From contig CAYZRW010000005.1 of NCBI GenBank assembly GCA_964480955.1, positions 26,279-90,278 on the forward strand: 64,000 nucleotides of DNA. The letters are read 5' to 3'. Numbering within the stretch: position 1 is the stretch's first letter; every line of letters starts with the position of its first letter. Position numbers and translations under genes: made by a program. Shown here piece after piece: positions 1 through 64,000 of the stretch. Under the pieces are notes generated by a model. The model worked only from the letters and a program-made list of their open reading frames with translations, was not told where the DNA came from and made no database searches. This DNA is from an uncultured Candidatus Bathyarchaeia archaeon (GTDB taxonomy: Archaea; Thermoproteota; Bathyarchaeia; 40CM-2-53-6; RBG-13-38-9).

Positions 1-2
1 TC

Positions 3-236
3 ACTGACGCCTTTACCACTGCCAAGTTCGCCAAGGAAGCAGGCTACGTTCCAGTAGTCTCACATCGATCAGGCGAGACTTGTGGACCAGAAATTGCACA
101 TGTGGCAGTCGCACTCCAAGTTCCAATCATGAAGCTTGGCGTAGTCGGTGGGGAAAGGATTGCAAAGATAAATGAGTTAATAAGGATAGAAGAAGTTCTT
201 GCTGGAAGAGCCAAGATGGCTAACATAGGAGTCTAG
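3..236 (+). CDS. eno: Enolase, C-terminal fragment (5' end lies outside the window)
   Basis: Frame-3 translation gives ...VVSHRSGETCGPEIAHVAVAL...IRIEEVLAGRAKMANIGV*. SHRSGET is the enolase C-terminal signature. The conserved archaeal eno-rps2 neighbourhood is present. Confidence 0.8.
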   Translation, partial: TDAFTTAKFAKEAGYVPVVSHRSGETCGPEIAHVAVALQVPIMKLGVVGGERIAKINELIRIEEVLAGRAKMANIGV

Positions 237-244
237 GTGTCAAG

Positions 245-907
245 ATGAGCTCGACAGAAAGGGAGGAAATGCCCAAGGCTGAGAACCTTCTACAATCCCT
301 AGAGGAGCTTCTGGCAGCCGGCCTTCACATAGGGACGAGAGTAAAGACAGGCGATATGGAGAAGTATATCTTCCGCGTTAGGCCAGATGGGCTATTCATA
401 CTGAACATAGGGAAGACCGATGAGAAGGTCAGGCTGGTTGCAAAATTCATCAGTAGATTTGAACCCTCACGAGTGGTCGTGGTCTCATCAAGACTCTACG
501 GCAGGACTCCCGTAGAGAAATTTTGTGAATTGACAAGGGCCACCCCCATAGTTGGCCGTTTCATGCCCGGATTGATCTCAAACCCGCTTCAACCTAAGCA
601 TATTGAGCCACAACTTGTCATCGTCACAGACCCAAGGGCTGATTTTCAGGCAATAAAGGAAGCTTCGATAGCCGGTGTCCCAGTAGTCGCCCTCTGCGAC
701 ACGGACAACGTCTTGAGCGGTGTCGATTTGGCTATTCCGGTTAACAATAAGGGCCGAAAGGCCCTCGCCATGGTGTTCTGGCTACTTGCTAGGCAAGTCT
801 TGCGTGAGAGGGGAGAGATCCCACCCGATAGGGGAATACCTTTGACGGTAGACGACTTCGAAACCAAGCTCACTGCAATAACTCCAAAGTACGGAGTTGA
901 AGATTGA
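245..907 (+). CDS. rps2: 30S ribosomal protein S2 (uS2)
   Basis: The 220-aa ORF has a typical uS2 sequence (LLAAGLHIGT..., VVVVSSR..., DTDN). It sits downstream of eno as in most archaea. Confidence 0.9.
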   Translation: MSSTEREEMPKAENLLQSLEELLAAGLHIGTRVKTGDMEKYIFRVRPDGLFILNIGKTDEKVRLVAKFISRFEPSRVVVVSSRLYGRTPVEKFCELTRATPIVGRFMPGLISNPLQPKHIEPQLVIVTDPRADFQAIKEASIAGVPVVALCDTDNVLSGVDLAIPVNNKGRKALAMVFWLLARQVLRERGEIPPDRGIPLTVDDFETKLTAITPKYGVED

Positions 908-1752
908 GGACGCGTAAGCCAGCCCAGGCCGGCATGTTCTACGCGGGGTCGAGTGCTGCTCTCAGACAGGAGATTGAGGGGTGCTTCAAACATCGACTTG
1001 GACCGGGAAGGTTGCCAGATAAGAAACAGAAGGGTCTATCTGGATTAGTCGCTTTGGTCTCTCCACATGCTGGCTACATGTACTCGGGCCCCGTAGCGGC
1101 CGCCGCATACTCTGAACTTGCAGACAACGGTACACCAACCAGGGTAGTAATTATTGGACCTAACCACACGGGGATGGGCAGCGGCGTCTCATTGATGAAT
1201 GAAGGTAAATGGGCTACGCCACTTGGCGAGATCCAAATAGACTCGCCGCTGGCAAACTTGATCCTCGAGAATGCACCGATAATTGATGTGGACGACAAGG
1301 CCCACATCTACGAGCACTCTATTGAAGTTCAGCTGCCTTTTCTCCAGTACCTCTACGACAACGCTTTCACGTTCGTTCCAATATGCATGATGATCCAAGA
1401 CCTCGAAACGGGTAGAGAAATTGGTGAAGCAATCGCCAAAGCGGCAAGTGAACCCACAGACCTCGTTGTGGCTTCATCAGACATGACACACTATGAACCT
1501 CACAAAGCTGCAAGTGAGAAAGACATGAAGGTAATTCAAGCAATTGAGAAGCTAGATGAGAGGTTGCTGGATCAGGTGGTAGAGTCCAGCGCTGTCTCAG
1601 TATGCGGAATAGGACCTATTGTCGCTGCAATAGTCTACTCTAAGAGGCGCGGGATCAATAGAGCCAAGCTACTATCATATAGAACGAGTGGAGATATCTC
1701 TGGAGACTACTCTTCGGTCGTCGGTTACGCGGCGATATCTTTCGGAGGATAG
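904..1752 (+). CDS. MEMO1-family protein (AmmeMemoRadiSam system protein B-like)
   Basis: The 282-aa ORF has MEMO1-like motifs (MFYAGS..., VSPHAGYMYSG, IIGPNHTG). It is placed between rps2 and mvk. Confidence 0.7.
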   Translation: MRTRKPAQAGMFYAGSSAALRQEIEGCFKHRLGPGRLPDKKQKGLSGLVALVSPHAGYMYSGPVAAAAYSELADNGTPTRVVIIGPNHTGMGSGVSLMNEGKWATPLGEIQIDSPLANLILENAPIIDVDDKAHIYEHSIEVQLPFLQYLYDNAFTFVPICMMIQDLETGREIGEAIAKAASEPTDLVVASSDMTHYEPHKAASEKDMKVIQAIEKLDERLLDQVVESSAVSVCGIGPIVAAIVYSKRRGINRAKLLSYRTSGDISGDYSSVVGYAAISFGG

Positions 1753-1764
1753 CCCCACAACTCC

Positions 1765-2775
1765 TTGGCAGGAGACTCAACAATGACTGTTGCCTACGCC
1801 CCTGCCAAGATCATCATAACAGGCGAGCACTTTGTGGTTCATGGACAACCAGCCCTAGCTGCAGCGGTCAACCTCTACTCGAAAGCATCCGTAGAACCAG
1901 GCCCCCCGAAAATGATCGAAATATCCTCTCCATCACTGGGAGTTGTTGAGACCACCTCAATCAATACATCGAATGAGAAAAACCTCCCGACACGTGGAGG
2001 GTCTATTCTTGAACCTCTCAGACTTGTCGTAGAGAGAGTTATGGAGAAGGCTGGACAGAGAGAGGTTGGGCTAAGACTTCAGGTCGCCTCTCAAATACCT
2101 GTGGGAGTCGGCCTAGGCTCGTCGGCCTCAACAGCGGTCTCAACCGCGGCAGCAGTAGCCAAGTTCCTGAACCTTGAACTTGATAAACGCGAGATTTGTG
2201 AACTCGCCCTGGTGCAAGAACGATTCATACATAAGAAACCTTCAGGCATAGACCCCACAACTGCGGCTTATGGAGGAATGATTCTGTTTAAGGTGGGAGA
2301 ACCTCCAATACACATCCGCCCCTGCAACCAAATAGGCATAGTGATAGGGAATACTGGAACAGCGAGGTCTACAGGCGAGCTCGTTACAAAGGTAAGTAGA
2401 CGTGTCGAAGGGGGGGATGCCGACCTGGGAAGGATTACTCATTCAGCTGGCCAACTCACCCTCAAGGCAGTAGAGGCGTACAAGGAAAGAGACTTTAATG
2501 GACTAGGAAGAATAATGAATGAAAACCACAAGCTGCTCATGCAGATAGGTATCTCAACACCTCAAATTGATAGACTGGTTGAGGGTGCCCGGGACGCTGG
2601 TGCATTAGGAGCGAAACTGACAGGAGCGGGAGGAGGAGGGTGCATGATAGCTCTTTCAAGGCTCGAAGATAGAGATAAGATTGCAGAGGCTATAGTTGAG
2701 GCTGGTGGGCAACCGTATCTTGTTGAGATAGACCGATTCGGTGTTAGAAGCAATGTTGACAAGCCGAAGAAATAG
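1765..2775 (+). CDS. mvk: Mevalonate kinase (GHMP kinase family)
   Basis: N-terminal APAKIIITGEHFVVHG and the GHMP ATP-binding motif PVGVGLGSSAS. The C-terminal KLTGAGGGGC motif is also present. Confidence 0.85.
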   Translation: MAGDSTMTVAYAPAKIIITGEHFVVHGQPALAAAVNLYSKASVEPGPPKMIEISSPSLGVVETTSINTSNEKNLPTRGGSILEPLRLVVERVMEKAGQREVGLRLQVASQIPVGVGLGSSASTAVSTAAAVAKFLNLELDKREICELALVQERFIHKKPSGIDPTTAAYGGMILFKVGEPPIHIRPCNQIGIVIGNTGTARSTGELVTKVSRRVEGGDADLGRITHSAGQLTLKAVEAYKERDFNGLGRIMNENHKLLMQIGISTPQIDRLVEGARDAGALGAKLTGAGGGGCMIALSRLEDRDKIAEAIVEAGGQPYLVEIDRFGVRSNVDKPKK

Positions 2776-2852
2776 GATCGTCCTCAGATCCGTGACATCT
2801 CAGTAGGATCTGCCCCCGCTGAACAAGCCTACGCTTTTGAAGAGGGACAGAA

Positions 2853-3959
2853 GTGTCAAGGAAGATTGAAGAGAGGAAGAAAGGCCACCTAGAGATATCT
2901 CTTAGAAAGAATGTGGAGGCAGATATTGGGGCTGGATTTGATGATGTTATCTTGATTCACAAGGCCCTTCCAGAGATCTCACGCTCAGACATAGACATAT
3001 CGACGGAACTCTTCGGCCGCACTCTAAAAGCCCCACTGATACTGGGGTCTATGACCGGAGGGGTCGCTGAAGCAACCAAGATAAACAGGCTCCTAGGGGA
3101 GTGTGCTGAACACCATGGATTGGCCATCGGCGTTGGAAGTCAAAGAGCGGCAATAGAGAACCCTAAACTGGTAGGAACCTACAGTGTAGTCAGAGAAACT
3201 GCACCGACAGCCTTCGTCTTCGCAAACCTAGGTTGCCCACAATTCGCTTCTGGTTATGATATTGAAGAAGCCAAGAATGCCGTGGAGATGATTCAAGCAG
3301 ACGCTCTTCTGGTACACGCCAACCCACTCCAAGAGTCGATTCAGTTAGAGGGAGAGCCAAACTTCAGGGGAGTCCTTTCAAAGATCAAAGTGCTCGCCTC
3401 AGAGTTAGACGTTCCCGTAGTCGTCAAGGAGACTGGATCTGGGATCTCTGGCGAGGTTGCCTCCCAGATCGAGAGAGCAGGCGCCAAAGGAGTTGATGTC
3501 GCTGGAGCAGGTGGAACAAGCTGGGCTAAGGTCGAGTACTTCAGAGCAGTCCAGGTAGGCGACAGGCTTCAACAAACCCTCGGAAGGACTTTTCGAAATT
3601 GGGGGATACCAACGTGTGCAAGCATTGTGGAAGCCTCGGGCTCTACTAGACTGACGGTGATTTCGTCAGGAGGCATAAGAAGCGGACTCGACATTGCAAA
3701 GTCAATAGCACTGGGCGCTGTAGCAGGAGGAGTAGCCCTACCTTTCCTAAAGGCTGCGGCCCGAGGCAGAAAGTATCTGAATGAAAAAGTAGAAACCTTC
3801 CTTGAGGAAATGCGAACAGCCATGTTCCTAGTTGGGGTGAGAAACCTCGACGAATTGCGACATGCACCACTTGTTCTTAGCGGCGGGATAGCTCATTGGC
3901 TGAATGAGCGAGGGTACAACAGCACTCAATATGCCAGACGAGGGCCTCCCCACCCATAA
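2853..3959 (+). CDS. fni: Isopentenyl-diphosphate delta-isomerase, type 2 (FMN-dependent)
   Basis: 368 aa with GSMTGG, VVVKETGSGIS and GAGGTSWA motifs typical of IDI-2. Confidence 0.85.
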   Translation: MSRKIEERKKGHLEISLRKNVEADIGAGFDDVILIHKALPEISRSDIDISTELFGRTLKAPLILGSMTGGVAEATKINRLLGECAEHHGLAIGVGSQRAAIENPKLVGTYSVVRETAPTAFVFANLGCPQFASGYDIEEAKNAVEMIQADALLVHANPLQESIQLEGEPNFRGVLSKIKVLASELDVPVVVKETGSGISGEVASQIERAGAKGVDVAGAGGTSWAKVEYFRAVQVGDRLQQTLGRTFRNWGIPTCASIVEASGSTRLTVISSGGIRSGLDIAKSIALGAVAGGVALPFLKAAARGRKYLNEKVETFLEEMRTAMFLVGVRNLDELRHAPLVLSGGIAHWLNERGYNSTQYARRGPPHP

Positions 3960-4004
3960 GCTGAAGTCCCAACAAATCAACCCTATCTTTTTTATTGTCG
4001 AGAT

Positions 4005-5301
4005 GCAGTTACCTAGACTTCAGCCAGAGATGTCTGCAATGAGAAGCTCCCAAATCCCAGGTTTTTATAATCTATCTCCAGCTGAGCGACTCAAGATAGT
4101 CAAGGAGTTTGCCTCCCTCAGTGATGAGGATGTACAGGCTCTTCAGTCAACGGGCTCCTTGGACATTAAACTCGCAAACCGTATGATAGAAAACGTAGTC
4201 GGAGTTATGCCAGTCACCCTTGGGATAGCCACCAATTTCATCATGAATGGAAAAGACTACCTTGTCCCAATGGCGATCGAGGAGCCGTCGGTTGTGGCTG
4301 CCGCTAGCAACTCTGCAAAAATGGCCAGGCCCAAAGGCGGCTTCACCACAAGCAGTACACAACCCTTGATGATTGGTCAGATACAGATCCTAAACGTTCC
4401 AGACCCACATGGGGCGAGGATGTCTCTGCTCTCGGCCAAAGAGGAGATCTTGAGGAAGGCAAACGAACAAGACCCTATCTTGGTCTCAAAGGGTGGAGGG
4501 GCGAAGGATGTGCGGTGCAAGGTTGTCAATACGATTGTTGGAGATATTGTTGTGGTGGAGCTTCTTGTGGATTGCAGGGACGCAATGGGCGCTAATGCCG
4601 TCAACACCATGGCTGAGGCTGTAGCCCCAACTGTCGAGACAATTTCTGGGGGAAGAGTATACCTAAGGATCATCTCAAACTTGGCCACCGAGAGGCTGGC
4701 GCGCGCGAAAGCAACCTTCTCAAAGTCCGCCCTAGGTGGAGAAGAGGTTGTAGATGGAATAATAAACGCCTACGCCTTCGCGCTAGCAGACCCATACCGT
4801 TGCGCAACACACAACAAAGGCATAATGAACGGGATCTCCGCAGTCGTATTAGCAACCGGAAACGATACAAGAGCTGTTGAGGCAGGTGCACACAGCTACG
4901 CCGCACTTCACGGAAAATATAGGCCACTCACAACATGGGAGAAGAACCGTGAGGGAGATCTGGTAGGCACGATTGAACTTCCAATGGCTGTCGGACTGAT
5001 TGGTGGTGCCACAGCTACCCACCCAATAGCCAAGATATCGGTAAAGATTCTCGGTGTAAAGACCGCGTCAGAACTTGCCCAAGTAATTGCGGCTGTCGGT
5101 CTAGCGCAAAACCTCGCCGCTCTTAGAGCCCTTGCAACAGAAGGCATACAGAGAGGTCACATGACCCTTCATGCTCGAAATGTAGCTTCAATGGCCGGCG
5201 CAACTGGAGAAATGATAGATAGGGTTGCTGACATAATGGTTAAGGAGCGAAAAGTGAGGATGGACAGGGCTAAAGAAATCATTGAGGAACTTGGGCGGTA
5301 A
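4005..5301 (+). CDS. hmgA: HMG-CoA reductase (class I, archaeal type)
   Basis: Conserved ENVVG, DAMGANAVNTM and GTVGG-like regions. The start is placed at the ATG at 4005; the ORF track begins it at 3904, overlapping fni. Confidence 0.85.
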
Positions 5302-5335
5302 TCTCTACCGGAGTTAATAGTCTCGATCAAGCGAC

Positions 5336-6205
5336 TTATACGCTGTTGATGCTTCCAGCAACAAATGCGAGAAGACCGAGAAACATCCAGATCAGACTCT
5401 TATTTTTTATCCGCTTGGCGTTTGCGCGGTCATGTTTTCTCATCAGGGAGATGCCTGAGGACACAAATCCAATGTCAGAGATCAAGACCAGAGGGAGATA
5501 CGCCATACCCACCAAACTCAGTGCAGGTGGCATGGAACTCAAACCAACAGCAACGAAGTAGAGTGTAGCCGCAAGCTGCGAGGCCTTTCTAGAACCGTAG
5601 GCCACAGCAACCGTATTGACCATTCTTGAACGGTCACCTTCGATATCAACTATGCCCTTGGCCACCTCTCTGCCGAGGTTGGCTGTGAAAGACATTAGTG
5701 CAAAAAATACGAGGACAAAGGTTATCTTTCCAACGACTGCTCCACCGAATATGAAAGGGAGGCCTATACAAGTGCTCACCAGCACATTCCCGAATAGACC
5801 GGTCTTCTTTCCGCGAGTGTTATAGAATAACATCAATGAGAAGGCAAAGACAGCTATCGCAAAGCTACAAATGTTAAGCAATGCTGAAGCCGCCAACCCC
5901 ATCGCGCCGGCAATTACTCCGATCATAAGCGCTTGGTGGGGTGTGAGGCTACCTAAAGGCAATGGCTTACTTGGACTGTTGATTCTGTCGATTTCAAGGT
6001 CATAATAATCGTTAATCGCCATGGTCCCCGCCATTAAGAAAGAGGCGGCAGAAGCGCCTAGAAGAGCCTCATGTAGCAGGGGGATCTTCCCAAGCGTGAT
6101 TAGTTCTCCAACTACTACGGCAAAGCCTATCATAAAGCAGTTGATAGGTCTAATTATACTGAGAGTTGCGACTAACCTTGAAAGCCAAGCCGTCTTGTGT
6201 ATCAA
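5336..6205 (-). CDS. UbiA-family prenyltransferase, probable digeranylgeranylglyceryl phosphate synthase (DGGGPS)
   Basis: 289 aa and polytopic. It carries the UbiA NDYYDLEIDRIN Asp-rich motif. It is divergent from the GGGPS gene inside the lipid cluster. Confidence 0.7.
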   Translation of the reverse strand: MIHKTAWLSRLVATLSIIRPINCFMIGFAVVVGELITLGKIPLLHEALLGASAASFLMAGTMAINDYYDLEIDRINSPSKPLPLGSLTPHQALMIGVIAGAMGLAASALLNICSFAIAVFAFSLMLFYNTRGKKTGLFGNVLVSTCIGLPFIFGGAVVGKITFVLVFFALMSFTANLGREVAKGIVDIEGDRSRMVNTVAVAYGSRKASQLAATLYFVAVGLSSMPPALSLVGMAYLPLVLISDIGFVSSGISLMRKHDRANAKRIKNKSLIWMFLGLLAFVAGSINSV

Positions 6206-6411
6206 AGTCTTGATGCAACCTTGAACTTAAGTATCTGCATGATTGATGCATTTCGATGCCTAAATGAATTTTGGAGATAATGATTTAACTAGCTCAGGTC
6301 AATACAAACGTAGAAAAATCCAGTCTGTGCTCCAACAGCCCTGGATCAATGATATAGCAATATATCTGCTAAGCCTAATATGGAAAAGCCACCATTGTGA
6401 GATGAAGGACT

Positions 6412-7164
6412 TTGAACGGTAAGGTTGAGAAACATCTTCTGAACGCAATGGCAAAGGACGGGGCGATTCACCTTTCGCTGATAGATCCAGAAAACACCAC
6501 CGGTGAACTTGCTGGCGAGCTTGCTCGTAAACTTCAGGAACTGGGCTCGTCCGCGATTATGGTTGGAGGAAGTACTGTAGTCTCCCCACGCGACTTGGAT
6601 GATGTAGTGAAGGCAATTAAGAGAAGCACCAATCTTCCTACAATCTTGTTTCCCAACGGTATAACAGGGATCAGTGAATATGCTGACGCCATCTTCTTCG
6701 CTACACTGATGAATTCTCTTAACCCCTATTATATCACAGGCGTCCAAGCGTTGGGCGCCCCACTGGTGAAGCGTTACGGCTTGGAACCCATACCCATGGG
6801 ATACATAATAATCGGAGCAGGCACAGGTGCCGCCGGATTCGTAGGCCAAGCTGCACCTGTGCCTCCAGACAAGCCTGAGTTGGCATCAATATATGCGCTT
6901 GCGGCCCAGTACCTCGGTATGCGTTTTGTCTATCTCGAAGCTGGATCAGGATCAGAAAAACCTGTGCCCGCAGAAATGGTTAGGCATGTGAAGAAATCTA
7001 CCGATGTGAAATTGATTGTGGGTGGCGGAATAAGGGTGCCTGAGCAAGCTTTGGAAATTGCAACGGCCGGTGCCGATGCAATTGTTACGGGAACGGTCAT
7101 TGAACGTTCTTCCATTGAGAGTACTGGAAAGCTGATTGAAGTCTTGCGGAAACGTCCAAACTGA
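6412..7164 (+). CDS. Geranylgeranylglyceryl phosphate synthase (GGGPS, PcrB family)
   Basis: 250 aa with the FYLEAGSG and VGGGIR motifs of PcrB/GGGPS TIM-barrel enzymes. Confidence 0.8.
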   Translation: MNGKVEKHLLNAMAKDGAIHLSLIDPENTTGELAGELARKLQELGSSAIMVGGSTVVSPRDLDDVVKAIKRSTNLPTILFPNGITGISEYADAIFFATLMNSLNPYYITGVQALGAPLVKRYGLEPIPMGYIIIGAGTGAAGFVGQAAPVPPDKPELASIYALAAQYLGMRFVYLEAGSGSEKPVPAEMVRHVKKSTDVKLIVGGGIRVPEQALEIATAGADAIVTGTVIERSSIESTGKLIEVLRKRPN

Positions 7165-8989
7165 TTCAGAGGCCCCCTCATTGGATCATAGAAGCTTCCT
7201 TTCCATAGGTAAGATAATCCCTTACTACAAGTTTGCTCGTACGCTAGCCTTTCCTTCATTGTTCAGAATAGTTGTTGTACTCTTCATCGTGACACTAGTG
7301 GGATGCATGTTAGCCTTTACGTTTCATAATCAGGCTTGGGAGACGGTTGCTCAGGGTCTAGCCTTTGGTTTTTTTGTACTTTTTGTACCTACAATCTTAG
7401 CGGACACAGTCTCCTCTAGGGTACTCGTTAGAGGAGATCCACTGTTCTATCTTCGAAGATGCCTTGCCCTATCTCTGTTCTCATGCACGGTCTGGACCGT
7501 AATACTGGCTCTCGGGGCACTTGGCGGCAACCTGACGAACATAGATTTTCCTCAGCAGCCATTCTATCTTGCCTTGTTCACAGTTCTCCCGTTGAGGTCT
7601 CTTGCTACTCTTTCGATGTCTTCAACGAGGATGCCGAACAAAGTCCTATTCTCCTTTTCACAGCCATTGGCATCCTCCTTTGCAGCAACAATGCTGTTTG
7701 GATTGAGTGTGCCACTACTTGCGAAGGGCTTCTTCGCCGCAGGTGCATTATCGCTTGTGTCTGTAGTCTCGCTTTTGGTACTCGTCGAGAATAAGGGCAA
7801 AAGAATGGTTAGAGCGTCCCCGTTGCGAGTTTTTAGAGCGTTCTTGGTTGACTGGCTCAACAGGAAGAATGAGATGTTTGAGAGGTTCTTGGAGGAGATT
7901 GGAACTGAGAGCAAGGTCGAGGTAACCATGGTCCAGTTTAACAGTAGGTCAGACGGCCAACCTAAAGGACTATTTGTAGTTTCAAATTTTCATCCTGGGC
8001 CTTTTCTGAATGTTGGAAGCAGCGTACTTCCATATATGATCAAGAAGAGTTTTGAGGGTGACGGCAATCTTGTTGCGGCCGTACCCCACGGAGTGTCCGG
8101 GCATGAGAACAATTTGGTTTCTCAAACCCAGAATGCAAAAGTGCTTTCGGCAATAAGGTCGCTGCTTGGTACTTCTGATTATGGTGATAAAGGATCAAGT
8201 TTTGGAAGATTTGAAGTTGGATCAGCCAAGGTTGGCGCTCAAGTCTTTGGCAACTGTCTACTGCTCACCCTCACTCAATCGCCAAAAGAAATGGAAGACA
8301 TACCCTCCAAACTGGGGAGGGAGCTGACGCAGCTTGCCAAGAAGAGATTCAAGCACGTAGCAATAATTGATTCACACAATTGCATTGACGACGTTAAGAT
8401 GTTCACTGACATAGAGATTGAAGATTTGAGATTAGCTGCGTCTCAAGCCATCGAGTATTCTGCAAAATCGAAAACCGTCAGTCTCGAAATGGGTGCTGCA
8501 AGAAGTGCCTTTGAAGGTCTTGGCCCCGAAGAAGGCTGTGGACCCGGCGGAATAAGCGCGTTCATATTCAAGACTTCTGATCATCTTACTGCTTACGTAA
8601 CCTTCGACGCTAACAATATGCTTTTGGGACTAAGGGAGAGAATTCTCTCTTCTTTGGAGAGCATCGGTGTCGACGACGGCGAGATCATGACGACTGACAC
8701 CCACATCGTCAATGGACTTGTACCTGCAAGACTCGGCTATTACCCCCTGGGAGAGGCCGTCGATCAAGAAATCTTAGTTGAACTGGTAAGGAAGACTGTT
8801 GAAAGAGCCAAAGACAATCTTGAAGGAGTCAGCGTCTCATGTTCCTCGGGAAGTGTTGAGGTAAAGAGTCTGGGCTCAGAATCGCTTGAGAGTCTCACAG
8901 TCTTCATGTATAGGATGGCGAAACTTGTCGCGGCCTACATGTCGATATTCTTTCTAATCTCGAATGTCATAGGAATTCTTCTTGGTTGA
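7136..8989 (+). CDS. DUF2070-family membrane protein (N-terminal polytopic domain plus a large soluble domain)
   Basis: 617-aa ORF with multiple N-terminal transmembrane segments followed by a roughly 350-aa soluble domain. Its function is unknown. It lies inside the lipid gene cluster. Confidence 0.5.
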   Translation: MKSCGNVQTDSEAPSLDHRSFLSIGKIIPYYKFARTLAFPSLFRIVVVLFIVTLVGCMLAFTFHNQAWETVAQGLAFGFFVLFVPTILADTVSSRVLVRGDPLFYLRRCLALSLFSCTVWTVILALGALGGNLTNIDFPQQPFYLALFTVLPLRSLATLSMSSTRMPNKVLFSFSQPLASSFAATMLFGLSVPLLAKGFFAAGALSLVSVVSLLVLVENKGKRMVRASPLRVFRAFLVDWLNRKNEMFERFLEEIGTESKVEVTMVQFNSRSDGQPKGLFVVSNFHPGPFLNVGSSVLPYMIKKSFEGDGNLVAAVPHGVSGHENNLVSQTQNAKVLSAIRSLLGTSDYGDKGSSFGRFEVGSAKVGAQVFGNCLLLTLTQSPKEMEDIPSKLGRELTQLAKKRFKHVAIIDSHNCIDDVKMFTDIEIEDLRLAASQAIEYSAKSKTVSLEMGAARSAFEGLGPEEGCGPGGISAFIFKTSDHLTAYVTFDANNMLLGLRERILSSLESIGVDDGEIMTTDTHIVNGLVPARLGYYPLGEAVDQEILVELVRKTVERAKDNLEGVSVSCSSGSVEVKSLGSESLESLTVFMYRMAKLVAAYMSIFFLISNVIGILLG

Positions 8990-9001
8990 GAGGTTGATGA
9001 C

Positions 9002-10054
9002 TTGCGTCTTCACCATATGCAACTTCCTCGTGAAGTGATAGTTGGGACTGACATCATTAACATGCTAGGGCAAGTCTGCCAGAAACTTGGTTTTACAGGA
9101 AGTGTCTTGATAGTGACGGGCCCGAAGATCAGCGCTCTGGCTCAAGAGGATGTGGCCCCCTCCCTTCAAGAAGCTTCCTTATCTGTCAACTACTTTATAG
9201 TCCGGGACTCAACAATGGCCTACGTCAAGATGGCTGAGGAGAAGATTATCCAGTATAAGCCATCGGTTGTCATAGGCCTAGGTGGCGGTAAAGATATCGA
9301 TATCGCCAAGCTGTCGTCGGCGAAAAAGACCATACCTTTCATCAGTGTACCTACCGCAGCATCCCACGACGGGATAGCTAGTTCACATGCCTCAATTAAG
9401 GGGCTGGACAAGCCATACTCGCTCAGAGGGCAGGCGCCCCTTGCCATCCTTGCTGATATTGCGGTGATCTCAAAGTCGCCATACAGGTTGATAGCTAGTG
9501 GATGTGGAGACATCATAGCCAAGTATACTGCGGTGAGAGACTGGAAACTCGCCCACAGAGTAAAAGGGGAGTACTACGGCGACTATGCTGCTGAGCTGGC
9601 GCTTATGAGCGCCAGACTGGTCATGCGAAATGCAAAAGCCATAAGAAAACTAAGTGAGGAGGCTGTAAGGACTGTTGTCGAGGCCCTGATAAGTTGCGGC
9701 GTGGCCATGAGCATAGCCGGAAGCAGTAGGCCCTGCAGCGGCTCTGAGCACATGTTCAGCCACGCCTTAACAATGGTGGCGCCTAATCCAGCGCTTCACG
9801 GTGAGCAGTGTGGTGTGGGTGCAATAATGAGTGCCTACCTTCAAAAAGCAAACTGGAGGCTCCTGAGGGCCATGTTGAGGAAGATCGGGGCTCCCACAAC
9901 CGCTACTGAATTGGGAATAGATGAGAAATACGTCATTGAGGCTCTCACAATGGTTCACAAAGTGAGGCCTGAGAGATATACAGTATTTGGTGAAGAAGGC
10001 CTCTCCGTCAATCAGGCTAAGAGACTCGCTAGGAGGTCCGGGGTTATATCTTAG
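9002..10054 (+). CDS. egsA: Glycerol-1-phosphate dehydrogenase [NAD(P)+]
   Basis: 350-aa iron-containing ADH/DHQS-like fold with GLGGGKDIDIAK, SVPTAASHDG and HMFSHAL motifs typical of G1PDH. Confidence 0.85.
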   Translation: MRLHHMQLPREVIVGTDIINMLGQVCQKLGFTGSVLIVTGPKISALAQEDVAPSLQEASLSVNYFIVRDSTMAYVKMAEEKIIQYKPSVVIGLGGGKDIDIAKLSSAKKTIPFISVPTAASHDGIASSHASIKGLDKPYSLRGQAPLAILADIAVISKSPYRLIASGCGDIIAKYTAVRDWKLAHRVKGEYYGDYAAELALMSARLVMRNAKAIRKLSEEAVRTVVEALISCGVAMSIAGSSRPCSGSEHMFSHALTMVAPNPALHGEQCGVGAIMSAYLQKANWRLLRAMLRKIGAPTTATELGIDEKYVIEALTMVHKVRPERYTVFGEEGLSVNQAKRLARRSGVIS

Positions 10055-10083
10055 CGGAGTGCTAATTCACGTGTTGGACTAAG

Positions 10084-10308
10084 CTAGGTGCTTGCTAAGG
10101 TCTCAGTACTCCTGACATCTCTTATACCGTTTATCTCAGCTGTAATGGTCTTGAGCTCCCTGTACTCTGAAAACTCCATAAAGGCAACGATGTCCCATCG
10201 CCCATAAACCATATACGCCTTCTTGACTTGCTTAAACTTCTTCACTTCTAGTAGAGTCTGATCTATTCTTGTCGGAATGGTCTTTATCAAAACACATGCA
10301 TTCAACAT
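10084..10308 (-). CDS. Stand-alone Lrp/AsnC C-terminal (RAM) domain protein
   Basis: 74 aa with a βαββαβ RAM-domain-like sequence (VLIKT..., YMVYGRWDIVAFMEF...) and no HTH. Confidence 0.55.
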   Translation of the reverse strand: MLNACVLIKTIPTRIDQTLLEVKKFKQVKKAYMVYGRWDIVAFMEFSEYRELKTITAEINGIRDVRSTETLAST

Positions 10309-10310
10309 GG

Positions 10311-10577
10311 CTACTCACCAGCGGTTTTTATCTCAGGCAACGTCTCAGTAAATACGACGCCTCCAATCTTCCCCATTTTCATAACAGTCTTTCCTAGACT
10401 ATCATAGTTAGAGACTTCAATATCCACGACCACGTCGTATCTGCCTAGAACGGCCATGACGCTCCTTGTCTCTTTGAATTGCTTCATTCGCTCCATGACC
10501 TCATCAAACCTTCCCCGTTCAGTCCGTATCAAGATACATGCGGCTATCATACGTCCACCCTCTGTATGGTTGCCCAA
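10311..10577 (-). CDS. Stand-alone Lrp/AsnC C-terminal (RAM) domain protein
   Basis: 88 aa and paralogous to the neighbouring gene (ILIRTERGRFDEVMERMK..., MAVLGRYDVVVDIEV). It is arranged in tandem with 10084..10308. Confidence 0.55.
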   Translation of the reverse strand: MGNHTEGGRMIAACILIRTERGRFDEVMERMKQFKETRSVMAVLGRYDVVVDIEVSNYDSLGKTVMKMGKIGGVVFTETLPEIKTAGE

Positions 10578-11069
10578 GCTACTATAAAATCACTTTCCTT
10601 ACGAAGATTCGACAAACATGGCAAAGTGTTCCTAGGCGTAACAGTTGCGGTTATGTTTCTGGCAGCAGCTGGTTGGTCTGTATAGGTGAAACAAGTACGT
10701 GGGGATGTCTTCTGCTGGACAGGGGGATCAGTGGGGCCGCTTTGGGTGACGGTGTGAGGGGTCTCAAGAGAGTCAAATCCTACGTCAGATGGCTAGCATA
10801 CCGATGTTTACAGCAAATGGGGGACAGATGAGTTCTCCAAAGGGAAACATGAGTCACAAACAAGTGTGTTACTATCCCGTCTCGTTTCCCCCCAGCTCTC
10901 AATGAAATAACAATCGTCACTGAAAATATGTCGTAATTAGAGTGTCTATCATCATGATTGAACTCAGATTAGCTTGGCATATATCGAGGCTAGTTTCAAG
11001 GATAGATCGCTAGATATAGAAAGGCGTTAGCACGACAAGAGACTATAACTGTCTAAACAGATCTATTCT

Positions 11070-11717
11070 TTGGGAAAAACTGGTAGTGTGAAGTCGATGG
11101 TTGAAATCGAGAGTCTTGAGGGTAAAGGCACTCATCAAGACTTGGTGTTTGTAACTAGCAATCCAAACAAGTTCATGGAGGTTAGAAGGATCCTAGAAGA
11201 ATATGGCATTACGTTCGAACGTCTGGACCTGAGATATCCTGAGATCCAGTCAAAATCCCTGCGGCAGATAGCCTCAACCAGCGCCAACTATCTTTGCGAG
11301 AGATTGAAGCGTCCGCTCTTTGTCGAGGATTCAGGCCTCTTCATAGACGCCCTAAAAGGTTTCCCGGGACCATACTCATCATATGTACAGGCGACTATTG
11401 GAAATCTTGGTATCCTCAAACTCATGGAGGGAGTTCAACAGAGGGTTTCGAGATTTGAGTCTGTCGTCGCATACGTCGAATCTGTTCACGAAACTCATCT
11501 TTTCATGGGAGTTGCGGAAGGGAGTATCTCCACCGAGGCTAAGGGTGAGAAGTGGGGTTTTGACCCGATCTTCATCCCTCTCGGCTCAAATCAAACCTAT
11601 GCTGAGATGGGAATTGTGGCGAAGACAAGAATCTCCCATAGGCGCGCCGCATTCGGGAGATTTGCAGAATGGATTAGGGAGCGCGGCCAGGAGGACATCA
11701 TCACGCCCTCTGGCTGA
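11070..11717 (+). CDS. Non-canonical purine NTP pyrophosphatase (Ham1/RdgB/ITPase family)
   Basis: Ham1 motifs VFVTSNPNKF, FVEDSGLFIDALKGFPGPYS and FDPIFIP are present. Confidence 0.8.
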   Translation: MGKTGSVKSMVEIESLEGKGTHQDLVFVTSNPNKFMEVRRILEEYGITFERLDLRYPEIQSKSLRQIASTSANYLCERLKRPLFVEDSGLFIDALKGFPGPYSSYVQATIGNLGILKLMEGVQQRVSRFESVVAYVESVHETHLFMGVAEGSISTEAKGEKWGFDPIFIPLGSNQTYAEMGIVAKTRISHRRAAFGRFAEWIRERGQEDIITPSG

Positions 11718-12339
11718 AATATCTGCCTCGGTACTCAATCTCCCTAACCTTTCTTAAGACCCTAGAAGCGCTCTCTTTACCCACAGCCTCTTCATAGCCT
11801 ACGGCTATCGATCTCATAGTCTCGTGCGCACATCTGTAGTGTGTACTATCAAGAGCTCTCTTCATCAGGTGGAGATCAACACCCTTATCCTCATCATCCT
11901 GTGAGTGAAAACTCAGACCGAAGTCTATGAGAAAGATCTTGTCATCATCTACACGAATCATGTTCGAGGTTGTCAGGTCTCCATGGATCAAAGAGACATT
12001 GTGAAGTCGGCCTATCTCTCTTCCAATCTGCTGGCAAACTTTATCTCGCTCTTCGCTGCTCAGTTGGTCCAGGATCTCTTTGATCCTAGTTCCCTGTACA
12101 TACTCCATCACTAGGGTTGAGTTTTCCTTGTCTATAATGTATATGATAGGAGTTGGTACAGATGCCTTTCTTGCTTCATGCATATTCTCTGCTTCACGTA
12201 TGGTGCGCGAGACTCTCAGTTTGTAGTCAAGGCTTGGGTGCCTGTAGACCTTTGGAACCCTATTCTTGATTACGACTTTTCTTCCATACCAATCATCGAG
12301 ATAGAGATTTGCTTCAGCGCCCTTCTTGAACGGTGTCAT
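11701..12339 (-). CDS. bud32: KEOPS subunit Bud32 (Kae1-associated Ser/Thr kinase)
   Basis: 212-aa RIO-like minimal kinase (NVSLIHGDLTTSNMI, DFGLS). It is immediately downstream of kae1 with a 3-nt gap. Confidence 0.85.
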   Translation of the reverse strand: MTPFKKGAEANLYLDDWYGRKVVIKNRVPKVYRHPSLDYKLRVSRTIREAENMHEARKASVPTPIIYIIDKENSTLVMEYVQGTRIKEILDQLSSEERDKVCQQIGREIGRLHNVSLIHGDLTTSNMIRVDDDKIFLIDFGLSFHSQDDEDKGVDLHLMKRALDSTHYRCAHETMRSIAVGYEEAVGKESASRVLRKVREIEYRGRYFSQRA

Positions 12340-12342
12340 CTT

Positions 12343-13335
12343 CTAGGATCTCCAGGTAACATCCACTTGGTCAAGGCGCCACCTCGGTTTCACCAAGCTC
12401 TCCTCGACTTTGACTGTGACTCCACTCTGGAACGCTAGGATTCCGTTCCATGCGATTTGAGCACCCGAGTCCCCGCTGAATCTTCTATCTACGGCGAAGA
12501 ATCTCGCGTTGTGGTCTTCCGCAATCGATTCGAGCATGGATTGAAACCTCTTGTTCGCTGCTACTCCCCCCGTCAAGAGAAGCTCTTTCTTTTCTGTATG
12601 AGCGAGGGAACGCTCAGCTGCCTCAGCCATCATTGAGAACGCGACCTCTTGAAGAGAGAAACAGAGGTCGTATAGGCTTACTCCTTTCCTGTACTCACGT
12701 AATGCTGCCGACAACAAGCCAGAGTAGGCTACATCGTTTCCCTTTACCGTATAGGGTAGATCTATCAGCTCTTTCCCTTGTGCCCCCATCTTCTCAACCT
12801 CAGGCCCTCCAGGTGTGGCTAGTCCCACCTCTCTAGCAAACATATCAAAGAGATTACCGAGAGTGATGTCTTCAGTCTCACCGTAGATACGCCATCTTCT
12901 TTCGGCATAAGCGGCTATGGCTGTGTGGCCGCCTGAAACGAGGACTACTAAGGGATCTCTGGCACCGGTAGTTAGTGAGCCGATCTCGATGTGTGCAAGC
13001 GCATGGTTGACCAGGACGAGAGGCCTGCGAAGATACACTGACAGGGCCCTGGCAACAGTTGCGCCGACCCGCAGACATGGACCTAGGCCTGGTCCACATG
13101 AGAATGCGATGACGTCGATTTCTCTCGGTTTTGTACCGGCTTCCTTCAGCGCCCCCAAGATGACATTATGAGCTACACTATTGTGGTGTTGCGCAGCTTC
13201 ACTTGGATGGATTCCTCTTCCAGCCGCCGGCACATAGATATCCCTGACATCGGAGTGGATTACACCGTCGTTGGAGACAACACTGACCCCAAACGTATGA
13301 GCTGTAGATTCGATTCCGAGACAGAGTCTCCTCAT
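12343..13335 (-). CDS. kae1: tRNA N6-adenosine threonylcarbamoyltransferase Kae1
   Basis: 330-aa ASKHA fold (LGIESTAHTFGVSVV, LVSGGHT, HAEIG). Confidence 0.9.
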   Translation of the reverse strand: MRRLCLGIESTAHTFGVSVVSNDGVIHSDVRDIYVPAAGRGIHPSEAAQHHNSVAHNVILGALKEAGTKPREIDVIAFSCGPGLGPCLRVGATVARALSVYLRRPLVLVNHALAHIEIGSLTTGARDPLVVLVSGGHTAIAAYAERRWRIYGETEDITLGNLFDMFAREVGLATPGGPEVEKMGAQGKELIDLPYTVKGNDVAYSGLLSAALREYRKGVSLYDLCFSLQEVAFSMMAEAAERSLAHTEKKELLLTGGVAANKRFQSMLESIAEDHNARFFAVDRRFSGDSGAQIAWNGILAFQSGVTVKVEESLVKPRWRLDQVDVTWRS

Positions 13336-13455
13336 GTAGCCTCTCCTAGGTTACTATCTGAAAAGTTGAATAAATTCATTGTAACGTTTCTGGAAAGGTT
13401 AAAGTAAACGCTACCTTCAATATGGGTAACCACTCAGATTCTGGGGTGCAATGCA

Positions 13456-14691
13456 TTGGGGTCTCCACCAGTTCAACCTGAAGTCAACATCGGCACTCTC
13501 GGGCATGTTGACAACGGCAAGAGTACTTTGGTCCAGGCATTGACAGACATATGGACCGCAAGGCACTCAGAGGAACTCAGAAGGGGCATAACCATCAGGA
13601 TAGGGTATGCAGACGCATATTTCTACAAGTGTCCGTCACATAGAGGGGCAGCTGCGTTCTGCGCCAGAAAGAAATGTCCTGTCTGCGGTTCAGAGACGAA
13701 ATTCCTGAGGGCTGCGAGTTTCATTGATTGCCCAGGACACCACAGCCTGATGGTGACGATGCTCTCGGGAGCCGCTTTGATGGATGGAGCGCTTTTCGTA
13801 GTCGCCGCAGACGCAAAGTTCCCTCAAGCTCAGGATCGTGAACACCTACTGGCAGCTGAGATGACTGGAATCAAGAGACTGATAATCGTTCAGAACAAGA
13901 TAGACATAGTCGACCGAGAGCGGGCTATCGAGAACATGAAGGAGATTCAGAAGTTCGTGAAGGACAGACCTGCGGAGAAGGCGCCAATAGTACCCGTCTC
14001 GGCCCAGCATGGCGTAAACGTAGATCTGTTGATAGAGGCGATTGAGAGGGAGATCCCGACACCCAAGAGAAATCCTTCAACCTCACCCCAGATGTATGTC
14101 CTCAGGTCTTTTGACATAAATAAGCCAGGAACTAAAGCCGAACAATTACGCGGCGGTGTCCTAGGCGGATCAATCGTTCAGGGAGTTTTTCGCCTCGGTG
14201 AAGAGATTGAGATAAGGCCGGGCTTGAAGACTGAGAGCGGCGGCAAGACCTCTTACCAATCTATATTCACGAAGATCAAGAGTCTCCGTGTGAGCGGGGG
14301 AGAGGTTGAACAGGTAGGTTCTGGCGGCCTAGTCGGAATAGGTACCTCCCTCTGCCCCTCAGTGACAAAGGCCGATAGCCTAGTCGGCAGCATAGTTGGA
14401 AGGGAAGGCGGTCTTCCTCCCGTCCTTGACAAGGTGACTCTGGACGTCGAGCTATTCGAGAAGGCCGTAGGTACGGAGGAACTCGTTGCCGTTGAGAAGG
14501 TAAGGACGAACGAGCCTCTGGTTCTTAATGTCGCCACCGCCGTGACTTCTGGAGTTGTCACTTCAGCACGTGAAGACATAATCGACATATCTTTGAAGAG
14601 GCCGATTTGTGCAGATACGAACTTCAAGGCCGCCCTGAGCAGAAGGATAGGTGATAGCTGGCGTCTAATCGGCTACGGAACTTTCAAGTGA
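13456..14691 (+). CDS. eif2g: Translation initiation factor aIF2 gamma subunit
   Basis: GHVDNGKST P-loop, DCPGH, NKID and a zinc-ribbon insert (CPSHR...CPVCG). Confidence 0.9.
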   Translation: MGSPPVQPEVNIGTLGHVDNGKSTLVQALTDIWTARHSEELRRGITIRIGYADAYFYKCPSHRGAAAFCARKKCPVCGSETKFLRAASFIDCPGHHSLMVTMLSGAALMDGALFVVAADAKFPQAQDREHLLAAEMTGIKRLIIVQNKIDIVDRERAIENMKEIQKFVKDRPAEKAPIVPVSAQHGVNVDLLIEAIEREIPTPKRNPSTSPQMYVLRSFDINKPGTKAEQLRGGVLGGSIVQGVFRLGEEIEIRPGLKTESGGKTSYQSIFTKIKSLRVSGGEVEQVGSGGLVGIGTSLCPSVTKADSLVGSIVGREGGLPPVLDKVTLDVELFEKAVGTEELVAVEKVRTNEPLVLNVATAVTSGVVTSAREDIIDISLKRPICADTNFKAALSRRIGDSWRLIGYGTFK

Positions 14692-15107
14692 TCTGGTTGC
14701 CATACAGAGTAGTCTTGGACTCGAACTTTGTCTTCTTGCCCCTCACCCTCAGGCTCGACATCTTCTCAGAGATTGAGGAACTCCTGCCTGGACGAGTCAA
14801 GTTCATAGTACTAGAGCCTGTCAGGAAAGAGCTTGAGAGACTCGCAAGAAGCAACTCCGAACTCGGCAGGAAGGCATCATTTGCATTGAGGTTCCTGGAT
14901 AGATGTGAGGAGATTATGGTACGGCTGGGTCAGTCGGAGACCGTTGATGAAGTCATCGTCAGGCTTGCGGAAGGAAGCAAGGTAATAGTGGCAACTACGG
15001 ACATGGCTCTTAAGAAGAAACTAAGAGATATAAACGTGCCTGTAATCTATGTAAGGGGCCGTTCTCGGCTTGAACTTGATGGATACCCCATCGAAGATGG
15101 TGGTTGA
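14688..15107 (+). CDS. PIN-domain protein (conserved aIF2γ neighbour)
   Basis: 139 aa beginning VVLDSNFVFLPL (PIN motif I). It lies in the canonical aIF2γ-PIN-rpoE-spt4 arrangement. Confidence 0.7.
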   Translation: MIWLPYRVVLDSNFVFLPLTLRLDIFSEIEELLPGRVKFIVLEPVRKELERLARSNSELGRKASFALRFLDRCEEIMVRLGQSETVDEVIVRLAEGSKVIVATTDMALKKKLRDINVPVIYVRGRSRLELDGYPIEDGG

Positions 15108-15145
15108 ATCAGGCTGACATCGGCATCGAGGTTTGTGTTGGCTGA

Positions 15146-15736
15146 ATGTTCAAACTATTGACGATGGAAGACATTGTTAGAATCCCGCCCGACAAGTTTG
15201 GCGGCACAATAAAGAAGGTTGCCAAGGAGCAGGTGAGGCTCAAATATGAGAACCTGATTGACGAAGAATTGGGATACGTGGTTTACGTAGTCGATGTTGA
15301 CGTAGATCCCGTAGGGAGGATTCTTCCGGGCGACGGTTCAACCTATCACAAGGTCAAATTCCAACTTCTCATATTTTATCCTGAGCTGCACGAGATAGTT
15401 GAGGGTGAAGTGGTAGAGGTTACAGACTTCGGCGCCTTCGTCAGGATTGGGCCTGAGGATGCCCTAGTCCATGTCTCCCAAATAATCGACGACTTCATAA
15501 ATTATGATGAGAAACACGGGGTCCTGTCGGGGAAGGAGACCCGTCGCACCCTTGGAAAAGGAGACCAAGTGAGGGCCAGAATAATAGCTGTGGGTTTCCC
15601 CAAAGGAGGAGTTGGCGGCAAGATAGGTTTGACTATGCGCCAACCATTCCTCGGTAGACTCGACTGGATAGAAGAGGAGACTAGGAAGGAGAAAGAAGAG
15701 AAAAGGGATCGACTTGGTGAAGGAAAAAGCGTGTAA
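15146..15736 (+). CDS. rpoE: DNA-directed RNA polymerase subunit E (Rpo7)
   Basis: 196 aa with S1-like and OB-fold regions (GEVVEVTDFGAFVRIGPEDALVHVSQI). Confidence 0.85.
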   Translation: MFKLLTMEDIVRIPPDKFGGTIKKVAKEQVRLKYENLIDEELGYVVYVVDVDVDPVGRILPGDGSTYHKVKFQLLIFYPELHEIVEGEVVEVTDFGAFVRIGPEDALVHVSQIIDDFINYDEKHGVLSGKETRRTLGKGDQVRARIIAVGFPKGGVGGKIGLTMRQPFLGRLDWIEEETRKEKEEKRDRLGEGKSV

Positions 15737-15902
15737 GAGCTGCCATTTCATAAGCATGGGGAATATCTGTCCAAACTGCAAGTCTTCCAACCTAAGCGAA
15801 GATTGGACTGGCCTCGTGGTGATAGTGGATCTAGAAAAATCGGAAATCGCAAAAAAGCTGGGTGCAAAGAGTCCTGGAAAGTACGCTATCCGTGTACGGT
15901 GA
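15714..15902 (+). CDS. spt4: Transcription elongation factor Spt4 (RpoE'')
   Basis: 62 aa with a zinc ribbon (CKSCHFIS...CPNC) and the EDWTGLVVIVD motif. Confidence 0.8.
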   Translation: MVKEKACKSCHFISMGNICPNCKSSNLSEDWTGLVVIVDLEKSEIAKKLGAKSPGKYAIRVR

Positions 15903-15973
15903 AGCTGCAGCGATTCTTATTGAGTCTAATCTCCTTCAATAGTTAGAGGCTGGGTGACCTGGGCAAGCTTCTT

Positions 15974-16489
15974 TTGACACGCGAACTCAGAGCCTTACTC
16001 AAAATTCCTCTAGGCGATCTCTTGTCTGGCAGTGAAGAGGAGAATATGAGAAGACTGAAGAGAATAGTCGCCGAGGAGAAGCCTCCGAGGATTATCTGTG
16101 TGGGGGATATGGTTTGCAGAAACGCCGTGAAGGCTGAAGAAACCTCATGGATCAAGATTGTTGATGGCAGAGAGATGCGTAGAGATAAGGGGCTTTCTGG
16201 CTTCCACGGTAGTCGAGTCTTCCTCGCTGAGAACAAGCCAGGAACAATAAGTAGAATGGCTTGGGAGGCTGTTGCGGGAGCCGTCAAGCATGAGGGCTCC
16301 CTACTCATTGTGAGGGGTGAGGAAGACCTGCTTGTGCTTCCCGCTATTCTAGAGGCTCCGAAGAACTCTATTGTGGTTTACGGCCAGCCCCCTCGAGCCG
16401 GAATCGTTGTGGTCAAGGTTGACGAGGAGAAGAGGAGCCTAGCAAAGTCCGTTATAGACGCGATGGTTTGTGAGCAGGGTCAGGACTGA
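15974..16489 (+). CDS. DUF359 protein (GTP-dependent dephospho-CoA kinase family)
   Basis: 171 aa (RIICVGDMV..., LLIVRGEEDLLVLPAIL) in the conserved position after spt4. Confidence 0.65.
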   Translation: MTRELRALLKIPLGDLLSGSEEENMRRLKRIVAEEKPPRIICVGDMVCRNAVKAEETSWIKIVDGREMRRDKGLSGFHGSRVFLAENKPGTISRMAWEAVAGAVKHEGSLLIVRGEEDLLVLPAILEAPKNSIVVYGQPPRAGIVVVKVDEEKRSLAKSVIDAMVCEQGQD

Positions 16490-16692
16490 GTCTTGACGTA
16501 GTCTGTGTAACTGCAGGAGCCGCACGTCAATCGCTGTTTTGGGGTCTTATGGTACGCCATTATGTTGCCGCACCTTGGACACTTTCTGTTTCTCAGTTTG
16601 ATAGTCTTCTTATCGTAGCTGTACTCATAAAGGGCGCCTAGGCTGGGCCTCTTCTTTGGCTGGCTATCTTTGTTCTGGCTCAGTTCGGTCAC
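16480..16692 (-). CDS. rps27ae: 30S ribosomal protein S27ae
   Basis: 70 aa with a C4 zinc ribbon (CPRCG...CGSC). Confidence 0.85.
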   Translation of the reverse strand: MTELSQNKDSQPKKRPSLGALYEYSYDKKTIKLRNRKCPRCGNIMAYHKTPKQRLTCGSCSYTDYVKTQS

Positions 16693-16695
16693 CGC

Positions 16696-17085
16696 CTACT
16701 TCTTTTGTCTCTCAGCCTCTGGAGCCTTAGCTTTCTCTGGAACCTTCTCCTTCACGGCTTCTCGTTTTGGCGATTCTGGCTGTGTCTTCTTTGCCTGGCG
16801 TTCCTCAGGCGGTAAGTTCCTTCTGAGTATGTGTTTTGGAAGGGTCTCTTCAGCCAACTCCTTTGTTTCGTAGACCTCGACGTGGCAGAGCGACTTGTCT
16901 GCACCGGTCTTTCCTTCGACCTTGGTCAAGTACAGGTTCTCGATTCTCTCTTCTAGCTGTGACGCTAGGAACCTTCTTGCTGCCAGTCTCTCCGGTGTTC
17001 CACTTTCATCATGTGTTAGTTCGACGAGTATTTCCTTGCGTTTGAGGATGGGGTTGCGATTTTCCCTTATCACTTTGGCCTTCAT
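16696..17085 (-). CDS. rps24e: 30S ribosomal protein S24e
   Basis: 129 aa; the N-terminal region (NPILKRKEILVELTHD) is typical of S24e. There is a K/E-rich C-terminal tail. Confidence 0.85.
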   Translation of the reverse strand: MKAKVIRENRNPILKRKEILVELTHDESGTPERLAARRFLASQLEERIENLYLTKVEGKTGADKSLCHVEVYETKELAEETLPKHILRRNLPPEERQAKKTQPESPKREAVKEKVPEKAKAPEAERQKK

Positions 17086-17099
17086 CTATCTTTCACGCC

Positions 17100-17492
17100 C
17101 TAAGTTTCGCTTTTCTGAGTTTCCTGTTTCACACTCTTCACTTCTCTTTCCGGCTTCAGTACTGCTAGGTTTACTTGGTAGGTTTCATCAGTTATCATTC
17201 GTCCTCTGACAAGTTTCCTTTTTCTCTCACCGTGTTTGCCTCTGAATCCTATGCTCCGTGTCAGGACTAGGTGTTTCTTACCTCCACCTTGGACGTCGGG
17301 TCTGAGTGGTATTCCATCCTTATCACTTCCCCCTGTTATCTTGACCTTCTTTCCACTCAGCCCAATGAGGGATCCGTCTAGCGTATCCCCCAGCCCTCTT
17401 CCTAGAAACGGTTTTGCCTTGGTCCCTTCCAACTCCATGACTGAGGCCTTTCCGGTACCAGGCTCAGATACCACAAGCTTGAGTTTTGCCAA
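17100..17492 (-). CDS. rps6e: 30S ribosomal protein S6e
   Basis: 130 aa with the GGSDKDGIPLRPDVQGGGKKHLVL motif typical of eS6. Confidence 0.85.
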   Translation of the reverse strand: MAKLKLVVSEPGTGKASVMELEGTKAKPFLGRGLGDTLDGSLIGLSGKKVKITGGSDKDGIPLRPDVQGGGKKHLVLTRSIGFRGKHGERKRKLVRGRMITDETYQVNLAVLKPEREVKSVKQETQKSET

Positions 17493-17580
17493 GATGGTTC
17501 GGCTCGTTAGAGTATTCTACTAGGCTTGGTGACGAACATATTAACCTGTCGAGGCTTCGGTGATTGGTGGATTTGAGGCT

Positions 17581-19406
17581 CTAGATGTTCCAAAGTGGGT
17601 TCTCCTTTCTCATTATCTCTGTTAGTTCCTCTAGGACTCCCATTTCGTCAGGGCTTAAGTGCTCTCTGAGTCGTATGGAAAACTCTCTTGCTGATTGTTC
17701 TGGAACTGCCACATAGAGTATGTCTCCCTCGAAGACGCTCCTACCAATTACCGCCTTGTCTACTGAGACTGCGATCTGCATTCCAGCTCTCGCTTCATCA
17801 ATATCTGTTCCTTTGTCTTGGAGCCTCATAACGGTTCCAATCTTCTTTCCGCCCTTGTTTACTAGTGGATATTTCTGTCTTATCGTTCCAGCTAGGATCT
17901 CTACTCCAAATATCGCAGGTTTACTGTGTCTGAAGATGTATCCAGTGAGGACCCGCATCTTTCCAGGTCTGACGTGGCGGTCAAGCTCCGCCTTCACACT
18001 GGCGGCTTTCTCGGCCTCGACCCACCTCGAGTAGCCGTCTAGTAGATCATATATTACGTCAGCCCGCATTATCAGGATATTTCTCCTCTTAGCCTCCTCC
18101 TCTGCGTCAGGAAGTGTCTTGACATTAAATCCTAGGACTACGCCGAGCAACCGATCTTTTTCCCTGACTATGTCTGCCTCAATAACCTCACGTTTGGAGA
18201 TGTCGCCCACATCAGCAAATCTTATTGGTGTACCTGATTTGTTCAGAGAAGCTGTTATAGCCTCTAGAGCGCCAAGCGTATCGGTCTTGAGGACGACTCC
18301 GTTCTTGTCTGTTTTGATTCTCAATCTCTCAAATTCCTCCTCGACAGTCTTCGCATAGGCTTCAGGAGACTCGGCTTTTGGGACCGCGTATAGGGACGAA
18401 CCTGCTAGTGCTTTCTCTAGGTCTGGGGCCACAATCTTGATGCCTGAGGCTGCCCTTACGCTACGAACGCTCGAGAATCTGTCTCGTGGATCTCTTATCT
18501 CGTCTAGGGGTTTGGGTACTAGGATGGCTCTTACGGTGGTCACTATTGGGCCTTCTTTGCCACCTAAGGCTATCTGGTCACCTACGTTCAGGATACCGTC
18601 GTAGGTGATCGCGTTCACGGTGACGCCTAAACCGACCTCTTCTTTGACTTCTAGAATAGTCCCTTTTGCGGAGCCGGTTGTTGTCAATAGTTCTTCCTTC
18701 ATGTATGATTGCGTCAATCCAACCACTAGTGCGAGAAGTTCTGGGATTCCTTCGCCGGTCTTTGCGCTTGTTGGAACGATGGCAACGGTCTTGGTGAAGT
18801 CCTTAATCCTGTCAAACCTCTCGGCGTATAATCCAAATCTGGATAGTGAACCCACGACCGTGTAGATTCTGTTATCGACTTCTCTCTGGACTTCTGGCGG
18901 CTGCTGGAAGATTGAGCTACTTATGGATCTTGTGCCGGTTCTCCTCCATCCAGGCACTAGGTCTATCTTGTTGGCGGCGACGACGAAGGGTGTCTTTCGC
19001 GTCTTCAATATTCCTATGGACTCCTCGGTTTGAGGTTCGACGCCCTTGGTCAGGTCTATAACTAGTATCGCTATGTCTGCTGCGGATCCTCCTCGGCGGC
19101 GTAGGTTTGAGAAACTCTCGTGGCCGGGTGTGTCGATGAATAGTAAACCGGGGATGTTTATCTGGAACTTGAATTTCTCAAGGGCTTCTCCATAAGCCTC
19201 CTTGATGTTTTCTGCTGGAAGGAGACTTGCTCCGATCCACTGGGTTATTTGGCCAGGCTCCCTCTTCGCAACTGAGGTTCCTCTGATCTGGTCGAGGAGT
19301 GTTGTTTTACCGTGGTCTACCTAGCCCGTCGCGGCTACACCAGAATACTCTACGACGTATGGCCTAGGACCACGACAATCGGCTGACGTAGCGACAACGG
19401 TGGCAT
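17581..19406 (-). CDS. infB: Translation initiation factor aIF5B (IF2 homologue), interrupted by a 38-nt intron. Exon 1 is 19359..19406 and exon 2 is 17581..19320.
   Basis: Exon 1 encodes MPPLSLRQPIVVVLGH, 16 aa from an ATG at 19406. Exon 2 encodes VDHGKTTLLDQIRGT...DTPGHESF...NKID... through to the stop at 17581. Joined directly, the two give the canonical P-loop VVVLGHVDHGKTTLLD and a protein of about 595 aa. Read unspliced, the message hits an in-frame TAG within the intervening 38 nt. Confidence 0.85.
19321..19358 (-). other. 38-nt bulge-helix-bulge (BHB) intron in the infB pre-mRNA
   Basis: The RNA reads ...GGUC CUA GGCC AU|A CGUCG (21-nt loop) CGACG GGCU AG|G UAG ACC... It has a 5-bp inner helix (CGUCG/CGACG) and a 4-bp central helix (GGCC/GGCU, one G·U pair). 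Two 3-nt bulges (AUA and AGG) each carry a splice site between nt 2 and 3. A 3-bp outer helix (CUA/UAG) closes the motif. Excising the 38 nt (38 mod 3 = 2) restores the reading frame. Confidence 0.8.
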
Positions 19407-19488
19407 CTCCTGCAGTCCATTGAGTGTTGGCTACCTTAAGTACTATACTGCCGAGGCTTGAATTTTCGAGTTGTTACTGTAGGCCTAA

Positions 19489-19953
19489 CTATGGGGTGTG
19501 GAGCCCTAGGAGAAACTTTGCTTCGGTAGGCTTGATATAGTTCAGTATCTCATGAGGTTCGAAGAATATTCTGATCTCGCGTTCTGCATTGTTGACGCTG
19601 TCTGCCGCATGCACAATGTTCTGGGTTGTGTTTAACGCAAAATCGGCTCTGATGCTTCCTGGGTCGGCCTCTTGCGGGTCTGTAGCCCCTACCATTCTTC
19701 TGACTGAGCGTACCGCGTTGGGGCCCTCTACTACCATCACGACGATGGGAGTTGATGTGATTTGGTTGAGTAGCTTGGAGAAGAAATCCTTTGTCTTGTG
19801 CATTGAGTAGAGGTCTTCAGCTTGGGTCCTAGATATCTTCAGGAGTTTTATTGCAGCTATGTTTAGACCTTTTCTCTCGACCCTTGAGATAACCTCTCCA
19901 ATGAGTCCCCTCATAACTCCTTCAGGTTTGACGAGAACCAGGGTTCTCTCCAT
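19489..19953 (-). CDS. ndk: Nucleoside diphosphate kinase
   Basis: ERTLVLVKPEGV, NIVHAADS and the catalytic His region are present. The start is placed at the Met at 19953; the ORF track extends it to 20028. Confidence 0.85.
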   Translation of the reverse strand: MERTLVLVKPEGVMRGLIGEVISRVERKGLNIAAIKLLKISRTQAEDLYSMHKTKDFFSKLLNQITSTPIVVMVVEGPNAVRSVRRMVGATDPQEADPGSIRADFALNTTQNIVHAADSVNNAEREIRIFFEPHEILNYIKPTEAKFLLGLHTP

Positions 19954-19969
19954 TTGGGGAACTCCTATG

Positions 19970-20158
19970 TTACTTTTCCTTGTGCATGTGGTGATGGGTC
20001 CACTTGAGTTTCCTTGGGTCTCTGCCAAGCTTGAGTTGGCTCTTTCTACATTTAGTTGAGCAGAAGTAGAGTATTCCTCCGTCGTTTCTTATGTAGGCGA
20101 CTCCTGAAGCCGGGGGATACTCTCTTCCGCAGAAAGAGCACTTGAATGTTCGGGGCAC
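19970..20158 (-). CDS. rpl24e: 50S ribosomal protein L24e
   Basis: 62 aa (CSFCGREYPP...YFCSTKC). Confidence 0.85.
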   Translation of the reverse strand: MPRTFKCSFCGREYPPASGVAYIRNDGGILYFCSTKCRKSQLKLGRDPRKLKWTHHHMHKEK

Positions 20159-20171
20159 TTGGTATGCCTCT

Positions 20172-20411
20172 CTAACGGATCTTCTTCGCTTCTCTTTCGG
20201 TCTCTCTGAGCATTAACATGTCGCCGAGTCTTATTGGGCCTTTGGTGTTCCTTGTAATGATCCTACCCTTATCCCTGCCCTCAAGAATTCTGACCCTGAC
20301 TTGTATGACTTCGCCTGTCACTCCTGTTCTGCCAACGATCTGCGTCACCTCAGCAGGGGTTAAGACCTCCTCAACCCCTTCTTTTGCTGACCTCCCTGGA
20401 GCGCCGCTCAA
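20172..20411 (-). CDS. rps28e: 30S ribosomal protein S28e
   Basis: 79 aa ([36 protein letters not shown]). Confidence 0.85.
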
Positions 20412-20812
20412 GTGCCTGTCGCACCGCCTTTCAGCAATCTCTCCGTAGCGCTGATAAGTCCCTTCACGGCTTCAGATGCTTCGCCTGGCTCTACTATTGA
20501 GATGGCTGCTGAGCCCACATCGATACCTGCTGATCTGCCGAGTTCGAGCTTGCTGGGAACGAATAGATAGGGAATCTTTCTTTCTTCACATAGTATTGGG
20601 AGGTGTGCCACCACTTGTGGTGGCTCAACGTCTTCGGCTATCAGCACCAGTTTGGCTACTCCCCTCTCAATAGCTTTAGTTGTCTCGTTTGTTCCCTTCT
20701 TGATCTTGCCGGTATCCTTTGCGACTTGTAATGCTTGAAAGGCCTTCTCGGCAATCTCTTTTGGTGTTTGAAACTTCACGTAGAATTGCTTTGGCATCCG
20801 TTTCGCCCTCAT
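20408..20812 (-). CDS. rpl7ae: 50S ribosomal protein L7Ae (also a C/D and H/ACA sRNP K-turn binding protein)
   Basis: The [17 protein letters not shown] motif is present. The gene heads the conserved L7Ae-S28e-L24e-ndk-infB block. Confidence 0.85.
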
Positions 20813-20980
20813 CTGCCATTTTTAGATAGAGTAGGACCTGAGCCTATTTTATCAACCTTTCGTTAAGAGACTAGTCGAAGAACTTCAGCCGCTAACCGTT
20901 CTCTCCATTATTGGGGTCGGCAGACGTGAATATCATAGCCTGACTTGGAGTGCTAAACCGCATCTACAGGCTCGATATTT

Positions 20981-22198
20981 CTAGGCTTCAGGCGCTCGGC
21001 CTTGAGTCTTTCGCTTAACGATATTTGCTATCTTGGTCTGTAGCCCCCAGAGCCCTATGAATCCTGTCGCCATCGACTGGTCAAAAGTTGTGGTGATGTC
21101 GTAGGTTGCCAGTTTACGATTATATAAGGACATAGGTGATGATCTGCCGACAACTTGGCAGTTTCCTTTGTAGAGTTTTATCCTGACTGTTCCGTTAACT
21201 CTCTCCTGGGTCTTATCAATGAAAGCTCCCAAGTCTTCCATTAGAGGATCCATCCACAGCCCTGAGTAGGCCGCTACTGTCCATTGGGCATCAACGAGTT
21301 GCTTGAAAGTGAGTTCATGGCGGGTCAAAACGCATTTCTCCAAGTCTCTGTGGGCTTCTATGAGGACTGTTGATGCTGGGCATTCATAGACTTCACGAGA
21401 CTTTATGCCTACCAAGCGGTCCTCAACGTGGTCTATGCGTCCGACACCGTTTCTCCCGGCCATACGGTTTAGTTTACTTATGAATGCAACTGGATTATCT
21501 TCTGAGCCGTCGATTGACTTAGGCATGCCCCTGTCAAATTCCAATGTCACGTACTCCGGTTTATTCGGACTCTTCTCCGGCGATACGGTCCACTCAAAAA
21601 TCTCTTCGGGCGGCTCTGCTGAGGGGTCTTCGAGAATTCCGCATTCAATAGACCGGCCGTAGAGATTTTGGTCAATACTGTAAGGGCTCTCTGGTTTGAC
21701 TGGTATGGGAATGTTACGCTGTCTGGCGTATTCGATTTCTTCCTCTCGTGAAAGTTTCCACTCTCTTATTGGGGCTATTATCTTCAGTTCTGGTGCTAGG
21801 GACGATATCGTCACGTCGAATCTGACTTGGTCATTACCCTTTCCTGTGCAGCCGTGTGCGACTGCCTCAGCCCCCTCCTTCCTAGCGATCTCCACGAGTT
21901 TGGATGCTATTAGGGGGCGGGAGAGTGCTGTTGATATCGGATACTTCCCTTGATATAGCGCGTTGGCCTTGACCGCCGGATACACGTAGCATCTGACAAA
22001 TTCCTCCTTAGCGTCTATCGAATAGTGTTTTGACGCTCCCACTCTTTCAGCACTCTCACGGATGTAGTCTAGGTTTTCGACCTGCCCTACATCGATAGTA
22101 ACGGTGATTACGTCACAATCATATTTCTCCATGATCCATCTTATGGCTACTGATGTGTCTAGTCCTCCGGAATAGGCTAAGACAACTTTGCTTCTCAT
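20981..22198 (-). CDS. argG: Argininosuccinate synthase
   Basis: 405 aa with the N-terminal AYSGGLDTSV PP-loop motif and the full ArgG fold. Confidence 0.9.
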   Translation of the reverse strand: MRSKVVLAYSGGLDTSVAIRWIMEKYDCDVITVTIDVGQVENLDYIRESAERVGASKHYSIDAKEEFVRCYVYPAVKANALYQGKYPISTALSRPLIASKLVEIARKEGAEAVAHGCTGKGNDQVRFDVTISSLAPELKIIAPIREWKLSREEEIEYARQRNIPIPVKPESPYSIDQNLYGRSIECGILEDPSAEPPEEIFEWTVSPEKSPNKPEYVTLEFDRGMPKSIDGSEDNPVAFISKLNRMAGRNGVGRIDHVEDRLVGIKSREVYECPASTVLIEAHRDLEKCVLTRHELTFKQLVDAQWTVAAYSGLWMDPLMEDLGAFIDKTQERVNGTVRIKLYKGNCQVVGRSSPMSLYNRKLATYDITTTFDQSMATGFIGLWGLQTKIANIVKRKTQGRAPEA

Positions 22199-22313
22199 TC
22201 CTGATTCTTCCTGAATGGATTGAGACCTACCCTACGGAGCTATAGTCACATGCTAGTCTTTCTTCAATTATCGTCTCTGTGACCTGGAAGCTATACTCTC
22301 TCGTTACATTTAG

Positions 22314-23174
22314 CTACTTCTTTAAGATGTTCAAGAGATGATCTATGATCCTTGCAGCAATATCGACGCCCGTAGCTGCTGCTGCGCCTCGAAACTCTAT
22401 CGTGGAGTTGACCTCATGCACAACCGGGCCATTCGGGCTCTCCATGGAATCCACAGCGAGAACGCCGCCCCCTACGGCTCTAGCAGCCTTTAGGGCGATC
22501 TCCTCCAGCTGATGTGTGATTGGACATTTTGTTGTTGTTGCACCAAGAGCAACATTGGTCCTCCAAGTGTCTGCGGGTGCGCTCCGATAGATGGCGACTA
22601 CGACTTCGTCACCCATCACGATCATTCTGATGTCTCTGGGCGGTCTCTTCACCATTTCTTGAATGTAGTGGATCTGAAGTAGTGAACTGCCCATCTGTTC
22701 TCTATGTTCGAGGATAGCCTCGGCCGTAGCTCGATCCTTTATAGGTGAGACCAGTCTGCCCCAGCTTCCTATGACTGGCTTTATCACAGCCGGATAGCCA
22801 ATCTTGTCAAGCACGTCTAGGGCAGCCTCGGGTGTAAATGTTACGTAGGTTTCTGGTGTCGGAACCTTGGCCTTGGCGAGCGCCAAGGATGTAAATAGCT
22901 TGTTGCCGCAGACCAGAGATGTATCGAACGAGTTTACTACTTGTAGACCATTTCTTTCGAGAACTGCAGTTATATGTAGTCCTCTGAAGTAGCTGATGCA
23001 CCTTTGGAGTACTACATCGCCGTAGGCTTCTGCATCGTACCGGGCGTTAAGATCGAAGCATATGTTCTTTGCGTCAATAAGGTTGGTTTGTATCCTTTTG
23101 CGTCTAGCGGCCTTGATGAGGGCTTTCTCTTCCCAGCGGGTGCGGTCAAAAACGATCGATAACTTCTTCGCCAA
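22314..23174 (-). CDS. RimK/LysX-family ATP-grasp ligase (glutamate or α-aminoadipate–LysW ligase; a probable ArgX given that it is next to argG)
   Basis: ATP-grasp motifs (YPAVIKPVIGSWGR, MESPNGPVVHEVN) are present. A probable TTG start gives LAKKLSIVFDRTRWEEK. It lies directly downstream of a lysW. Confidence 0.75.
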   Translation of the reverse strand: MAKKLSIVFDRTRWEEKALIKAARRKRIQTNLIDAKNICFDLNARYDAEAYGDVVLQRCISYFRGLHITAVLERNGLQVVNSFDTSLVCGNKLFTSLALAKAKVPTPETYVTFTPEAALDVLDKIGYPAVIKPVIGSWGRLVSPIKDRATAEAILEHREQMGSSLLQIHYIQEMVKRPPRDIRMIVMGDEVVVAIYRSAPADTWRTNVALGATTTKCPITHQLEEIALKAARAVGGGVLAVDSMESPNGPVVHEVNSTIEFRGAAAATGVDIAARIIDHLLNILKK

Positions 23175-23184
23175 AGAGGGCTTT

Positions 23185-23358
23185 TCACTCTCCCCAGTCT
23201 TCACCCACGATCTCAGCAATCTTGAGGTTGCACTTTCCGTCCTTATCGAAGGACAGTTCAAATTCGAGGCCGCAGTCGGGGCAAGTGACTATTTCACCCT
23301 CAACGGCATCCTTGGGTATTGTAATCTCGCTGTCACACTCAGAACATCGGCACTTCAT
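23185..23358 (-). CDS. lysW: Amino-group carrier protein LysW (copy 1)
   Basis: 57 aa: MKCRCSECDSEI...CPDCGLEFEL...GEDWGE. It has a zinc ribbon and the C-terminal EDWGE tail that becomes ligated to the substrate. Confidence 0.8.
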   Translation of the reverse strand: MKCRCSECDSEITIPKDAVEGEIVTCPDCGLEFELSFDKDGKCNLKIAEIVGEDWGE

Positions 23359-23459
23359 TCTGTTCTGGCTCTCAACTTGCAGAATTTTTTTGTGATTCTT
23401 GAATGCGTAGAGGACAATCAGCTTAAAAGACTTTCTTTTCCAGAATTTCGTTGGGTAAC

Positions 23460-23882
23460 TCACCATTGGCGTAGGATGATCATAGTATTTGTGTTCGAGA
23501 CTCCTTCCACGCCTCTTATTTCCTCAACACAATGATTAACCTCGGTAATGCTTGAGCCCGAGATTGTTACTGCGATATCATATTGGCCTGTAACTTCGTG
23601 GACTGTCTCAACACTTGGAATCTTGATGAGTTCTTGAGAGACTTTCGATGTGGGGTAGGCAGGATTTACTGAGAGTAGAGTTATTGCTCTTGCACCTGTC
23701 TTGAATCCGATCTGAATAGTGAATTTCTCTATGTCACCCGACTTTGTGAGTGTGCCGATCCTCTTTCGAACGGCGCCTTCGGATAGCCCAATCTTTCTGC
23801 CGATGTCAACATACGCCGCTCGTCCGTCCTCTTTCAGTATGCTTATTATCTTCCGGTCTATTTCGTCCAAGGTTACCGCCAA
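23460..23882 (-). CDS. lysM: Lrp/AsnC-family transcription regulator (LysM-like)
   Basis: 140 aa with an N-terminal HTH (DRKIISILKEDGRAAYVDIGRKIGLSEGAVRKRI) and a C-terminal RAM domain. It is divergent from the lysWXYZJK operon, as LysM is in Sulfolobus. Confidence 0.65.
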   Translation of the reverse strand: MAVTLDEIDRKIISILKEDGRAAYVDIGRKIGLSEGAVRKRIGTLTKSGDIEKFTIQIGFKTGARAITLLSVNPAYPTSKVSQELIKIPSVETVHEVTGQYDIAVTISGSSITEVNHCVEEIRGVEGVSNTNTMIILRQW

Positions 23883-24075
23883 GTCGTTTGTCGATGTGCT
23901 GTGTCGACCCTGATTCTTGAAGGATTTGGCACCTCTATTCTTCAGATTTCGATATTGTATTGCGAGCTTTCCGAATTTAAACCTATCAGTTGCGGTTTTC
24001 GTATAATTTGGCGCCGAATGTGCAGGTAGTGGTCATTCCCTCCACCGAAATCTTTAATAGTGGTACGATATCTCA
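23883..24075. promoter_or_regulatory. Divergent promoter/operator region between lysM (Lrp-type regulator) and the lysW-lysXYZJK-HCS operon
   Basis: A 193-nt AT-rich intergenic spacer carries several TATA-like elements (tttaaac, gtataatt, ctttaatag), placed 25-35 nt upstream of each start. Confidence 0.4.
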
Positions 24076-24273
24076 GTGAAGCAGTTGGTGGTAGTCTTGG
24101 AAGGTCACAAGTGCCCAGACTGTTCCGCTGAAGTGAAGATCCCAGAAGATTCTCTTGACGGCGAGATAGTCGTCTGCCCAGATTGTGGGCTAGAATTACA
24201 GGTCAAGAAGGACCAAACAGGAAAGGTCGAGCTTGGGCAAGTAACTAGACAGAAAGAAGATTGGGGTGAATGA
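24076..24273 (+). CDS. lysW: Amino-group carrier protein LysW (copy 2)
   Basis: 65 aa: ...CPDCSAEV...CPDCGLELQV...KEDWGE. Confidence 0.8.
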   Translation: MKQLVVVLEGHKCPDCSAEVKIPEDSLDGEIVVCPDCGLELQVKKDQTGKVELGQVTRQKEDWGE

Positions 24274-25131
24274 TTGAATAGCTCCATCGGGATGCTCTAC
24301 GATCAAATAAGGCCCGAGGAGCGTCTCCTAATCGATGCTGCGAAAAGGAAGTCCTTAAGACTTCGACTACACAACTCCGAGGAACTTTACCTCAATGCGC
24401 TCGAAGTTGATCGTAGAGAAACCTTCGAAGACGTAGTCTTACAGAGATGCGTCAGCTACTTTCGGAGCATACACCTCACAGCACTGCTAGAAAGCAGAGG
24501 TGTAAGTGTAATAAACTCGTCAAGGATTGCCTCAATCTGCGGCAACAAACTATTGGCTACCATCGAACTTGCAGGAGCAAGGATTCCAACCCCTTCCACA
24601 ACAGTTGCCTTCAGCGTAGAGTCTGCACTCAAGGCCCTTTCCGAGATAGGATATCCGGCAATCCTCAAGCCAGTCATAGGAAGTTGGGGAAGACTTGTCG
24701 CCCCACTAAAGGACGCAGAATCAGCCAGAGCAATACTGGAAGACCGAGAGAATATGTTTCCGCTCTACCAAGTATACTATATTCAAGAGATGATCCAACG
24801 GCCGCCAAGAGACATACGTTGCTTCCTCATAGGCGACGAAGCTGTTGCGGCAATATATAGGTATGCTCCAAAAGATGAGTGGCGAACGAATACTGCAAGG
24901 GGTGGACGAGTGGAGTCATGCAAAATCACTCCCCAAATGGAGGAGCTTGCCTCGAAGGTTGCAAAAGTCTTCGGTGAAGGGGTGTACGGCGTCGATATGA
25001 TGGAGAGTGAGAGGGGTCTAACTGTACATGAAGTTAATTACACGACAGAATTTCGAAATAGCGTCCCAGTAACAGGCGTAGACATTCCAGGATTGATTCT
25101 GGACTTCGCAGGTAGAAAGGTGAGAAAGTAG
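24274..25131 (+). CDS. lysX: LysX (α-aminoadipate–LysW ligase, RimK family)
   Basis: ATP-grasp protein (YPAILKPVIGSWGR, MESERGLTVHEVN). It is the first enzyme gene of the lysWXYZJK operon. Confidence 0.8.
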   Translation: MNSSIGMLYDQIRPEERLLIDAAKRKSLRLRLHNSEELYLNALEVDRRETFEDVVLQRCVSYFRSIHLTALLESRGVSVINSSRIASICGNKLLATIELAGARIPTPSTTVAFSVESALKALSEIGYPAILKPVIGSWGRLVAPLKDAESARAILEDRENMFPLYQVYYIQEMIQRPPRDIRCFLIGDEAVAAIYRYAPKDEWRTNTARGGRVESCKITPQMEELASKVAKVFGEGVYGVDMMESERGLTVHEVNYTTEFRNSVPVTGVDIPGLILDFAGRKVRK

Positions 25132-25132
25132 C

Positions 25133-26185
25133 TTGAAGGTTTCGATAATAGGTGGGTCAGGATACGCGGGTGGAGAATTGATACGAGAGTTACTTTTCCA
25201 TCCAAAAGTCGAGATTATCACGATCGTTTCTAGGAGCCACGTAGACGACTACGTGTTTCGAATTCATCCAAATCTGCGTGGATATACGCAGTTGAAATTT
25301 TCTCCTTTGAATCTGTCTAACATAACTTCAAATTCAGATCTCGTCTTTACAGCGATTCCACACGGAACATCAGCGGAGTACGTACCGAAACTCTTGGAGG
25401 CTGGTTTGAGAGTCATCGATCTAGGCGCAGACTTCAGACTGAAGGACCCTGCAGACTACCAGAAATGGTATGGGTGGACCCACCCACATCCGGAGCTTCT
25501 CAAAGAGGCTGTCTATGGGCTTCCGGAGCTTCATAGAGAAGAGATTAGAAACGCGAGACTCGTCGCATGCCCCGGATGCATGGCCACAGCAACAATTCTC
25601 GGACTTGCCCCGATCATTAAGGAACACGTCATAGAGCCTGAAAGAATAGTTGTGGATGCCAAGATAGGCTCCTCAGGAGCAGGGAATGTGCCGACCAAGG
25701 CTTCACACCATCCTGAACGCGCTAACGGTGTAAGACCCTACAAGACAGTTGGTCACAGACACATTCCAGAGATGGAGCAGGAGCTTTCACTCCTAACCAA
25801 TACCAAACCAGATATTTCCTTCTCCCCCCACGCCGTCCCGATGATCCGGGGAATCCTAGCAACAATACATACATTCCCAAAGAAACAACTCACGCCCCAA
25901 GACGTCTGGAAGATATACCGTTCAATGTATGGCCAAGAACCTTTCATTAGGCTTGTAAAAGATAGAAAAGGCCTCCACCAGCTACCAGACCCTAAAGTGA
26001 CCATGGGTTCAAACTTCTGTGACATTGGATTTGAACTTGACACTCACATCAACAGGATGGTTATTCTCAGCGCGATAGACAATCTTGTGAAGGGAGCTTC
26101 GGGGCAAGCTGTTCAATGCCTGAACATAATGCTTGGAGTCGATGAGAGAACCGCCATTTCAACCCCAACAGTCTATCCGGCGTGA
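25133..26185 (+). CDS. lysY: LysY/ArgC (LysW-γ-aminoadipyl/glutamyl-phosphate reductase)
   Basis: The N-terminal VSIIGGSGYAGGEL NAD(P)-binding motif and the active-site CPGC are present. Confidence 0.85.
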   Translation: MKVSIIGGSGYAGGELIRELLFHPKVEIITIVSRSHVDDYVFRIHPNLRGYTQLKFSPLNLSNITSNSDLVFTAIPHGTSAEYVPKLLEAGLRVIDLGADFRLKDPADYQKWYGWTHPHPELLKEAVYGLPELHREEIRNARLVACPGCMATATILGLAPIIKEHVIEPERIVVDAKIGSSGAGNVPTKASHHPERANGVRPYKTVGHRHIPEMEQELSLLTNTKPDISFSPHAVPMIRGILATIHTFPKKQLTPQDVWKIYRSMYGQEPFIRLVKDRKGLHQLPDPKVTMGSNFCDIGFELDTHINRMVILSAIDNLVKGASGQAVQCLNIMLGVDERTAISTPTVYPA

Positions 26186-26191
26186 GAACCG

Positions 26192-26998
26192 ATGCTTCTG
26201 GTAGTCAAACTTGGAGGGAGCACGCTTGAGGAAGGCGTCTCAGATGAGTTTGTTCAAGATGTCAAGAAGGTTGCGGCAGACCATAACGTTGTGATCGTGC
26301 ATGGCGGAGGCGCCATAGTGACAGAGATAGCCAAGAGGCTGGGCAAAGAACAGAAGTTCATAGTCTCGCCAGAGGGTTTCAGAAGCAGATACACAGATCG
26401 AGAGACCGTAGAGATCTACACAATGGTCATGGCTGGGAAGACGAACAAAGAGATAGTGTTAGCCCTCCAACGTCAAGGTATAAACGCGGTCGGACTCTCA
26501 GGACTAGACGGGTCTTTAGCTATGGCTGAACGGAAGAAACAACTCGTAATAGTCGATGAAAGAGGAAGGAGAAGAATCATAGAAGGAGGATATACTGGCA
26601 AGATCAGCAAGATCAAAGTGGCTCTGCTCAAACTCCTAGTTGAGAACGGATATGTACTCGTCATTGCTCCAGTTGCCATTGGAACAGAGTACGAGCCCCT
26701 CAACACTGATGGAGACCGCATGGCCGCGAACATCGCAGGTTCACTCAAGGCTGACATGCTCATCCTGTTGACTGACGTTAAGGGAGTCGAGTTGGACGGC
26801 AAACTGGTTTCGAAGATGAATGTCCTAGAAGCAAAAGACGCCCTTCCAAGAATAGGACATGGAATGATAACGAAGATTTATGCTGCCATTGAGGCTATCG
26901 ACATAGGTGTGAAAAAAGTCACGATAGCTCCTGGACTAGAACCGTCGCCAGTCTCACTGTCTATTGAGCAGAAATGTGGCACTGTGATAGAGAGATGA
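26192..26998 (+). CDS. lysZ: LysZ/ArgB (LysW-aminoadipate/glutamate kinase)
   Basis: Amino-acid kinase fold (VVKLGGS, VIVHGGG). Confidence 0.85.
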   Translation: MLLVVKLGGSTLEEGVSDEFVQDVKKVAADHNVVIVHGGGAIVTEIAKRLGKEQKFIVSPEGFRSRYTDRETVEIYTMVMAGKTNKEIVLALQRQGINAVGLSGLDGSLAMAERKKQLVIVDERGRRRIIEGGYTGKISKIKVALLKLLVENGYVLVIAPVAIGTEYEPLNTDGDRMAANIAGSLKADMLILLTDVKGVELDGKLVSKMNVLEAKDALPRIGHGMITKIYAAIEAIDIGVKKVTIAPGLEPSPVSLSIEQKCGTVIER

Positions 26999-28194
26999 AT
27001 GAAAAAGAAATAGTCGAGATCGAGCAGACCCACATGGCAAATGTCTACGCGAAGAAGGGCCTAGTCGTCATAAGAGGTCATGGCGCCAAGCTCTGGGACA
27101 TCAATAATCGCGAATACATAGACTGCATGGGTGCCTACGGCGTCTCAATAGTTGGGCACTGCCATCCAAAAGTCGTCGAGGCAATAAAACAGCAATCTGA
27201 AGTTCTCATATCCTGCCACGGATCATTATACAATGACTCCAGATCAAGACTTCTCGAAAAACTGGTCAAGATAACTCCCAAAGGCCTGGACAAAGCCTTC
27301 CTCACAAACAGCGGCGCCGAGGCAGTAGAATGTGCCATAAAACTGGCAAGAAAGCACTCTGGAAGGAAAGAGGTGATAGCTATGATGGGTGCCTTCCACG
27401 GAAAGACGATGGGCGCCCTCTCAGCCACATGGGACAAGAAATACCGCGAGCCCTTTCTGCCTTTGGTTCCAGGCTTCAAGCACGTACCATACGGGAACGC
27501 GGCCAAGCTCAGGGACGCCATAACCGCTGACACCGCAGCCATCATTCTTGAGCCTATCCAAGGTGAAGGGGGAGTGCGAATCCCCCCTGAAGGATACCTC
27601 AAGGAGGTTAAGGAGATCTGCGACGAGAAAGACATAATCATGATAGCGGATGAAGTCCAGACGGGCTTCGGCCGGACCGGCAAAGTGTTTGCCTGCGAAC
27701 ATTGGGGAACCATACCTGATGTTATCTGTCTCGCGAAGGCTGTAGGCGGAGGTTTACCCCTTGGAATAACAGTGGCGAGGCAGGACATCATGTCCTCCCT
27801 AAGGGTTGGTGAACACACAACAACTTTTGGAGGCAACCCACTAGTCTGTGCAGCAGCCTCAGCCGCTATTGACATACTGATATCAGAGAGACTGCCAGAG
27901 AGGGCAGCTGAACTTGGAGCCTACTTCATGAAGAAGCTAGAGAATCTGAGAACCGAGTACAATATCATACGTGAGGTTAGAGGACTAGGCTTGATGATAG
28001 GAGTCGAATCAAGATTCGACGTCTTCAATATCCTACAGAGGTTGATGGCGAGAGGAGTAATCGCACTAGATGCTGGAAGAAACATAATTCGTTTCCTTCC
28101 ACCGCTGGTCATATCGAAGGAGCAACTTGACACAGTTGCTGAATCCATGGACAAGTGCTTGGCTGAGGAGAGAAATGACCGCTTACGAAGTTGA
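26995..28194 (+). CDS. lysJ: LysJ/ArgD (class III PLP aminotransferase of the acetylornithine-aminotransferase type)
   Basis: GHCHP, LTNSGAEAVE, DEVQTGFGRTG and TTFGGNP motifs are present. Confidence 0.85.
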   Translation: MNEKEIVEIEQTHMANVYAKKGLVVIRGHGAKLWDINNREYIDCMGAYGVSIVGHCHPKVVEAIKQQSEVLISCHGSLYNDSRSRLLEKLVKITPKGLDKAFLTNSGAEAVECAIKLARKHSGRKEVIAMMGAFHGKTMGALSATWDKKYREPFLPLVPGFKHVPYGNAAKLRDAITADTAAIILEPIQGEGGVRIPPEGYLKEVKEICDEKDIIMIADEVQTGFGRTGKVFACEHWGTIPDVICLAKAVGGGLPLGITVARQDIMSSLRVGEHTTTFGGNPLVCAAASAAIDILISERLPERAAELGAYFMKKLENLRTEYNIIREVRGLGLMIGVESRFDVFNILQRLMARGVIALDAGRNIIRFLPPLVISKEQLDTVAESMDKCLAEERNDRLRS

Positions 28195-29281
28195 ACTGCT
28201 GACTGAGATGCTCAGGCGATACAGCCCCAGCGGAGGAGAAGCGGCCCTCGCAGAATACGTCCGAGATGAACTGGAAAAGAACAATTTCGATGTACACGTT
28301 GACGATGCTGGAAACGTAATCGGTACGTATGGAAGCGAACAGCCAACCGTGCTCCTGTGTGGGCACATGGATACGGTGCCAGGAGAGTTGGAAGTCAGGC
28401 TTGAAGGAGACCTGCTCTATGGAAGAGGTGCTGTGGACGCGAAGGCCCCACTTGCAAGCATGATTGTGGGTGCTTCAAGGATTACTAAACCAAGAGGCAA
28501 GATTGTTCTTGCATGCTTGGTTGACGAGGAAGGTTGTGGAAAGGGGGTTAGGCAACTGATCAAGGATAAAGTCCAAGCGAACTATGCGATATTTGGAGAA
28601 CCGAGCAGGTCTTGGAATGTCACGATTGGTTACAAAGGAAGTCTGCATCTATGGTTGGAATGCACAACTTCTACGGGCCACTCTTCTTCACCTTGGCTCT
28701 TCAACAATGCCATCGAGAAGGCCTACGAGTTCTGGGAGGCAATAAGAGGACATCGCTTCGAAGAAGAGAAGACAGAGAGCCGCTTCTACTCAGTGACTTC
28801 CTGCCTGACTATGATGAAGGGAGGAGACTCTTCGAGCATGGTACCGTCACGATGCGAGGCGGAGATAGACATACGTACTCCCCCGCAACTCTCGCCTGAG
28901 GTAGTCTTTGGAGGACTCAAGAAACTCGCCGAGGAATTCGGCAGAGCCAATCCGGAGTTGAAAATCAAGCTGGACACTACCAGCATGGTTCCAGCCTACG
29001 AGGCTGGCTCCAGATCCCTCCTCGTCAAGGCTCTAACATACGCCATAAGAAAGGTTTGTCGGCAGACCCCAACCCTCCTGAGAAAGACAGGGACAGGGGA
29101 CATGAATGAACTCGGCTCAATATTGAGAGTACCGATGGTGTCCTATGGACCTGGAGACTCCCACCTTGACCACACGACGAATGAATGCGTCTCGGTATCG
29201 GAGTACCTGTCAAGTATCAGGGTCTACCAGGAAGCCATTCCCAGACTCTTCGACCTTCATCATTCTAACAGGTTAGGGTGA
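28175..29281 (+). CDS. lysK: LysK/ArgE (LysW-lysine/ornithine hydrolase, M20 peptidase family)
   Basis: M20 metal-binding motifs (LLCGHMDTVP, GAVDAKAP, DEEGCGKG) are present. Confidence 0.8.
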   Translation: MTAYEVELLTEMLRRYSPSGGEAALAEYVRDELEKNNFDVHVDDAGNVIGTYGSEQPTVLLCGHMDTVPGELEVRLEGDLLYGRGAVDAKAPLASMIVGASRITKPRGKIVLACLVDEEGCGKGVRQLIKDKVQANYAIFGEPSRSWNVTIGYKGSLHLWLECTTSTGHSSSPWLFNNAIEKAYEFWEAIRGHRFEEEKTESRFYSVTSCLTMMKGGDSSSMVPSRCEAEIDIRTPPQLSPEVVFGGLKKLAEEFGRANPELKIKLDTTSMVPAYEAGSRSLLVKALTYAIRKVCRQTPTLLRKTGTGDMNELGSILRVPMVSYGPGDSHLDHTTNECVSVSEYLSSIRVYQEAIPRLFDLHHSNRLG

Positions 29282-30681
29282 TCAGATTGAGTTATAGAAG
29301 AATAAACCACGATGTCCTCATCTTGGACACAACTTTGAGGGAGGGAGAACAGACTCCAGGAGTCACATTCACAATAGAAGAGAAGCTTGAGATAGCTCGG
29401 AAACTGGACGATATAGGGGTAGACATGATCGAGGCTGGAGACCCCAATGTCTCAAGCGATGTTAAGGAGGCTATTAGAAGAATCGCGAAGGAGGGTCTGA
29501 AAGCTGAGATACTTGCCCATTGCAGGGCCCTGGTCCCTGATGTTGAGACCGCAGCCTCATGTGGGGTAGACAGAGTCGCCATATTCCTCGGGACTTCAAA
29601 GTCCCATCTCAAATACAAAATGAAGAGGGATGAAGAGAAGGCTATAGAACTTGCTTCAAAAGCAATAGAACACGCCAGAGACCAAGGTTTGAAGGTCAGA
29701 TTCACAGCTGAAGACGCGTCAAGGACCGACTACGATTTTCTTTTGAAAATATGTAAAGAAGCACAAGACTCCGGCGCTGACAGGATAAGCATACCGGACA
29801 CAGTTGGAATAATGACTCCCAACAGTGTTCGGGAACTGTTTGGAAAACTTACTCAAGAACTTAAGGTTGAACTTGACACACACTGCCACAACGACCTAGG
29901 TATGTCAACGGCCAACACATTGGCAGGACTTGAGGGAGGAGCCACAGCAGCCCACGCCACCATTAACGGTTTAGGTGAGAGGAGTGGAATAGCCCCACTC
30001 AGCGAAGTCGCAGTTGCTCTGAAAGTGATATATGAAATTGAGACCGTGAGGCTTGAAGAACTCCCAGCACTATCCCTCTTAGTTGAGAGATACAGCGGAA
30101 TAGTCCCGGCGCCGAACACACCCATAATCGGGGAAAACGCCTTCACTCACAAGGCAGGTATTCATGTTGCAGGCGTTCTGGCCAACCCATCAACCTACGA
30201 AGGCTTCCCGCCAGATCTGATTGGGAGACAAAGGGACATAATCATAGACAAGTACACGGGAATTCACGCGGTCAAATCTAGACTCGAAAGGCTTGGTGTC
30301 ATCCTAAACGAGAGTCAAATAACTAGCGTGGTCCAAGCGATAAAAGAGAGGCCTACCGTCACCAGGTTCAGAGACGCCGACCTCATAGAGTTGGCCGAAC
30401 AGGTAACGGGGAAGAACCTCCAAGCTGAGGTTCCAAGCAAGGTTGAAGCCCTCCTAAGAGTCAAATGCGAATCGAACGTCTATACAACAGCAATAGCCAG
30501 AAGACTCAGAGCTCTAAAGAAAATCAGTAAGGTCTATGAGGTCACCGGAAACTATGACATTCAAGTCTCGATAACTGCAGACTCAACAGCAGACCTCAAC
30601 GACATCCTCGAGAGAATAAGGGAGATGGATGGTGTCAAAGAGACCGAGACTCAACTCATCCTGAAGAAGTTTGAAACCTAA
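29278..30681 (+). CDS. Homocitrate synthase-like 2-oxoacid:acetyl-CoA condensing enzyme with a C-terminal RAM-like regulatory domain
   Basis: DRE-TIM core (LDTTLREGEQTPGV, HCHNDLGM, NGLGERSGIA). About 80 C-terminal residues (YEVTGNYDIQVSI...ILERIREMDGVKETETQLI) look like an Lrp RAM domain. It lies downstream of lysK. Confidence 0.75.
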   Translation: MIRLSYRRINHDVLILDTTLREGEQTPGVTFTIEEKLEIARKLDDIGVDMIEAGDPNVSSDVKEAIRRIAKEGLKAEILAHCRALVPDVETAASCGVDRVAIFLGTSKSHLKYKMKRDEEKAIELASKAIEHARDQGLKVRFTAEDASRTDYDFLLKICKEAQDSGADRISIPDTVGIMTPNSVRELFGKLTQELKVELDTHCHNDLGMSTANTLAGLEGGATAAHATINGLGERSGIAPLSEVAVALKVIYEIETVRLEELPALSLLVERYSGIVPAPNTPIIGENAFTHKAGIHVAGVLANPSTYEGFPPDLIGRQRDIIIDKYTGIHAVKSRLERLGVILNESQITSVVQAIKERPTVTRFRDADLIELAEQVTGKNLQAEVPSKVEALLRVKCESNVYTTAIARRLRALKKISKVYEVTGNYDIQVSITADSTADLNDILERIREMDGVKETETQLILKKFET

Positions 30682-30947
30682 ACCTCACAGGAATTTCCAG
30701 AAAACTCGAGAGGCTCAGGTAGGGAAAGATCTACAATAACCTTATAAGGGGCTGTACCGAGTCTAGGTCCAATCTGGACGATGAGTGAAGCGGAAATGTT
30801 CACAGACGTCCCCACCAAGATACTTCCAAGTCCTCAACTCATAGTTCAACTCATCGTTCTCGTAGTACTCCTATTGTAGCGCAGGCAGCAAACTCCGTGT
30901 TATTGCTGCACTGGCTGTGTAATAACACTAGCAGAGATGATAATGGA

Positions 30948-32627
30948 ATGGTCAAGTCGTCCGGCGCAAAAGCGTTGGTGAAGTCCCTGGAGAGAGAGAA
31001 AGTCGAGACTATATTCGGGTTGCCTGGAGGCACTATCATGCCAGCCTACGATGTCCTTCTAGACTCAGAGATCAGACACATACTTGTAAGGCATGAGCAG
31101 TCGGCAGCCCACATGGCAGACGGATACGCAAGAGCCAGTGGAAGAACCGGTGTCTGCATGGCCACCTCCGGCCCCGGCGCCACGAACTTGGTAACCGGAA
31201 TCGCAACGGCACATCTCGACTCCTCTCCAGTAGTGGCTATAACGGGTCAAGTCTCAACCCCTCAGATAGGTCTGGACGCCTTTCAGGAAGCAGACATAAT
31301 TGGGATAGCAAGCCCCGTGACCAAATACAGCTTTCAGCCGCGCAGTGTCGCGGAGATACCTACGGCAGTCATGAAGGCCTTCTACATAGCCTCGACGGGA
31401 AGAGCAGGGCCTGTCCTGATAGACGTGCCCAAGGATGTCCAAGTTGATTTGGCGGAGGTGGAGTATCCCGAAAAGGTCGAGATCAGGGGATACAGAACCG
31501 TCTACAAGCCAGACCAAGAGAAGATCAACAGGGCGGCGGAGGTGCTGGCGAGGGCGGAGAAACCATTCATATTGGCGGGCGGTGGAGTAACCCTATCAAA
31601 CGCTTCGCATGAACTTCAAAGACTGGCTGAACTGCTACTCGCACCAGTCGCCACCTCACTCATGGGAAAAGGCTCATTCCCTGAAGACCATCCGCTCTCA
31701 ATGGGCATGGTTGGGATGCACGGTTCAAAGGAGACTAACCAGTTGATCTACGAGGCCGACGTAATATTGGCAGTTGGCTGTCGGTTCACAGACCGCACCA
31801 CAGGAAGGCTAGATGAGTTCTGCCCAGCCTCACACTTCATTCACATCGACATAGATGCGACAGAGATCGGAAAGAACAAGTGTGTAGAAGTAGCGATAGT
31901 CAGTGACGCTGGCCACGCCCTCAGAGCGCTGCTAAGAGCTTTAGCGAAGAATCTCACAGCAGCAAAGGACACCCCATGGTCAAGGAAGGTCAGGGAAGTC
32001 AAAGAGGCTTATGCAAATAAGATAGAGAATTCTGGAAAAGAGTTGACCCCGCCCAAAGTCCTGAAAGAGCTCAGGAGACTGTTGCCTCCGCAAGCGATAG
32101 TCACAACTGAAGTGGGTCAGAACCAGATGTGGGCCTCATTATGCTTTAGAGCGTTACGACCACGGACTTTCATAACTTCCGGAGGATTCGGATGCATGGG
32201 TTTCGGGTTTCCAGCCTCGATCGGTGCAAAAGCCGCAAAGCCTGACGTACCAGTCTTCGACATAGCTGGCGACGGAAGCTTCATGATGACAGAGAACTCT
32301 CTGGCAACATCGGTACTAGAGAAGCTGCCGGTCACGGTTCTGATATTGAACAATAGGATGCTTGGGATGGTTGCGCAGTGGCAAAGACTATTCTACAATA
32401 GAAGATACTCAGCCGTCAAGCTTGGAGAGGTTCCAGATTTCGTCAAGCTTGCAGGGGCTTATGGGGCTGAAGGATACAGGGTTGGGTCGATGCGGGAATT
32501 CTCAGAAGTAATCAAGAAATCCCTGAGAAACGAGGTTACAACCGTGATAGATGTTCCAATAGACCCTGAGGAGAACGTTTTACCGATGGTTCCGGCAGGT
32601 TACAGCTTAAAGGAAGTTATTGGGTGA
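30948..32627 (+). CDS. ilvB: Acetolactate synthase large subunit
   Basis: ThDP enzyme (GLPGG, ATSGPGATN, GDGSFMM). The start is taken at an internal Met; the ORF track begins at 30897. Confidence 0.9.
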   Translation: MVKSSGAKALVKSLEREKVETIFGLPGGTIMPAYDVLLDSEIRHILVRHEQSAAHMADGYARASGRTGVCMATSGPGATNLVTGIATAHLDSSPVVAITGQVSTPQIGLDAFQEADIIGIASPVTKYSFQPRSVAEIPTAVMKAFYIASTGRAGPVLIDVPKDVQVDLAEVEYPEKVEIRGYRTVYKPDQEKINRAAEVLARAEKPFILAGGGVTLSNASHELQRLAELLLAPVATSLMGKGSFPEDHPLSMGMVGMHGSKETNQLIYEADVILAVGCRFTDRTTGRLDEFCPASHFIHIDIDATEIGKNKCVEVAIVSDAGHALRALLRALAKNLTAAKDTPWSRKVREVKEAYANKIENSGKELTPPKVLKELRRLLPPQAIVTTEVGQNQMWASLCFRALRPRTFITSGGFGCMGFGFPASIGAKAAKPDVPVFDIAGDGSFMMTENSLATSVLEKLPVTVLILNNRMLGMVAQWQRLFYNRRYSAVKLGEVPDFVKLAGAYGAEGYRVGSMREFSEVIKKSLRNEVTTVIDVPIDPEENVLPMVPAGYSLKEVIG

Positions 32628-32633
32628 AAACCC

Positions 32634-33140
32634 TTGGCAAAGACCTTCATCATATCCGCGTTAGTCGAGCATAAACCGGGTGTCCTCTATAAGGTATCAA
32701 ACATGTTCTGGCGTCGCGGCTTCAACATCGAGAGCGTAGCTATCGGCACAGCAGAGCAAGAAGATCTCGCACGGATGACAATAACTATTAAAGGAGAGGA
32801 GGAGGACGCGGAACAACTTGTCGGTCAGCTAGAAAAGCTGGTAGACGTCCTCAAAGCCGCAAGACTCGACCAAGAAAGAGCGGTCATAAGGGAACTGGCC
32901 CTAGTCAAACTCCGCGCAAAAGACCCGAAGGTACGGTCGGACATCTTCCACTACGTAGACGTTTTCAGAGGAAGAATAGTTGACGTCTCTCCAGAGACAG
33001 CGACTGTGGAGATAGTTGGAAGCAAAGACAAGATAGACGCCTTCATAAGCCTCACAAGAAGCTTTGGCGTGGTCGAAGTCGCGAGGACAGGTGAGACTGC
33101 GCTTATTAGGGGCCCCCAATCTGTAAGAATAGACATTTAG
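32634..33140 (+). CDS. ilvN: Acetolactate synthase small (regulatory) subunit
   Basis: 168 aa with an N-terminal ACT domain ([30 protein letters not shown]). Confidence 0.85.
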
Positions 33141-33141
33141 G

Positions 33142-34155
33142 GTGATTTGGATGGCCAAGGTATATCATGACCAAGACGCAGACATGAAGTATCTGGAAGG
33201 AAAGACCATAGCGGTGATAGGTTATGGAAATCAAGGGCATGCTCAAGCCCTTACCTTCAGGGATTCAGGCGTAAACGTCGTTGTAGGCCTCAGACCTGGA
33301 GGAAAATCCTGGAAACTGGCTGAGCAAGAGGGTTTCAAGCCCCTAACAGTCGAGGAGGCGGCGAAGAAGGCAGACATCATACACCTGCTCTTCCCAGACC
33401 TAGAACAGCCCACCGTCTACCGTCAGTACATAGAACCTAACCTGAAAGAGGGCAAGACTCTAAGTTGCTCCCACGCCTACAATATTCACTTCAAGCAGAT
33501 CGTTCCGCCCAAGAATACTGACGTCATTATGGTAGCCCCCAAGAGCCCCGGTTCAAGGCTCAGAGAGATCTACAAGGAAGGCTTCGGCGTACCGGCTTTG
33601 ATAGCGGTCTACCAGAACGCCTCGGGTAAAGCCAAAGAGACGGTCCTCGCGATGGCCAAATCCCTCGGGACGACAAGAGCAGGGGTGATAGAGACAACAT
33701 TCAAGGAAGAGGCTGAGACCGACATAATCGGGGAGCAGATAGTTCTGGGGGGCGGATCGATGGAACTGATCAAGAAGGGATTCGAAGTCCTCGTAGAGGC
33801 AGGATACCAACCTGAACTCGCATACTTCGAGGTTGCGAACGAACTGAAGCTGATGGTCGACCTCCTCTACGAAGGCGGACTGACCAGGATGATGAAGATG
33901 ATCTCCCACACGGCCCAGTATGGAAGCCTAACGGTTGGGCCGAGAGTGATTGACGACCACGTAAAAGAAAACATGCGCAAAGTTGTGAAATTCGTTCAGA
34001 GTGGCGAGTTTGCGAGAGAGTGGAGTGGCGACCCAAAGAAGAGTATGGAGCGACTCAACAAGTTGATGAGAGAGCTTGAGGAACACCAAATAGAAAAGGT
34101 TGGAAAAGCAATCAGACAGATGGCTGGGATAGAGAGGGGCGCCTCAGCCTACTAA
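33142..34155 (+). CDS. ilvC: Ketol-acid reductoisomerase
   Basis: Rossmann [11 protein letters not shown] motif with a class I KARI C-terminal domain. Confidence 0.9.
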
Positions 34156-34177
34156 CAACTACTCAAAGGTATAACAC

Positions 34178-35437
34178 TTGAACATATTCGAAAAGATACT
34201 GGCCAGGGCGGCGGGAAGGAAAGAAGTATCCGCCGGCGAGATTGTTGAAGCAAACATAGATATGGCCATGATTCACGACCTCACCGGACCCTTGACGGTC
34301 GACTCCTTCCGCAAGATCGGAGCCGAAAAGGTATGGGACCCAAAAAGGATAGTTGTCATATTCGACCACCTAGTTCCAGCAAGCACTATCAGAGCAGCCA
34401 CCCTCCAAAAGGGACTGAGAGAATTCGTGAAGGAGCAGGGCATCCAAAGCCTTTATGATATAGGTCAAGGGGGTGTCTGCCACCAAGTCTTCCATGAGAA
34501 AGGTCACGTGAGGCCGGGAGAACTCATTGTCGGTGCAGACTCCCACACATGCACTTACGGAGCCTTAGGAGCCTTCGCAACAGGAATAGGCTCAACAGAG
34601 ATGGCGGCGGTCTTCACCACGGGAAGAATGTGGTTCAAAGTACCCAAAGCCCTAAGGATAAATGCGTCCGGAAACTTCAAGCGGTATACGACCCCAAAAG
34701 ACTTGATACTCAGAATCATAGGTGACCTCGGTGAGGGCGGCGCCATATACAAAGGGTTAGAGTTCACAGGCCCAACATTCACCAATATGAGCATTGACGG
34801 CAGACTCGCAGTATGCAACATGGTGGTTGAGGCTGGGGCAAAGGCGGGCATAGTACCGCCAGACAACAGAACAATCGCCTACGTCAGGGCGAGAACCAAG
34901 AAGCCATTCAAACCAGCAAGAAGCGACAGAGACGCCAGCTATGAAGACATCCTAGAATATGACGTCTCAAGACTGGTGCCACAGGTAGCTTGCCCTCCAT
35001 CCGTCGACAACGTCAAACCAGCCTTGGAACTGTCAGACGTGAAGGTCGACCAAGTATTCATAGGATCATGCACAAATGGGAGGCTTGAGGACCTCCGGCT
35101 CGCGGCAAAGGTCCTGAAGGGAAGGGAAATCCACAAGGACGTCAGAATGATCGTCAGCCCAGCCTCTCAAGAAGTCTGCGTCCAATGCCTCAAAGAAGGA
35201 CTATTCAGAACATTCATGGAGGCGGGAGCCATAATCACCAATGCCACCTGCGGCCCATGTATAGGTGGACACATGGGAATACTGGCGCCGAAAGAGGTCT
35301 GCATAAGCACCTCAAACCGCAACTTCATAGGAAGAATGGGAAGCCCTCAGTCAGAAGTCTACTTGGCCAATCCAGCTACCGCGGCCGCATCTGGAATAGC
35401 TGGCCACATAATAGATCCAAATGAACTCAAGAGGTGA
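34178..35437 (+). CDS. leuC: 3-isopropylmalate/homoaconitate dehydratase large subunit
   Basis: Aconitase-family large subunit (GADSHTCT, CTNGRLEDL, GPCIG). Confidence 0.85.
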   Translation: MNIFEKILARAAGRKEVSAGEIVEANIDMAMIHDLTGPLTVDSFRKIGAEKVWDPKRIVVIFDHLVPASTIRAATLQKGLREFVKEQGIQSLYDIGQGGVCHQVFHEKGHVRPGELIVGADSHTCTYGALGAFATGIGSTEMAAVFTTGRMWFKVPKALRINASGNFKRYTTPKDLILRIIGDLGEGGAIYKGLEFTGPTFTNMSIDGRLAVCNMVVEAGAKAGIVPPDNRTIAYVRARTKKPFKPARSDRDASYEDILEYDVSRLVPQVACPPSVDNVKPALELSDVKVDQVFIGSCTNGRLEDLRLAAKVLKGREIHKDVRMIVSPASQEVCVQCLKEGLFRTFMEAGAIITNATCGPCIGGHMGILAPKEVCISTSNRNFIGRMGSPQSEVYLANPATAAASGIAGHIIDPNELKR

Positions 35438-35940
35438 TGAACTTGGCCATAACTGCAAAAGCTGTGAAGTTTGGAGACAACATAAACACTGACGTGATCC
35501 TGCCGGGCAAGTACCTTGAGTTGATCGAACCTGAAGAGCTTGGCAAACACGCTCTCGAGGGTCTAGACCCAACTTTTGCCCAAAGGGCAAGAGAAGGAGT
35601 GATACTGGTAGGAGGCAGAAACTTCGGTTGCGGTTCAAGTAGGGAACAGGCCCCAATAGCACTGAAAAGCGCAGGTGTACGGTGTGTGGTGGCAGAGTCC
35701 TTTGCAAGAATCTTCTACAGAAACGCGATCAACATAGGACTACCAGCCTTGGAATGTGTAGGAGTCACAGGAAAGGTTGACGAGGGCGACCTGCTCTCGG
35801 CAGACCCAAAAACCGGAACAGTAGAGAACCATACTAAAGGAACAGTCCTCAAGACCTCGCCTCTGCCAACATTCATCCTGAACCTTCTTGAGGAGGGCGG
35901 CCTCATCCCCCACGTGAGAGGCTTGATAGGAAAGAGATGA
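35434..35940 (+). CDS. leuD: 3-isopropylmalate/homoaconitate dehydratase small subunit
   Basis: 168 aa aconitase swivel domain (GDNINTDVILPGKYL, GRNFGCGSSREQAP). Confidence 0.85.
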   Translation: MMNLAITAKAVKFGDNINTDVILPGKYLELIEPEELGKHALEGLDPTFAQRAREGVILVGGRNFGCGSSREQAPIALKSAGVRCVVAESFARIFYRNAINIGLPALECVGVTGKVDEGDLLSADPKTGTVENHTKGTVLKTSPLPTFILNLLEEGGLIPHVRGLIGKR

Positions 35941-36965
35941 GAGATCGTCGAGTAGCCGTAATTCCAGGGGACGGGATAGGTCCAGAACAGGTAGAGGCGA
36001 CACTGAAAGTCCTAGAGGCTGTTCAACAGAAATTCGGATTCAACATATCCTTTGTCATGGTTGACGCCGGGGACGAATGTTTCAGAAAGAAAGGGGAAGC
36101 TCTCCCTCAGGACACCATAGAAGCCATCAAGGACTCTGACGCAATCCTGAAAGGACCTGTTGGGGAGATGGCTCGAGACGTAGTAGTGAAGCTAAGACTA
36201 ATGTTCAGACTTTACGCTAATTTAAGACCCGCCAAAGCCTACCAGGGAATAGAATGCTTGAGGCCCGACATAGACTTCGTAATGGTACGGGAGAATACTG
36301 AAGACCTATACAAAGGAATAGAGTTTGAGCTCGACGGCTCAGCCATAGCGATACGCATCATAACAGAAACCGGCTCAAAGGATATCGCCGACTATGCCTT
36401 CAGACTCGCAAGGACAAGAAACAAGAAGAGAAGGGTGACAGTCGTTCACAAAGCAAACGTCATGAGAGTCACCGACGGACTCTTCAGGCGAATGTGCCAA
36501 GAGACCTCAGAGAACTATCCAGACATCACGGTGAACGAGATGTATGTTGACGCTACGGCGATGAACCTCATCAGGATCCCCCAAGAGTTTGACGTCATAG
36601 TGACAACAAACCTCTTCGGGGACATACTCTCAGACGAGGCGGCGCAGCTCGTCGGAGGCTTGGGCGTCGCACCCTCAGCCAATATAGGGAGAGACTTCGC
36701 CCTCTTCGAGCCGGTCCACGGCTCAGCGCCGGACATAGCTGGGAGACAGACAGCCAACCCATGCTCAATGATTCTATCCTCAAAGATGATGCTTGAATAC
36801 TTCGGGGAGAGAGGAGGAGGAAAGGAGTGGATGGATGCGGCTAACGCCATCGAGGAAGCCTTCATAGATACATTGAAGTCAGGCGTCACCACACCTGACC
36901 TGGGTGGAAGAAGCAAGACCATAGAAGTTGGAGAGTCAATAGCTCAGAGAATAGTCGAGGCGTAA
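35937..36965 (+). CDS. leuB: 3-isopropylmalate (or homoisocitrate) dehydrogenase
   Basis: β-decarboxylating dehydrogenase (AVIPGDGIGPE, NLFGDILSDEAAQLVGGLG). Confidence 0.8.
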   Translation: MRDRRVAVIPGDGIGPEQVEATLKVLEAVQQKFGFNISFVMVDAGDECFRKKGEALPQDTIEAIKDSDAILKGPVGEMARDVVVKLRLMFRLYANLRPAKAYQGIECLRPDIDFVMVRENTEDLYKGIEFELDGSAIAIRIITETGSKDIADYAFRLARTRNKKRRVTVVHKANVMRVTDGLFRRMCQETSENYPDITVNEMYVDATAMNLIRIPQEFDVIVTTNLFGDILSDEAAQLVGGLGVAPSANIGRDFALFEPVHGSAPDIAGRQTANPCSMILSSKMMLEYFGERGGGKEWMDAANAIEEAFIDTLKSGVTTPDLGGRSKTIEVGESIAQRIVEA

Positions 36966-38495
36966 ATGATGCAGAACAAGAAAGGTATGGTCAGAATATT
37001 CGACACAACCCTGAGGGACGGGGAGCAGACTCCTGGAGTATCGCTTACACCTGAAGAGAAGCTTGAGATAGCCCTGAAGCTCGATGAGCTTGGCGTCGAC
37101 ACTATAGAGGCAGGCTTCCCAATAGTATCCAAAGGAGAACTTGAAGCAGCCAAACTCATAACCAAGCAAGGCTTGAAGTCCGAGATCTGCGCGCTCGCGC
37201 GGGCAGACCAGAGAGACATCGACGTAGCCCTTGGATGTGAGGTTCCGTGCATACACGTTTTCATAGCGACTTCAGAGATCCACATGAAGCATAAACTGCA
37301 GATGAACAAGGAGCAGGTTCTGGAAGCGGCGAAGAAGTGGGTAGGCTACACAAAGGATCACGGTGTGATTGTAGAGTTCTCTCCGGAAGACGCAACAAGG
37401 ACAGACCCGGAATTCCTCAGACAGGTTCTGAAGGCAACGGAAGATGCTGGAGCTGACAGAATAAACATACCTGACACAGTGGGCATCGCAACACCTGAGA
37501 GAATGTTTGAGATAATATCCAGTGCTGTGTCCACGGTGGACATACCGATCAGCGTGCACTGCCACAACGACTTCGGCCTGGCAGTTGCAAACTCGCTGGC
37601 AGGGGTCAGGGCAGGGGCTTCCCAAGCTCATGTCACAATAAACGGCCTCGGCGAGAGAGCTGGCAACGCCTCGCTTGAAGAATTCGCTATGTCACTTCAC
37701 CTTCTCCAAGACAAGAAGACGAATATCAATACCAGACTAATCTATGAGACCTCAAGGTTGGTCTCTAGACTCACAGGTGTACCTGTGCAGCCAAACAAGG
37801 CTATAGTTGGTGAGAACGCCTTCGGCCATGAATCAGGAATCCACACACATGGAATACTCAAGAGCCCCCTAACATATGAACCAATAGACCCGGAGCTTGT
37901 CGGGAGGAAGAGGTGGTTCCAGGTTGGAAAACACGTGGGAGGACACGGCCTCGCAGCGAAGCTTGAGGAGGACGGTCTCCACCCAAATGAGGAACAGATG
38001 AAGGAGATAATGCAGCGGGTCAAGGACATTGGGGACAAAGGAAAATTGGTTACTGATGCAGACCTGTTTGCGATTGCAAAGGCAGTTATCGGCGGGGTCT
38101 CTGAGGAAAAGAGAATTGTAGACCTAAAAAATATCACCATAGTCACTGGAACAGAAGTTGTTCCAACATCCTCTGTCAAGATGCTGGTTGACGGTAAAGA
38201 ATACATTGCCTCAGAGACTGGAGTTGGGCCGGTGGACGCCGCCATCAAGGCCATCTACAAGATTGTGAGTCCACTTGTAGATGTGAGGCTGAAGGAATAT
38301 CGGCTGGAAGCCACAACAGGTGGATCCGACGCCTTGGCTGAGGTTCTCATAAAGGTAGAGGATAAAGAAGGAAGTGTTGTATCGGCTAGGGCGGCCCGCG
38401 AGGACGTAGTTATAGCGAGTGTAGAGGCTATGATAGAGGGGATCAACAAGATTCTGCTGAAGGGCCGCATGAAATCCTCCAGAGACAAACATTAA
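36966..38495 (+). CDS. leuA: 2-isopropylmalate synthase with the LeuA C-terminal regulatory domain
   Basis: 509 aa; DRE-TIM core (FDTTLRDGEQTPGV, HCHNDFGLAVAN, NGLGERAGNA) with a LeuA-type C-terminal dimerisation/allosteric domain. Confidence 0.85.
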   Translation: MMQNKKGMVRIFDTTLRDGEQTPGVSLTPEEKLEIALKLDELGVDTIEAGFPIVSKGELEAAKLITKQGLKSEICALARADQRDIDVALGCEVPCIHVFIATSEIHMKHKLQMNKEQVLEAAKKWVGYTKDHGVIVEFSPEDATRTDPEFLRQVLKATEDAGADRINIPDTVGIATPERMFEIISSAVSTVDIPISVHCHNDFGLAVANSLAGVRAGASQAHVTINGLGERAGNASLEEFAMSLHLLQDKKTNINTRLIYETSRLVSRLTGVPVQPNKAIVGENAFGHESGIHTHGILKSPLTYEPIDPELVGRKRWFQVGKHVGGHGLAAKLEEDGLHPNEEQMKEIMQRVKDIGDKGKLVTDADLFAIAKAVIGGVSEEKRIVDLKNITIVTGTEVVPTSSVKMLVDGKEYIASETGVGPVDAAIKAIYKIVSPLVDVRLKEYRLEATTGGSDALAEVLIKVEDKEGSVVSARAAREDVVIASVEAMIEGINKILLKGRMKSSRDKH

Positions 38496-38543
38496 CAGAA
38501 AGTGTCAAAGAACCGGCGGTCAGAACCACCACTGTGATTTGCC

Positions 38544-39674
38544 TTGGTCAAGCATAGAATAGCTCTGCTTCCTGGAGACGGTGTCGGCAAAGACGTTATG
38601 GACGCAGCCAAGATAGTGCTTGAAGCTACAAAGCTTGATGCAGAGTATCTTGTAGGAGACATTGGATGGGAGTTTTGGAAGAGCGAAGGAGACCCCTTAC
38701 CCCCAAGGACTCTGAGTCTACTTAGAAGAACTGACGTCTGCTTGCTGGGAGCAATCACATCGAAGCCTAAGGAGGAAGCTGAGGCCGAACTCAATCCGAA
38801 ACTGAAGGGTAAAGGCCATCAGTACTACAGCCCAATAGTCAGGTTACGTCAAGAGTTCAATCTACACACAAACATCAGGCCCTGCAAGAGCTACAGGGGC
38901 AACCCGCTAGACTACATGGAAGGAATCGATATAGTAGTATTCAGAGAGAATACTGAGGGCCTGTACAGTGGTGTGGAGTTTCACCCCCTCCCACCGGACC
39001 TGAAGGACTGGCTGGTCAAGAACCATCCGAAGATGAAGAGGTTTGAATCCACACCTTATGACGAGATAGCGGTTTCTTTGAGGATAATGACGAAGAACGC
39101 TTGTGATACAATTCTAACTCAGGCATTCGAATATGCGAAGGAGAAGGGCTGCAAGACTGTGACCGTGGTTGAGAAACCCAACATTCTCAGAGAGACCGGC
39201 GGCCTGATGCTTAGGGAAGCACGGAGAATCGCCAAGAATTATCCTGCAATCCAGCTTCAGGAGAGGAATATTGACGCAATCTGTATGTGGCTCGTAAAGA
39301 ATCCCCTCGATTACTCGGTCCTTGTGGCTGAGAACCTCTTTGGAGATATAATCTCTGACCTCTGCGCACAGCTTGTCGGCGGTCTAGGTTTTGCGCCAAG
39401 TGGGAATGTTGGTGAAGACTACGCAGTATTTGAGCCGGTGCATGGTTCAGCTCCCAAGTATGCGGGGCAGTACAAGGTCAACCCGTTGGCGATGATACTG
39501 TCCGCAAAGATGATGCTTGAATATCTTGGCGAGAAGGACTTGGCTGAGAAGGTTGAATGTGCGGTTGCGAATGTCATTGCGGAAGGAAAGGTCAGGACCT
39601 ACGACATGGGTGGGAACAGTAGCGCCTTGGAGATGGCGCACGCGGTAGCGAACAGAATGGGTGTAGACACGTGA
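38544..39674 (+). CDS. Isocitrate/homoisocitrate dehydrogenase-family protein (second β-decarboxylating dehydrogenase)
   Basis: 376 aa (ALLPGDGVGKDV, NLFGDIISDLCAQLVGGLGFAPS). It carries insertions relative to the leuB copy. Its substrate is undetermined. Confidence 0.7.
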   Translation: MVKHRIALLPGDGVGKDVMDAAKIVLEATKLDAEYLVGDIGWEFWKSEGDPLPPRTLSLLRRTDVCLLGAITSKPKEEAEAELNPKLKGKGHQYYSPIVRLRQEFNLHTNIRPCKSYRGNPLDYMEGIDIVVFRENTEGLYSGVEFHPLPPDLKDWLVKNHPKMKRFESTPYDEIAVSLRIMTKNACDTILTQAFEYAKEKGCKTVTVVEKPNILRETGGLMLREARRIAKNYPAIQLQERNIDAICMWLVKNPLDYSVLVAENLFGDIISDLCAQLVGGLGFAPSGNVGEDYAVFEPVHGSAPKYAGQYKVNPLAMILSAKMMLEYLGEKDLAEKVECAVANVIAEGKVRTYDMGGNSSALEMAHAVANRMGVDT

Positions 39675-39763
39675 AATCATGTCGAGACTAGCTGACTGAA
39701 AGAGTCCCTCGCCAGAAGACCGATAAAAGTCGTTGTATATTCCTATGGAGTCGGAGACATGGC

Positions 39764-40171
39764 ATGGCCAAGAAACAGATTGGGCCCAGAGTCTCGAGCC
39801 TTGTTCTGAAGGACTTCCTCAAGGTCTGCAGGTCCGAGGGTCTCAGTCTGGGCGAAGCCGTACAGGTCTTGATGGAGAAGGCTAACAAGCTCGGTAGCAT
39901 CAATGAGCTCAGAATGGCTGTGGAGGCGTATGATAAGAGGCTTCACGAGTCAAACTGTCTAGCTTTGGAGGTGGAGGCTACGAGGCTTGAGAATTGCCTC
40001 AGGAAGGATAGGGAACGTCTCCGGCAGGGACGAGGCCCCTCAGACTACTGGAATCCTAAACAGTCAATAGAGAAGATAATCGTGATGCTCAGTAAGGTCG
40101 ATGATCCGGTGTTGGTGGAGAAGGCGAAGAACTTGGTCAAGGAGGCAGCTGACTTCTACACAAGCAACTAG
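39764..40171 (+). CDS. Hypothetical protein, possibly with an N-terminal ribbon-helix-helix-like fold and a C-terminal helical region
   Basis: 135-aa ORF. Residues about 8-45 (RVSSLVLKDFLKVCRSEGLSLGEAVQVLMEK) fit a β-strand, helix, Gly-turn, helix pattern. There are no other recognisable motifs. Confidence 0.35.
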   Translation: MAKKQIGPRVSSLVLKDFLKVCRSEGLSLGEAVQVLMEKANKLGSINELRMAVEAYDKRLHESNCLALEVEATRLENCLRKDRERLRQGRGPSDYWNPKQSIEKIIVMLSKVDDPVLVEKAKNLVKEAADFYTSN

Positions 40172-40420
40172 TCTTTCAGACAGTCTCTTCTCTTATCTTG
40201 CTGACTGTCTCGTGACCCCCTAATCATGATCTAGCCGGGGGATTCTCTGTTTTCTGTCTTGAGAGGTATATCCACCGCCCATACGCCGGTGGGGGGTTGG
40301 TTTGGTAACGGTTTTGGTAATTGCAGTCCAGTGTGCGCTAGAATCTCCAGAAACAGCCTCAACCTTGCTTTGTATGCTCTCAGGATCTGTACATATCATG
40401 AGGATAATGCGACATCAGTG

Positions 40421-40810
40421 TCATTCTCTGTATATGTAGCAAGTTATGCCCGCGATCAAGATGAGGACGGCTCCCGCTCCCACCATTTGGGACCCTGTCG
40501 CCCAAGCTGTGCTCAGAAGAACCGCACCTATCACTACCCCTCTTACTCCTGCACTAGCAAGCTTCCTCTTGGCGATCATGTTGAAACAGTCGAATCCCAG
40601 TATTGCAGCCACAATCTCGATTATGACGGCTACCAAAGAGACATATGGAAGTGGCTCGCGAAGCCTGAAAGCCGGATAGACCGTTGTTATCGGCAGGCTC
40701 AGAATGGAGATTATGAGAACTATTACCGAGCCCAGCAGGAAGAATGCGGATGCTAGGTCCAGAAGGGTCTTTCTGCTGAATGATTCAGGCATATCTCGCG
40801 CCCCGCACAT
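40421..40810 (-). CDS. Hypothetical small membrane protein (3-4 TM segments)
   Basis: 129-aa ORF with strongly hydrophobic segments. It overlaps a weaker 165-aa ORF on the + strand, which was rejected. Confidence 0.35.
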   Translation of the reverse strand: MCGARDMPESFSRKTLLDLASAFFLLGSVIVLIISILSLPITTVYPAFRLREPLPYVSLVAVIIEIVAAILGFDCFNMIAKRKLASAGVRGVVIGAVLLSTAWATGSQMVGAGAVLILIAGITCYIYRE

Positions 40811-41019
40811 AATATCAAACTACTGTATTTAGAGATTTCGAGTTGTAGCGGGTCCTGAAGAGAGACCCGACGTGAATCAGAGTTGTGTGTTGACGATTGG
40901 CTTAGGGCTGGTCAGCTTCCAAGCGGAGTGTGGCGCCAATGACACCAACATCGCTGACGGCTGGCTGCAGGCTTACTTATATCCTCGGAGGGCCAGTTGT
41001 GGCTCTCAGGTGCGAAGGC

Positions 41020-41562
41020 ATGGACGTTTCAGGCTTCATCAATATGCTTCAAGCGACTCTAGGTCCAGTCGTGATGATTTCAAGCTCAGCCCTAATCTGC
41101 CTGATAATTCAGACCAGATACGGGAGGATTGTTGATAGGATCCGACAGTTGATAGGGGAGCAACGCCGCCTTCAGGAGGCGGAAAGATCGAAAGAATCAC
41201 CGTCAGGCGCAACCTCTGACTTGCGATTGAAGAGGCTCAGAAACGTTGACTCTCAGATCGAGCTTCTGTTGAGGAGGGGATCCAAACTTAAACGGGCCCT
41301 CTTCTTAACCTTCTCAGCGGTCTTCTCTTTCATCTTCACTTCCTTCCTGATACTCGTAGGCTACATGGTCGGGCCTGCGTCGACATCGATGATAATTGGA
41401 TTTGTGGGATTAGCATTCTTCCTTGGGATGTTCTTCCTTCTGCTTGGCGCAGTCATCACTGTCAATGAGATCGCGAATTCGTACGATGCGATCTCAAAGG
41501 AGGTCAGATTCGCAAGGTTCGAAGCATCATCCGTGGATCAGATGTCCGAGGATAGGTCCTGA
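41020..41562 (+). CDS. Hypothetical membrane protein (DUF2721-like, 3 TM segments)
   Basis: About 180 aa from an internal Met. It has an N-terminal TM segment, a charged helical middle and two C-terminal TM segments. Confidence 0.35.
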   Translation: MDVSGFINMLQATLGPVVMISSSALICLIIQTRYGRIVDRIRQLIGEQRRLQEAERSKESPSGATSDLRLKRLRNVDSQIELLLRRGSKLKRALFLTFSAVFSFIFTSFLILVGYMVGPASTSMIIGFVGLAFFLGMFFLLLGAVITVNEIANSYDAISKEVRFARFEASSVDQMSEDRS

Positions 41563-41664
41563 AGCAAGCTTCGACTAAGTTTCGCCTTCATGGAAGACCA
41601 ATCGATTTGACAACAGCCAAGTAACTGCCCGATACTGGGAATCACAGGCATAGCGCTACAGGAA

Positions 41665-42381
41665 CTATCGTTTAGAGATTTTCTCCCTATGCCTTCTATC
41701 AAGTTCTCTGAATACTTCTCCAAGTTTTGCTTTCTTGGATGCAAGGAGGATCATAAGATGAAAGATCAGGTCTGTCGTTTCGGATACGAGGCTGTCTGGC
41801 TTATCCTTGGCTGCCAGTATGACCTCTGTAGACTCTTCACTGATCTTCCCTAGAATTGCGCTCTCCCCTTCATCTACCAGGTTCCTGACGTAGGATCTCT
41901 TGTCTCCAGTCTTTATACGATCAAGTATTATCTCATAGACCTTGTTGAGTATTGACGCATCCGGGTAGGTTTCCTCCTCCGGGACGATAGGGTTGTGAAA
42001 GCAGCTTTCCTTGTCTGTGTGGCAGCAGGGGCCTATCTGTTGGACTTTGACCAAGACTGCATCGTTATCGCAGTCCAAGCTCACGTTCTGAACGATAGAG
42101 AAGTGTCCTGACTCCTCACCCTTCATCCAGAGCCTCTTTCTGGTGCGGCTCCAGAAGTGGGTCTTGCCTGTGACAAGGGTTAGGATGAGCGCCTCCCTAT
42201 TCATATATGCCTGCATCAGAACCTTGTTGCTTGACGCGTCCTGCACTATCGCTGGGATCAAACCGTCTTCTTTCTCGAAGTTCACCGTGTTAGCCAGCTG
42301 CTCCGCCTCATCCCTGCTCATCTGCAAGACCACTAACCCCTCGTCCTCCCCATTGGTCTTAGAGTCTGACTGGTACTCCAC
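41665..42381 (-). CDS. hisI: Bifunctional phosphoribosyl-AMP cyclohydrolase / phosphoribosyl-ATP pyrophosphatase
   Basis: 238 aa: an N-terminal HisI domain ([27 protein letters not shown]...C...H) and a C-terminal HisE domain ([12 protein letters not shown]). Confidence 0.85.
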
Positions 42382-43159
42382 GCTCTGAAAGGTACTCCTT
42401 AACCTTCAAGACAGGGAATATGTCTCTGTGGAAGATAGATGCTGCCAGTGCAGCGTCGGCGGCTCCCTCAACCAAGACCTGTCTAATATGCTCTGGTTCA
42501 CCGGCGCCCCCGCTTGCTATGATGGGTATGTTTACAGTCTCAGAGACTTTCCGTGTGAGAGGTATGTCGTAACCAGACTGTGTCCCATCATAGTCCATGC
42601 TTGTGAGAAGGATTTCGCCAGCCCCTAACTGCTCTACGCGTTCCGCCCATTCAACTGCATCCATGCCGGCGGCCGTTCTTCCCCCCTCTACGTAGACTTC
42701 CCACCAGCAAGCGCCTTCGGGAGTTTCCACGACTGTCTTACCCTCAGTTTTTTCATAGACCCTCTTTGCGTCTATCGCCACGACGATGCACTGCGAACCG
42801 AAGGCCTGAGCTGATTCTTCAATTAGGGTCGGATCCTTGACGGCGCCTGTATTTATGGAGACCTTGTCAGCCCCTGAACCAAGGATCTCCCTGATACTGT
42901 CTAGTGAACGTATCCCGCCCCCCACTGTGAAGGGTATGAACAATGTCTCAGCGGTCCTCGTAACGACGTTTAGCAGTATCTTTCTTCTCTCGAAGGACGC
43001 TGTAATATCTAGGAAGACAACTTCATCGGCCCCTTCCATTCCGTAAGTCTCAGCCAGTCTGGCTGGGTCGCCTTCCTCTCTCAGGTTCTTGAATCGGACC
43101 CCTTTGACTACCTTACCTTCTTTGACATCGAGGCAAGGAATTATTCTCTTAACAAGCAT
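42359..43159 (-). CDS. hisF: Imidazole glycerol phosphate synthase, cyclase subunit
   Basis: [18 protein letters not shown] and ASGGAG motifs are present. Confidence 0.9.
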
Positions 43160-43871
43160 TTCTAGCAGCCTCCAGAGCCTCTTTCAGACTGAACCTGTTC
43201 TCGTATAGGGCTGTGCCGACGATGACTCCCTGGACGCCTATCTTGGCTAGGGCCCGTATGTCCTCTAGGCTCCTTATTCCGCCTGACGCTATGACTGGGA
43301 TGCTTAACGAGCGGACAAGCCTCTTTGTGTCGCTGAGCGCTGGGCCGCTCAGGGTCCCGTCAGCGTTTACGGATGTGAATACTATTGTTCCGACGCCTAC
43401 AGCTTCCAGTCTCTTTGCGACCTCAACATACTCTAGGGATGTTTTGCTCCTCCAACCCTCTATCGTTGGGCTGCCGTTCTTGACGTCTATTGCTGCGGCG
43501 ACTCTGTCTTTACCGCAGGCTGTTACAACTTCAGAGATGAGTTCGGGTTTTCTGACGCACGCGGTTCCAAAGATCACCCTTGCCACTCCAAGACTCAGAA
43601 TCTCCTTGGCTTTCTCCAGTGTTCTTATTCCGCCTCCGACCTGAGTCCCTATGCAGACTGACCTCATGATCCTGCTTATGGTCTTGGTGTTGTCTCCAAG
43701 ACCCAATGCAGCATCCAGGTCAATTATGTGGAGAATCTCAGCGCCCTGAGATTGAAAGAATCTCGCGGCGTCTTCCGGGTTTTCGTAGTACTGTTTTGAT
43801 TTGGAAGGGTCTCCCTGAAAGAGGCGGACGCACCTTCCACGCATCAGGTCAATAGCCGGTATTACTATCAT
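43149..43871 (-). CDS. hisA: ProFAR isomerase
   Basis: IPAIDL, GGGIR and ASGGI motifs are present. Confidence 0.9.
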
Positions 43872-43879
43872 ACGCTACT

Positions 43880-44488
43880 CTACTTCTCTGCTATCTTGAC
43901 GAAATTCCGCAGTATTGTCAAACCTCTCTCTCCACTCTTTTCAGGGTGGAATTGGGTTGCGAATATGTCTCCCCGCTCAAGAATTGATGGAAACTTCACA
44001 CCATATTCTGTTCTGGCAACTATATCATCTAGGCTCTCTGGTTTTGCATAGTATGAGTGGACGAAGTACATGTAGGAATTGTCTGGGACTCCCTCAATAA
44101 TGGGGCTGGCTCTTGAGAATTCAACGTTGTTCCATCCGATTTGGGGGAGTTTTACATTCCTCGGCAGCTTCACAACCTCTCCCTTCAGAAGGTTGAGTCC
44201 CTCCGTGACGCTTCCCTCATAACTCCTAGTGAACATGAGTTGGAGTCCCAAGCATATTCCAAGTAATGGTTTCCCATTCTCTGCTTCTTGAACTATTGAC
44301 TCTGCAAGGTGAGTGAGGTTCCTCTTTGCTACTGCGAAGGCGCCGACCCCTGGGAGAACTATGGCGTCAGAATCCCTCAAGTTGACTAGTCCACTCGTTA
44401 TCCGTACCGTTGCACCTGCTTTCTCAAGTCCCTTCTTTACACTGTGCAGATTTCCAACACCGTAATTCATGATGGTTATCGCGGGCAC
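43880..44488 (-). CDS. hisH: Imidazole glycerol phosphate synthase, glutaminase subunit
   Basis: Class I glutamine amidotransferase (GICLGLQ, FHPE). Confidence 0.9.
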   Translation of the reverse strand: MPAITIMNYGVGNLHSVKKGLEKAGATVRITSGLVNLRDSDAIVLPGVGAFAVAKRNLTHLAESIVQEAENGKPLLGICLGLQLMFTRSYEGSVTEGLNLLKGEVVKLPRNVKLPQIGWNNVEFSRASPIIEGVPDNSYMYFVHSYYAKPESLDDIVARTEYGVKFPSILERGDIFATQFHPEKSGERGLTILRNFVKIAEK

Positions 44489-44489
44489 T

Positions 44490-45068
44490 CTATAATTCGC
44501 CTTTTGTGCTGGGAATAATATTGGAGATCCGGGGTTCTGGTGAACATGCTTCCCTCAAAGCCAACGCTAGGGCCTTTGTTGCAGCCTCTATCTTGTGGTG
44601 ACTGTTGGTTCCATACAAGGTTGCTATGTGAATGTTTAATTTTGATGATTGTGCCAGGGACATGAAGAAGTGTTCTATGTCTTCTGTCTTCAGGTCCTCA
44701 ACTTCTGTTGAATCGATCTTCAGATCCATGTTTATGTACGGTCTTCCCCCTAGGTCCACTACTGCTCTGGCTAGAGAATCGTCCATTGGGACGTGGGCTG
44801 CGCCGAATCTCTTTATTCCTCTCTTGTCCCCCAAAGCTTTGCCGATAGCCTCTCCGAGTGTCAACGCTACGTCTTCTGCGAGGTGATGTTTGAGGTCTCC
44901 TGATGCCTTTACCTCTATGTCCATGAGGGAGTGTTTGGCGAGAGTTGTCAGTAGATGATTGAGAAACCTGTTTCCAGTATCTACCTCTGCTCTTCCTTTG
45001 CCGTCTAGATCAAGCTTTACAGAAATCTTGACTTCAGCCGTCTCTCTTTCAGTTACTACTTCTCTCAA
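44490..45068 (-). CDS. hisB: Imidazoleglycerol-phosphate dehydratase (monofunctional)
   Basis: 192 aa, IGPD domain only (TGNRFLNHLL, DLHH-type metal motifs). Confidence 0.85.
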   Translation of the reverse strand: MREVVTERETAEVKISVKLDLDGKGRAEVDTGNRFLNHLLTTLAKHSLMDIEVKASGDLKHHLAEDVALTLGEAIGKALGDKRGIKRFGAAHVPMDDSLARAVVDLGGRPYINMDLKIDSTEVEDLKTEDIEHFFMSLAQSSKLNIHIATLYGTNSHHKIEAATKALALALREACSPEPRISNIIPSTKGEL

Positions 45069-45073
45069 CTTTC

Positions 45074-46267
45074 TTACGTTCCGACTATATCAAAGACTGT
45101 AGGTAATGAATTTGTATCCTTAACTATTACTTCAGCTCCCAGCTCCATAAATTTGCTCTTCAAGCCCTCCTCTTCAGCCGATGAAGATAACGTGCCGATG
45201 AAGATCAGGCTTCGAGCCTCGAGTTTCCTAGCGTTCTTCACCATCAAGGCGTCTGCAACTGTATCTCCTATGTAGGCGAGGCTCATCTGTTCTCCACAGA
45301 CTTTCTTGAATAGATGTACAAAAGCTCTTGCGTCCGGCTTCCCCCAGCCTGAACCAGAACGCTCCGTAAAGTGGGTTCCCTTAATGTCTTCGTTGAAGAA
45401 CGTTGCTTTCCTGTCGAAGTAGCTGAGAAGGTTGTGTCTTTGCAGGATGTAGAACCCTTCCTTTCTAGGCCTCTCAGAATACAGTGCAAAAGGGCCAAAA
45501 CTTGCCTTCAGTCTATCCAGCGTCTGCATGGTCGGAATCTTCTCCTCCCTATCTATCAGCCCTTCTGCAAAACGAAAGAAGGATTTCTTCCCGCTGAACC
45601 TTTCATATAGGGTGCTTCCCAAGTAGATTTCGTCGAAGAGCCTTCTCAGTAGATCGTCTCCCTCAGTATCGAACGGACAGAACGTCTCCATAGCCTCAAG
45701 CTCTGCCCTCCCGAGTTTTAAGGTTCGACCGACAGGCTTCAGAATTGGGATGTTTGCCTTCTCACTGAATTCCTCAACTAGGCTGTTGAAGCCGACTAGC
45801 CGATCTGTCTTCATTCTCTCTAGGTATGCCGTGTCGATCCCCAGTTGGCCAGCTCTTGCTCCCAAGTCTTTCAGCCTTTCCAGAATGTCCTTGAGAGGTT
45901 CTCCTTTGAGTTCAGCAATTCTTCCGAGCTGGACCTCGCCCTGTAGTCTTCGTATCATCAAGCCCAGATAGTAGGTTATCAACGCGTATGTGAGATTCCA
46001 ATCGTTGTTGAACGCTCCTGTATCTTTGATCTTCTGGATGTCTTCCTGAGTCACCAGACATCGCTCTTCTCCCTTGAGTCCGACAATTCTCAGGAAATAG
46101 TAGTCGACTGAGCGAGCTATGGCCTGCCTGTAGGAGTCCCTGTCTGAAACTATCACTCCATCACAGTCGAAGATTAGCTTCTTAACCGTCGAGATTAGTG
46201 AATCCGCATCGGCCCTGCATAGGATCTCTTCGCCCCCTAAGTTGCGGTATGAGTATCTGCTTGTCAA
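45074..46267 (-). CDS. HAD-superfamily hydrolase with a large cap domain, embedded in the his operon (candidate histidinol-phosphate phosphatase)
   Basis: 397 aa. HAD motif I is DCDGVIV at about residue 34. Motif IV-like IGDTVADA lies near the C-terminus. A roughly 250-aa region sits between them. The gene is located between hisB and hisC. Confidence 0.55.
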   Translation of the reverse strand: MTSRYSYRNLGGEEILCRADADSLISTVKKLIFDCDGVIVSDRDSYRQAIARSVDYYFLRIVGLKGEERCLVTQEDIQKIKDTGAFNNDWNLTYALITYYLGLMIRRLQGEVQLGRIAELKGEPLKDILERLKDLGARAGQLGIDTAYLERMKTDRLVGFNSLVEEFSEKANIPILKPVGRTLKLGRAELEAMETFCPFDTEGDDLLRRLFDEIYLGSTLYERFSGKKSFFRFAEGLIDREEKIPTMQTLDRLKASFGPFALYSERPRKEGFYILQRHNLLSYFDRKATFFNEDIKGTHFTERSGSGWGKPDARAFVHLFKKVCGEQMSLAYIGDTVADALMVKNARKLEARSLIFIGTLSSSAEEEGLKSKFMELGAEVIVKDTNSLPTVFDIVGT

Positions 46268-47355
46268 TCTAGGATGCGCCCTAACTCCTCTAGAAACCTC
46301 TTGTTTGAAGGCCTCGTCCCTACAGTCACCCTTAGACAGTTCTGTAGCAGTGGGACTTTTCCTCTATCTTTGATGAGGATTCCTTTTCCCCTTAGCTCGG
46401 ACTGAATTCTGGACGACGATTTTTCGTGGTCGACTTTGAAAAGAATGAAGTTTGCATCTGATGGATAGGGTGTGACTCCCCTAATCTGTCTAAGCTGACT
46501 TAGCAACCATTCTCTCTCTTTCTTAACATCTTCGAAGATCTTCTTGAAGTAGTCATATCGCTGGAGGACCTCTACTACTGCCTGTTGGGCAAGAGAACTC
46601 ACGTTGAAGGGATGGACAGTCTTCTTCATCGCTTCGACCAGCTCTTGGTCAGCTATGAGGTATCCAGTCCTTATCCCGGCAAGACCGAATGCTTTGGAAA
46701 AAGATCTGAGGACAACAAGATTCCTATACTTGCTCGTCCACTCTAGGATTGAGTACTTTCCAAACTCCACATATGTCTCATCAATAGCCACGACTGAGTG
46801 ACACCTGTCCAGCAGATCTTCCAAGTCACTCTTCTCGAATTGGTTTCCTGTAGGGTTGTTGGGTGAACATATGAAAACGAGTTGGGAGTCACGTGAAGCA
46901 TCTATCAACGAATCTGTGTCTAGGCTGAAGTCTGGTTTTAACATGACTTCGACTTTCTGTCCTTGACACAACTGTGTGTAGTACGTATACATGAAGAATG
47001 TTGGTTCGGCCACGACAACTTTCGATCCTTTGTCCACAAGGACCCTAACCAGCCTATCCAGAACATCGTCGATACCATTTCCCAGAAAGAGTCGTGAGGG
47101 TTCCATATCGTGAAACCTCGCAATCGCCTGAACTGCGGGTCCTCCGTGAGGTCTTGGGTACTCCCTAGGGTCAATCTTCCTCAGTGCGGCTTCCAATATC
47201 TTGGTCAGCTCAACCTTCTCAACTAGGGGGTTCTCGTTCAGGCTCATTCTGACAAGATTCGTCAAGTTATCCGTTGGGAAATCATCGTCGAGTCTGTAGG
47301 GAGATATCTCCAGAAACTCCTTGCGTATGACCTTTCTGAACGCCATTCTAGACAC
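46264..47355 (-). CDS. hisC: Histidinol-phosphate aminotransferase
   Basis: Class II PLP aminotransferase, 363 aa (LNENP, SFSKAFGLAGIR). Confidence 0.85.
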   Translation of the reverse strand: MSRMAFRKVIRKEFLEISPYRLDDDFPTDNLTNLVRMSLNENPLVEKVELTKILEAALRKIDPREYPRPHGGPAVQAIARFHDMEPSRLFLGNGIDDVLDRLVRVLVDKGSKVVVAEPTFFMYTYYTQLCQGQKVEVMLKPDFSLDTDSLIDASRDSQLVFICSPNNPTGNQFEKSDLEDLLDRCHSVVAIDETYVEFGKYSILEWTSKYRNLVVLRSFSKAFGLAGIRTGYLIADQELVEAMKKTVHPFNVSSLAQQAVVEVLQRYDYFKKIFEDVKKEREWLLSQLRQIRGVTPYPSDANFILFKVDHEKSSSRIQSELRGKGILIKDRGKVPLLQNCLRVTVGTRPSNKRFLEELGRILD

Positions 47356-48637
47356 CTCTGACAGTTATCGATCTTGAGTGTGCCGGTAGATTCTCAATCT
47401 CGGCGAGAGTCACCGTTGTTTTGGCCAGTCTCTTTAACCCTTTTCTTGAGCAGCGAACGTAACTGATGGTCTTTAGGAAATCCCTGACTGAGAGCCCTGA
47501 GTAGGTTCTGGCGTATCCACCTGTCGGCAAGACGTGGTTCGTTCCGGCGGAGTAATCACCGAGGGCGACTGGGGAATATTGCCCGATGAATATGAGGCCT
47601 GCATTCCTTATCTCTCTGAGTAGTGACTGAGGGTTCTTTGTCATTATCATTAAGTGTTCTGGTGCGATCTGGTTTGTTAACATCACGGCTTCCTTTAGGT
47701 CCCCAACTACTACTATTAAGCCTCTATTTTCCAAGGCGGCTTTGGCAGTCTCAGGTCTTGGCATAGTCTTGAGCATCTCTGCTATTGCTTCTCTGACCTC
47801 ATTCGCTATACTCTCTGAATCAGTTAGCAGAATACAGCTTGCATTTTCATCATGTTCAGCTTGTGCCAGCAGATCTGCTGCGATGAATTCAGCTTCAGCA
47901 TTCACGTCGGCTATGACGAGTATCTCGCTCGGTCCAGCTGGAAGATCGACTGAAACGTATCTGCTCAGAAGCTGCTTGGCTGAAGCCACGTATATGTTTC
48001 CCGGCCCAACAATTTTTTCAACACGTCCTATCGTCTTGGTGCCGTAGGCCATCGCCGCAATGGCTTGTGCGCCGCCGACACAGAAGATTTCATCCACACC
48101 TGCGATGTCTGACGCTACTAGAACGTATGGGTTAAACCTACCTTTTGGAGATGGGGGGCTGCATACTAGGATTCGGTCAACCCCAGCGACCTTGGCGGGT
48201 ATGGCGCACATCAGAACTGAGGAGGGATAGGAGGTTCTTCCTCCAGGGGCATAGATACCGACCGTGCTGATGGGTCTAGTGACTACCCCTAACGCTACGC
48301 CTCCACCAGCCTGCTCAAACCGAATTCGTTTGAGTTGCATTCTGTGAAATCTCTTGATATTTGACGCCGCTGTCCTAAGCGCCTTAACCTCGGCTGGCCG
48401 GACGAAATCGTAAGCTGCCTCAATATCATCTTGTGTTGCCTTCATGGTTCTGGGGTCCAACTTTATCCTGTCGAACTTTTGAGTCAATTCAATCAAAGCT
48501 TCGTCGCCGCGTATCCTAACCGCTTCTATCACTCCTTTGACATCATTCTCAACGTTTTCAAGCTCCAGTCGACCCCTATTCAGAATCTCCTCTAGGAGTT
48601 CGCCTTTCAAACCGTCAGATCTAGTCAGACGTATCAA
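47348..48637 (-). CDS. hisD: Histidinol dehydrogenase
   Basis: 429 aa with HisD signatures (GGAQAIAAMAYGT, QAEHD). Confidence 0.9.
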   Translation of the reverse strand: MIRLTRSDGLKGELLEEILNRGRLELENVENDVKGVIEAVRIRGDEALIELTQKFDRIKLDPRTMKATQDDIEAAYDFVRPAEVKALRTAASNIKRFHRMQLKRIRFEQAGGGVALGVVTRPISTVGIYAPGGRTSYPSSVLMCAIPAKVAGVDRILVCSPPSPKGRFNPYVLVASDIAGVDEIFCVGGAQAIAAMAYGTKTIGRVEKIVGPGNIYVASAKQLLSRYVSVDLPAGPSEILVIADVNAEAEFIAADLLAQAEHDENASCILLTDSESIANEVREAIAEMLKTMPRPETAKAALENRGLIVVVGDLKEAVMLTNQIAPEHLMIMTKNPQSLLREIRNAGLIFIGQYSPVALGDYSAGTNHVLPTGGYARTYSGLSVRDFLKTISYVRCSRKGLKRLAKTTVTLAEIENLPAHSRSITVRGV

Positions 48638-48822
48638 AGTAGCCGCCTCATATACTGGAAGTCATGGAGACACAAGGTCGATCTAATAAGTTGGCCCTCG
48701 GTTGACTTAAAGTTCATTGGGAGGACCGCACAAATAGAGGCTAAACGTGAATTGAGGAGGAAACAGTAGCCTTGGCGGGATTCTAAATCCCAGCCAAAGG
48801 AGACATACCAGGATGATCAGAG

Positions 48823-49653
48823 ATGTTTCGTAAAGTCAGTATTGCCTATCTTGGGCCCAGAGGAACCTTCACGGAACAGGCAGCGAGATCATATTTCCAA
48901 GGCACCGACGAATTTCTTGAGTATCCAGATATACCTGAGGTATTCGCCGCAGTCAACTCTAATGTTGCAGAGTTAGGAGTTGTTCCGGTTGAGAATTCCA
49001 TTGAGGGATCCGTGAACATAGCTCTTGATCTGCTCTTCGAGTCTGACTTAAAGGTTTCAGGCGAGATTGAGCAAAGGATAGTGCACAGTCTCATAACTCA
49101 AGATGAAATCGAGATCTCTAGGATAAGAGCTGTAGTTTCACATCCGCAGGCTTTAGCTCAGTGCAGGAAATTCTTGAAGACCAGACTTCCAAAAGCTGAA
49201 ACTATCGAGGTTGGCAGCACAGCCGCGGCTGTGAAAGCGATTAAAGGAACTGAAGACATGGCCGCCATTGGAAGCGAACTCGCCGCCAAGATCTACGGGA
49301 TGAGTATAGTCATGAGAAGCATAGAGGACAACAAGAACAACTTCACCCGTTTTCTCATTCTCAGTCACAAGAGGGCAGAACGAACTGGAAATGACAAAAC
49401 CTCAATCATATTCTCCGTGAGACATGCCCCAGGTGCGCTTTATGAGGCTCTTGGAGTATTCGCCAAAAGGAAGATCAACTTGACAAAGATCGAATCGAGA
49501 CCGACCCGCAAGAAGCCTTGGGAATATGTCTTCTACTGCGACTTCGAAGGCCATCAGGAAGAAGAGCTGATTCAGGATGCATTGGGCGAGCTTAGGGATA
49601 AAGCCATCTTACTCAAAGTATTGGGTTCATATCCTAAGGCCAAAGTCAGCTGA
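48823..49653 (+). CDS. pheA: Prephenate dehydratase
   Basis: PDT domain (IAYLGPRGTFTE, ESRP) plus a C-terminal ACT domain. Confidence 0.85.
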   Translation: MFRKVSIAYLGPRGTFTEQAARSYFQGTDEFLEYPDIPEVFAAVNSNVAELGVVPVENSIEGSVNIALDLLFESDLKVSGEIEQRIVHSLITQDEIEISRIRAVVSHPQALAQCRKFLKTRLPKAETIEVGSTAAAVKAIKGTEDMAAIGSELAAKIYGMSIVMRSIEDNKNNFTRFLILSHKRAERTGNDKTSIIFSVRHAPGALYEALGVFAKRKINLTKIESRPTRKKPWEYVFYCDFEGHQEEELIQDALGELRDKAILLKVLGSYPKAKVS

Positions 49654-49884
49654 GACATCACGGACTGGAAGAATCTCCTGGTCGAAGAAGGGAGTATTGG
49701 CTAGCTTAGCCGTTCAGGGATTTAGATGTAACCGGATTAGCCTCAGTAAGGGGCAGGAGGCTGAACTGGTAATCTATAGTTCCAACTATCGCGGTCACGT
49801 TCCTCTCGCGATAGCATGGGAAGAAAACTGAATCTTGGCGTGACGGCTCTTATTGGGTGCTAGGATTTCCCGCAGGTATCCACA

Positions 49885-50415
49885 CTACCGTCTCGGGATG
49901 GCCTTTTGGATCGCGCGTTGCAGTTTCCCCGGTTCTTTCGAGTACAATCTCATGAACTCCCCTCTTCTGGGGTGAAGTACCGAGACATACATTCTCTTCT
50001 CATTTGTCTTCGTCCTGTATCTTGGCTTCAAAGCAATCAACCTTTTTCCATCTGAATCAACGCCGTTGGCCATGATTCTGTAACGAGTAGGTATGATTAG
50101 AAGCGGAGCCGGGAGTATCAGAATGGAAAGGAACAGAAATGCGACTATTGAGACCAGCAGGCTTGGAATCTGGAAGAGTGCGACTTGAACGAAGAATATG
50201 CCATAGAGAATTGCGACGTCAAGAAGGAAGATGAGTATCGCTCTGAAGATTCGCATGTTCCGGTCGGCCAGCTTGAGATCCGTAGAGTCGCTTTGATACA
50301 AGACTTCACTGTCAGCCATTGTCTTCACTGAAACCATCCATAGGTGGCGATTGCGAGTAGAAAAACCTTCCTGAGTTTCAAACATTGTCTCAATACATTC
50401 TCGAATGGCTACCAT
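49885..50415 (-). CDS. Hypothetical membrane protein (2 TM segments plus a soluble domain)
   Basis: 176-aa ORF with two adjacent hydrophobic helices. No catalytic motifs were recognised. Confidence 0.35.
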   Translation of the reverse strand: MVAIRECIETMFETQEGFSTRNRHLWMVSVKTMADSEVLYQSDSTDLKLADRNMRIFRAILIFLLDVAILYGIFFVQVALFQIPSLLVSIVAFLFLSILILPAPLLIIPTRYRIMANGVDSDGKRLIALKPRYRTKTNEKRMYVSVLHPRRGEFMRLYSKEPGKLQRAIQKAIPRR

Positions 50416-50600
50416 ATCCTAGTGAGGACATCTGGACAATGACTCACCTACCTCTAGGTTTGAGCGCTGAACAAGCTGGCAAAACCTAAATAAGATACGG
50501 AAGTCTTATGGGGGAAACTCAGAGCGGTAGTGACAGAATGACGAAGTCTCACATTGGACTTCATGTAGTTCATTATGACCCATAGGACTCTTTCAATTAG

Positions 50601-51059
50601 GTGAATGATTTGGCTAGGCTATTCACGCACAAACGTGGAAGATCAGGCTCAACCAGGCCTATCAGTAAGAAGCCTCCAGGATGGTGCAATTACCGACCCG
50701 AAGAGGTAGAAGCTCTCATCATGAAACTCTCGAAACAGGGAAATACTCCAAGCGCAATAGGCGTTATCCTGCGAGACAAATATGGTATCCCACTTGTGAA
50801 ATCGATAACTGGCAAGAAGATGGGAGAGATGCTTTCGCAGTCACAACTCGCCTCGAATATTCCTGAAGACCTTCAAGTCCTTCTTGAAAAAGCTCAGGGC
50901 CTGGCCAAACATCTTCAAAGAAATAGGCAGGACTCTGTTAACAAGCGCTCTCTAACCCTCGTTGAATCGAAAATACATAGACTTGTAAAATTCTACAAGT
51001 CGGAAGGAGTCTTACCTCCAGATTGGAAATATACACCTGTAGCGGCATCCGTTGAATAG
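50601..51059 (+). CDS. rps15: 30S ribosomal protein S15 (uS15/S13e)
   Basis: 152 aa with the archaeal S15P/S13e N-terminal extension (KRGRSGSTRP) and an S15 C-terminal domain. Confidence 0.85.
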   Translation: MNDLARLFTHKRGRSGSTRPISKKPPGWCNYRPEEVEALIMKLSKQGNTPSAIGVILRDKYGIPLVKSITGKKMGEMLSQSQLASNIPEDLQVLLEKAQGLAKHLQRNRQDSVNKRSLTLVESKIHRLVKFYKSEGVLPPDWKYTPVAASVE

Positions 51060-51543
51060 AAAGCTTGGTTTTTGTGGGGTCCGTTCTTCTTAGCGACCTA
51101 GCCATCTGATCTTGTAGATCCTAACGCCTTACCTAGCATTAGCCGGAGTCATCGTCGCACTATCAGCAGTCGTAGTGGTTAAGAAGAGAAGTAAAGCCTA
51201 AACAAAATTCCTCTCCTCTTTTTCCGAAACAATCTACGCGCGCGGGTATATTCAATGAGTCTCCATTAGAAGGGAGGGGTTGTTAGGGGGCGCTTCCTCC
51301 AAAGACAGGATGGATTCTTTGTGTGTGTGCTCACCAAGGGATACACACACTTTTATAATGCCTCAGTCACCTTGAATTACTTACGCTATTCTAGTTAGGT
51401 TTGCGTTTTCGTCTGACTGTAAAGATAGTGGATGCGACCCCATCTCAACCTATCTGGCAAGGATTGGGAGAGGAATAGTGGCAATATGGTTTATATTCAA
51501 GCACGCAAGAAATGTCGGATGCGTCAAGCACAGGTTAGCGAAT

Positions 51544-51864
51544 ATGCAACTAGAAAAGACCGGGACAGTCAAAACTATCTCCCAAAAAGGCGAACTCAAA
51601 GTTTTGGTAGTTATCGAGCTTCATCAGGAGAATCCCGACCAACCACCAAGACAGATAATCTCTCCGATAAATCAGCCACTGGAAAGACAGATCTCAGAGT
51701 CGATACATATGGCCGTTTCAGCCATTCCCGTTAGTCTTCAACAGATAGGAAGATCTTCCAATGAGGTAAACTGGGTCGTATCCAGAGAAGAATACGCCCG
51801 TAGCAGTATATGCGTCGGCGACAACGTGACTCTAACTCTTTTATGTATTCAAAAAGCAGGGTAA
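51544..51864 (+). CDS. Hypothetical protein (weak call)
   Basis: About 106-aa ORF from an internal Met of the 51478..51864 ORF. There is no recognisable domain. It lies in an AT-richer stretch otherwise free of ORFs. Confidence 0.2.
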   Translation: MQLEKTGTVKTISQKGELKVLVVIELHQENPDQPPRQIISPINQPLERQISESIHMAVSAIPVSLQQIGRSSNEVNWVVSREEYARSSICVGDNVTLTLLCIQKAG

Positions 51865-52022
51865 AGTACCGCTAGCAAGTTCGTATTAAATACCGTCCTT
51901 TTCTGTCAACATCTTCAGAAGCGAAAGGCGCTTGGTCGGTTGAGGACTGTTCGAACAAGCTGAATGAATCGACTTATCTCTATATAGGATGGTGCACATG
52001 TACCTTCGATCTAACTCCTCAG

Positions 52023-53174
52023 TCATGCGTACTGATATATGAGCCTTTGATAGAACCCGATTAGCCGTCCGATCTTTTCTTCGATCATCAGCCTCTGCGA
52101 AATTCTTTCAATATTTGACTGAAGTTCTGAAGGATCAAGCTTGGCCAGCTTCTTCGCCAAGTCATCGACGTTCTCTCCTACAAGGCCGACACCGTTCCTT
52201 TCTATGAAGCGTCTTACCGCTTTGTGTGGAAAGGCTAGAACCGGGAGGCCGCATACAACGTATTCAAACACTTTGTTTGGAATGGCGATTTCGAGATGCT
52301 TCCTGTTCCTTGCTCTGTTGAGACCAGTCCAACCGTAGTCATATCGCGTCAACTGTTTCAGAAGCCTTCTCCTATCCGTATGCCTGTGATAGTGTACGAA
52401 TTCGTTCTTCGTGCCAAGCTCCTTGTAGGCTCTGTTGCTACGGGTGATCAGGTTCGAAGTAGGATGGATGTGAATGTGCAGTTTGTGGTCGGCTAGCTCT
52501 TTGAAGATGCCCAGAAGATAGTAGTGGCTCTGTCTGAGAAGCGACGTAACACAGCCGATATACACTATGTGGATCTGGCCATCCTTATCGGACAGTTTCT
52601 TCTCGGAGAATTTAGGCAAATACATTCGCGACACATAATTTAGGAAGACCAGATTGTTGTTCACGTTCACTTTGTACCGACGCTGAATATACTTCCACAT
52701 CTCACCGGTGGCGTATATGCGACCGTCACTTTGCTCGTTCGCCGTTTTCTCCTGGAGGGCGTAACGTGACAGAGATTCCTGATTATCGCGACTGAAAAAA
52801 CCAGAGTGATGAATTGAGAGTATCTCATGGGTGTCATGTATCACAGGAGTTCTCGGGGACACTTTACTGGCTGCGATTGTCAAATAGTCCGGTGCGTTAT
52901 GGCTATGAATGATATCCGGCTTAGTATCGTTGACTGCGTTTGAAACAAAGGAGCCTAGGCTCTCTCCCCTCCATTTTATCACCTTATCGAAGTACTCGTC
53001 ACCGTAACCGTAGAGCGTCTTCAGCTCTCGACCCATGTGAGCTAGCGAAATCGAGATCTTACTGCCCAAAACATGTTTCATGGCCTCTGCGTACTTCAGG
53101 CTGCGGATGCAGGGCTGAGGCTGGAGAAACAGCAATCTGAACCCACTATTATCACTACTCTCTCGGCAATTCAA
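52023..53174 (-). CDS. Glycosyltransferase (GT-B fold, group 1/GT4-like), paralogue A
   Basis: 383 aa with a C-terminal sugar-donor domain motif (IPNKVFEYVVCGLPVLAF). Its N-terminus (LLFLQPQPCIRSLKYAEAMK) is shared with paralogue B. Confidence 0.65.
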   Translation of the reverse strand: MNCRESSDNSGFRLLFLQPQPCIRSLKYAEAMKHVLGSKISISLAHMGRELKTLYGYGDEYFDKVIKWRGESLGSFVSNAVNDTKPDIIHSHNAPDYLTIAASKVSPRTPVIHDTHEILSIHHSGFFSRDNQESLSRYALQEKTANEQSDGRIYATGEMWKYIQRRYKVNVNNNLVFLNYVSRMYLPKFSEKKLSDKDGQIHIVYIGCVTSLLRQSHYYLLGIFKELADHKLHIHIHPTSNLITRSNRAYKELGTKNEFVHYHRHTDRRRLLKQLTRYDYGWTGLNRARNRKHLEIAIPNKVFEYVVCGLPVLAFPHKAVRRFIERNGVGLVGENVDDLAKKLAKLDPSELQSNIERISQRLMIEEKIGRLIGFYQRLIYQYA

Positions 53175-53377
53175 GATCTCTTCCTCAAGAGAAGGCGATT
53201 TAGCGCGCGCGATTTACGTACAGGCCTTTCTGAATACGGCTTCTGCTTCATGCGATGTGATCGCGGGCTGCAACGCTGAGTCGTTGCAAGTTTTCTTCCA
53301 TAGACGTTTTCTGTGCAAGAACAAATAAGCAGAATCCTATTTAACCTTGAGGCCCTTTCGACCATGCGAGGAAGCGC

Positions 53378-54478
53378 ATGTTGCGTGTACTATTTCTCCG
53401 CCCACAACCCGCGATCAGGAGCCTCAAATATGCCTTAGCCTTCAAGGATGTAAAAGCCGAGGTCGAACTGTATCACGGGTACACAGCCAAGACGATCTCG
53501 GGGCTGTATGGCTATGGAGATGAATGCTTCAGGAAGTCTGTGCGACTGGACTCGAGAAGGCTTGGAGAAGAACTGAAGCGGTTGATCAAGGATTTCTCGA
53601 TCGAGCTGATTCACAGTCAGAACGCTCCAGACACTCTTACAAGGATCGCGGTGGAAGCTACGGATGAAGTTCCAATCATTCATGAGAACCAGGATACTAT
53701 CTCTCTGCGCCAAACACCGTATACGCCAGAAACCAATTTTGAGGAACAGCTGGTCGATGAGAGAATTGCAAACCAGATGTGCGATGCCAGAATCCACGTA
53801 AGTCAAGGTATGTTGGACTACATACGGAGCAGGTACGGCGCAAAGAGAGAGATCGTGTTCCACAACTACGTTTCCAGATCTCTGATGCCACATTCTTTCA
53901 AGAGAAAGCTGTCGGAGAGTAACGGAAATGTCCATCTAGTGTACGAGGGAACATTGTCAAGCCTTCTTGGAGATCACTACGATCTTAAGGATATCTTCAA
54001 GGATCTTGCACGCCATGGCTATCACATTCACATCTACGATTCACACAGCAATCAAGACTACGCTAGATTAGCCGAGATCTATGATTTAATCCACTATCAC
54101 GGGCACAAGGACCCGAGGGAACTTCCCTATGAGATAACCCAATACGACTACGGTTGGGCTGGCTTCAATGTTACAAAGAACAGAGAACACATGGACGTGG
54201 CGTTACCCAACAAACTGTTTGAGTACCTGGCTTCAGGGCTTCCAGTGCTTTCATTTCCACACAAAGCACAGAAAGAATTCATTGAAGCGAACGAAGTAGG
54301 CCTCGTGTCAAAAGACCTTAACGAACTTGATGATAACATCAAGCAGCAAGCCAAGATAGAGCAGCTTAAGTGCAATGTATTGCAGAAAAGATTCGAATTC
54401 ACGATGGAGGCCAACATTGGGAGAGTTCTCAATCTCTACGCTGATCTACTTGAGCTTGGAAAAACTTGCCACAGATGA
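53378..54478 (+). CDS. Glycosyltransferase (GT-B fold, group 1/GT4-like), paralogue B
   Basis: 366 aa (VLFLRPQPAIRSLKYALAFK..., LPNKLFEYLASGLPVLSF). It is clearly paralogous to 52023..53174 and divergently transcribed from it. Confidence 0.65.
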   Translation: MLRVLFLRPQPAIRSLKYALAFKDVKAEVELYHGYTAKTISGLYGYGDECFRKSVRLDSRRLGEELKRLIKDFSIELIHSQNAPDTLTRIAVEATDEVPIIHENQDTISLRQTPYTPETNFEEQLVDERIANQMCDARIHVSQGMLDYIRSRYGAKREIVFHNYVSRSLMPHSFKRKLSESNGNVHLVYEGTLSSLLGDHYDLKDIFKDLARHGYHIHIYDSHSNQDYARLAEIYDLIHYHGHKDPRELPYEITQYDYGWAGFNVTKNREHMDVALPNKLFEYLASGLPVLSFPHKAQKEFIEANEVGLVSKDLNELDDNIKQQAKIEQLKCNVLQKRFEFTMEANIGRVLNLYADLLELGKTCHR

Positions 54479-54871
54479 GATTCACTTCAACCCTTTGGTA
54501 CCCAAGAAAAGCGATGTACGACGAATAGTTGCGAAGCATCTTGTTGTAGCTTTGGTCGTCTATGGTGGACTACGCACCGAGGATAGCGGGCGCATTTATG
54601 AGCAATGTAGTGCAGTATAGGCATAGGTCTTTGTATGATCGTGAACGAATGGTATGCGTACACGTTATTCATGCTCAGCTACGGCTTCGGCAGGCATAAC
54701 TCCACCATCCCTACTCTTCAAAGAGAACGGTGTATCAGTGACGACTACCGTAGATGTAACCGTTGGCAGCACTTTCACCATGAGTTTGACGAGACACTCT
54801 TCTACTTCTGACAATTCCAACATCCAGACCCGGGGGTGGCCAAATCCCAACTTGATTATTGATCAGATAAG

Positions 54872-55072
54872 TCAAGAAGCCAAGACTTCTATGCAATGCT
54901 TGGCGTATCTAATGGCATCTTGAGCTTCATCGCTATTGAACAGCATGGCTGAGATAAGGATATCGTGAAGGAACTGATTCCTAATCTCCTTAACCTTACG
55001 CATCATTTTGTAAGTTTCGTCATCAATCAACTCGAGCTCTCTTAACATGTCTTGCAATCTGGAGGCAGGCAA
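54872..55072 (-). CDS. Small HEPN-like protein (Rx4H motif; possible toxin remnant)
   Basis: About 66 aa from a TTG start. It contains EIRNQFLHD, an R-x4-H motif as in HEPN/HepT nucleases. No partner MNT ORF was found. Confidence 0.3.
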   Translation of the reverse strand: MPASRLQDMLRELELIDDETYKMMRKVKEIRNQFLHDILISAMLFNSDEAQDAIRYAKHCIEVLAS

Positions 55073-55319
55073 GTCATAGATCCGCTTGAGCTAACATTCT
55101 CTTATCGGAGACGCTGGTGAACGTCTTGTAAGCTTTCCGCAGTGAATACAAAATTTCGTATTAAGCCAAGGGAAAAGCTCTCTTACACACCTGGAGCATA
55201 AAGGCATGGTGGAAACCTAGCATATTCAGTTAAACTATTTGTTTGAAATAGGTCTTTCGAGATCGTGACTACGCTATGAAGCAGCTGCGCGAGGAATAGG
55301 AGATAGAAGGGTGGAAGAC

Positions 55320-55757
55320 TTAGCTGAGTTGTTCCAGTTGACTTAGATCCTGAGTCCACTGATACTGATATCTCTTACTCCATTTTTCATATATTGACTT
55401 CCAATGATCCTTCAAATCCTGGAATGTGCAGTTGTTGACCTTGCAAAAGTGTGTGGTTATGGGCTTTAGGTTGATCTTCCCTTCAGCCGCCAGGGTCTGG
55501 ATGAGGCCGAAGTGCTTTATGGAGTGGCATGCTGTGCAGAGAAGCTGGAACCCTACAAGCCGCTGAACATGCCTCTCATCATTATACTCCCAAATCTCAT
55601 GAAGATGGACAAGCCCTTCCTGTCCGCAGACCTCACATCTCTCACCTTTCTCCTGGATCCTTCGAACTCTCAGCCTCTCCCACTCATCTCTTGGCAACAT
55701 CTTCGCTAAAGACTTCCCCCACAGAGGTTTAGGAACCAGTTCGATCTCCAGCTTCAA
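55320..55757 (-). CDS. HNH-like zinc-finger protein
   Basis: 145 aa. CEVCG...VHLHEIWEYND...CTACHSIKH resembles an HNH nuclease ββα-metal motif (CxxC...H-H...N...CxxCH..H). Confidence 0.4.
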   Translation of the reverse strand: MKLEIELVPKPLWGKSLAKMLPRDEWERLRVRRIQEKGERCEVCGQEGLVHLHEIWEYNDERHVQRLVGFQLLCTACHSIKHFGLIQTLAAEGKINLKPITTHFCKVNNCTFQDLKDHWKSIYEKWSKRYQYQWTQDLSQLEQLS

Positions 55758-56177
55758 TAAACTACACCCGTGAGGCTTCGGAGAGGCTTCGGAGACCTTA
55801 AAGGTTGACGCTAAAAATCCAGTTCCAGATCGCGGAGTCAGAGCAGCAGATTTGGTTGACGAGAAAACGCGTTACGACGTTAAGAAGTATGTTGAGTTGC
55901 TGCAAAAACACTCAGGCCTCCTCTAATTGTGTGCCACAATAGTCACAGATAGAAGCGGATTCATCTTGAGTTATTCGGCCACATCTTGGACAGTATAACA
56001 ATCTTCTGGAAATCATCATGATCATCTATCGACATGAAATCCTTAAGTTATTACATTCGTTGAGAGAGTTAGGGAACTATTACTAGAAAATACCTAGTGA
56101 ACAAAGAAGGTACCTTCAAAAGCGTTTAAGTATAGATGACATACACCTTCCATCAAAACTTCATTGGAGGAGATGCA

Positions 56178-56462
56178 ATGTCAAAGGAACCGAATACAGT
56201 ATTCATAGGGCGAAAGCCGATCATGAACTACGTATTGGCTGTGATAATCCTCTTCGGCAGGGGAGAGACAAAAGAAGTCACCCTTAAGGCTAGAGGGCAA
56301 GCCATAACAACCGCTGTAGATGTTGCAGAGATAACTAGGCGGAGATTTATGAAGAACCTGAAAGTCGATCGGGTAAACCTCGGGACAGAAGACATACCAA
56401 TGCAAGAAGGTGGGACGAGGTCAGTCTCGACGATCGAGATAACCCTCTCAAAATCCCTTTGA
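56178..56462 (+). CDS. albA: DNA/RNA-binding protein Alba
   Basis: MSKEPNTVFIGRKPIMNYVLAVIILF...EVTLKARGQAITTAVDVAEITRRRF...RSVSTIEITLSK is a typical Alba sequence. Confidence 0.85.
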   Translation: MSKEPNTVFIGRKPIMNYVLAVIILFGRGETKEVTLKARGQAITTAVDVAEITRRRFMKNLKVDRVNLGTEDIPMQEGGTRSVSTIEITLSKSL

Positions 56463-56601
56463 AAAGCCTCTTCTAAGGTCTCGAGAATCTGAGCGCGCGC
56501 GCTATCCACCATTCTTCATGCTTCCAATGCTTCAAGGCGTTATCATCCTCCATTTACCAGTTTTCGCAGAAGCTCTTGGAATGTTAGCGCATATTATTCG
56601 A

Positions 56602-57717
56602 CTAGCTTTCCTCTTTGAGTTTACGTTCAAGCCCTTCAAGTCTTCTGGTGGCTTCCTCAAACTTCTGCGCTAATTGTTTGATCTGTTCGTCACGTCTCTT
56701 CATCTCTTCGCTTAGAGAGCTCCTCTCTGTGCCAGAAACGATGTTGAGGTATTTCTCGGCGATTCGATACTGTTCTAGGACGTACTCCTTGTCCATATGG
56801 AACTTATCATAATGGTTTGGATCCGTGACGTGTCCCATCCAGAACTCGACAGCCTGAAGGTCAAGCCCATCCTTCTTTCTCTGCAGGTGTAGTAGAGTTC
56901 TAGCTACGTCGCAGAACTCGTGGGGGTTGTAGCCGTATCTATTGGCTGACTGCCCACCCATCTTGATGTATTTAAGCTTCTGGAGGAGCCTCTGATGTCT
57001 ATAGAAGGCTGCGCGTTTGGCTATGGCTTTGCAGTTGCGGTCGGGCAGGATCGCCTCTCCATCTTTAGGGTAGCCCCGGACCCTCTCAAAATATTCGCGC
57101 CAAGCAACCAAAGCGTCTCGACCGATAAACGTATAGAATCTGGTCTTGTTCTTGGATTGTTTGCGTCCATGATACTCAATCATGAAGGGTTCATCGACAC
57201 CTTTGGTCTTCAGGTGTTCTGTGGGGGCAACCCCACATTTACGGTTGAAGAGACTGAACCTTTCAAGGTCAAGAATCCCCATGAACAAGGTCAAGTAGAA
57301 AGGCTTCATGCTGAAGTCTGAGACAGAGACTAGGCTCTTGATAACCTTGAGGGAGAGCCTGCCCTGAGTAGGCTCCCTAGTCGGCTTAAGATTGAAGTCA
57401 TCCTCAGGCAAAGCAGCACGATTACGCCTGAAGAAGCTCCTAACCGCATCCCACCTAGACATCAACCCACGATAAGTCCCACCGCAACTTTGAATATGCT
57501 CCTCCAGCAAATCCAACAAAACATACTTCCTCCCCTCCCGTTCAGCCCTAAGCTGAAACTCAATCAACCCACTCGGAGTAATCCCCTCAAACCCCGGCTT
57601 AGAATGCAGAAAATCCAGAAAGTACTTCAACGCATACTTTTTAAAATGGGTAGACTCATAAGCCGATAACCACTTCACAACAGCCGGATCCCCTGCCATG
57701 TCAACCGTCACGATCAT
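56602..57717 (-). CDS. Tyrosine recombinase/integrase-family protein with a C-terminal coiled-coil extension
   Basis: 371 aa. It has an N-terminal SAM-like core-binding region and a C-terminal catalytic-domain signature (FWMGHVTDPNHYDKFH, cf. the LGHxxxxxTxxYxH box). The last 50 or so residues are charged and heptad-like. Confidence 0.6.
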   Translation of the reverse strand: MIVTVDMAGDPAVVKWLSAYESTHFKKYALKYFLDFLHSKPGFEGITPSGLIEFQLRAEREGRKYVLLDLLEEHIQSCGGTYRGLMSRWDAVRSFFRRNRAALPEDDFNLKPTREPTQGRLSLKVIKSLVSVSDFSMKPFYLTLFMGILDLERFSLFNRKCGVAPTEHLKTKGVDEPFMIEYHGRKQSKNKTRFYTFIGRDALVAWREYFERVRGYPKDGEAILPDRNCKAIAKRAAFYRHQRLLQKLKYIKMGGQSANRYGYNPHEFCDVARTLLHLQRKKDGLDLQAVEFWMGHVTDPNHYDKFHMDKEYVLEQYRIAEKYLNIVSGTERSSLSEEMKRRDEQIKQLAQKFEEATRRLEGLERKLKEES

Positions 57718-57779
57718 TCCTCACAATCCACATTGCGCATACTACAGATACAACATTAACGAGAGGTCTGTTAACTGGA

Positions 57780-59207
57780 ATGCTCGATTCTTATAGAGAG
57801 CTTGTGAGGCAAGCTGAAGCCTCGGCTGAGAGAATCCTAGCTGAAATAGCAAACGGTTCTCAGTTATTAGTTGGATATCACTTTGATGCTGACGGAATAG
57901 CCGCCGCCGGAATACTATCAAAATCCCTTTACAGGAAGGGTGCATCATTCCATCTGAGAGCCCTAAAACAGCTAGACCAACAAAATGTCGAACTCCTCTC
58001 GAAATCAGTTTCCGAGACTATGATCTTTACAGACATTGGGAGTGGCTACCTTGATCTTCTTAGAGATCTGACAAAGTCAAAGAACGTCTTCATACTTGAT
58101 CACCACCAAGTCAATGGGGAAAACGATGACAAATTCGTACACGTCAACCCTCACCTATCGGGTATAGATGGAGGTAAGGAGATTAGCGGCGCCGGCGTCT
58201 CTTACATAGTAGCAAAGGCTATGGATGAACAGAATATCGACCTATCTCCATTGGGAGTCGTAGGGTCCATAGGCGATATGCAAGACAAGAACGAAAAAAG
58301 AACGCTCCACGGTTTCAATTCATTCATAGTTGAAGACGCGGTTGAGACAGGTCTTCTCAGGGTTGAGCCGGACCTAATCATTTACGGCAGAGAGACAAGG
58401 CCAATCCACAAGGCTCTGTCACATACAGTGAATCCTTTTCTTCCAGGATTAAGCGGGGAAGAGGATAACTGTCTCGCATTACTGTCTTCACTGTCAATAC
58501 CAATCAAGATCAGTGACAGGTGGAGAACGGTGGTTGAACTCTCTAATGATGAAAAACAGAGAATGGTCTCGGCAATAGTCGAACACGTTACTTCAAAAGG
58601 TTTCGAAGGAGCTGTAGCGATGAACCTGATTGGAAGCGTCTACACTCTCCTCCGAGAGGACAAGTGGACACCTACACGCGACGCTAGGGAGTATGCGACT
58701 CTACTCAACGCATGCGGAAGGATGGATCGACCGGCACTCGCCATAGCCCTCTGTATGGGCGAGCGCGGTGCCACTATCGACGAAGCAAACAGAGTCCTCT
58801 CAGACCATCGAAAGACCCTAGCCAAGTACATGTCTTTGATAAACGAGAAGCCCGAGATAATGGAGAAACTTGAGAGCCTCAGCATAATTCATGGTGAGGA
58901 CTTCCTGAACGAAAACATGACAGGAGCAGTATCCTCTCTATTGTCATCATCCGAGATTCTTGCACTAGATAAGGTAGTAGTCGTATCAGCAATGACGAGA
59001 AACGGTGACATAAAGGTCTCAATCAGGGCCACGGAGAAAATGGTTCAAAAAGGTCTAAACTTGGGCCTCACACTTCAACTCCTTGCCAAGAAATATGAAG
59101 GAACTGGCGGCGGCCACAGAATTGCTGCAGGCGCTCAGATTCCACATTCAAGACTGAGAGAGTTCCTCACGGACTTGAACCGTACGGTCTCAGAGGTGCT
59201 TGGGTAA
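57780..59207 (+). CDS. RecJ/Cdc45-like DHH-family nuclease (archaeal GAN/RecJ homologue)
   Basis: 475 aa with DHH motifs I-IV (HFDADGIAAAGIL, FTDIGSG, ILDHHQ, GDMQD) and a DHHA1 domain (GTGGGHRIAAGAQI). Confidence 0.8.
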   Translation: MLDSYRELVRQAEASAERILAEIANGSQLLVGYHFDADGIAAAGILSKSLYRKGASFHLRALKQLDQQNVELLSKSVSETMIFTDIGSGYLDLLRDLTKSKNVFILDHHQVNGENDDKFVHVNPHLSGIDGGKEISGAGVSYIVAKAMDEQNIDLSPLGVVGSIGDMQDKNEKRTLHGFNSFIVEDAVETGLLRVEPDLIIYGRETRPIHKALSHTVNPFLPGLSGEEDNCLALLSSLSIPIKISDRWRTVVELSNDEKQRMVSAIVEHVTSKGFEGAVAMNLIGSVYTLLREDKWTPTRDAREYATLLNACGRMDRPALAIALCMGERGATIDEANRVLSDHRKTLAKYMSLINEKPEIMEKLESLSIIHGEDFLNENMTGAVSSLLSSSEILALDKVVVVSAMTRNGDIKVSIRATEKMVQKGLNLGLTLQLLAKKYEGTGGGHRIAAGAQIPHSRLREFLTDLNRTVSEVLG

Positions 59208-59461
59208 TGAAGATGACGATCAACATTAGACATCAAAGTGCAAAGATATCAAAGTCCATAGCAAAATCAATCGAACCTGACAATCTCCTCGCTCCATCAA
59301 CCGTAAGGATAAAGACCAAGCGGTGGAGAAATGTTACGGCTACGTCGATAACTTGCAGCGGGAGTCTTGAAACATTCATAGCCACCATAGATGATCTGCT
59401 ATTATGTATGGACGCCGCACGCAAGACGCTGGAGGCAATTAAAGATGAAGAACCAGCTTAG
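59207..59461 (+). CDS. pcc1: Pcc1-like KEOPS subunit (tentative)
   Basis: 84 aa: a β-strand (MKMTINIRH), then a helix with ...AKSI.PDN, as in archaeal Pcc1 (...VYESLLPD). The size fits. Kae1 and Bud32 lie elsewhere in the window. Confidence 0.45.
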   Translation: MKMTINIRHQSAKISKSIAKSIEPDNLLAPSTVRIKTKRWRNVTATSITCSGSLETFIATIDDLLLCMDAARKTLEAIKDEEPA

Positions 59462-61019
59462 AATGCACGCGATACTTCAGCTAAGGTTCAGTCAAGATGT
59501 CGAAAGAGCAAAACAACTGATCAGCGAAGCTATCGAAGAAGCAAATAGAACAATCCTAATCAAAGGTGCGCCGAAGGGTCAAGAGGATGAAGCTGCGAAG
59601 GTGACTGCTTGGAAGGCCAAGGGCGCTAATCTTGAACTAGAGATCGAGTCCGGAACATTCGTCAGAGCAACTACCGCCGCCTTGAGGCTGAAGAAGCTTC
59701 TAGGAAACATTCTTGGAAAAGAGTGCAAAATCGGCATGAGAGAATTGAAGGTCGAAACCATCGAATTCTCAATCAAGACTGAACATGAAATTGATCAGCA
59801 AGTAGCTAGCAGAATCAGAGCAATCCCGAATGTCTCGAAGCTGGAATACGAGACAGGTAGAGCCAAGATAACAATTGAGGAGATGAGTGAACACGACCTC
59901 AAGAATAATGTTCCTGATAGGATCTTGACCAGAATCAAAGAAATCTTGACCAGGGTCACAAAGCCGACACCTACAGTCGAGGCTCCTCTGATGGTGAAGA
60001 AAGGCAAAATAAAGCAGACCAAGTCTGACAAAGATCCGATGCAAGTGGCAATAGAGCTGGGATGGATCAAAGAGTTCCCAGGGCGGGGACAATGGATCTA
60101 TACGACTCCTTACGCACAACTGTTCACGATCATAAGAAGCATCCTCATAGACGAAGTAGCTCACCACCTGGGCTTCCAACCTTTCATGCTTCCCAAGCTG
60201 ATACCGCTGGAAGTCATGAAGAAGATGCCAGGATACCTGGATGACATCCCCGAAGGGATGTACTACTGCTTTCCGCCGCCAAGAGACCCAGAGGCCTTCA
60301 CAGAATTCAAAGAAAAACTGAAGATAACCAAGGAAATCTCAAAAGAAGAGCTGAAGAAGGCCCTCAAGGATCCTGAGTACGTGCTTGCTCCGGCCCAATG
60401 TGAGCCCTTCTGGCAGTTCTACGGAAGAGAGACCTTGAACCAAGAGAATTATCCTCACAGACTTTACGACGCCTCGGGCTGGACCTACAGATGGGAGGGC
60501 GGTGGCGTCGAGGGTATGGTCAGACTACACGAATTTCAAAGGATCGAACTGACCTACCTTGGAACGCCAAAGCAGGTGGTTGAGATTAGAGACTCAATAT
60601 TAGAGAGGTGCATTCGTGTTGCCGACAAGCTCCTTGACATGGAATGGAGAGTGACGGCAGCAATCCCCTTCTGGGCCCGCGAAGGGGAAGTTGCCGCAAA
60701 CATACACGACAGTGAAACAGTGTCAGCATATGACCTTGAGATATATCTGCCATACAGAGGTGCAAGGGAGACATCCGAATGGCTTGAGGTTGCAGGTTGC
60801 TTCATACACAAACTGAAATTCATAGAGAGCTTTGGCATCCGTGAGATCAAGAATAGGGGGACGTGGACAGGTTGCTCGGGACTCGGCTTGACACGCTGGG
60901 TGTCCGCATTCTTGGCTACCAAAGGATTTGAACCAACAGACTGGCCTAAGGCTGTGGAGGAAAAGTTCAACAAGAACTACACTTTGCCCAAGAGTCTCCT
61001 CTGGCCCCCCAAGAAGTAG
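59445..61019 (+). CDS. Class II aminoacyl-tRNA synthetase-like protein, most similar to atypical (methanogen-type) seryl-tRNA synthetase
   Basis: About 525 aa. Class II motif 1-like (HHLGFQPFMLPKLIPLEVMKKMPGYLDDIPEGMYY), motif 2-like (MVRLHEFQRIE) and motif 3-like (GCSGLGLTRWVSAFLATKGFEPTDWP, cf. the GxGxGxxRW ending of unusual SerRS) are present. A roughly 230-aa N-terminal domain precedes the catalytic core. Confidence 0.5.
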   Translation: MKNQLRMHAILQLRFSQDVERAKQLISEAIEEANRTILIKGAPKGQEDEAAKVTAWKAKGANLELEIESGTFVRATTAALRLKKLLGNILGKECKIGMRELKVETIEFSIKTEHEIDQQVASRIRAIPNVSKLEYETGRAKITIEEMSEHDLKNNVPDRILTRIKEILTRVTKPTPTVEAPLMVKKGKIKQTKSDKDPMQVAIELGWIKEFPGRGQWIYTTPYAQLFTIIRSILIDEVAHHLGFQPFMLPKLIPLEVMKKMPGYLDDIPEGMYYCFPPPRDPEAFTEFKEKLKITKEISKEELKKALKDPEYVLAPAQCEPFWQFYGRETLNQENYPHRLYDASGWTYRWEGGGVEGMVRLHEFQRIELTYLGTPKQVVEIRDSILERCIRVADKLLDMEWRVTAAIPFWAREGEVAANIHDSETVSAYDLEIYLPYRGARETSEWLEVAGCFIHKLKFIESFGIREIKNRGTWTGCSGLGLTRWVSAFLATKGFEPTDWPKAVEEKFNKNYTLPKSLLWPPKK

Positions 61020-61227
61020 CCGAGCAGACCGAACCCTGAAGTGATCGACGTTAGACAGTCTAGAGGTGTACCATTTACTCGATACAGAATCGTCATGAAG
61101 AATGGTAGTCTGCCGGGAACTTAACAAAACAGATTCTCTATTCATCGGCCCGAGGTACAAGATGCGACTAGCAAACATTTTAAGTTGGCCTAAGATAGTA
61201 GCTCAATCCCAGATTGAGGTTTAGCAT

Positions 61228-61875
61228 TTGTCAAAAGCTCCAGGAAGGATACGCGATAAATGGCGGATGAAGGAGTGGTATGAAGTATATACTCCCTCTT
61301 ACTTCGGAGAGCTGAACATCGCAAGTATACCCTGCTCAGGCCCCGACAAGTTGGCTGGGAGGGTTGTGGAGAGTACGCTCTATGAGATCACCGGCGACTT
61401 CTCACATCAATCCATCAAGCTCTATTTCTTGGTCCGGGAAGTGAAGGGAACGAGGGTTGATACCCTCCTTAAGGGACATGAGTATTCTACGGACTACCTG
61501 AGAAGCTTGGTACGCAGGGGTAGCTCGAGGATAGATGGTATATTTAGAGTCACGACAAAAGATGGATATACAACTAGAATCTCGGTTGTGGCTTTCGCCA
61601 GGGCTAGGGTAAACATTGCGCAGCAGCGGGCGATCAGACGTATCATGCGGGAGGTTCTTGAAGAGAAAGCAAAGAATTTGACTTATGATCAGCTATGCCA
61701 TGAAATGGTTCTTGGAAGCGTAGCCAAGGCAGGTGTAGGATCAGACATCTACAACCTCGCTAAGAAAATCGCTCCTCTGCGACATATTGGAGTCAGAAAA
61801 TCTAAACTTCTCTCTCTACCAGAAGGTTTGACGGCTGAGGCGGCTGTGGCGGCCCAAGAAGTCCAACAGGCCTAG
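61228..61875 (+). CDS. rps3ae: 30S ribosomal protein S3Ae (eS1)
   Basis: 215 aa (KWRMKEWYEVYTPSYFG...). Confidence 0.85.
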   Translation: MSKAPGRIRDKWRMKEWYEVYTPSYFGELNIASIPCSGPDKLAGRVVESTLYEITGDFSHQSIKLYFLVREVKGTRVDTLLKGHEYSTDYLRSLVRRGSSRIDGIFRVTTKDGYTTRISVVAFARARVNIAQQRAIRRIMREVLEEKAKNLTYDQLCHEMVLGSVAKAGVGSDIYNLAKKIAPLRHIGVRKSKLLSLPEGLTAEAAVAAQEVQQA

Positions 61876-61986
61876 TCTTAGTCTGCCAAGTTAGATATGG
61901 GCATCAAGGTCTCCCTCAACCCAATCTGATGATAATACATAATAGAGTTGGACTCTCAAAACTCCGGATTGATGCCGTGATGCCCT

Positions 61987-63363
61987 TTGAGGCTGTTTGG
62001 TACGTCCGGTATCCGTGGTATTCCGAATATTGATCTTACCCCAGAGTTCATAGTTAGACTTGGTCTAGCGCTAGCCAATTTTGCGAGGGGGGGAAAAGTA
62101 GCTGTTGGCTACGATACTAGGACATCAAGTCACATGATAGCTTACTCATTGATCGCAGGGTTGTTGGCTGGTGGCTCGGAAGTCAAGAATCTCGGTTTGA
62201 TCCCGACACCAGTCTTGGCATACCTTACCTCAGACATAGGAGCTCAGGTGGGTGCCATGGTGACCGCAAGTCACAACCCCCCAGAGTACAATGGCGTGAA
62301 ACTGTTTGATCGAGATGGCATGGCTTTCAATCACGCCCTCCAGACAGAGATTGAGAGACTCGTGAATTCAACGGATTTGCGACGTGTGAGCTGGAACACC
62401 CTACACGGTGTAGAAACCGTTGACTGCGTTGATCGGTACATAGAGATGATCAGGAGCTTGGTTGTCATAGAAAAAGAATGGAAGGTAGTTGTGGACCCTG
62501 GGTGTGGAGCTGCGCACTCGTTGGGACCGAGACTGCTCCGTGAGCAGGGATGCAAAGTTCTGGCCATCAACGCCCAACCAGACGGATTCTTCCCTGGACG
62601 TGGTCCTGAGCCTACCACTGAATCACTCACCATGCTGTCTAGGACTGTTAAAGAGACTGGTGCTGACGCGGGGATAGCCTACGACGGCGACGCTGACAGG
62701 ATGGCTATTATTGACGAAAACGGAGCGGTTGTACCCATGGACCAACTAATAGCCGCTTACGGTGCGTACTTGGTGTCCTTGGAGAATGAGAAAACAATAG
62801 TCGTCCCGGTAGACGCATCTATCTGCATTGAGGAGAGTGTTGAGAAAGAAGGAGGCATTGTTGTAAGGACGGCCGTTGGCGACGTAAACGTGGCCGAAGC
62901 CGTATTGAAACACAAGGCAGCGCTTGGCGCCGAGGCCAGCGGTGCTTGGATAAACCCAGACTACAGCCTGTGTCCTGATGGCGTTCTCTCAAGTATGTTG
63001 ATACTGGCGGCAGTCTCAAGTAAGCAAATCAATACAACCCTCTCCAAGTTTGTGGGCTTGGTTCCAAGATACCCAATATTGAGAAGCCGAATAACCTGCC
63101 CTGAGGAGCTTAAGATGGCTGTCATGAAGCAACTTCAATCAGAACTCCCTAAGATCATGTCGGAAAAATGTGAGATTCTCACTGTTGACGGCATAAGGGT
63201 TTCTTCCAAAACAGAATGGGTCTTGATACGACCAAGCGGAACTGAGCCAGTACTTAGAGTATCTGTAGAAGCAAGAAACAGCTCAAGAGCAGAATCACTC
63301 ATGCGTAAAGCCACCACGCTGACGCAACACATCATCAAAGGCCTCTCCGGGCGAATGGGCTGA
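61987..63363 (+). CDS. glmM: Phosphoglucosamine mutase / phosphomannomutase (α-D-phosphohexomutase family)
   Basis: LFGTSGIRG is present along with the active-site Ser motif (TASHNPPEYNG), the metal loop (DGDADR) and a sugar-binding loop. Confidence 0.85.
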   Translation: MRLFGTSGIRGIPNIDLTPEFIVRLGLALANFARGGKVAVGYDTRTSSHMIAYSLIAGLLAGGSEVKNLGLIPTPVLAYLTSDIGAQVGAMVTASHNPPEYNGVKLFDRDGMAFNHALQTEIERLVNSTDLRRVSWNTLHGVETVDCVDRYIEMIRSLVVIEKEWKVVVDPGCGAAHSLGPRLLREQGCKVLAINAQPDGFFPGRGPEPTTESLTMLSRTVKETGADAGIAYDGDADRMAIIDENGAVVPMDQLIAAYGAYLVSLENEKTIVVPVDASICIEESVEKEGGIVVRTAVGDVNVAEAVLKHKAALGAEASGAWINPDYSLCPDGVLSSMLILAAVSSKQINTTLSKFVGLVPRYPILRSRITCPEELKMAVMKQLQSELPKIMSEKCEILTVDGIRVSSKTEWVLIRPSGTEPVLRVSVEARNSSRAESLMRKATTLTQHIIKGLSGRMG

Positions 63364-63399
63364 GACCTTGGCTAGATCAGCGCTCGCGGGGTTTGGACT

Positions 63400-64000
63400 A
63401 TGAGGGGGGTAATCCTTGCCGCCGGTGAGGGATTACGTCTGAGGCCTCTTACAGAGAACAGACCAAAACATATGATCCCAATAGCAGGTCAACCCCTCCT
63501 TCAACACATCATCGAGGCCTTCAAGAACAGCGGCGTGCACAAGTTCACTCTGGTCGTAGGATATCTCAGAGAGGCTATTGAGCACTACTTCTCTGACGGT
63601 AAGGCCTTAGGAGTCAAGATAGGCTACGTTCACCAACAGAGAATTCAAGGCACAGCTGACGCAGTTGCACAACTGGAGCAACAACTCGAAGAATCACGCT
63701 TTCTTCTATGCTACGGTGACGTATACGTTTCGCCAAGTGCAATCGCGAAAGTCGTAGATCTCTTCAACGACAAATCATTCGACGCAGCAGTCGCAGTTGT
63801 GCCAGTCAAAGACCAAGAACAGTACGGTATGGTAAAGATCGAGGAAGGATATGTGAAAGACATACAAGAGAAACCCGAGAGACGCTCATCAAGCAACTTT
63901 GCCAACGCAGGCGTATACATCCTTGAAAGAAGCATATTCGACGCGGTGAGAAGTACAGCAAGATCCTCAAGGGGAGAACTCGAGCTAACCGACTCAATGG
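63400..64000 (+). CDS. Sugar-1-phosphate nucleotidyltransferase (GlmU/RmlA-like N-terminal domain), partial; its 3' end is outside the window
   Basis: An ATG at 63400 gives MRGVILAAGEGLRLRPLTENRPKHMIPIAGQPL..., the G-x-G-x-R-L NTP-transferase signature. It is not in the ORF track because no stop codon falls within the window. Confidence 0.75.
   Translation, partial: MRGVILAAGEGLRLRPLTENRPKHMIPIAGQPLLQHIIEAFKNSGVHKFTLVVGYLREAIEHYFSDGKALGVKIGYVHQQRIQGTADAVAQLEQQLEESRFLLCYGDVYVSPSAIAKVVDLFNDKSFDAAVAVVPVKDQEQYGMVKIEEGYVKDIQEKPERRSSSNFANAGVYILERSIFDAVRSTARSSRGELELTDSM

Follow-up and report, generated by a model that had tools for sequence, protein, structure and literature searches.

A 38-nt insert in the P-loop codons of a Bathyarchaeia aIF5B gene is very probably a BHB pre-mRNA intron

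How does an archaeon make the translation GTPase aIF5B from a gene whose reading frame stops inside the nucleotide-binding motif? This question is raised by infB on the minus strand of a 64-kb stretch of Bathyarchaeia DNA (the window), in which the frame is broken by exactly 38 nt. We consider it very probable that the insert is a BHB intron in the pre-mRNA of a syntenic, single-copy aIF5B gene, cut by EndA and ligated by RtcB. Exon 1 (…RQPIVVVLGH) has its last base at 19359 and ends GTC CTA GGC CAT, the insert ACGTCGTAGAGTATTCTGGTGTAGCCGCGACGGGCTAG occupies 19358..19321, and exon 2 (VDHGKTT…) begins GTA GAC CAC GGT AAA at 19320 and stays open as far as its stop codon. The features of the gene are as follows.

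19434..19450, minus strand: putative promoter, TATA-like box (CAGTATAGTACTTAAGG), from position and conservation
19407..19410, minus strand: Shine-Dalgarno-like GGAG
19359..19406, minus strand: exon 1, coding part; ATG 19406 gives MPPLSLRQPIVVVLGH, conserved TTG 19397-19395 gives MSLRQPIVVVLGH
19321..19358, minus strand: 38-nt BHB intron (most probable reading), unique in the window, no Rfam family
17581..19320, minus strand: exon 2 of infB/aIF5B, from VDHGKTT... to the stop at 17583-17581

Read without splicing, the frame from exon 1 continues GH-TS-stop (TAG); with 38 mod 3 = 2, the insert produces a shift of +2. Its removal gives ...RQPIVVVLGHVDHGKTTLLD... and a protein of 595 aa, or 592 aa counted from the conserved TTG. 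The spliced protein scores 817 bits against NCBIfam NF003078, the archaeal IF-2/aIF5B equivalog (cut-off 468); the alignment is end to end, with residues 5-594 placed on positions 8-597 of the 598 in the profile. The intron boundaries cannot slide, because the flanking bases differ at both ends: exon 1 ends in T and the intron in G, and the intron begins with A and exon 2 with G. An earlier note on this DNA had described an exact 38-nt break with an in-frame TAG and a +2 shift, unambiguous boundaries, and a P-loop restored by excision without any residue change. The coordinates and reading frames bear out the first of these statements, neither junction has slippage identity, and excision recovers GHVDHGKT within a full-length NF003078 match. 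These results confirm that the interrupted gene of the host organism is aIF5B and that the break falls within the codons for the GTP-binding loop.

Translation probably starts from the conserved TTG at 19397 rather than from the ATG at 19406; intron-less relatives begin MSLRQPIV... (592 aa). A GGAG/GAGG motif, conserved among the loci that share the window's insertion site (clade 1, below), sits 8-10 nt 5' of this TTG. Further upstream, the element (C)AnTATAATACTTAAG can be aligned in most of nine clade-1 loci at equal distance to the start, and its position and conservation suggest that the TATA-like box may serve as a promoter.

The split gene lies within the conserved cluster S28e-L24e-NDK-aIF5B-S6e-S24e-S27ae. 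In the host organism its public gene call begins at TTG 19008 and is truncated to 475 aa. Among the 120 best matches listed, all public proteins at least 70% identical are N-terminally truncated or miscalled, and some of the miscalled entries include intron-encoded residues; these deposited aIF5B entries are thus wrong. Eight exact predicted spliced proteins were absent from a collection of 15 billion proteins, and the sequence collections searched contained no already spliced cDNA-like contig or protein. These results argue neither for nor against splicing.

The sequence around both junctions can be folded into a strict BHB motif whose symmetric cuts fall on the frame-restoring bonds. Its parts are listed below.

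19365..19378, minus strand: outer helix h, 5' strand, in exon 1 (extension 19378-19369, bulged C 19368, CUA 19367-19365)
19361..19364, minus strand: central helix H, 5' strand GGCC, in the last exon-1 codons GGC-C
19358..19360, minus strand: 5' bulge AU|A, predicted cut 19359/19358, unpaired also in the MFE structure
19357-19352 with 19332-19327, minus strand: inner helix, within the intron
19351-19333, minus strand: intron loop between the inner-helix strands
19326-19323, minus strand: central helix, 3' strand GGCU, within the intron
19320..19322, minus strand: 3' bulge AG|G, predicted cut 19321/19320, alternative register competes in the MFE structure
19307..19319, minus strand: outer helix h, 3' strand, in exon 2 (UAG 19319-19317 and extension ACCACGGUAA 19316-19307)

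The central helix GGCC/GGCU comprises 4 bp, including one G.U, and is flanked by the 3-nt bulges AU|A and AG|G, each with its predicted cut after the second base; the inner helix CGUCGU/GCGACG comprises 6 bp; and the outer helix CUA/UAG is followed, beyond one bulged C, by about 10 further exon-exon pairs. Every structural statement in the earlier note's description of a canonical hBHBh' motif with symmetric cuts checks out, and the inner helix is 1 bp (U.G) longer than described. When the region was folded, as had been proposed for a check, the exact BHB conformer came out at -25.6 kcal/mol, 2.0 kcal/mol above the MFE structure of the window's own sequence (-27.6 kcal/mol), which adopts a different register beside the 3' bulge. 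The pairs at the 3' bulge have low ensemble probability, and the fold z-score of the window sequence is only -1.95.

A strict BHB motif is in itself common. Our scanner demanded a central helix of 4 bp, bulges of 3 nt with the cut after their second base, and inner and outer helices of at least 3 bp each, and it returned 915 candidates on both strands of the window, or a chance of ~5e-5 per (5' site, 3' site) pair (915 in 2 x 64 kb x 138 lengths). What makes the motif significant is its position on the sole frame-restoring pair of sites, together with the 13 further distinct sequences in which it recurs. With [RK]QP..GH[VI]D.GK as the frame-restoration target, a single scanner solution restored the target in eleven split loci and in L161-L163, three of the four loci added later. 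Two opposite-strand 3-nt bulges and a 4-bp helix are present in 13/14 distinct intron sequences; across the set, the inner helix has 3-12 bp and the outer helix 3-4 bp, followed by a bulged C and about 8-10 exon-exon pairs. The symmetric cuts yield GHVDHGKT in clade 1 or GHIDTGKT in a second clade (clade 2), and the number of residues stays the same in both.

These features bear on the possibility that a real intervening sequence is handled without EndA and RtcB, either by another endonuclease or by making an exon-2-only protein together with an exon-1 peptide. The public gene calls do begin at internal codons, and the reading that we prefer presumes its processing enzyme. An exon-2-only product would nonetheless be missing the glycine and histidine that begin the GxxxxGKT P-loop, and most of the calls are without the whole of G1-G3. 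Moreover, a strict BHB with symmetric cuts on frame-restoring bonds is the substrate rule of EndA, and we know of no other archaeal activity that excises such elements. We therefore regard a route without these enzymes as highly unlikely. Self-splicing elements fare no better: group I and group II introns have a ribozyme core of hundreds of nucleotides and inteins an in-frame protein-splicing domain, whereas the insert is 38 nt long, includes a stop codon and matches nothing in Rfam. A C/D-box sRNA within the intron was also rejected, as no convincing boxes were seen by eye and 38 nt is too short.

The earlier note had pointed to infB of relatives as the place to look for the same insertion, and it was found there in nine further distinct Bathyarchaeia sequences, with inserts of 35, 36, 37, 38 or 42 nt (clade 1, with the window). 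The strict BHB fits 8 of these 9 relatives, and for L162 and L163 the MFE fold coincides exactly with the canonical BHB. Two members are slightly relaxed: L164 by a single G.A mismatch in its central helix, and L083 by an inner helix of only 3 bp. The interruption occurs in MAGs and contigs of separate projects (GenBank/ENA MAGs, JGI metagenome contigs and Logan assemblies of SRA runs). Although the window's contig comes from a metagenome-assembled genome, inserts in fourteen distinct sequences from various projects and assemblers, which differ in sequence and share one architecture, make an assembly or sequencing artefact barely credible.

The pairing itself is conserved. In the 10-sequence clade-1 alignment (21 pairs), 94.8% of cells are paired, versus 28-43% in controls with the 3' partner displaced by 1-3 columns. 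The inner helix has changed on both sides at 4/6 pairs; the central helix is paired in 97.5% of cells, with 3/4 pairs alternating between G-C and G.U; and the outer helix is paired in 98.2%. Only 1-28/500 shuffles reached the observed covariation values, which come from a small sample of 10 clade-1 and 4 clade-2 sequences. The exon side of the motif shows a related constraint: clade 1 has the codons CTA GGY CAY | GTA GAC CAC versus CTT GGA CAC GTT GAC CAT in its intron-less sister, so that the synonymous sites of GTA GAC CAC are fixed with the intron and variable in the intron-less sister clade. That exon synonymous sites track the presence of the intron supports the intron reading.

Could the locus instead be a pseudogene or disrupted copy whose function is supplied by a second, intact infB? 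The frame is broken, gene callers yield truncated products, and the window covers 64 kb of the genome. All 7 variable columns of exon 1 are synonymous in the 10-sequence alignment, and both exons are under purifying selection across at least 10 species, in all of which the break falls on the identical phosphodiester bond. The ribosomal-protein neighbourhood is kept, the exon synonymous sites are also constrained to pair, and no second infB locus was found for seven intron-bearing assemblies among the loci returned by the locus search. Together these observations leave only a slim chance that the gene is a decayed copy.

A further alternative is translational recoding, in which ribosomes would bypass the 38 nt in the manner of T4 gene 60, or change frame, with no need for RNA splicing. 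As in the T4 bypass, a short untranslated gap interrupts the coding sequence, a stop follows almost directly after the take-off position (here two codons past it), and a hairpin lies inside the gap. In addition, exon 1 and the intron end in the same codon in L004 (CAC/CAC), L063 (CAC/CAC) and L163 (CAU/CAU), a resemblance that arises because the central helix is near-palindromic (GGCC/GGNC). T4 gene 60 needs matched take-off and landing codons, whereas the match holds in only 3/10 clade-1 sequences; it is absent from the window (CAU versus UAG), L001, L082, L083, L161, L162 and L164. A simple frameshift is contradicted by an in-frame stop within or directly after each gap and by gap lengths that span every residue mod 3, for which only excision accounts. 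Finally, what is conserved is the BHB-type pairing, including exon synonymous sites, rather than a nascent-peptide or take-off signal. Recoding is thus very unlikely, if slightly less so than the other routes considered above.

The intron reading is extended by the BA2-like group (clade 2), which carries an unrelated BHB intron of 31-32 nt one nucleotide downstream of the clade-1 site. The two insertion points, GH|VD in phase 0 (clade 1) and GH-A|UC in phase 1 (clade 2), are adjacent phosphodiester bonds. In clade 2 the exon codons read CTC GGG CAT A|TC GAC versus GGT CAC ATC GAC in intron-less relatives, and the junction predicted by the BHB encodes Ile, the residue of the nearest intron-less relatives. 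Helix pairs have changed here as well (CUCAGC/GCUGGG versus CCUAAC/GUUGGG). Clade-2 introns are scattered among intron-less relatives up to 94% identical, and 145 loci are uninterrupted. A common origin of the introns in both clades appears less parsimonious than two gains, because the introns are unrelated in sequence, differ by 1 nt in position and belong to clades with >100 intron-less sequences between them in the aIF5B tree. The patchy clade-2 distribution suggests a nearly neutral element that is gained and lost, not an indispensable regulator.

One speculative extension, which we hold to be possible but doubtful, is that small mobile BHB introns have landed repeatedly in the P-loop codons of aIF5B. 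Even in genes that lack an intron, the codons flanking the insertion point (VVVL…|…DHG) are intrinsically self-complementary, with a mean of 7.7/11 outer-helix pairs in 113 intron-less flanks. If the idea were correct, BHB introns would spread into mRNAs that offer a ready-made exon helix, possibly by a reversed EndA/ligase reaction followed by retro-integration, with later precise loss as in the BA2-like clade, and splicing of archaeal pre-mRNAs would be commoner than one would expect from cbf5 alone. A hairpin-bearing 29-nt insert was also observed a few codons further on in a Jordarchaeales (Asgard) MAG, L078. It was rejected as a canonical BHB, since symmetric cuts would take out 31 nt and break the frame, which only removal of 29 nt restores. 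Candidate inteins in L070, L073 and L074 were likewise discarded, as the long matches are aIF5B joined to the adjacent aIF2-gamma gene.

For the aIF5B intron, the sequence suggests the following series of steps. The end of exon 1 (…GUC GUG GUC CUA GGC CAU) would pair with the intron 3' end GGCU and the start of exon 2 (G UAG ACC ACG G), forming in order an outer helix, a 3-nt bulge, the 4-bp helix, a 3-nt bulge and the inner helix. EndA would cleave past the second bulge base, at CAU|A and AG|G, and an RtcB-type ligase would seal the 2',3'-cyclic phosphate to the 5'-OH, giving ...GGC CAU GUA GAC... and the P-loop GHVDHGKT, with the intron released, probably as a circle. We infer the cleavage by EndA, the ligation by RtcB and the circularisation, as we would any regulatory consequence. 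The model predicts a spliced junction ...GTCCTAGGCCAT|GTAGACCACGG..., 38 nt shorter, a circular-intron junction ...GGGCTAG|ACGTCGTAG... and a junction-spanning peptide ...IVVVLGHVDHGK...; unspliced message would yield only a peptide of roughly 15-18 residues, ending at the UAG stop after two intron codons. Archaea generally encode EndA and RtcB, and we assume both in the host genome; a Pfam scan of 20 window ORFs found neither endA nor rtcB. The relaxed-specificity (alpha-beta)2 endonuclease suggested in the earlier note is not required, because the BHB is strict.

The nearest known counterpart is the cbf5 pre-mRNA intron of Crenarchaeota, reportedly described by Watanabe in 2002. It was also treated by Yokobori in 2009 (PMC2738675). 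Both are short BHB-type introns that break the frame of a protein-coding sequence, lead to annotation as a split or frameshifted gene, have a patchy phylogenetic distribution that implies gain and precise loss, and are presumably cut by the tRNA splicing endonuclease. The aIF5B intron is an element of this kind yet falls outside the cbf5 family (cbf5 of Desulfurococcales, Sulfolobales or Thermoproteales). Its host gene encodes a GTPase of translation initiation, that of cbf5 introns a pseudouridine synthase, and its lineage is Bathyarchaeia rather than Desulfurococcales, Sulfolobales and relatives. Whereas cbf5 introns are frequently of a relaxed motif tied to the (alpha-beta)2 enzyme (PMC2738675, PMC10485636), the hBHBh' is strict here; and whereas cbf5 splicing has been demonstrated experimentally, we deduce that of aIF5B.

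Other systems share parts of this picture. Archaeal tRNA and rRNA BHB introns and rRNA processing stems have the identical geometry, with a 4-bp helix, opposite 3-nt bulges and cuts after base 2, and aIF5B intron lengths of 31-42 nt fall within the range of tRNA introns, 11-175 nt (PMC2738675). Unlike those introns, the aIF5B element is surrounded by no tRNA or rRNA body (ARAGORN, Rfam), and the exonic halves of its motif are codons, so that the structure is superimposed on coding constraints. In Haloferax volcanii, the HVO_1309 mRNA carries a BHB that is cut by the splicing endonuclease (PMC7714728), which indicates that non-crenarchaeal enzymes accept mRNA BHBs, but that element lies in the 5' UTR and leaves the reading frame uninterrupted. 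HAC1/XBP1 processing (IRE1 with tRNA ligase/RtcB) likewise combines protein-enzyme excision of a short frame-shifting coding intron with tRNA-ligase-type joining, and gives a translatable full-length message only once spliced. It differs in its IRE1 endonuclease, its two stem-loop motif and its role as a regulated stress switch.

Up to 2020-2025, the only archaeal mRNA substrates listed were cbf5, in coding sequence, and HVO_1309, in a 5' UTR (PMC7714728, PMC10485636, PMC12397907); a 2023 review counted these two in all and expected more to be found (PMC10485636). We found no earlier paper in the searchable literature that combines aIF5B with a BHB, in agreement with the earlier note's view that this was not an established case. 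As cbf5 has been the sole archaeal gene known for >20 years to have a BHB intron in its coding sequence, aIF5B would be the second such host. It would add an essential, universal GTPase of translation whose nucleotide-binding motif is interrupted by the intron, a new lineage, and a BHB that is strict rather than relaxed. If confirmed, synthesis of a factor required for ribosomal subunit joining would depend on the tRNA-splicing machinery. With their two insertion points, separated by 1 nt, and an intron that some relatives have and others, 94% identical, do not, the 14 distinct sequences form a natural series in which gain, loss and possible mobility of BHB introns become directly testable.

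Elsewhere in the window we found no second copy of the intron, and Rfam and ARAGORN returned nothing for the intron or the locus. A combined BHB and ORF-joining scan of the window, too unspecific for short first exons, gave 149 candidates, of which the few joining two long ORFs proved to be adjacent ORFs and not split genes. The N-termini of these adjacent ORFs look like ilv and his biosynthesis genes, and a DUF2070 lies beside an Fe-ADH (Pfam).

Read on the minus strand, infB, the gene for aIF5B, lies in two frames. From an ATG at 19406 the exon-1 frame gives MPPLSLRQPIVVVLGH, and homology stops at CAT 19361-19359, beyond which the same frame reads ACG TCG TAG. The exon-2 frame, +2 relative to exon 1, begins at GTA 19320 with VDHGKTTLLDQIRG... 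and is unbroken until the stop at 17583-17581. This reading reproduces exactly, in both coordinates and length, the 38-nt insert that an earlier note had placed at 19358..19321 (minus strand). The boundaries are as unambiguous as was claimed there: at each of them the two adjoining bases are different, which leaves the junction no room to slide. With the exons joined, the gene encodes a 595-aa protein that matches NF003078, the archaeal IF-2/aIF5B equivalog, with 817 bits (cut-off 468), its residues 5-594 aligning with profile positions 8-597 of 598.

An internal TTG (19008) is where the gene starts both in the mechanical ORF list and in the public annotation; the public call for the window's own organism (P0008, 475 aa) is 99% identical. 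The infB start codon is likely the TTG at 19397-19395 (minus strand), which is aligned in 9/9 loci examined from clade 1, the Bathyarchaeia sequences that share the window's insertion bond. It lies 9 nt past a GGAG and yields a 592-aa protein, MSLRQPIV..., matching intron-less relatives. Clade-1 loci do not conserve the ATG at 19406, which directly abuts the GGAG. Upstream of infB, clade-1 relatives keep a TATA-like element, (C)AnTATAATACTTAAG (19450-19434, minus strand); as it lies in the gap that separates the NDK gene from the infB start, infB would have its own promoter and a short 5' UTR. The TTG start and this upstream element would thus make exon 1 a true first exon, 13-16 codons long and with a promoter of its own, and would place the entire bulge-helix-bulge (BHB) within about 110 nt of the transcript 5' end. 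The window also encodes aIF2-gamma (13456-14691, plus strand), a paralogous translation GTPase whose GHVDNGKS P-loop is uninterrupted; the intron is therefore specific to aIF5B and not a trait that the P-loop codons of this genome have in general.

The RNA across the junctions folds as the earlier note had described:

Outer helix: CUA/UAG, then one bulged C, then about ten extra exon-exon pairs (GUCGUGGU/ACCACGGU...)
Central helix: GGCC/GGCU
Bulges: AU|A and AG|G
Inner helix: CGUCGU/GCGACG

Under the tRNA-type rule, in which each 3-nt bulge is cut after its second base, the predicted cuts are exactly the two bonds that restore the frame. For the RNA of the window itself, the minimum free energy (MFE) fold has its register shifted beside the 3' bulge and is 2.0 kcal/mol more stable than the canonical conformer; compared with shuffled sequences, the overall fold scores only moderately better (z = -1.95). 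The strict motif is also common by chance, with 915 instances found by the scanner on both window strands at lengths 12-150, a rate of about 5e-5 per pair of sites. Given these values, it is the position of the motif, together with the comparison with relatives, that carries the significance, and not the motif itself.

We gathered 164 aIF5B loci (L001-L164), drawing on species-representative genomes and JGI metagenomes as well as looking up protein matches; ...RQP..GH[VI]D.GK... is uninterrupted in 145 of them. An insertion at the same site in relatives of the window organism, a Bathyarchaeia archaeon, had been proposed as something to look for, and it is present at the same bond in every other member of clade 1 (L083, L001, L082, L063 (= L081), L004 and L161-L164). 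The inserts measure 35, 36, 37, 38 or 42 nt and are quite different in sequence. The strict scanner finds a frame-restoring BHB in 9 of the 10 distinct clade-1 sequences; L164 has one G.A mismatch in the central helix, and the MFE fold of L162 and L163 is the textbook motif. In the alignment of these 10 sequences, standard pairs occupy 94.8% of pair cells, compared with 28-43% when the 3' partner is slid, with G-C to G.U switches (in either direction) in 3/4 central-helix pairs and two-sided changes in 4/6 inner-helix pairs. Only 1-28 of 500 column shuffles attained the observed pairing measures. The insert is bounded by a strict, evolutionarily maintained substrate of the archaeal splicing endonuclease (EndA) type, on exactly the bonds that need to be broken and rejoined.

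A second, BA2-like group (clade 2: L041, L058, L059 and L062) carries an insert of 31-32 nt unrelated to that of clade 1. Its BHB is strict, with central helix GGCA/UGCC, bulges UA|A and AG|U, and inner helix CUCAGC/GCUGGG or CCUAAC/GUUGGG. The site is one nucleotide downstream of the clade-1 site, so that the mature codon is A|UC (Ile), the residue of the nearest intron-less relatives.

The two clades provide 14 distinct intron sequences (window, L001, L004, L041, L058, L059, L062, L063, L082, L083 and L161-L164) from unrelated projects, which excludes an assembly artefact as the source of the insert. If the split infB were instead a pseudogene, neither the purifying selection on both exons nor the conserved neighbourhood S28e-L24e-NDK-aIF5B-S6e-S24e-S27ae would be expected, and no second infB locus appears among the loci returned for the seven intron-bearing assemblies. 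In exon 1 of clade 1, 7/7 variable columns are synonymous. Programmed frameshifting cannot accommodate the gaps, which fall in every length class and have an in-frame stop inside or immediately after them. Ribosome hopping requires matched take-off and landing codons, but these occur in only 3/10 clade-1 sequences, and the resemblance follows from the near-palindromic central helix. A group I/II intron or intein is ruled out by size, the stop codon and the lack of an Rfam match.

In a neighbour-joining tree built from aIF5B proteins, clade 1 is monophyletic with an intron-less sister group, and intron-bearing and intron-less genes are interleaved in clade 2, where L058 (with intron) and L052 (without) share 94% amino-acid identity. 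This distribution matches the gain-and-loss pattern described for cbf5 introns (PMC2738675). With more than 100 intron-less sequences between the clades and no sequence in common between their introns, two separate gains, at adjacent bonds, appear the more parsimonious reading. In intron-bearing genes, the codons next to the junction have their synonymous positions fixed in the pairing state: clade 1 has CTA GGY CAY | GTA GAC CAC against CTT GGA CAC GTT GAC CAT in the sister group, and clade 2 has CTC GGG CAT A|TC GAC against GGT CAC ATC GAC in intron-less relatives. Without an intron, the outer exon-exon helix still forms a mean of 7.7/11 pairs, compared with roughly 4 at random (113 distinct flanks among L003-L160, GH|VD junction), and is thus largely pre-formed, owing to partial self-complementarity of the VVVL and DHG codons. 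This property may be the reason for two intron gains at the aIF5B site.

By analogy with archaeal tRNA, rRNA and cbf5 splicing, EndA would cut the RNA to leave 2',3'-cyclic phosphate and 5'-OH ends, the ligase RtcB would join the exons, and the intron would be released and probably circularised; unspliced message would give only a short peptide. In all 14 introns, the exon-1 frame of the unspliced message meets a stop 2-12 codons past the His codon. This stop is inside the intron except in L001 and L082, whose introns are 35 nt long and where it is the TAG in the conserved exon-2 start G-TAG-AC; the predicted peptide would therefore have about 15-28 residues. The exact predicted spliced proteins were not found in a 15-billion-sequence protein collection, and neither EndA nor RtcB is encoded among the 20 window ORFs scanned. 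The (alpha-beta)2 endonuclease suggested in the earlier note is not required: a strict motif such as this one should be a substrate for each of the four EndA architectures, and the mRNA BHB of HVO_1309 in Haloferax is cut by an alpha'2 enzyme (PMC7714728). Motif placement and relatives support the BHB interpretation overall, and we consider it very probable that the aIF5B insert is an intron spliced by EndA and RtcB.

In papers from 2020 (PMC7714728) and 2023 (PMC10485636), the only BHB intron listed for an archaeal coding sequence is that of cbf5, and HVO_1309 is given as a 5'-UTR example; the later paper counts at least two archaeal genes so spliced, with more likely undiscovered, and a 2025 paper (PMC12397907) still cites only the cbf5 papers. 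Neither aIF5B with a BHB nor Bathyarchaeia with mRNA BHB introns was found in the searchable literature, which leaves unpublished status unproven. The earlier view that this is not an established case agrees with that literature, which has cbf5 and HVO_1309 only. The aIF5B intron would work like cbf5 and tRNA introns, but it stands outside the cbf5 family because gene and lineage differ. Two decades on, it would add a second host gene for a coding-sequence BHB intron, namely an essential translation GTPase interrupted within its P-loop. It would also add a strict motif outside Crenarchaeota, two insertion points separated by 1 nt, and precise losses of recent date.

A further consequence is systematic misannotation of these aIF5B entries in public databases. 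Because the intron is unrecognised, all listed public proteins at least 70% identical to the window aIF5B are miscalled, as are P0044 and P0062 at 64-65% (full set: P0001-P0012, P0014, P0029, P0030, P0032, P0033, P0044, P0045 and P0062). Some are N-terminally truncated (MLFIDTPGH..., MRGTTVAK... or MKTRKTPF...), and others start with intron-encoded residues (VTGHVDHGK, MAGQVDHGK or MGYVDHGK).

Three other loci (L070, L073 and L074) gave very long tblastn matches (4001 to about 6600) resembling intein-bearing aIF5B. The L070 match is an ordinary 596-aa aIF5B plus the adjacent aIF2-gamma gene, and the other two presumably have the same arrangement. The aIF5B P-loop is also broken in a Jordarchaeales locus (L078:3950-4010; Asgard MAG JAWCFL010000001.1), as GHIDHGK | 29 nt | TLLLDAIRG; this break lies a few codons downstream of that in Bathyarchaeia. 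The insert has a 10-bp hairpin, a 5' AAA bulge and a 4-bp helix (UGGC/GCUA). A canonical BHB was rejected here, since symmetric cuts would excise 31 nt and not restore the frame, which leaves two readings of the insert: a relaxed bulge-helix-loop intron, or an indel in the MAG.

Follow-up and report, generated by a model that had tools for sequence, protein, structure and literature searches.

A predicted histidinol-phosphate phosphatase of the archaeal HisN type, in an arginine variant, encoded in a bathyarchaeal histidine operon

Gene content of the histidine operon

The 64-kb window (the whole stretch of DNA that was analyzed) contains a tightly packed histidine operon on the minus strand, hisD-hisC-X-hisB-hisH-hisA-hisF-hisIE, in which X is a gene for a 397-aa protein of the HAD superfamily (Table 1). 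An earlier note, made from the sequence alone, had placed this gene between hisC and a hisB restricted to the IGPD domain, and Pfam and NCBIfam searches bore out both the gene order and the identities of the neighbors; hisB is monofunctional, comprising the IGPD domain alone without a phosphatase domain. Genes in the hisH-hisA-hisF-hisIE block (41665..44488) either overlap or lie 1–8 nt apart. The TTG start codon of X shares the letters TTGA with the stop codon of hisC, and the two genes are translationally coupled through this 4-nt overlap, while the TAA stop codon of X is followed by hisB after a gap of 5 nt. The N-terminus MTSRYSYRNLG is kept in homologues, which indicates that the TTG start was called correctly. 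HisC produces histidinol phosphate, the proposed substrate of X, and HisD consumes histidinol, its proposed product. A scan of the operon for bacterial sigma-70 promoters and terminators gave counts at background level; the model used is bacterial and the host is an archaeon.

Table 1. Features of the histidine operon and of the HAD protein X, in positions of the window.
Feature	Position	Strand	Evidence
hisD, histidinol dehydrogenase	47348..48637	-	PF00815 559 bits; TIGR00069 536 bits
hisC, histidinol-phosphate aminotransferase	46264..47355	-	TIGR01141 315.6 bits, cutoff 276.55 (equivalog)
X, predicted histidinol-phosphate phosphatase, archaeal HisN type, Arg variant	45074..46267	-	ORF; PF00702; hhalign
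X: N-terminal extension, residues 1–30, predicted beta-hairpin	46178..46267	-	Model strands 7–9 and 16–18
X: HAD motif I, D34-C-D36-G-V, predicted nucleophile and general acid/base	46154..46168	-	D34, D36 and G37 invariant
X: all-helical C1 cap, residues ~40–258	45494..46150	-	Model secondary structure
X: cap fingerprint segment S45-Y46-R47-Q-A-I50, equivalent to nmHisN Y24, D25, I28	46118..46135	-	Alignments
X: cap fingerprint segment I77...K81-D-T-G-A-F-N-N-D89-W90, equivalent to nmHisN I52, K56, E64	45998..46039	-	
X: lineage-variable cap expansion, residues ~100–205	45653..45970	-	hhalign gaps against the short group
X: HAD motif II region, F-A-L-Y-S264-E-R266-P	45467..45490	-	R266 invariant; S264 aligned with S/T of others
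X: HAD motif III, K310-P311	45335..45340	-	Invariant
X: HAD motif IV, G334-D335-T-V-A-D339	45251..45268	-	G334, D335 and D339 invariant
hisB, imidazoleglycerol-phosphate dehydratase, 192 aa	44490..45068	-	NF002111 234.9 bits, cutoff 231
hisH	43880..44488	-	Pfam and NCBIfam matches
hisA	43149..43871	-	Pfam and NCBIfam matches
hisF	42359..43159	-	Pfam and NCBIfam matches
hisIE, PRA-CH plus PRA-PH	41665..42381	-	Pfam and NCBIfam matches

We screened the window for other candidates for the histidinol-phosphate phosphatase (HolPase) step and for HisG. Pfam searches of the 40 further ORFs of at least 150 aa in the 64-kb window detected no PHP protein, no IMPase, no HisG and no second HAD protein, and tblastn of the window with four HisG proteins gave nothing below E = 0.19. 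At this scope, the absence of hisG, of a PHP-type HisK and of an IMPase-type HisN was as the earlier note had claimed. Apart from archaeal housekeeping genes, the 40 further ORFs comprise Lys/Arg, Ile/Val/Leu and isoprenoid genes.

Motifs, fold and family of the HAD protein

X passes the Pfam HAD model PF00702 (31.2 bits against a GA of 26.4). Motifs DCDGV (residues 34–38) and GDTVAD (334–339) were found as previously quoted, and S264 of motif II and K310 of motif III can be added to them. Statements on the invariance of residues, here and in Table 1, refer to an alignment of 35 homologues; the cap residues S45, G84 and N87-N88-D89-W90 are likewise invariant, and K81 shows a conservation of at least 90%. 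The AlphaFold model computed from this 35-sequence alignment is confident (pLDDT 88.8, pTM 0.87). It has a Rossmann core with one all-helical cap (residues ~46–257) and no second cap, and a short beta-hairpin at the N-terminus; the Rossmann strands start again at residue 260. The cap, with ~210 residues between motifs I and II, is large for HAD-IA proteins generally and usual for TACK and Asgard members of 375–415 aa. Its description as unusually large hence stands in comparison with typical HAD-IA enzymes, but the size is a family trait rather than particular to X, as 353 family clusters at E ≤ 1e-30 have a large cap.

The biochemical reference for this family is Nmar_1556 (nmHisN) of Nitrosopumilus maritimus, a specific HolPase encoded between hisC and hisB (Kinateder et al., 2024, Protein Sci 33:e4899; PMC10804674). 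The enzyme hydrolyzes histidinol phosphate with a kcat of 0.79 s-1 and a KM of 73 uM, is inactive on nine other phospho-compounds, and is related to the HolPase toHisN of Thermococcus onnurineus (PMC10804674), described by Lee et al. (2008) as cited there. According to the same paper, which followed up that remark, Fondi et al. (2009) had earlier drawn attention to an uncharacterized hydrolase encoded in Thaumarchaeota between hisC and hisB. Alanine scanning yielded the cap fingerprint Y24-D25-K/R56-D/E64, to which I28 and I52 are accessory, and D25A lowered the kcat/KM of nmHisN ~220-fold (PMC10804674).

Homologues of X at 35–62% identity occur in Bathyarchaeia, and remoter full-length relatives (24–32%) in Jord-, Frey- and Odinarchaeia, Thaumarchaeota/Nitrososphaeria, Chloroflexota, Desulfobacterales and Halobacteria. 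The thaumarchaeal positional orthologues, which occupy the hisC-to-hisB slot, align with X over its full length at 26–29% identity. Short nmHisN-type members (~300–330 aa) were found by an exhaustive profile search of representative sequences and were recognized by fingerprint, spacing and hisC adjacency; the link from X to nmHisN runs through these proteins. In hhalign, the X-clade profile aligned with a profile of this short group over 315 columns, beginning at motif I and running to the C-terminus (probability 100%, E 3e-73). One of its members, P0400, has the residues I18-Y22-D23-V26-I50-K54-E62, which fall on the published positions I20-Y24-D25-I28-I52-K56-E64 with a uniform shift of -2, and its gene directly follows hisC with a 4-nt overlap. 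No named Nitrosopumilus protein was among the listed homology-search matches, no protein among the first 259 retrieved had the literal Y24/K56/E64 numbering, and a looser screen of 402 proteins (Y24 with D/N25) returned only P0034, a chance match. The additions to X relative to the short nmHisN-type and fused forms comprise ~45–100 residues inside positions 100–205 and the 30-residue N-terminal extension. The cap expansion segment is missing in short members of 228–303 aa, and the N-terminal extension is common to thaumarchaeal, Odin and Jord members and missing in short nmHisN-type and haloarchaeal members.

The family profile matched Tt82 (PDB 6IAH) at E 8e-26, N-terminal segment of the cap included, and 1QYI at E 1.5e-28, cap included, whereas in ordinary HAD-IA enzymes it matched the C-terminal core only. 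The profile searches and structure prediction that the earlier note had put forward as a check, here run with hhalign, AlphaFold and Foldseek, place X with the archaeal nmHisN/toHisN HolPases, with which it shares HAD motifs I–IV, the single helical cap, profile homology and placement in a his cluster. It departs from the strict nmHisN/toHisN fingerprint at D25, and its top NCBIfam match, TIGR01548, scores 82.0 bits, below the cutoff of 140.2. Judged by sequence, X is a homologue of the characterized nmHisN/toHisN HolPase family, in an Arg variant. Other identities were considered and rejected: a phosphoserine or phosphoglycolate phosphatase, as there was no equivalog match and the cap signature differs; a HisB-N type enzyme, as neither TIGR01656 nor TIGR01261 matched at E ≤ 0.01; and a PHP or IMPase type enzyme, as X is a HAD protein by Pfam.

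Genomic context, fingerprint states and proposed function

If X acts in histidine biosynthesis, its orthologues might be expected beside his genes elsewhere, as the earlier note had suggested, and such co-localization was seen across Bathyarchaeia, Asgard archaea, Thaumarchaeota and Chloroflexota. The gene immediately precedes hisB in each of the five other Bathyarchaeia loci, in two Thaumarchaeota loci, and in a Jordarchaeales locus with the same gene order as the window; an Odinarchaeia locus reads hisG-D-C-X-B-H-A-purP-F-I and that of a Chloroflexota bacterium hisG-D-C-X-B. Altogether, placement in a his cluster beside hisC and hisB was observed in 11 of 14 distinct related loci, and additionally in L019 and L020. 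Two homologues, P0061 and P0255, are HisC::HAD fusions, with N-terminal halves scoring 340 and 317 bits against the hisC cutoff of 276.55; the P0061 locus is hisD-[hisC::X]-hisB-hisG-hisH-hisA-hisF-hisIE-hisS, with the fusion gene in exactly the place that is taken in other loci by individual hisC and X genes. Since HisC yields histidinol phosphate and HisD takes histidinol, both the fusions and the gene position point to the intervening step. Four family members (P0050, P0052, P0056 and the haloarchaeal P0253) lie outside his clusters, so family membership alone is no proof of function; in these cases the his genes may be dispersed, or the proteins may be paralogues that serve a different role.

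The cap fingerprint of X, Y46-R47-I50-I77-K81-D89, matches the nmHisN set at five of six positions and with the expected spacings (Y to I +4, I to K +4, K to D +8); the exception is R47 at the position of D25. In a sequence network, Thaumarchaeota and Bathyarchaeota formed one cluster, and a conserved Arg in place of D25 was reported for euryarchaeal cluster II and small delta-proteobacterial clusters (PMC10804674). For cluster II, the conserved Arg was considered to call HolPase function into question, and the Arg-type proteins were graded from sequence as "likely" HolPases on a "less reliable" basis (PMC10804674). Both enzymes assayed to date are Asp-type, namely nmHisN with Y-D-K-E and toHisN with Y-D-R-D (PMC10804674). 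Relative to these, the Arg type is a charge reversal at the residue that docking puts against the imidazole ring.

Across 245 family sequences, a sample biased by query choice, the most common states were Y-R-K-D (146), Y-N-R-D (29), Y-D-R-D (21) and F-R-K-D (18), and positions 47 and 81 co-varied: R47 was accompanied by K81 in 99% of cases and D or N47 by R81 in 88%. The Y-R-K-D state was found in Bathyarchaeia, Chloroflexota and Halobacteria, Y-[D/N]-R-D in Thaumarchaeota and Odinarchaeia, and Phe at the Tyr position in Jord- and Freyarchaeia. The same operon slot is filled by both fingerprint states, and the HAD halves of the two HisC fusions bear Y-R-K-D, as does X. The Arg and Asp types may be read as two compensated states of a single specificity site, and both the operon context and the HisC fusions speak in favor of HolPase function in Arg-type proteins.

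Taken together, X is very probably the HolPase (EC 3.1.3.15) of this operon, of the archaeal HisN (nmHisN/toHisN) type. This reading, which agrees with the functional proposal of the earlier note, draws on placement across phyla, HisC fusions, intact motifs and profile homology to nmHisN and toHisN, together with a window that holds no alternative HolPase and a hisB that carries no phosphatase domain. Counting against it are R47 at the D25 position, a link to nmHisN that runs via proteins recognized by their fingerprint, spacing and position, the family members outside his clusters, and the subthreshold TIGR01548 score. We infer the substrate and the roles of single residues as follows. X would be a Mg2+-dependent HAD phosphatase acting on the L-histidinol phosphate supplied by HisC, with D34 attacking the phosphate to give an aspartyl-phosphate intermediate and D36 serving as the general acid/base. 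The phosphate and Mg2+ site would be completed by S264, K310, D335 and D339. The large helical cap would close over this site, with Y46, R47, I50, I77, K81 and D89 as the putative specificity residues, and the histidinol released would pass to HisD.

The substitution at position 47 also invites the reading that X is a HAD phosphatase for some other substrate, such as phosphoserine, phosphoglycolate or a sugar phosphate, with the Asp-to-Arg change marking altered specificity and the operon position being historical or regulatory. R47 does stand for an Asp that matters in nmHisN, some Arg-type members lie outside his clusters (P0052 is beside a transketolase gene, and the haloarchaeal P0253 is a further case), and several homologues are labeled "phosphoglycolate phosphatase-like" by JGI. 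Yet the Arg-type proteins are precisely those fused to HisC, they occupy the slot from hisC/hisD to hisB in both Bathyarchaeia and Chloroflexota, and the remaining five specificity positions are conserved; moreover, the pairing of R47 with K81 and of D/N47 with R81 looks like a compensated alternative rather than the loss of a site, and the operon would be left without a HolPase step. We consider this reading improbable. Decay of X into a catalytically dead gene lingering in the operon can be put aside almost entirely: its unusual TTG start codon is the one feature in favor, set against four intact HAD motifs that are invariant across the clade, a confident structure model, and orthologues at 50–62% identity over the full length, which indicate purifying selection.

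A different kind of alternative keeps the HolPase activity and adds a role for the cap and N-terminal hairpin, either in regulation or in docking HisC and/or HisD for metabolite handover. The natural HisC::X fusions, the translational coupling of hisC and X through their overlap, and the conservation of the ~100 added cap residues and the 30-residue N-terminal extension in TACK, Asgard and Chloroflexota forms would fit such a role, although shorter forms also follow hisC. However, nmHisN is a monodisperse monomer that is fully active alone (PMC10804674), the fused forms have short caps (HAD half ~190–250 aa), and cap size varies widely in the family while the context is unchanged; an added role of this sort seems very improbable. 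It is unlikely that the Arg type represents a second, mechanistically distinct way of recognizing histidinol phosphate and that the expanded cap and N-terminal hairpin couple the TACK, Asgard and Chloroflexota forms to HisC. The occurrence of HisC::X fusions in nature is a hint at cap-mediated coupling to HisC, and a bolder version of the distinct-recognition idea would give Arg-type enzymes a different substrate altogether.

Relation to known histidinol-phosphate phosphatases

The family to which X belongs is already known, having been characterized biochemically in 2024 (PMC10804674); the assignment of X is correct but does not amount to a discovery. Likewise, the proposal of a distinct HAD-type HolPase family was right in separating X from E. 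coli HisB-N, but that family is not new. The new element here is modest and consists of the comparative evidence for Arg-type homologues as HolPases together with the R47/K81 covariation, which bears on the question arising from the 2024 study (PMC10804674) of whether homologues with Arg at D25 are HolPases. With the gene in this window, the archaeal HisN family also gains a further member from Bathyarchaeia. The HolPase is the histidine-pathway step that is hardest to annotate, and it is still missing in 20% of prototrophic genomes (GapMind 2026). Pipelines that call both fingerprint states would close the hisN gap in Bathyarchaeia, several Asgard lineages, Chloroflexota and probably Halobacteria. 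The value of the result is for annotation, and no concept is altered.

The best Foldseek match of X in the PDB was 1QYI, the S. aureus protein Q8NW41 (E 6e-13, TM 0.62–0.64 over the full length). It resembles X in its length (~380 aa) and expanded helical cap, and differs in having F-Q-K-D instead of F-N-N-D-W; as 1QYI has no known function or his linkage, it says nothing about the substrate of X. E. coli HisB-N (DDDD/HAD-IIIA) catalyzes the same reaction by HAD chemistry, but unlike X it forms part of a fusion with IGPD and has minimal loop caps with a Zn site. Independent recruitment of HisB-N and the archaeal HAD HolPases has been argued (PMC10804674). The paHisN protein (PA0335) of Pseudomonas aeruginosa and related PSP-like enzymes are further HAD HolPases that fill the same gap and are commonly mis-annotated (Wang, 2020; Price, 2018; Kinateder, 2024); their four-helix SerB-like cap and D16-D18-Y47 fingerprint differ from those of X, which they match only in the HAD core. 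The HolPases treated by Price et al. (2018) and in GapMind 2026 are all of other types.

Within the archaeal group, TIGR01548, a HAD family classed as a "hypothetical equivalog" (HAD-SF-IA-hyp1), is the counterpart of euryarchaeal cluster II in the published network (PMC10804674) and the top NCBIfam match for X and for all his-linked homologues tested. Its haloarchaeal members (218–234 bits, ~290–300 aa) bear Y-R-K-D like X, and one that was examined lies outside a his cluster. Tt82 of Thermococcus thioreducens (6IAH) was the second-best Foldseek match of X in the PDB (E 1.6e-7, TM 0.73 on the target) and is probably orthologous to toHisN, judging from its fingerprint and lineage. Searches of the literature on TIGR01548 and on the Tt82 structure yielded nothing useful. 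The Thermococcales enzymes are smaller (~240 aa, with a seven-helix cap) and have Y-D-R-D where X has Y-R-K-D, but toHisN and Tt82 are like X in having Asp at the position of E64.

A close parallel to X is nmHisN itself, which likewise combines a HAD core, a single big helical cap after motif I and a gene between hisC and hisB. X shows ~22% identity to nmHisN-type proteins and is ~70–90 residues longer owing to its N-terminal hairpin and expanded cap, with ten or more cap helices compared to nine in nmHisN. Both carry the cap signature S-Y-x-x-A-I ... K-x-x-G-x-F-N-[ND]-[DE]. Among the fingerprint positions, the Tyr, both Ile and the Lys are the same in the two proteins, whereas X has Asp at the position of E64, like toHisN, and R47 at that of D25.

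Conservation of the fingerprint and genomic setting in the HAD family

The published fingerprint of histidinol-phosphate phosphatases (HolPases), Y24-D25-K/R56-D/E64 in the assayed nmHisN of Nitrosopumilus maritimus, includes a tyrosine termed 'strictly conserved', and the Y24A substitution in nmHisN lowered efficiency ~300-fold (PMC10804674). Among the retrieved homologues of the predicted 397-aa HolPase, five his-linked proteins from Jord-/Freyarchaeia (P0037, P0123, P0149, P0188, and P0190) contain phenylalanine in place of this tyrosine, and some of them contain isoleucine or methionine at the position of nmHisN D25, equivalent to R47 in the window's protein. Since these Asgard members are his-linked and carry phenylalanine, the fingerprint may not hold when extended to the whole HAD family.

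Three full-length members of the family are encoded outside his clusters. The gene for P0050 (Nitrososphaeria; locus L006) adjoins NDK and NUDIX genes, that for P0052 (locus L009) lies downstream of transketolase, and that for P0056 (locus L013) lies downstream of aldehyde and alcohol dehydrogenases. These proteins could represent paralogues that act on different substrates; alternatively, they could be HolPases in genomes where the his genes are dispersed.

Other features of the window

Features in the window outside the his operon
Feature	Position	Strand	Remarks
aIF5B (IF-2 family) gene	17581-19490	minus	apparent frameshift inside the P-loop, near 19320-19345
argininosuccinate synthase	20981-22198		upstream of the LysW/LysX-type cluster
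LysW/LysX-type amino-acid biosynthesis cluster	22314-29281
homocitrate/isopropylmalate-synthase-like protein	29278-30681	plus	HMGL-like and HCS_D2; C-terminal Lrp/AsnC ligand-binding (RAM) domain
stretch without any ORF of at least 150 aa (~2.1 kb)	54478-56602

The LysW/LysX-type cluster contains two divergently arranged RimK/LysX ATP-grasp genes, followed by genes for a semialdehyde dehydrogenase, an amino-acid kinase, a class-III aminotransferase, and an M20 deacylase. Its neighbor, the synthase-like protein, carries a RAM domain, which suggests built-in amino-acid-sensing regulation of the first enzyme of this adjoining LysW-type Lys/Arg cluster.

The P-loop of aIF5B appears split over two frames, with '...IVVVLGH' in one and 'VDHGKTTLLDQIRG...' in the other, and an in-frame stop separates the two parts. 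Most probably an error introduced during sequencing or assembly caused this break, or alternatively the gene is a pseudogene; whichever the cause, the break warns of indel errors in the contig. No tRNA genes were detected across all 64 kb (1-64000), and no Rfam families reached threshold over the same range.

HisI and HisE in related his clusters

In the Odinarchaeia cluster (L012), hisA is separated from hisF by an inserted purP-like gene (DUF1246/DUF1297). This cluster and those of Thaumarchaeota (L015-L018) encode a stand-alone HisI (PRA-CH only, ~110-134 aa) that lacks the HisE domain, in agreement with the second most common gap in GapMind 2026. In contrast, the his operon of the window encodes a fused HisIE.
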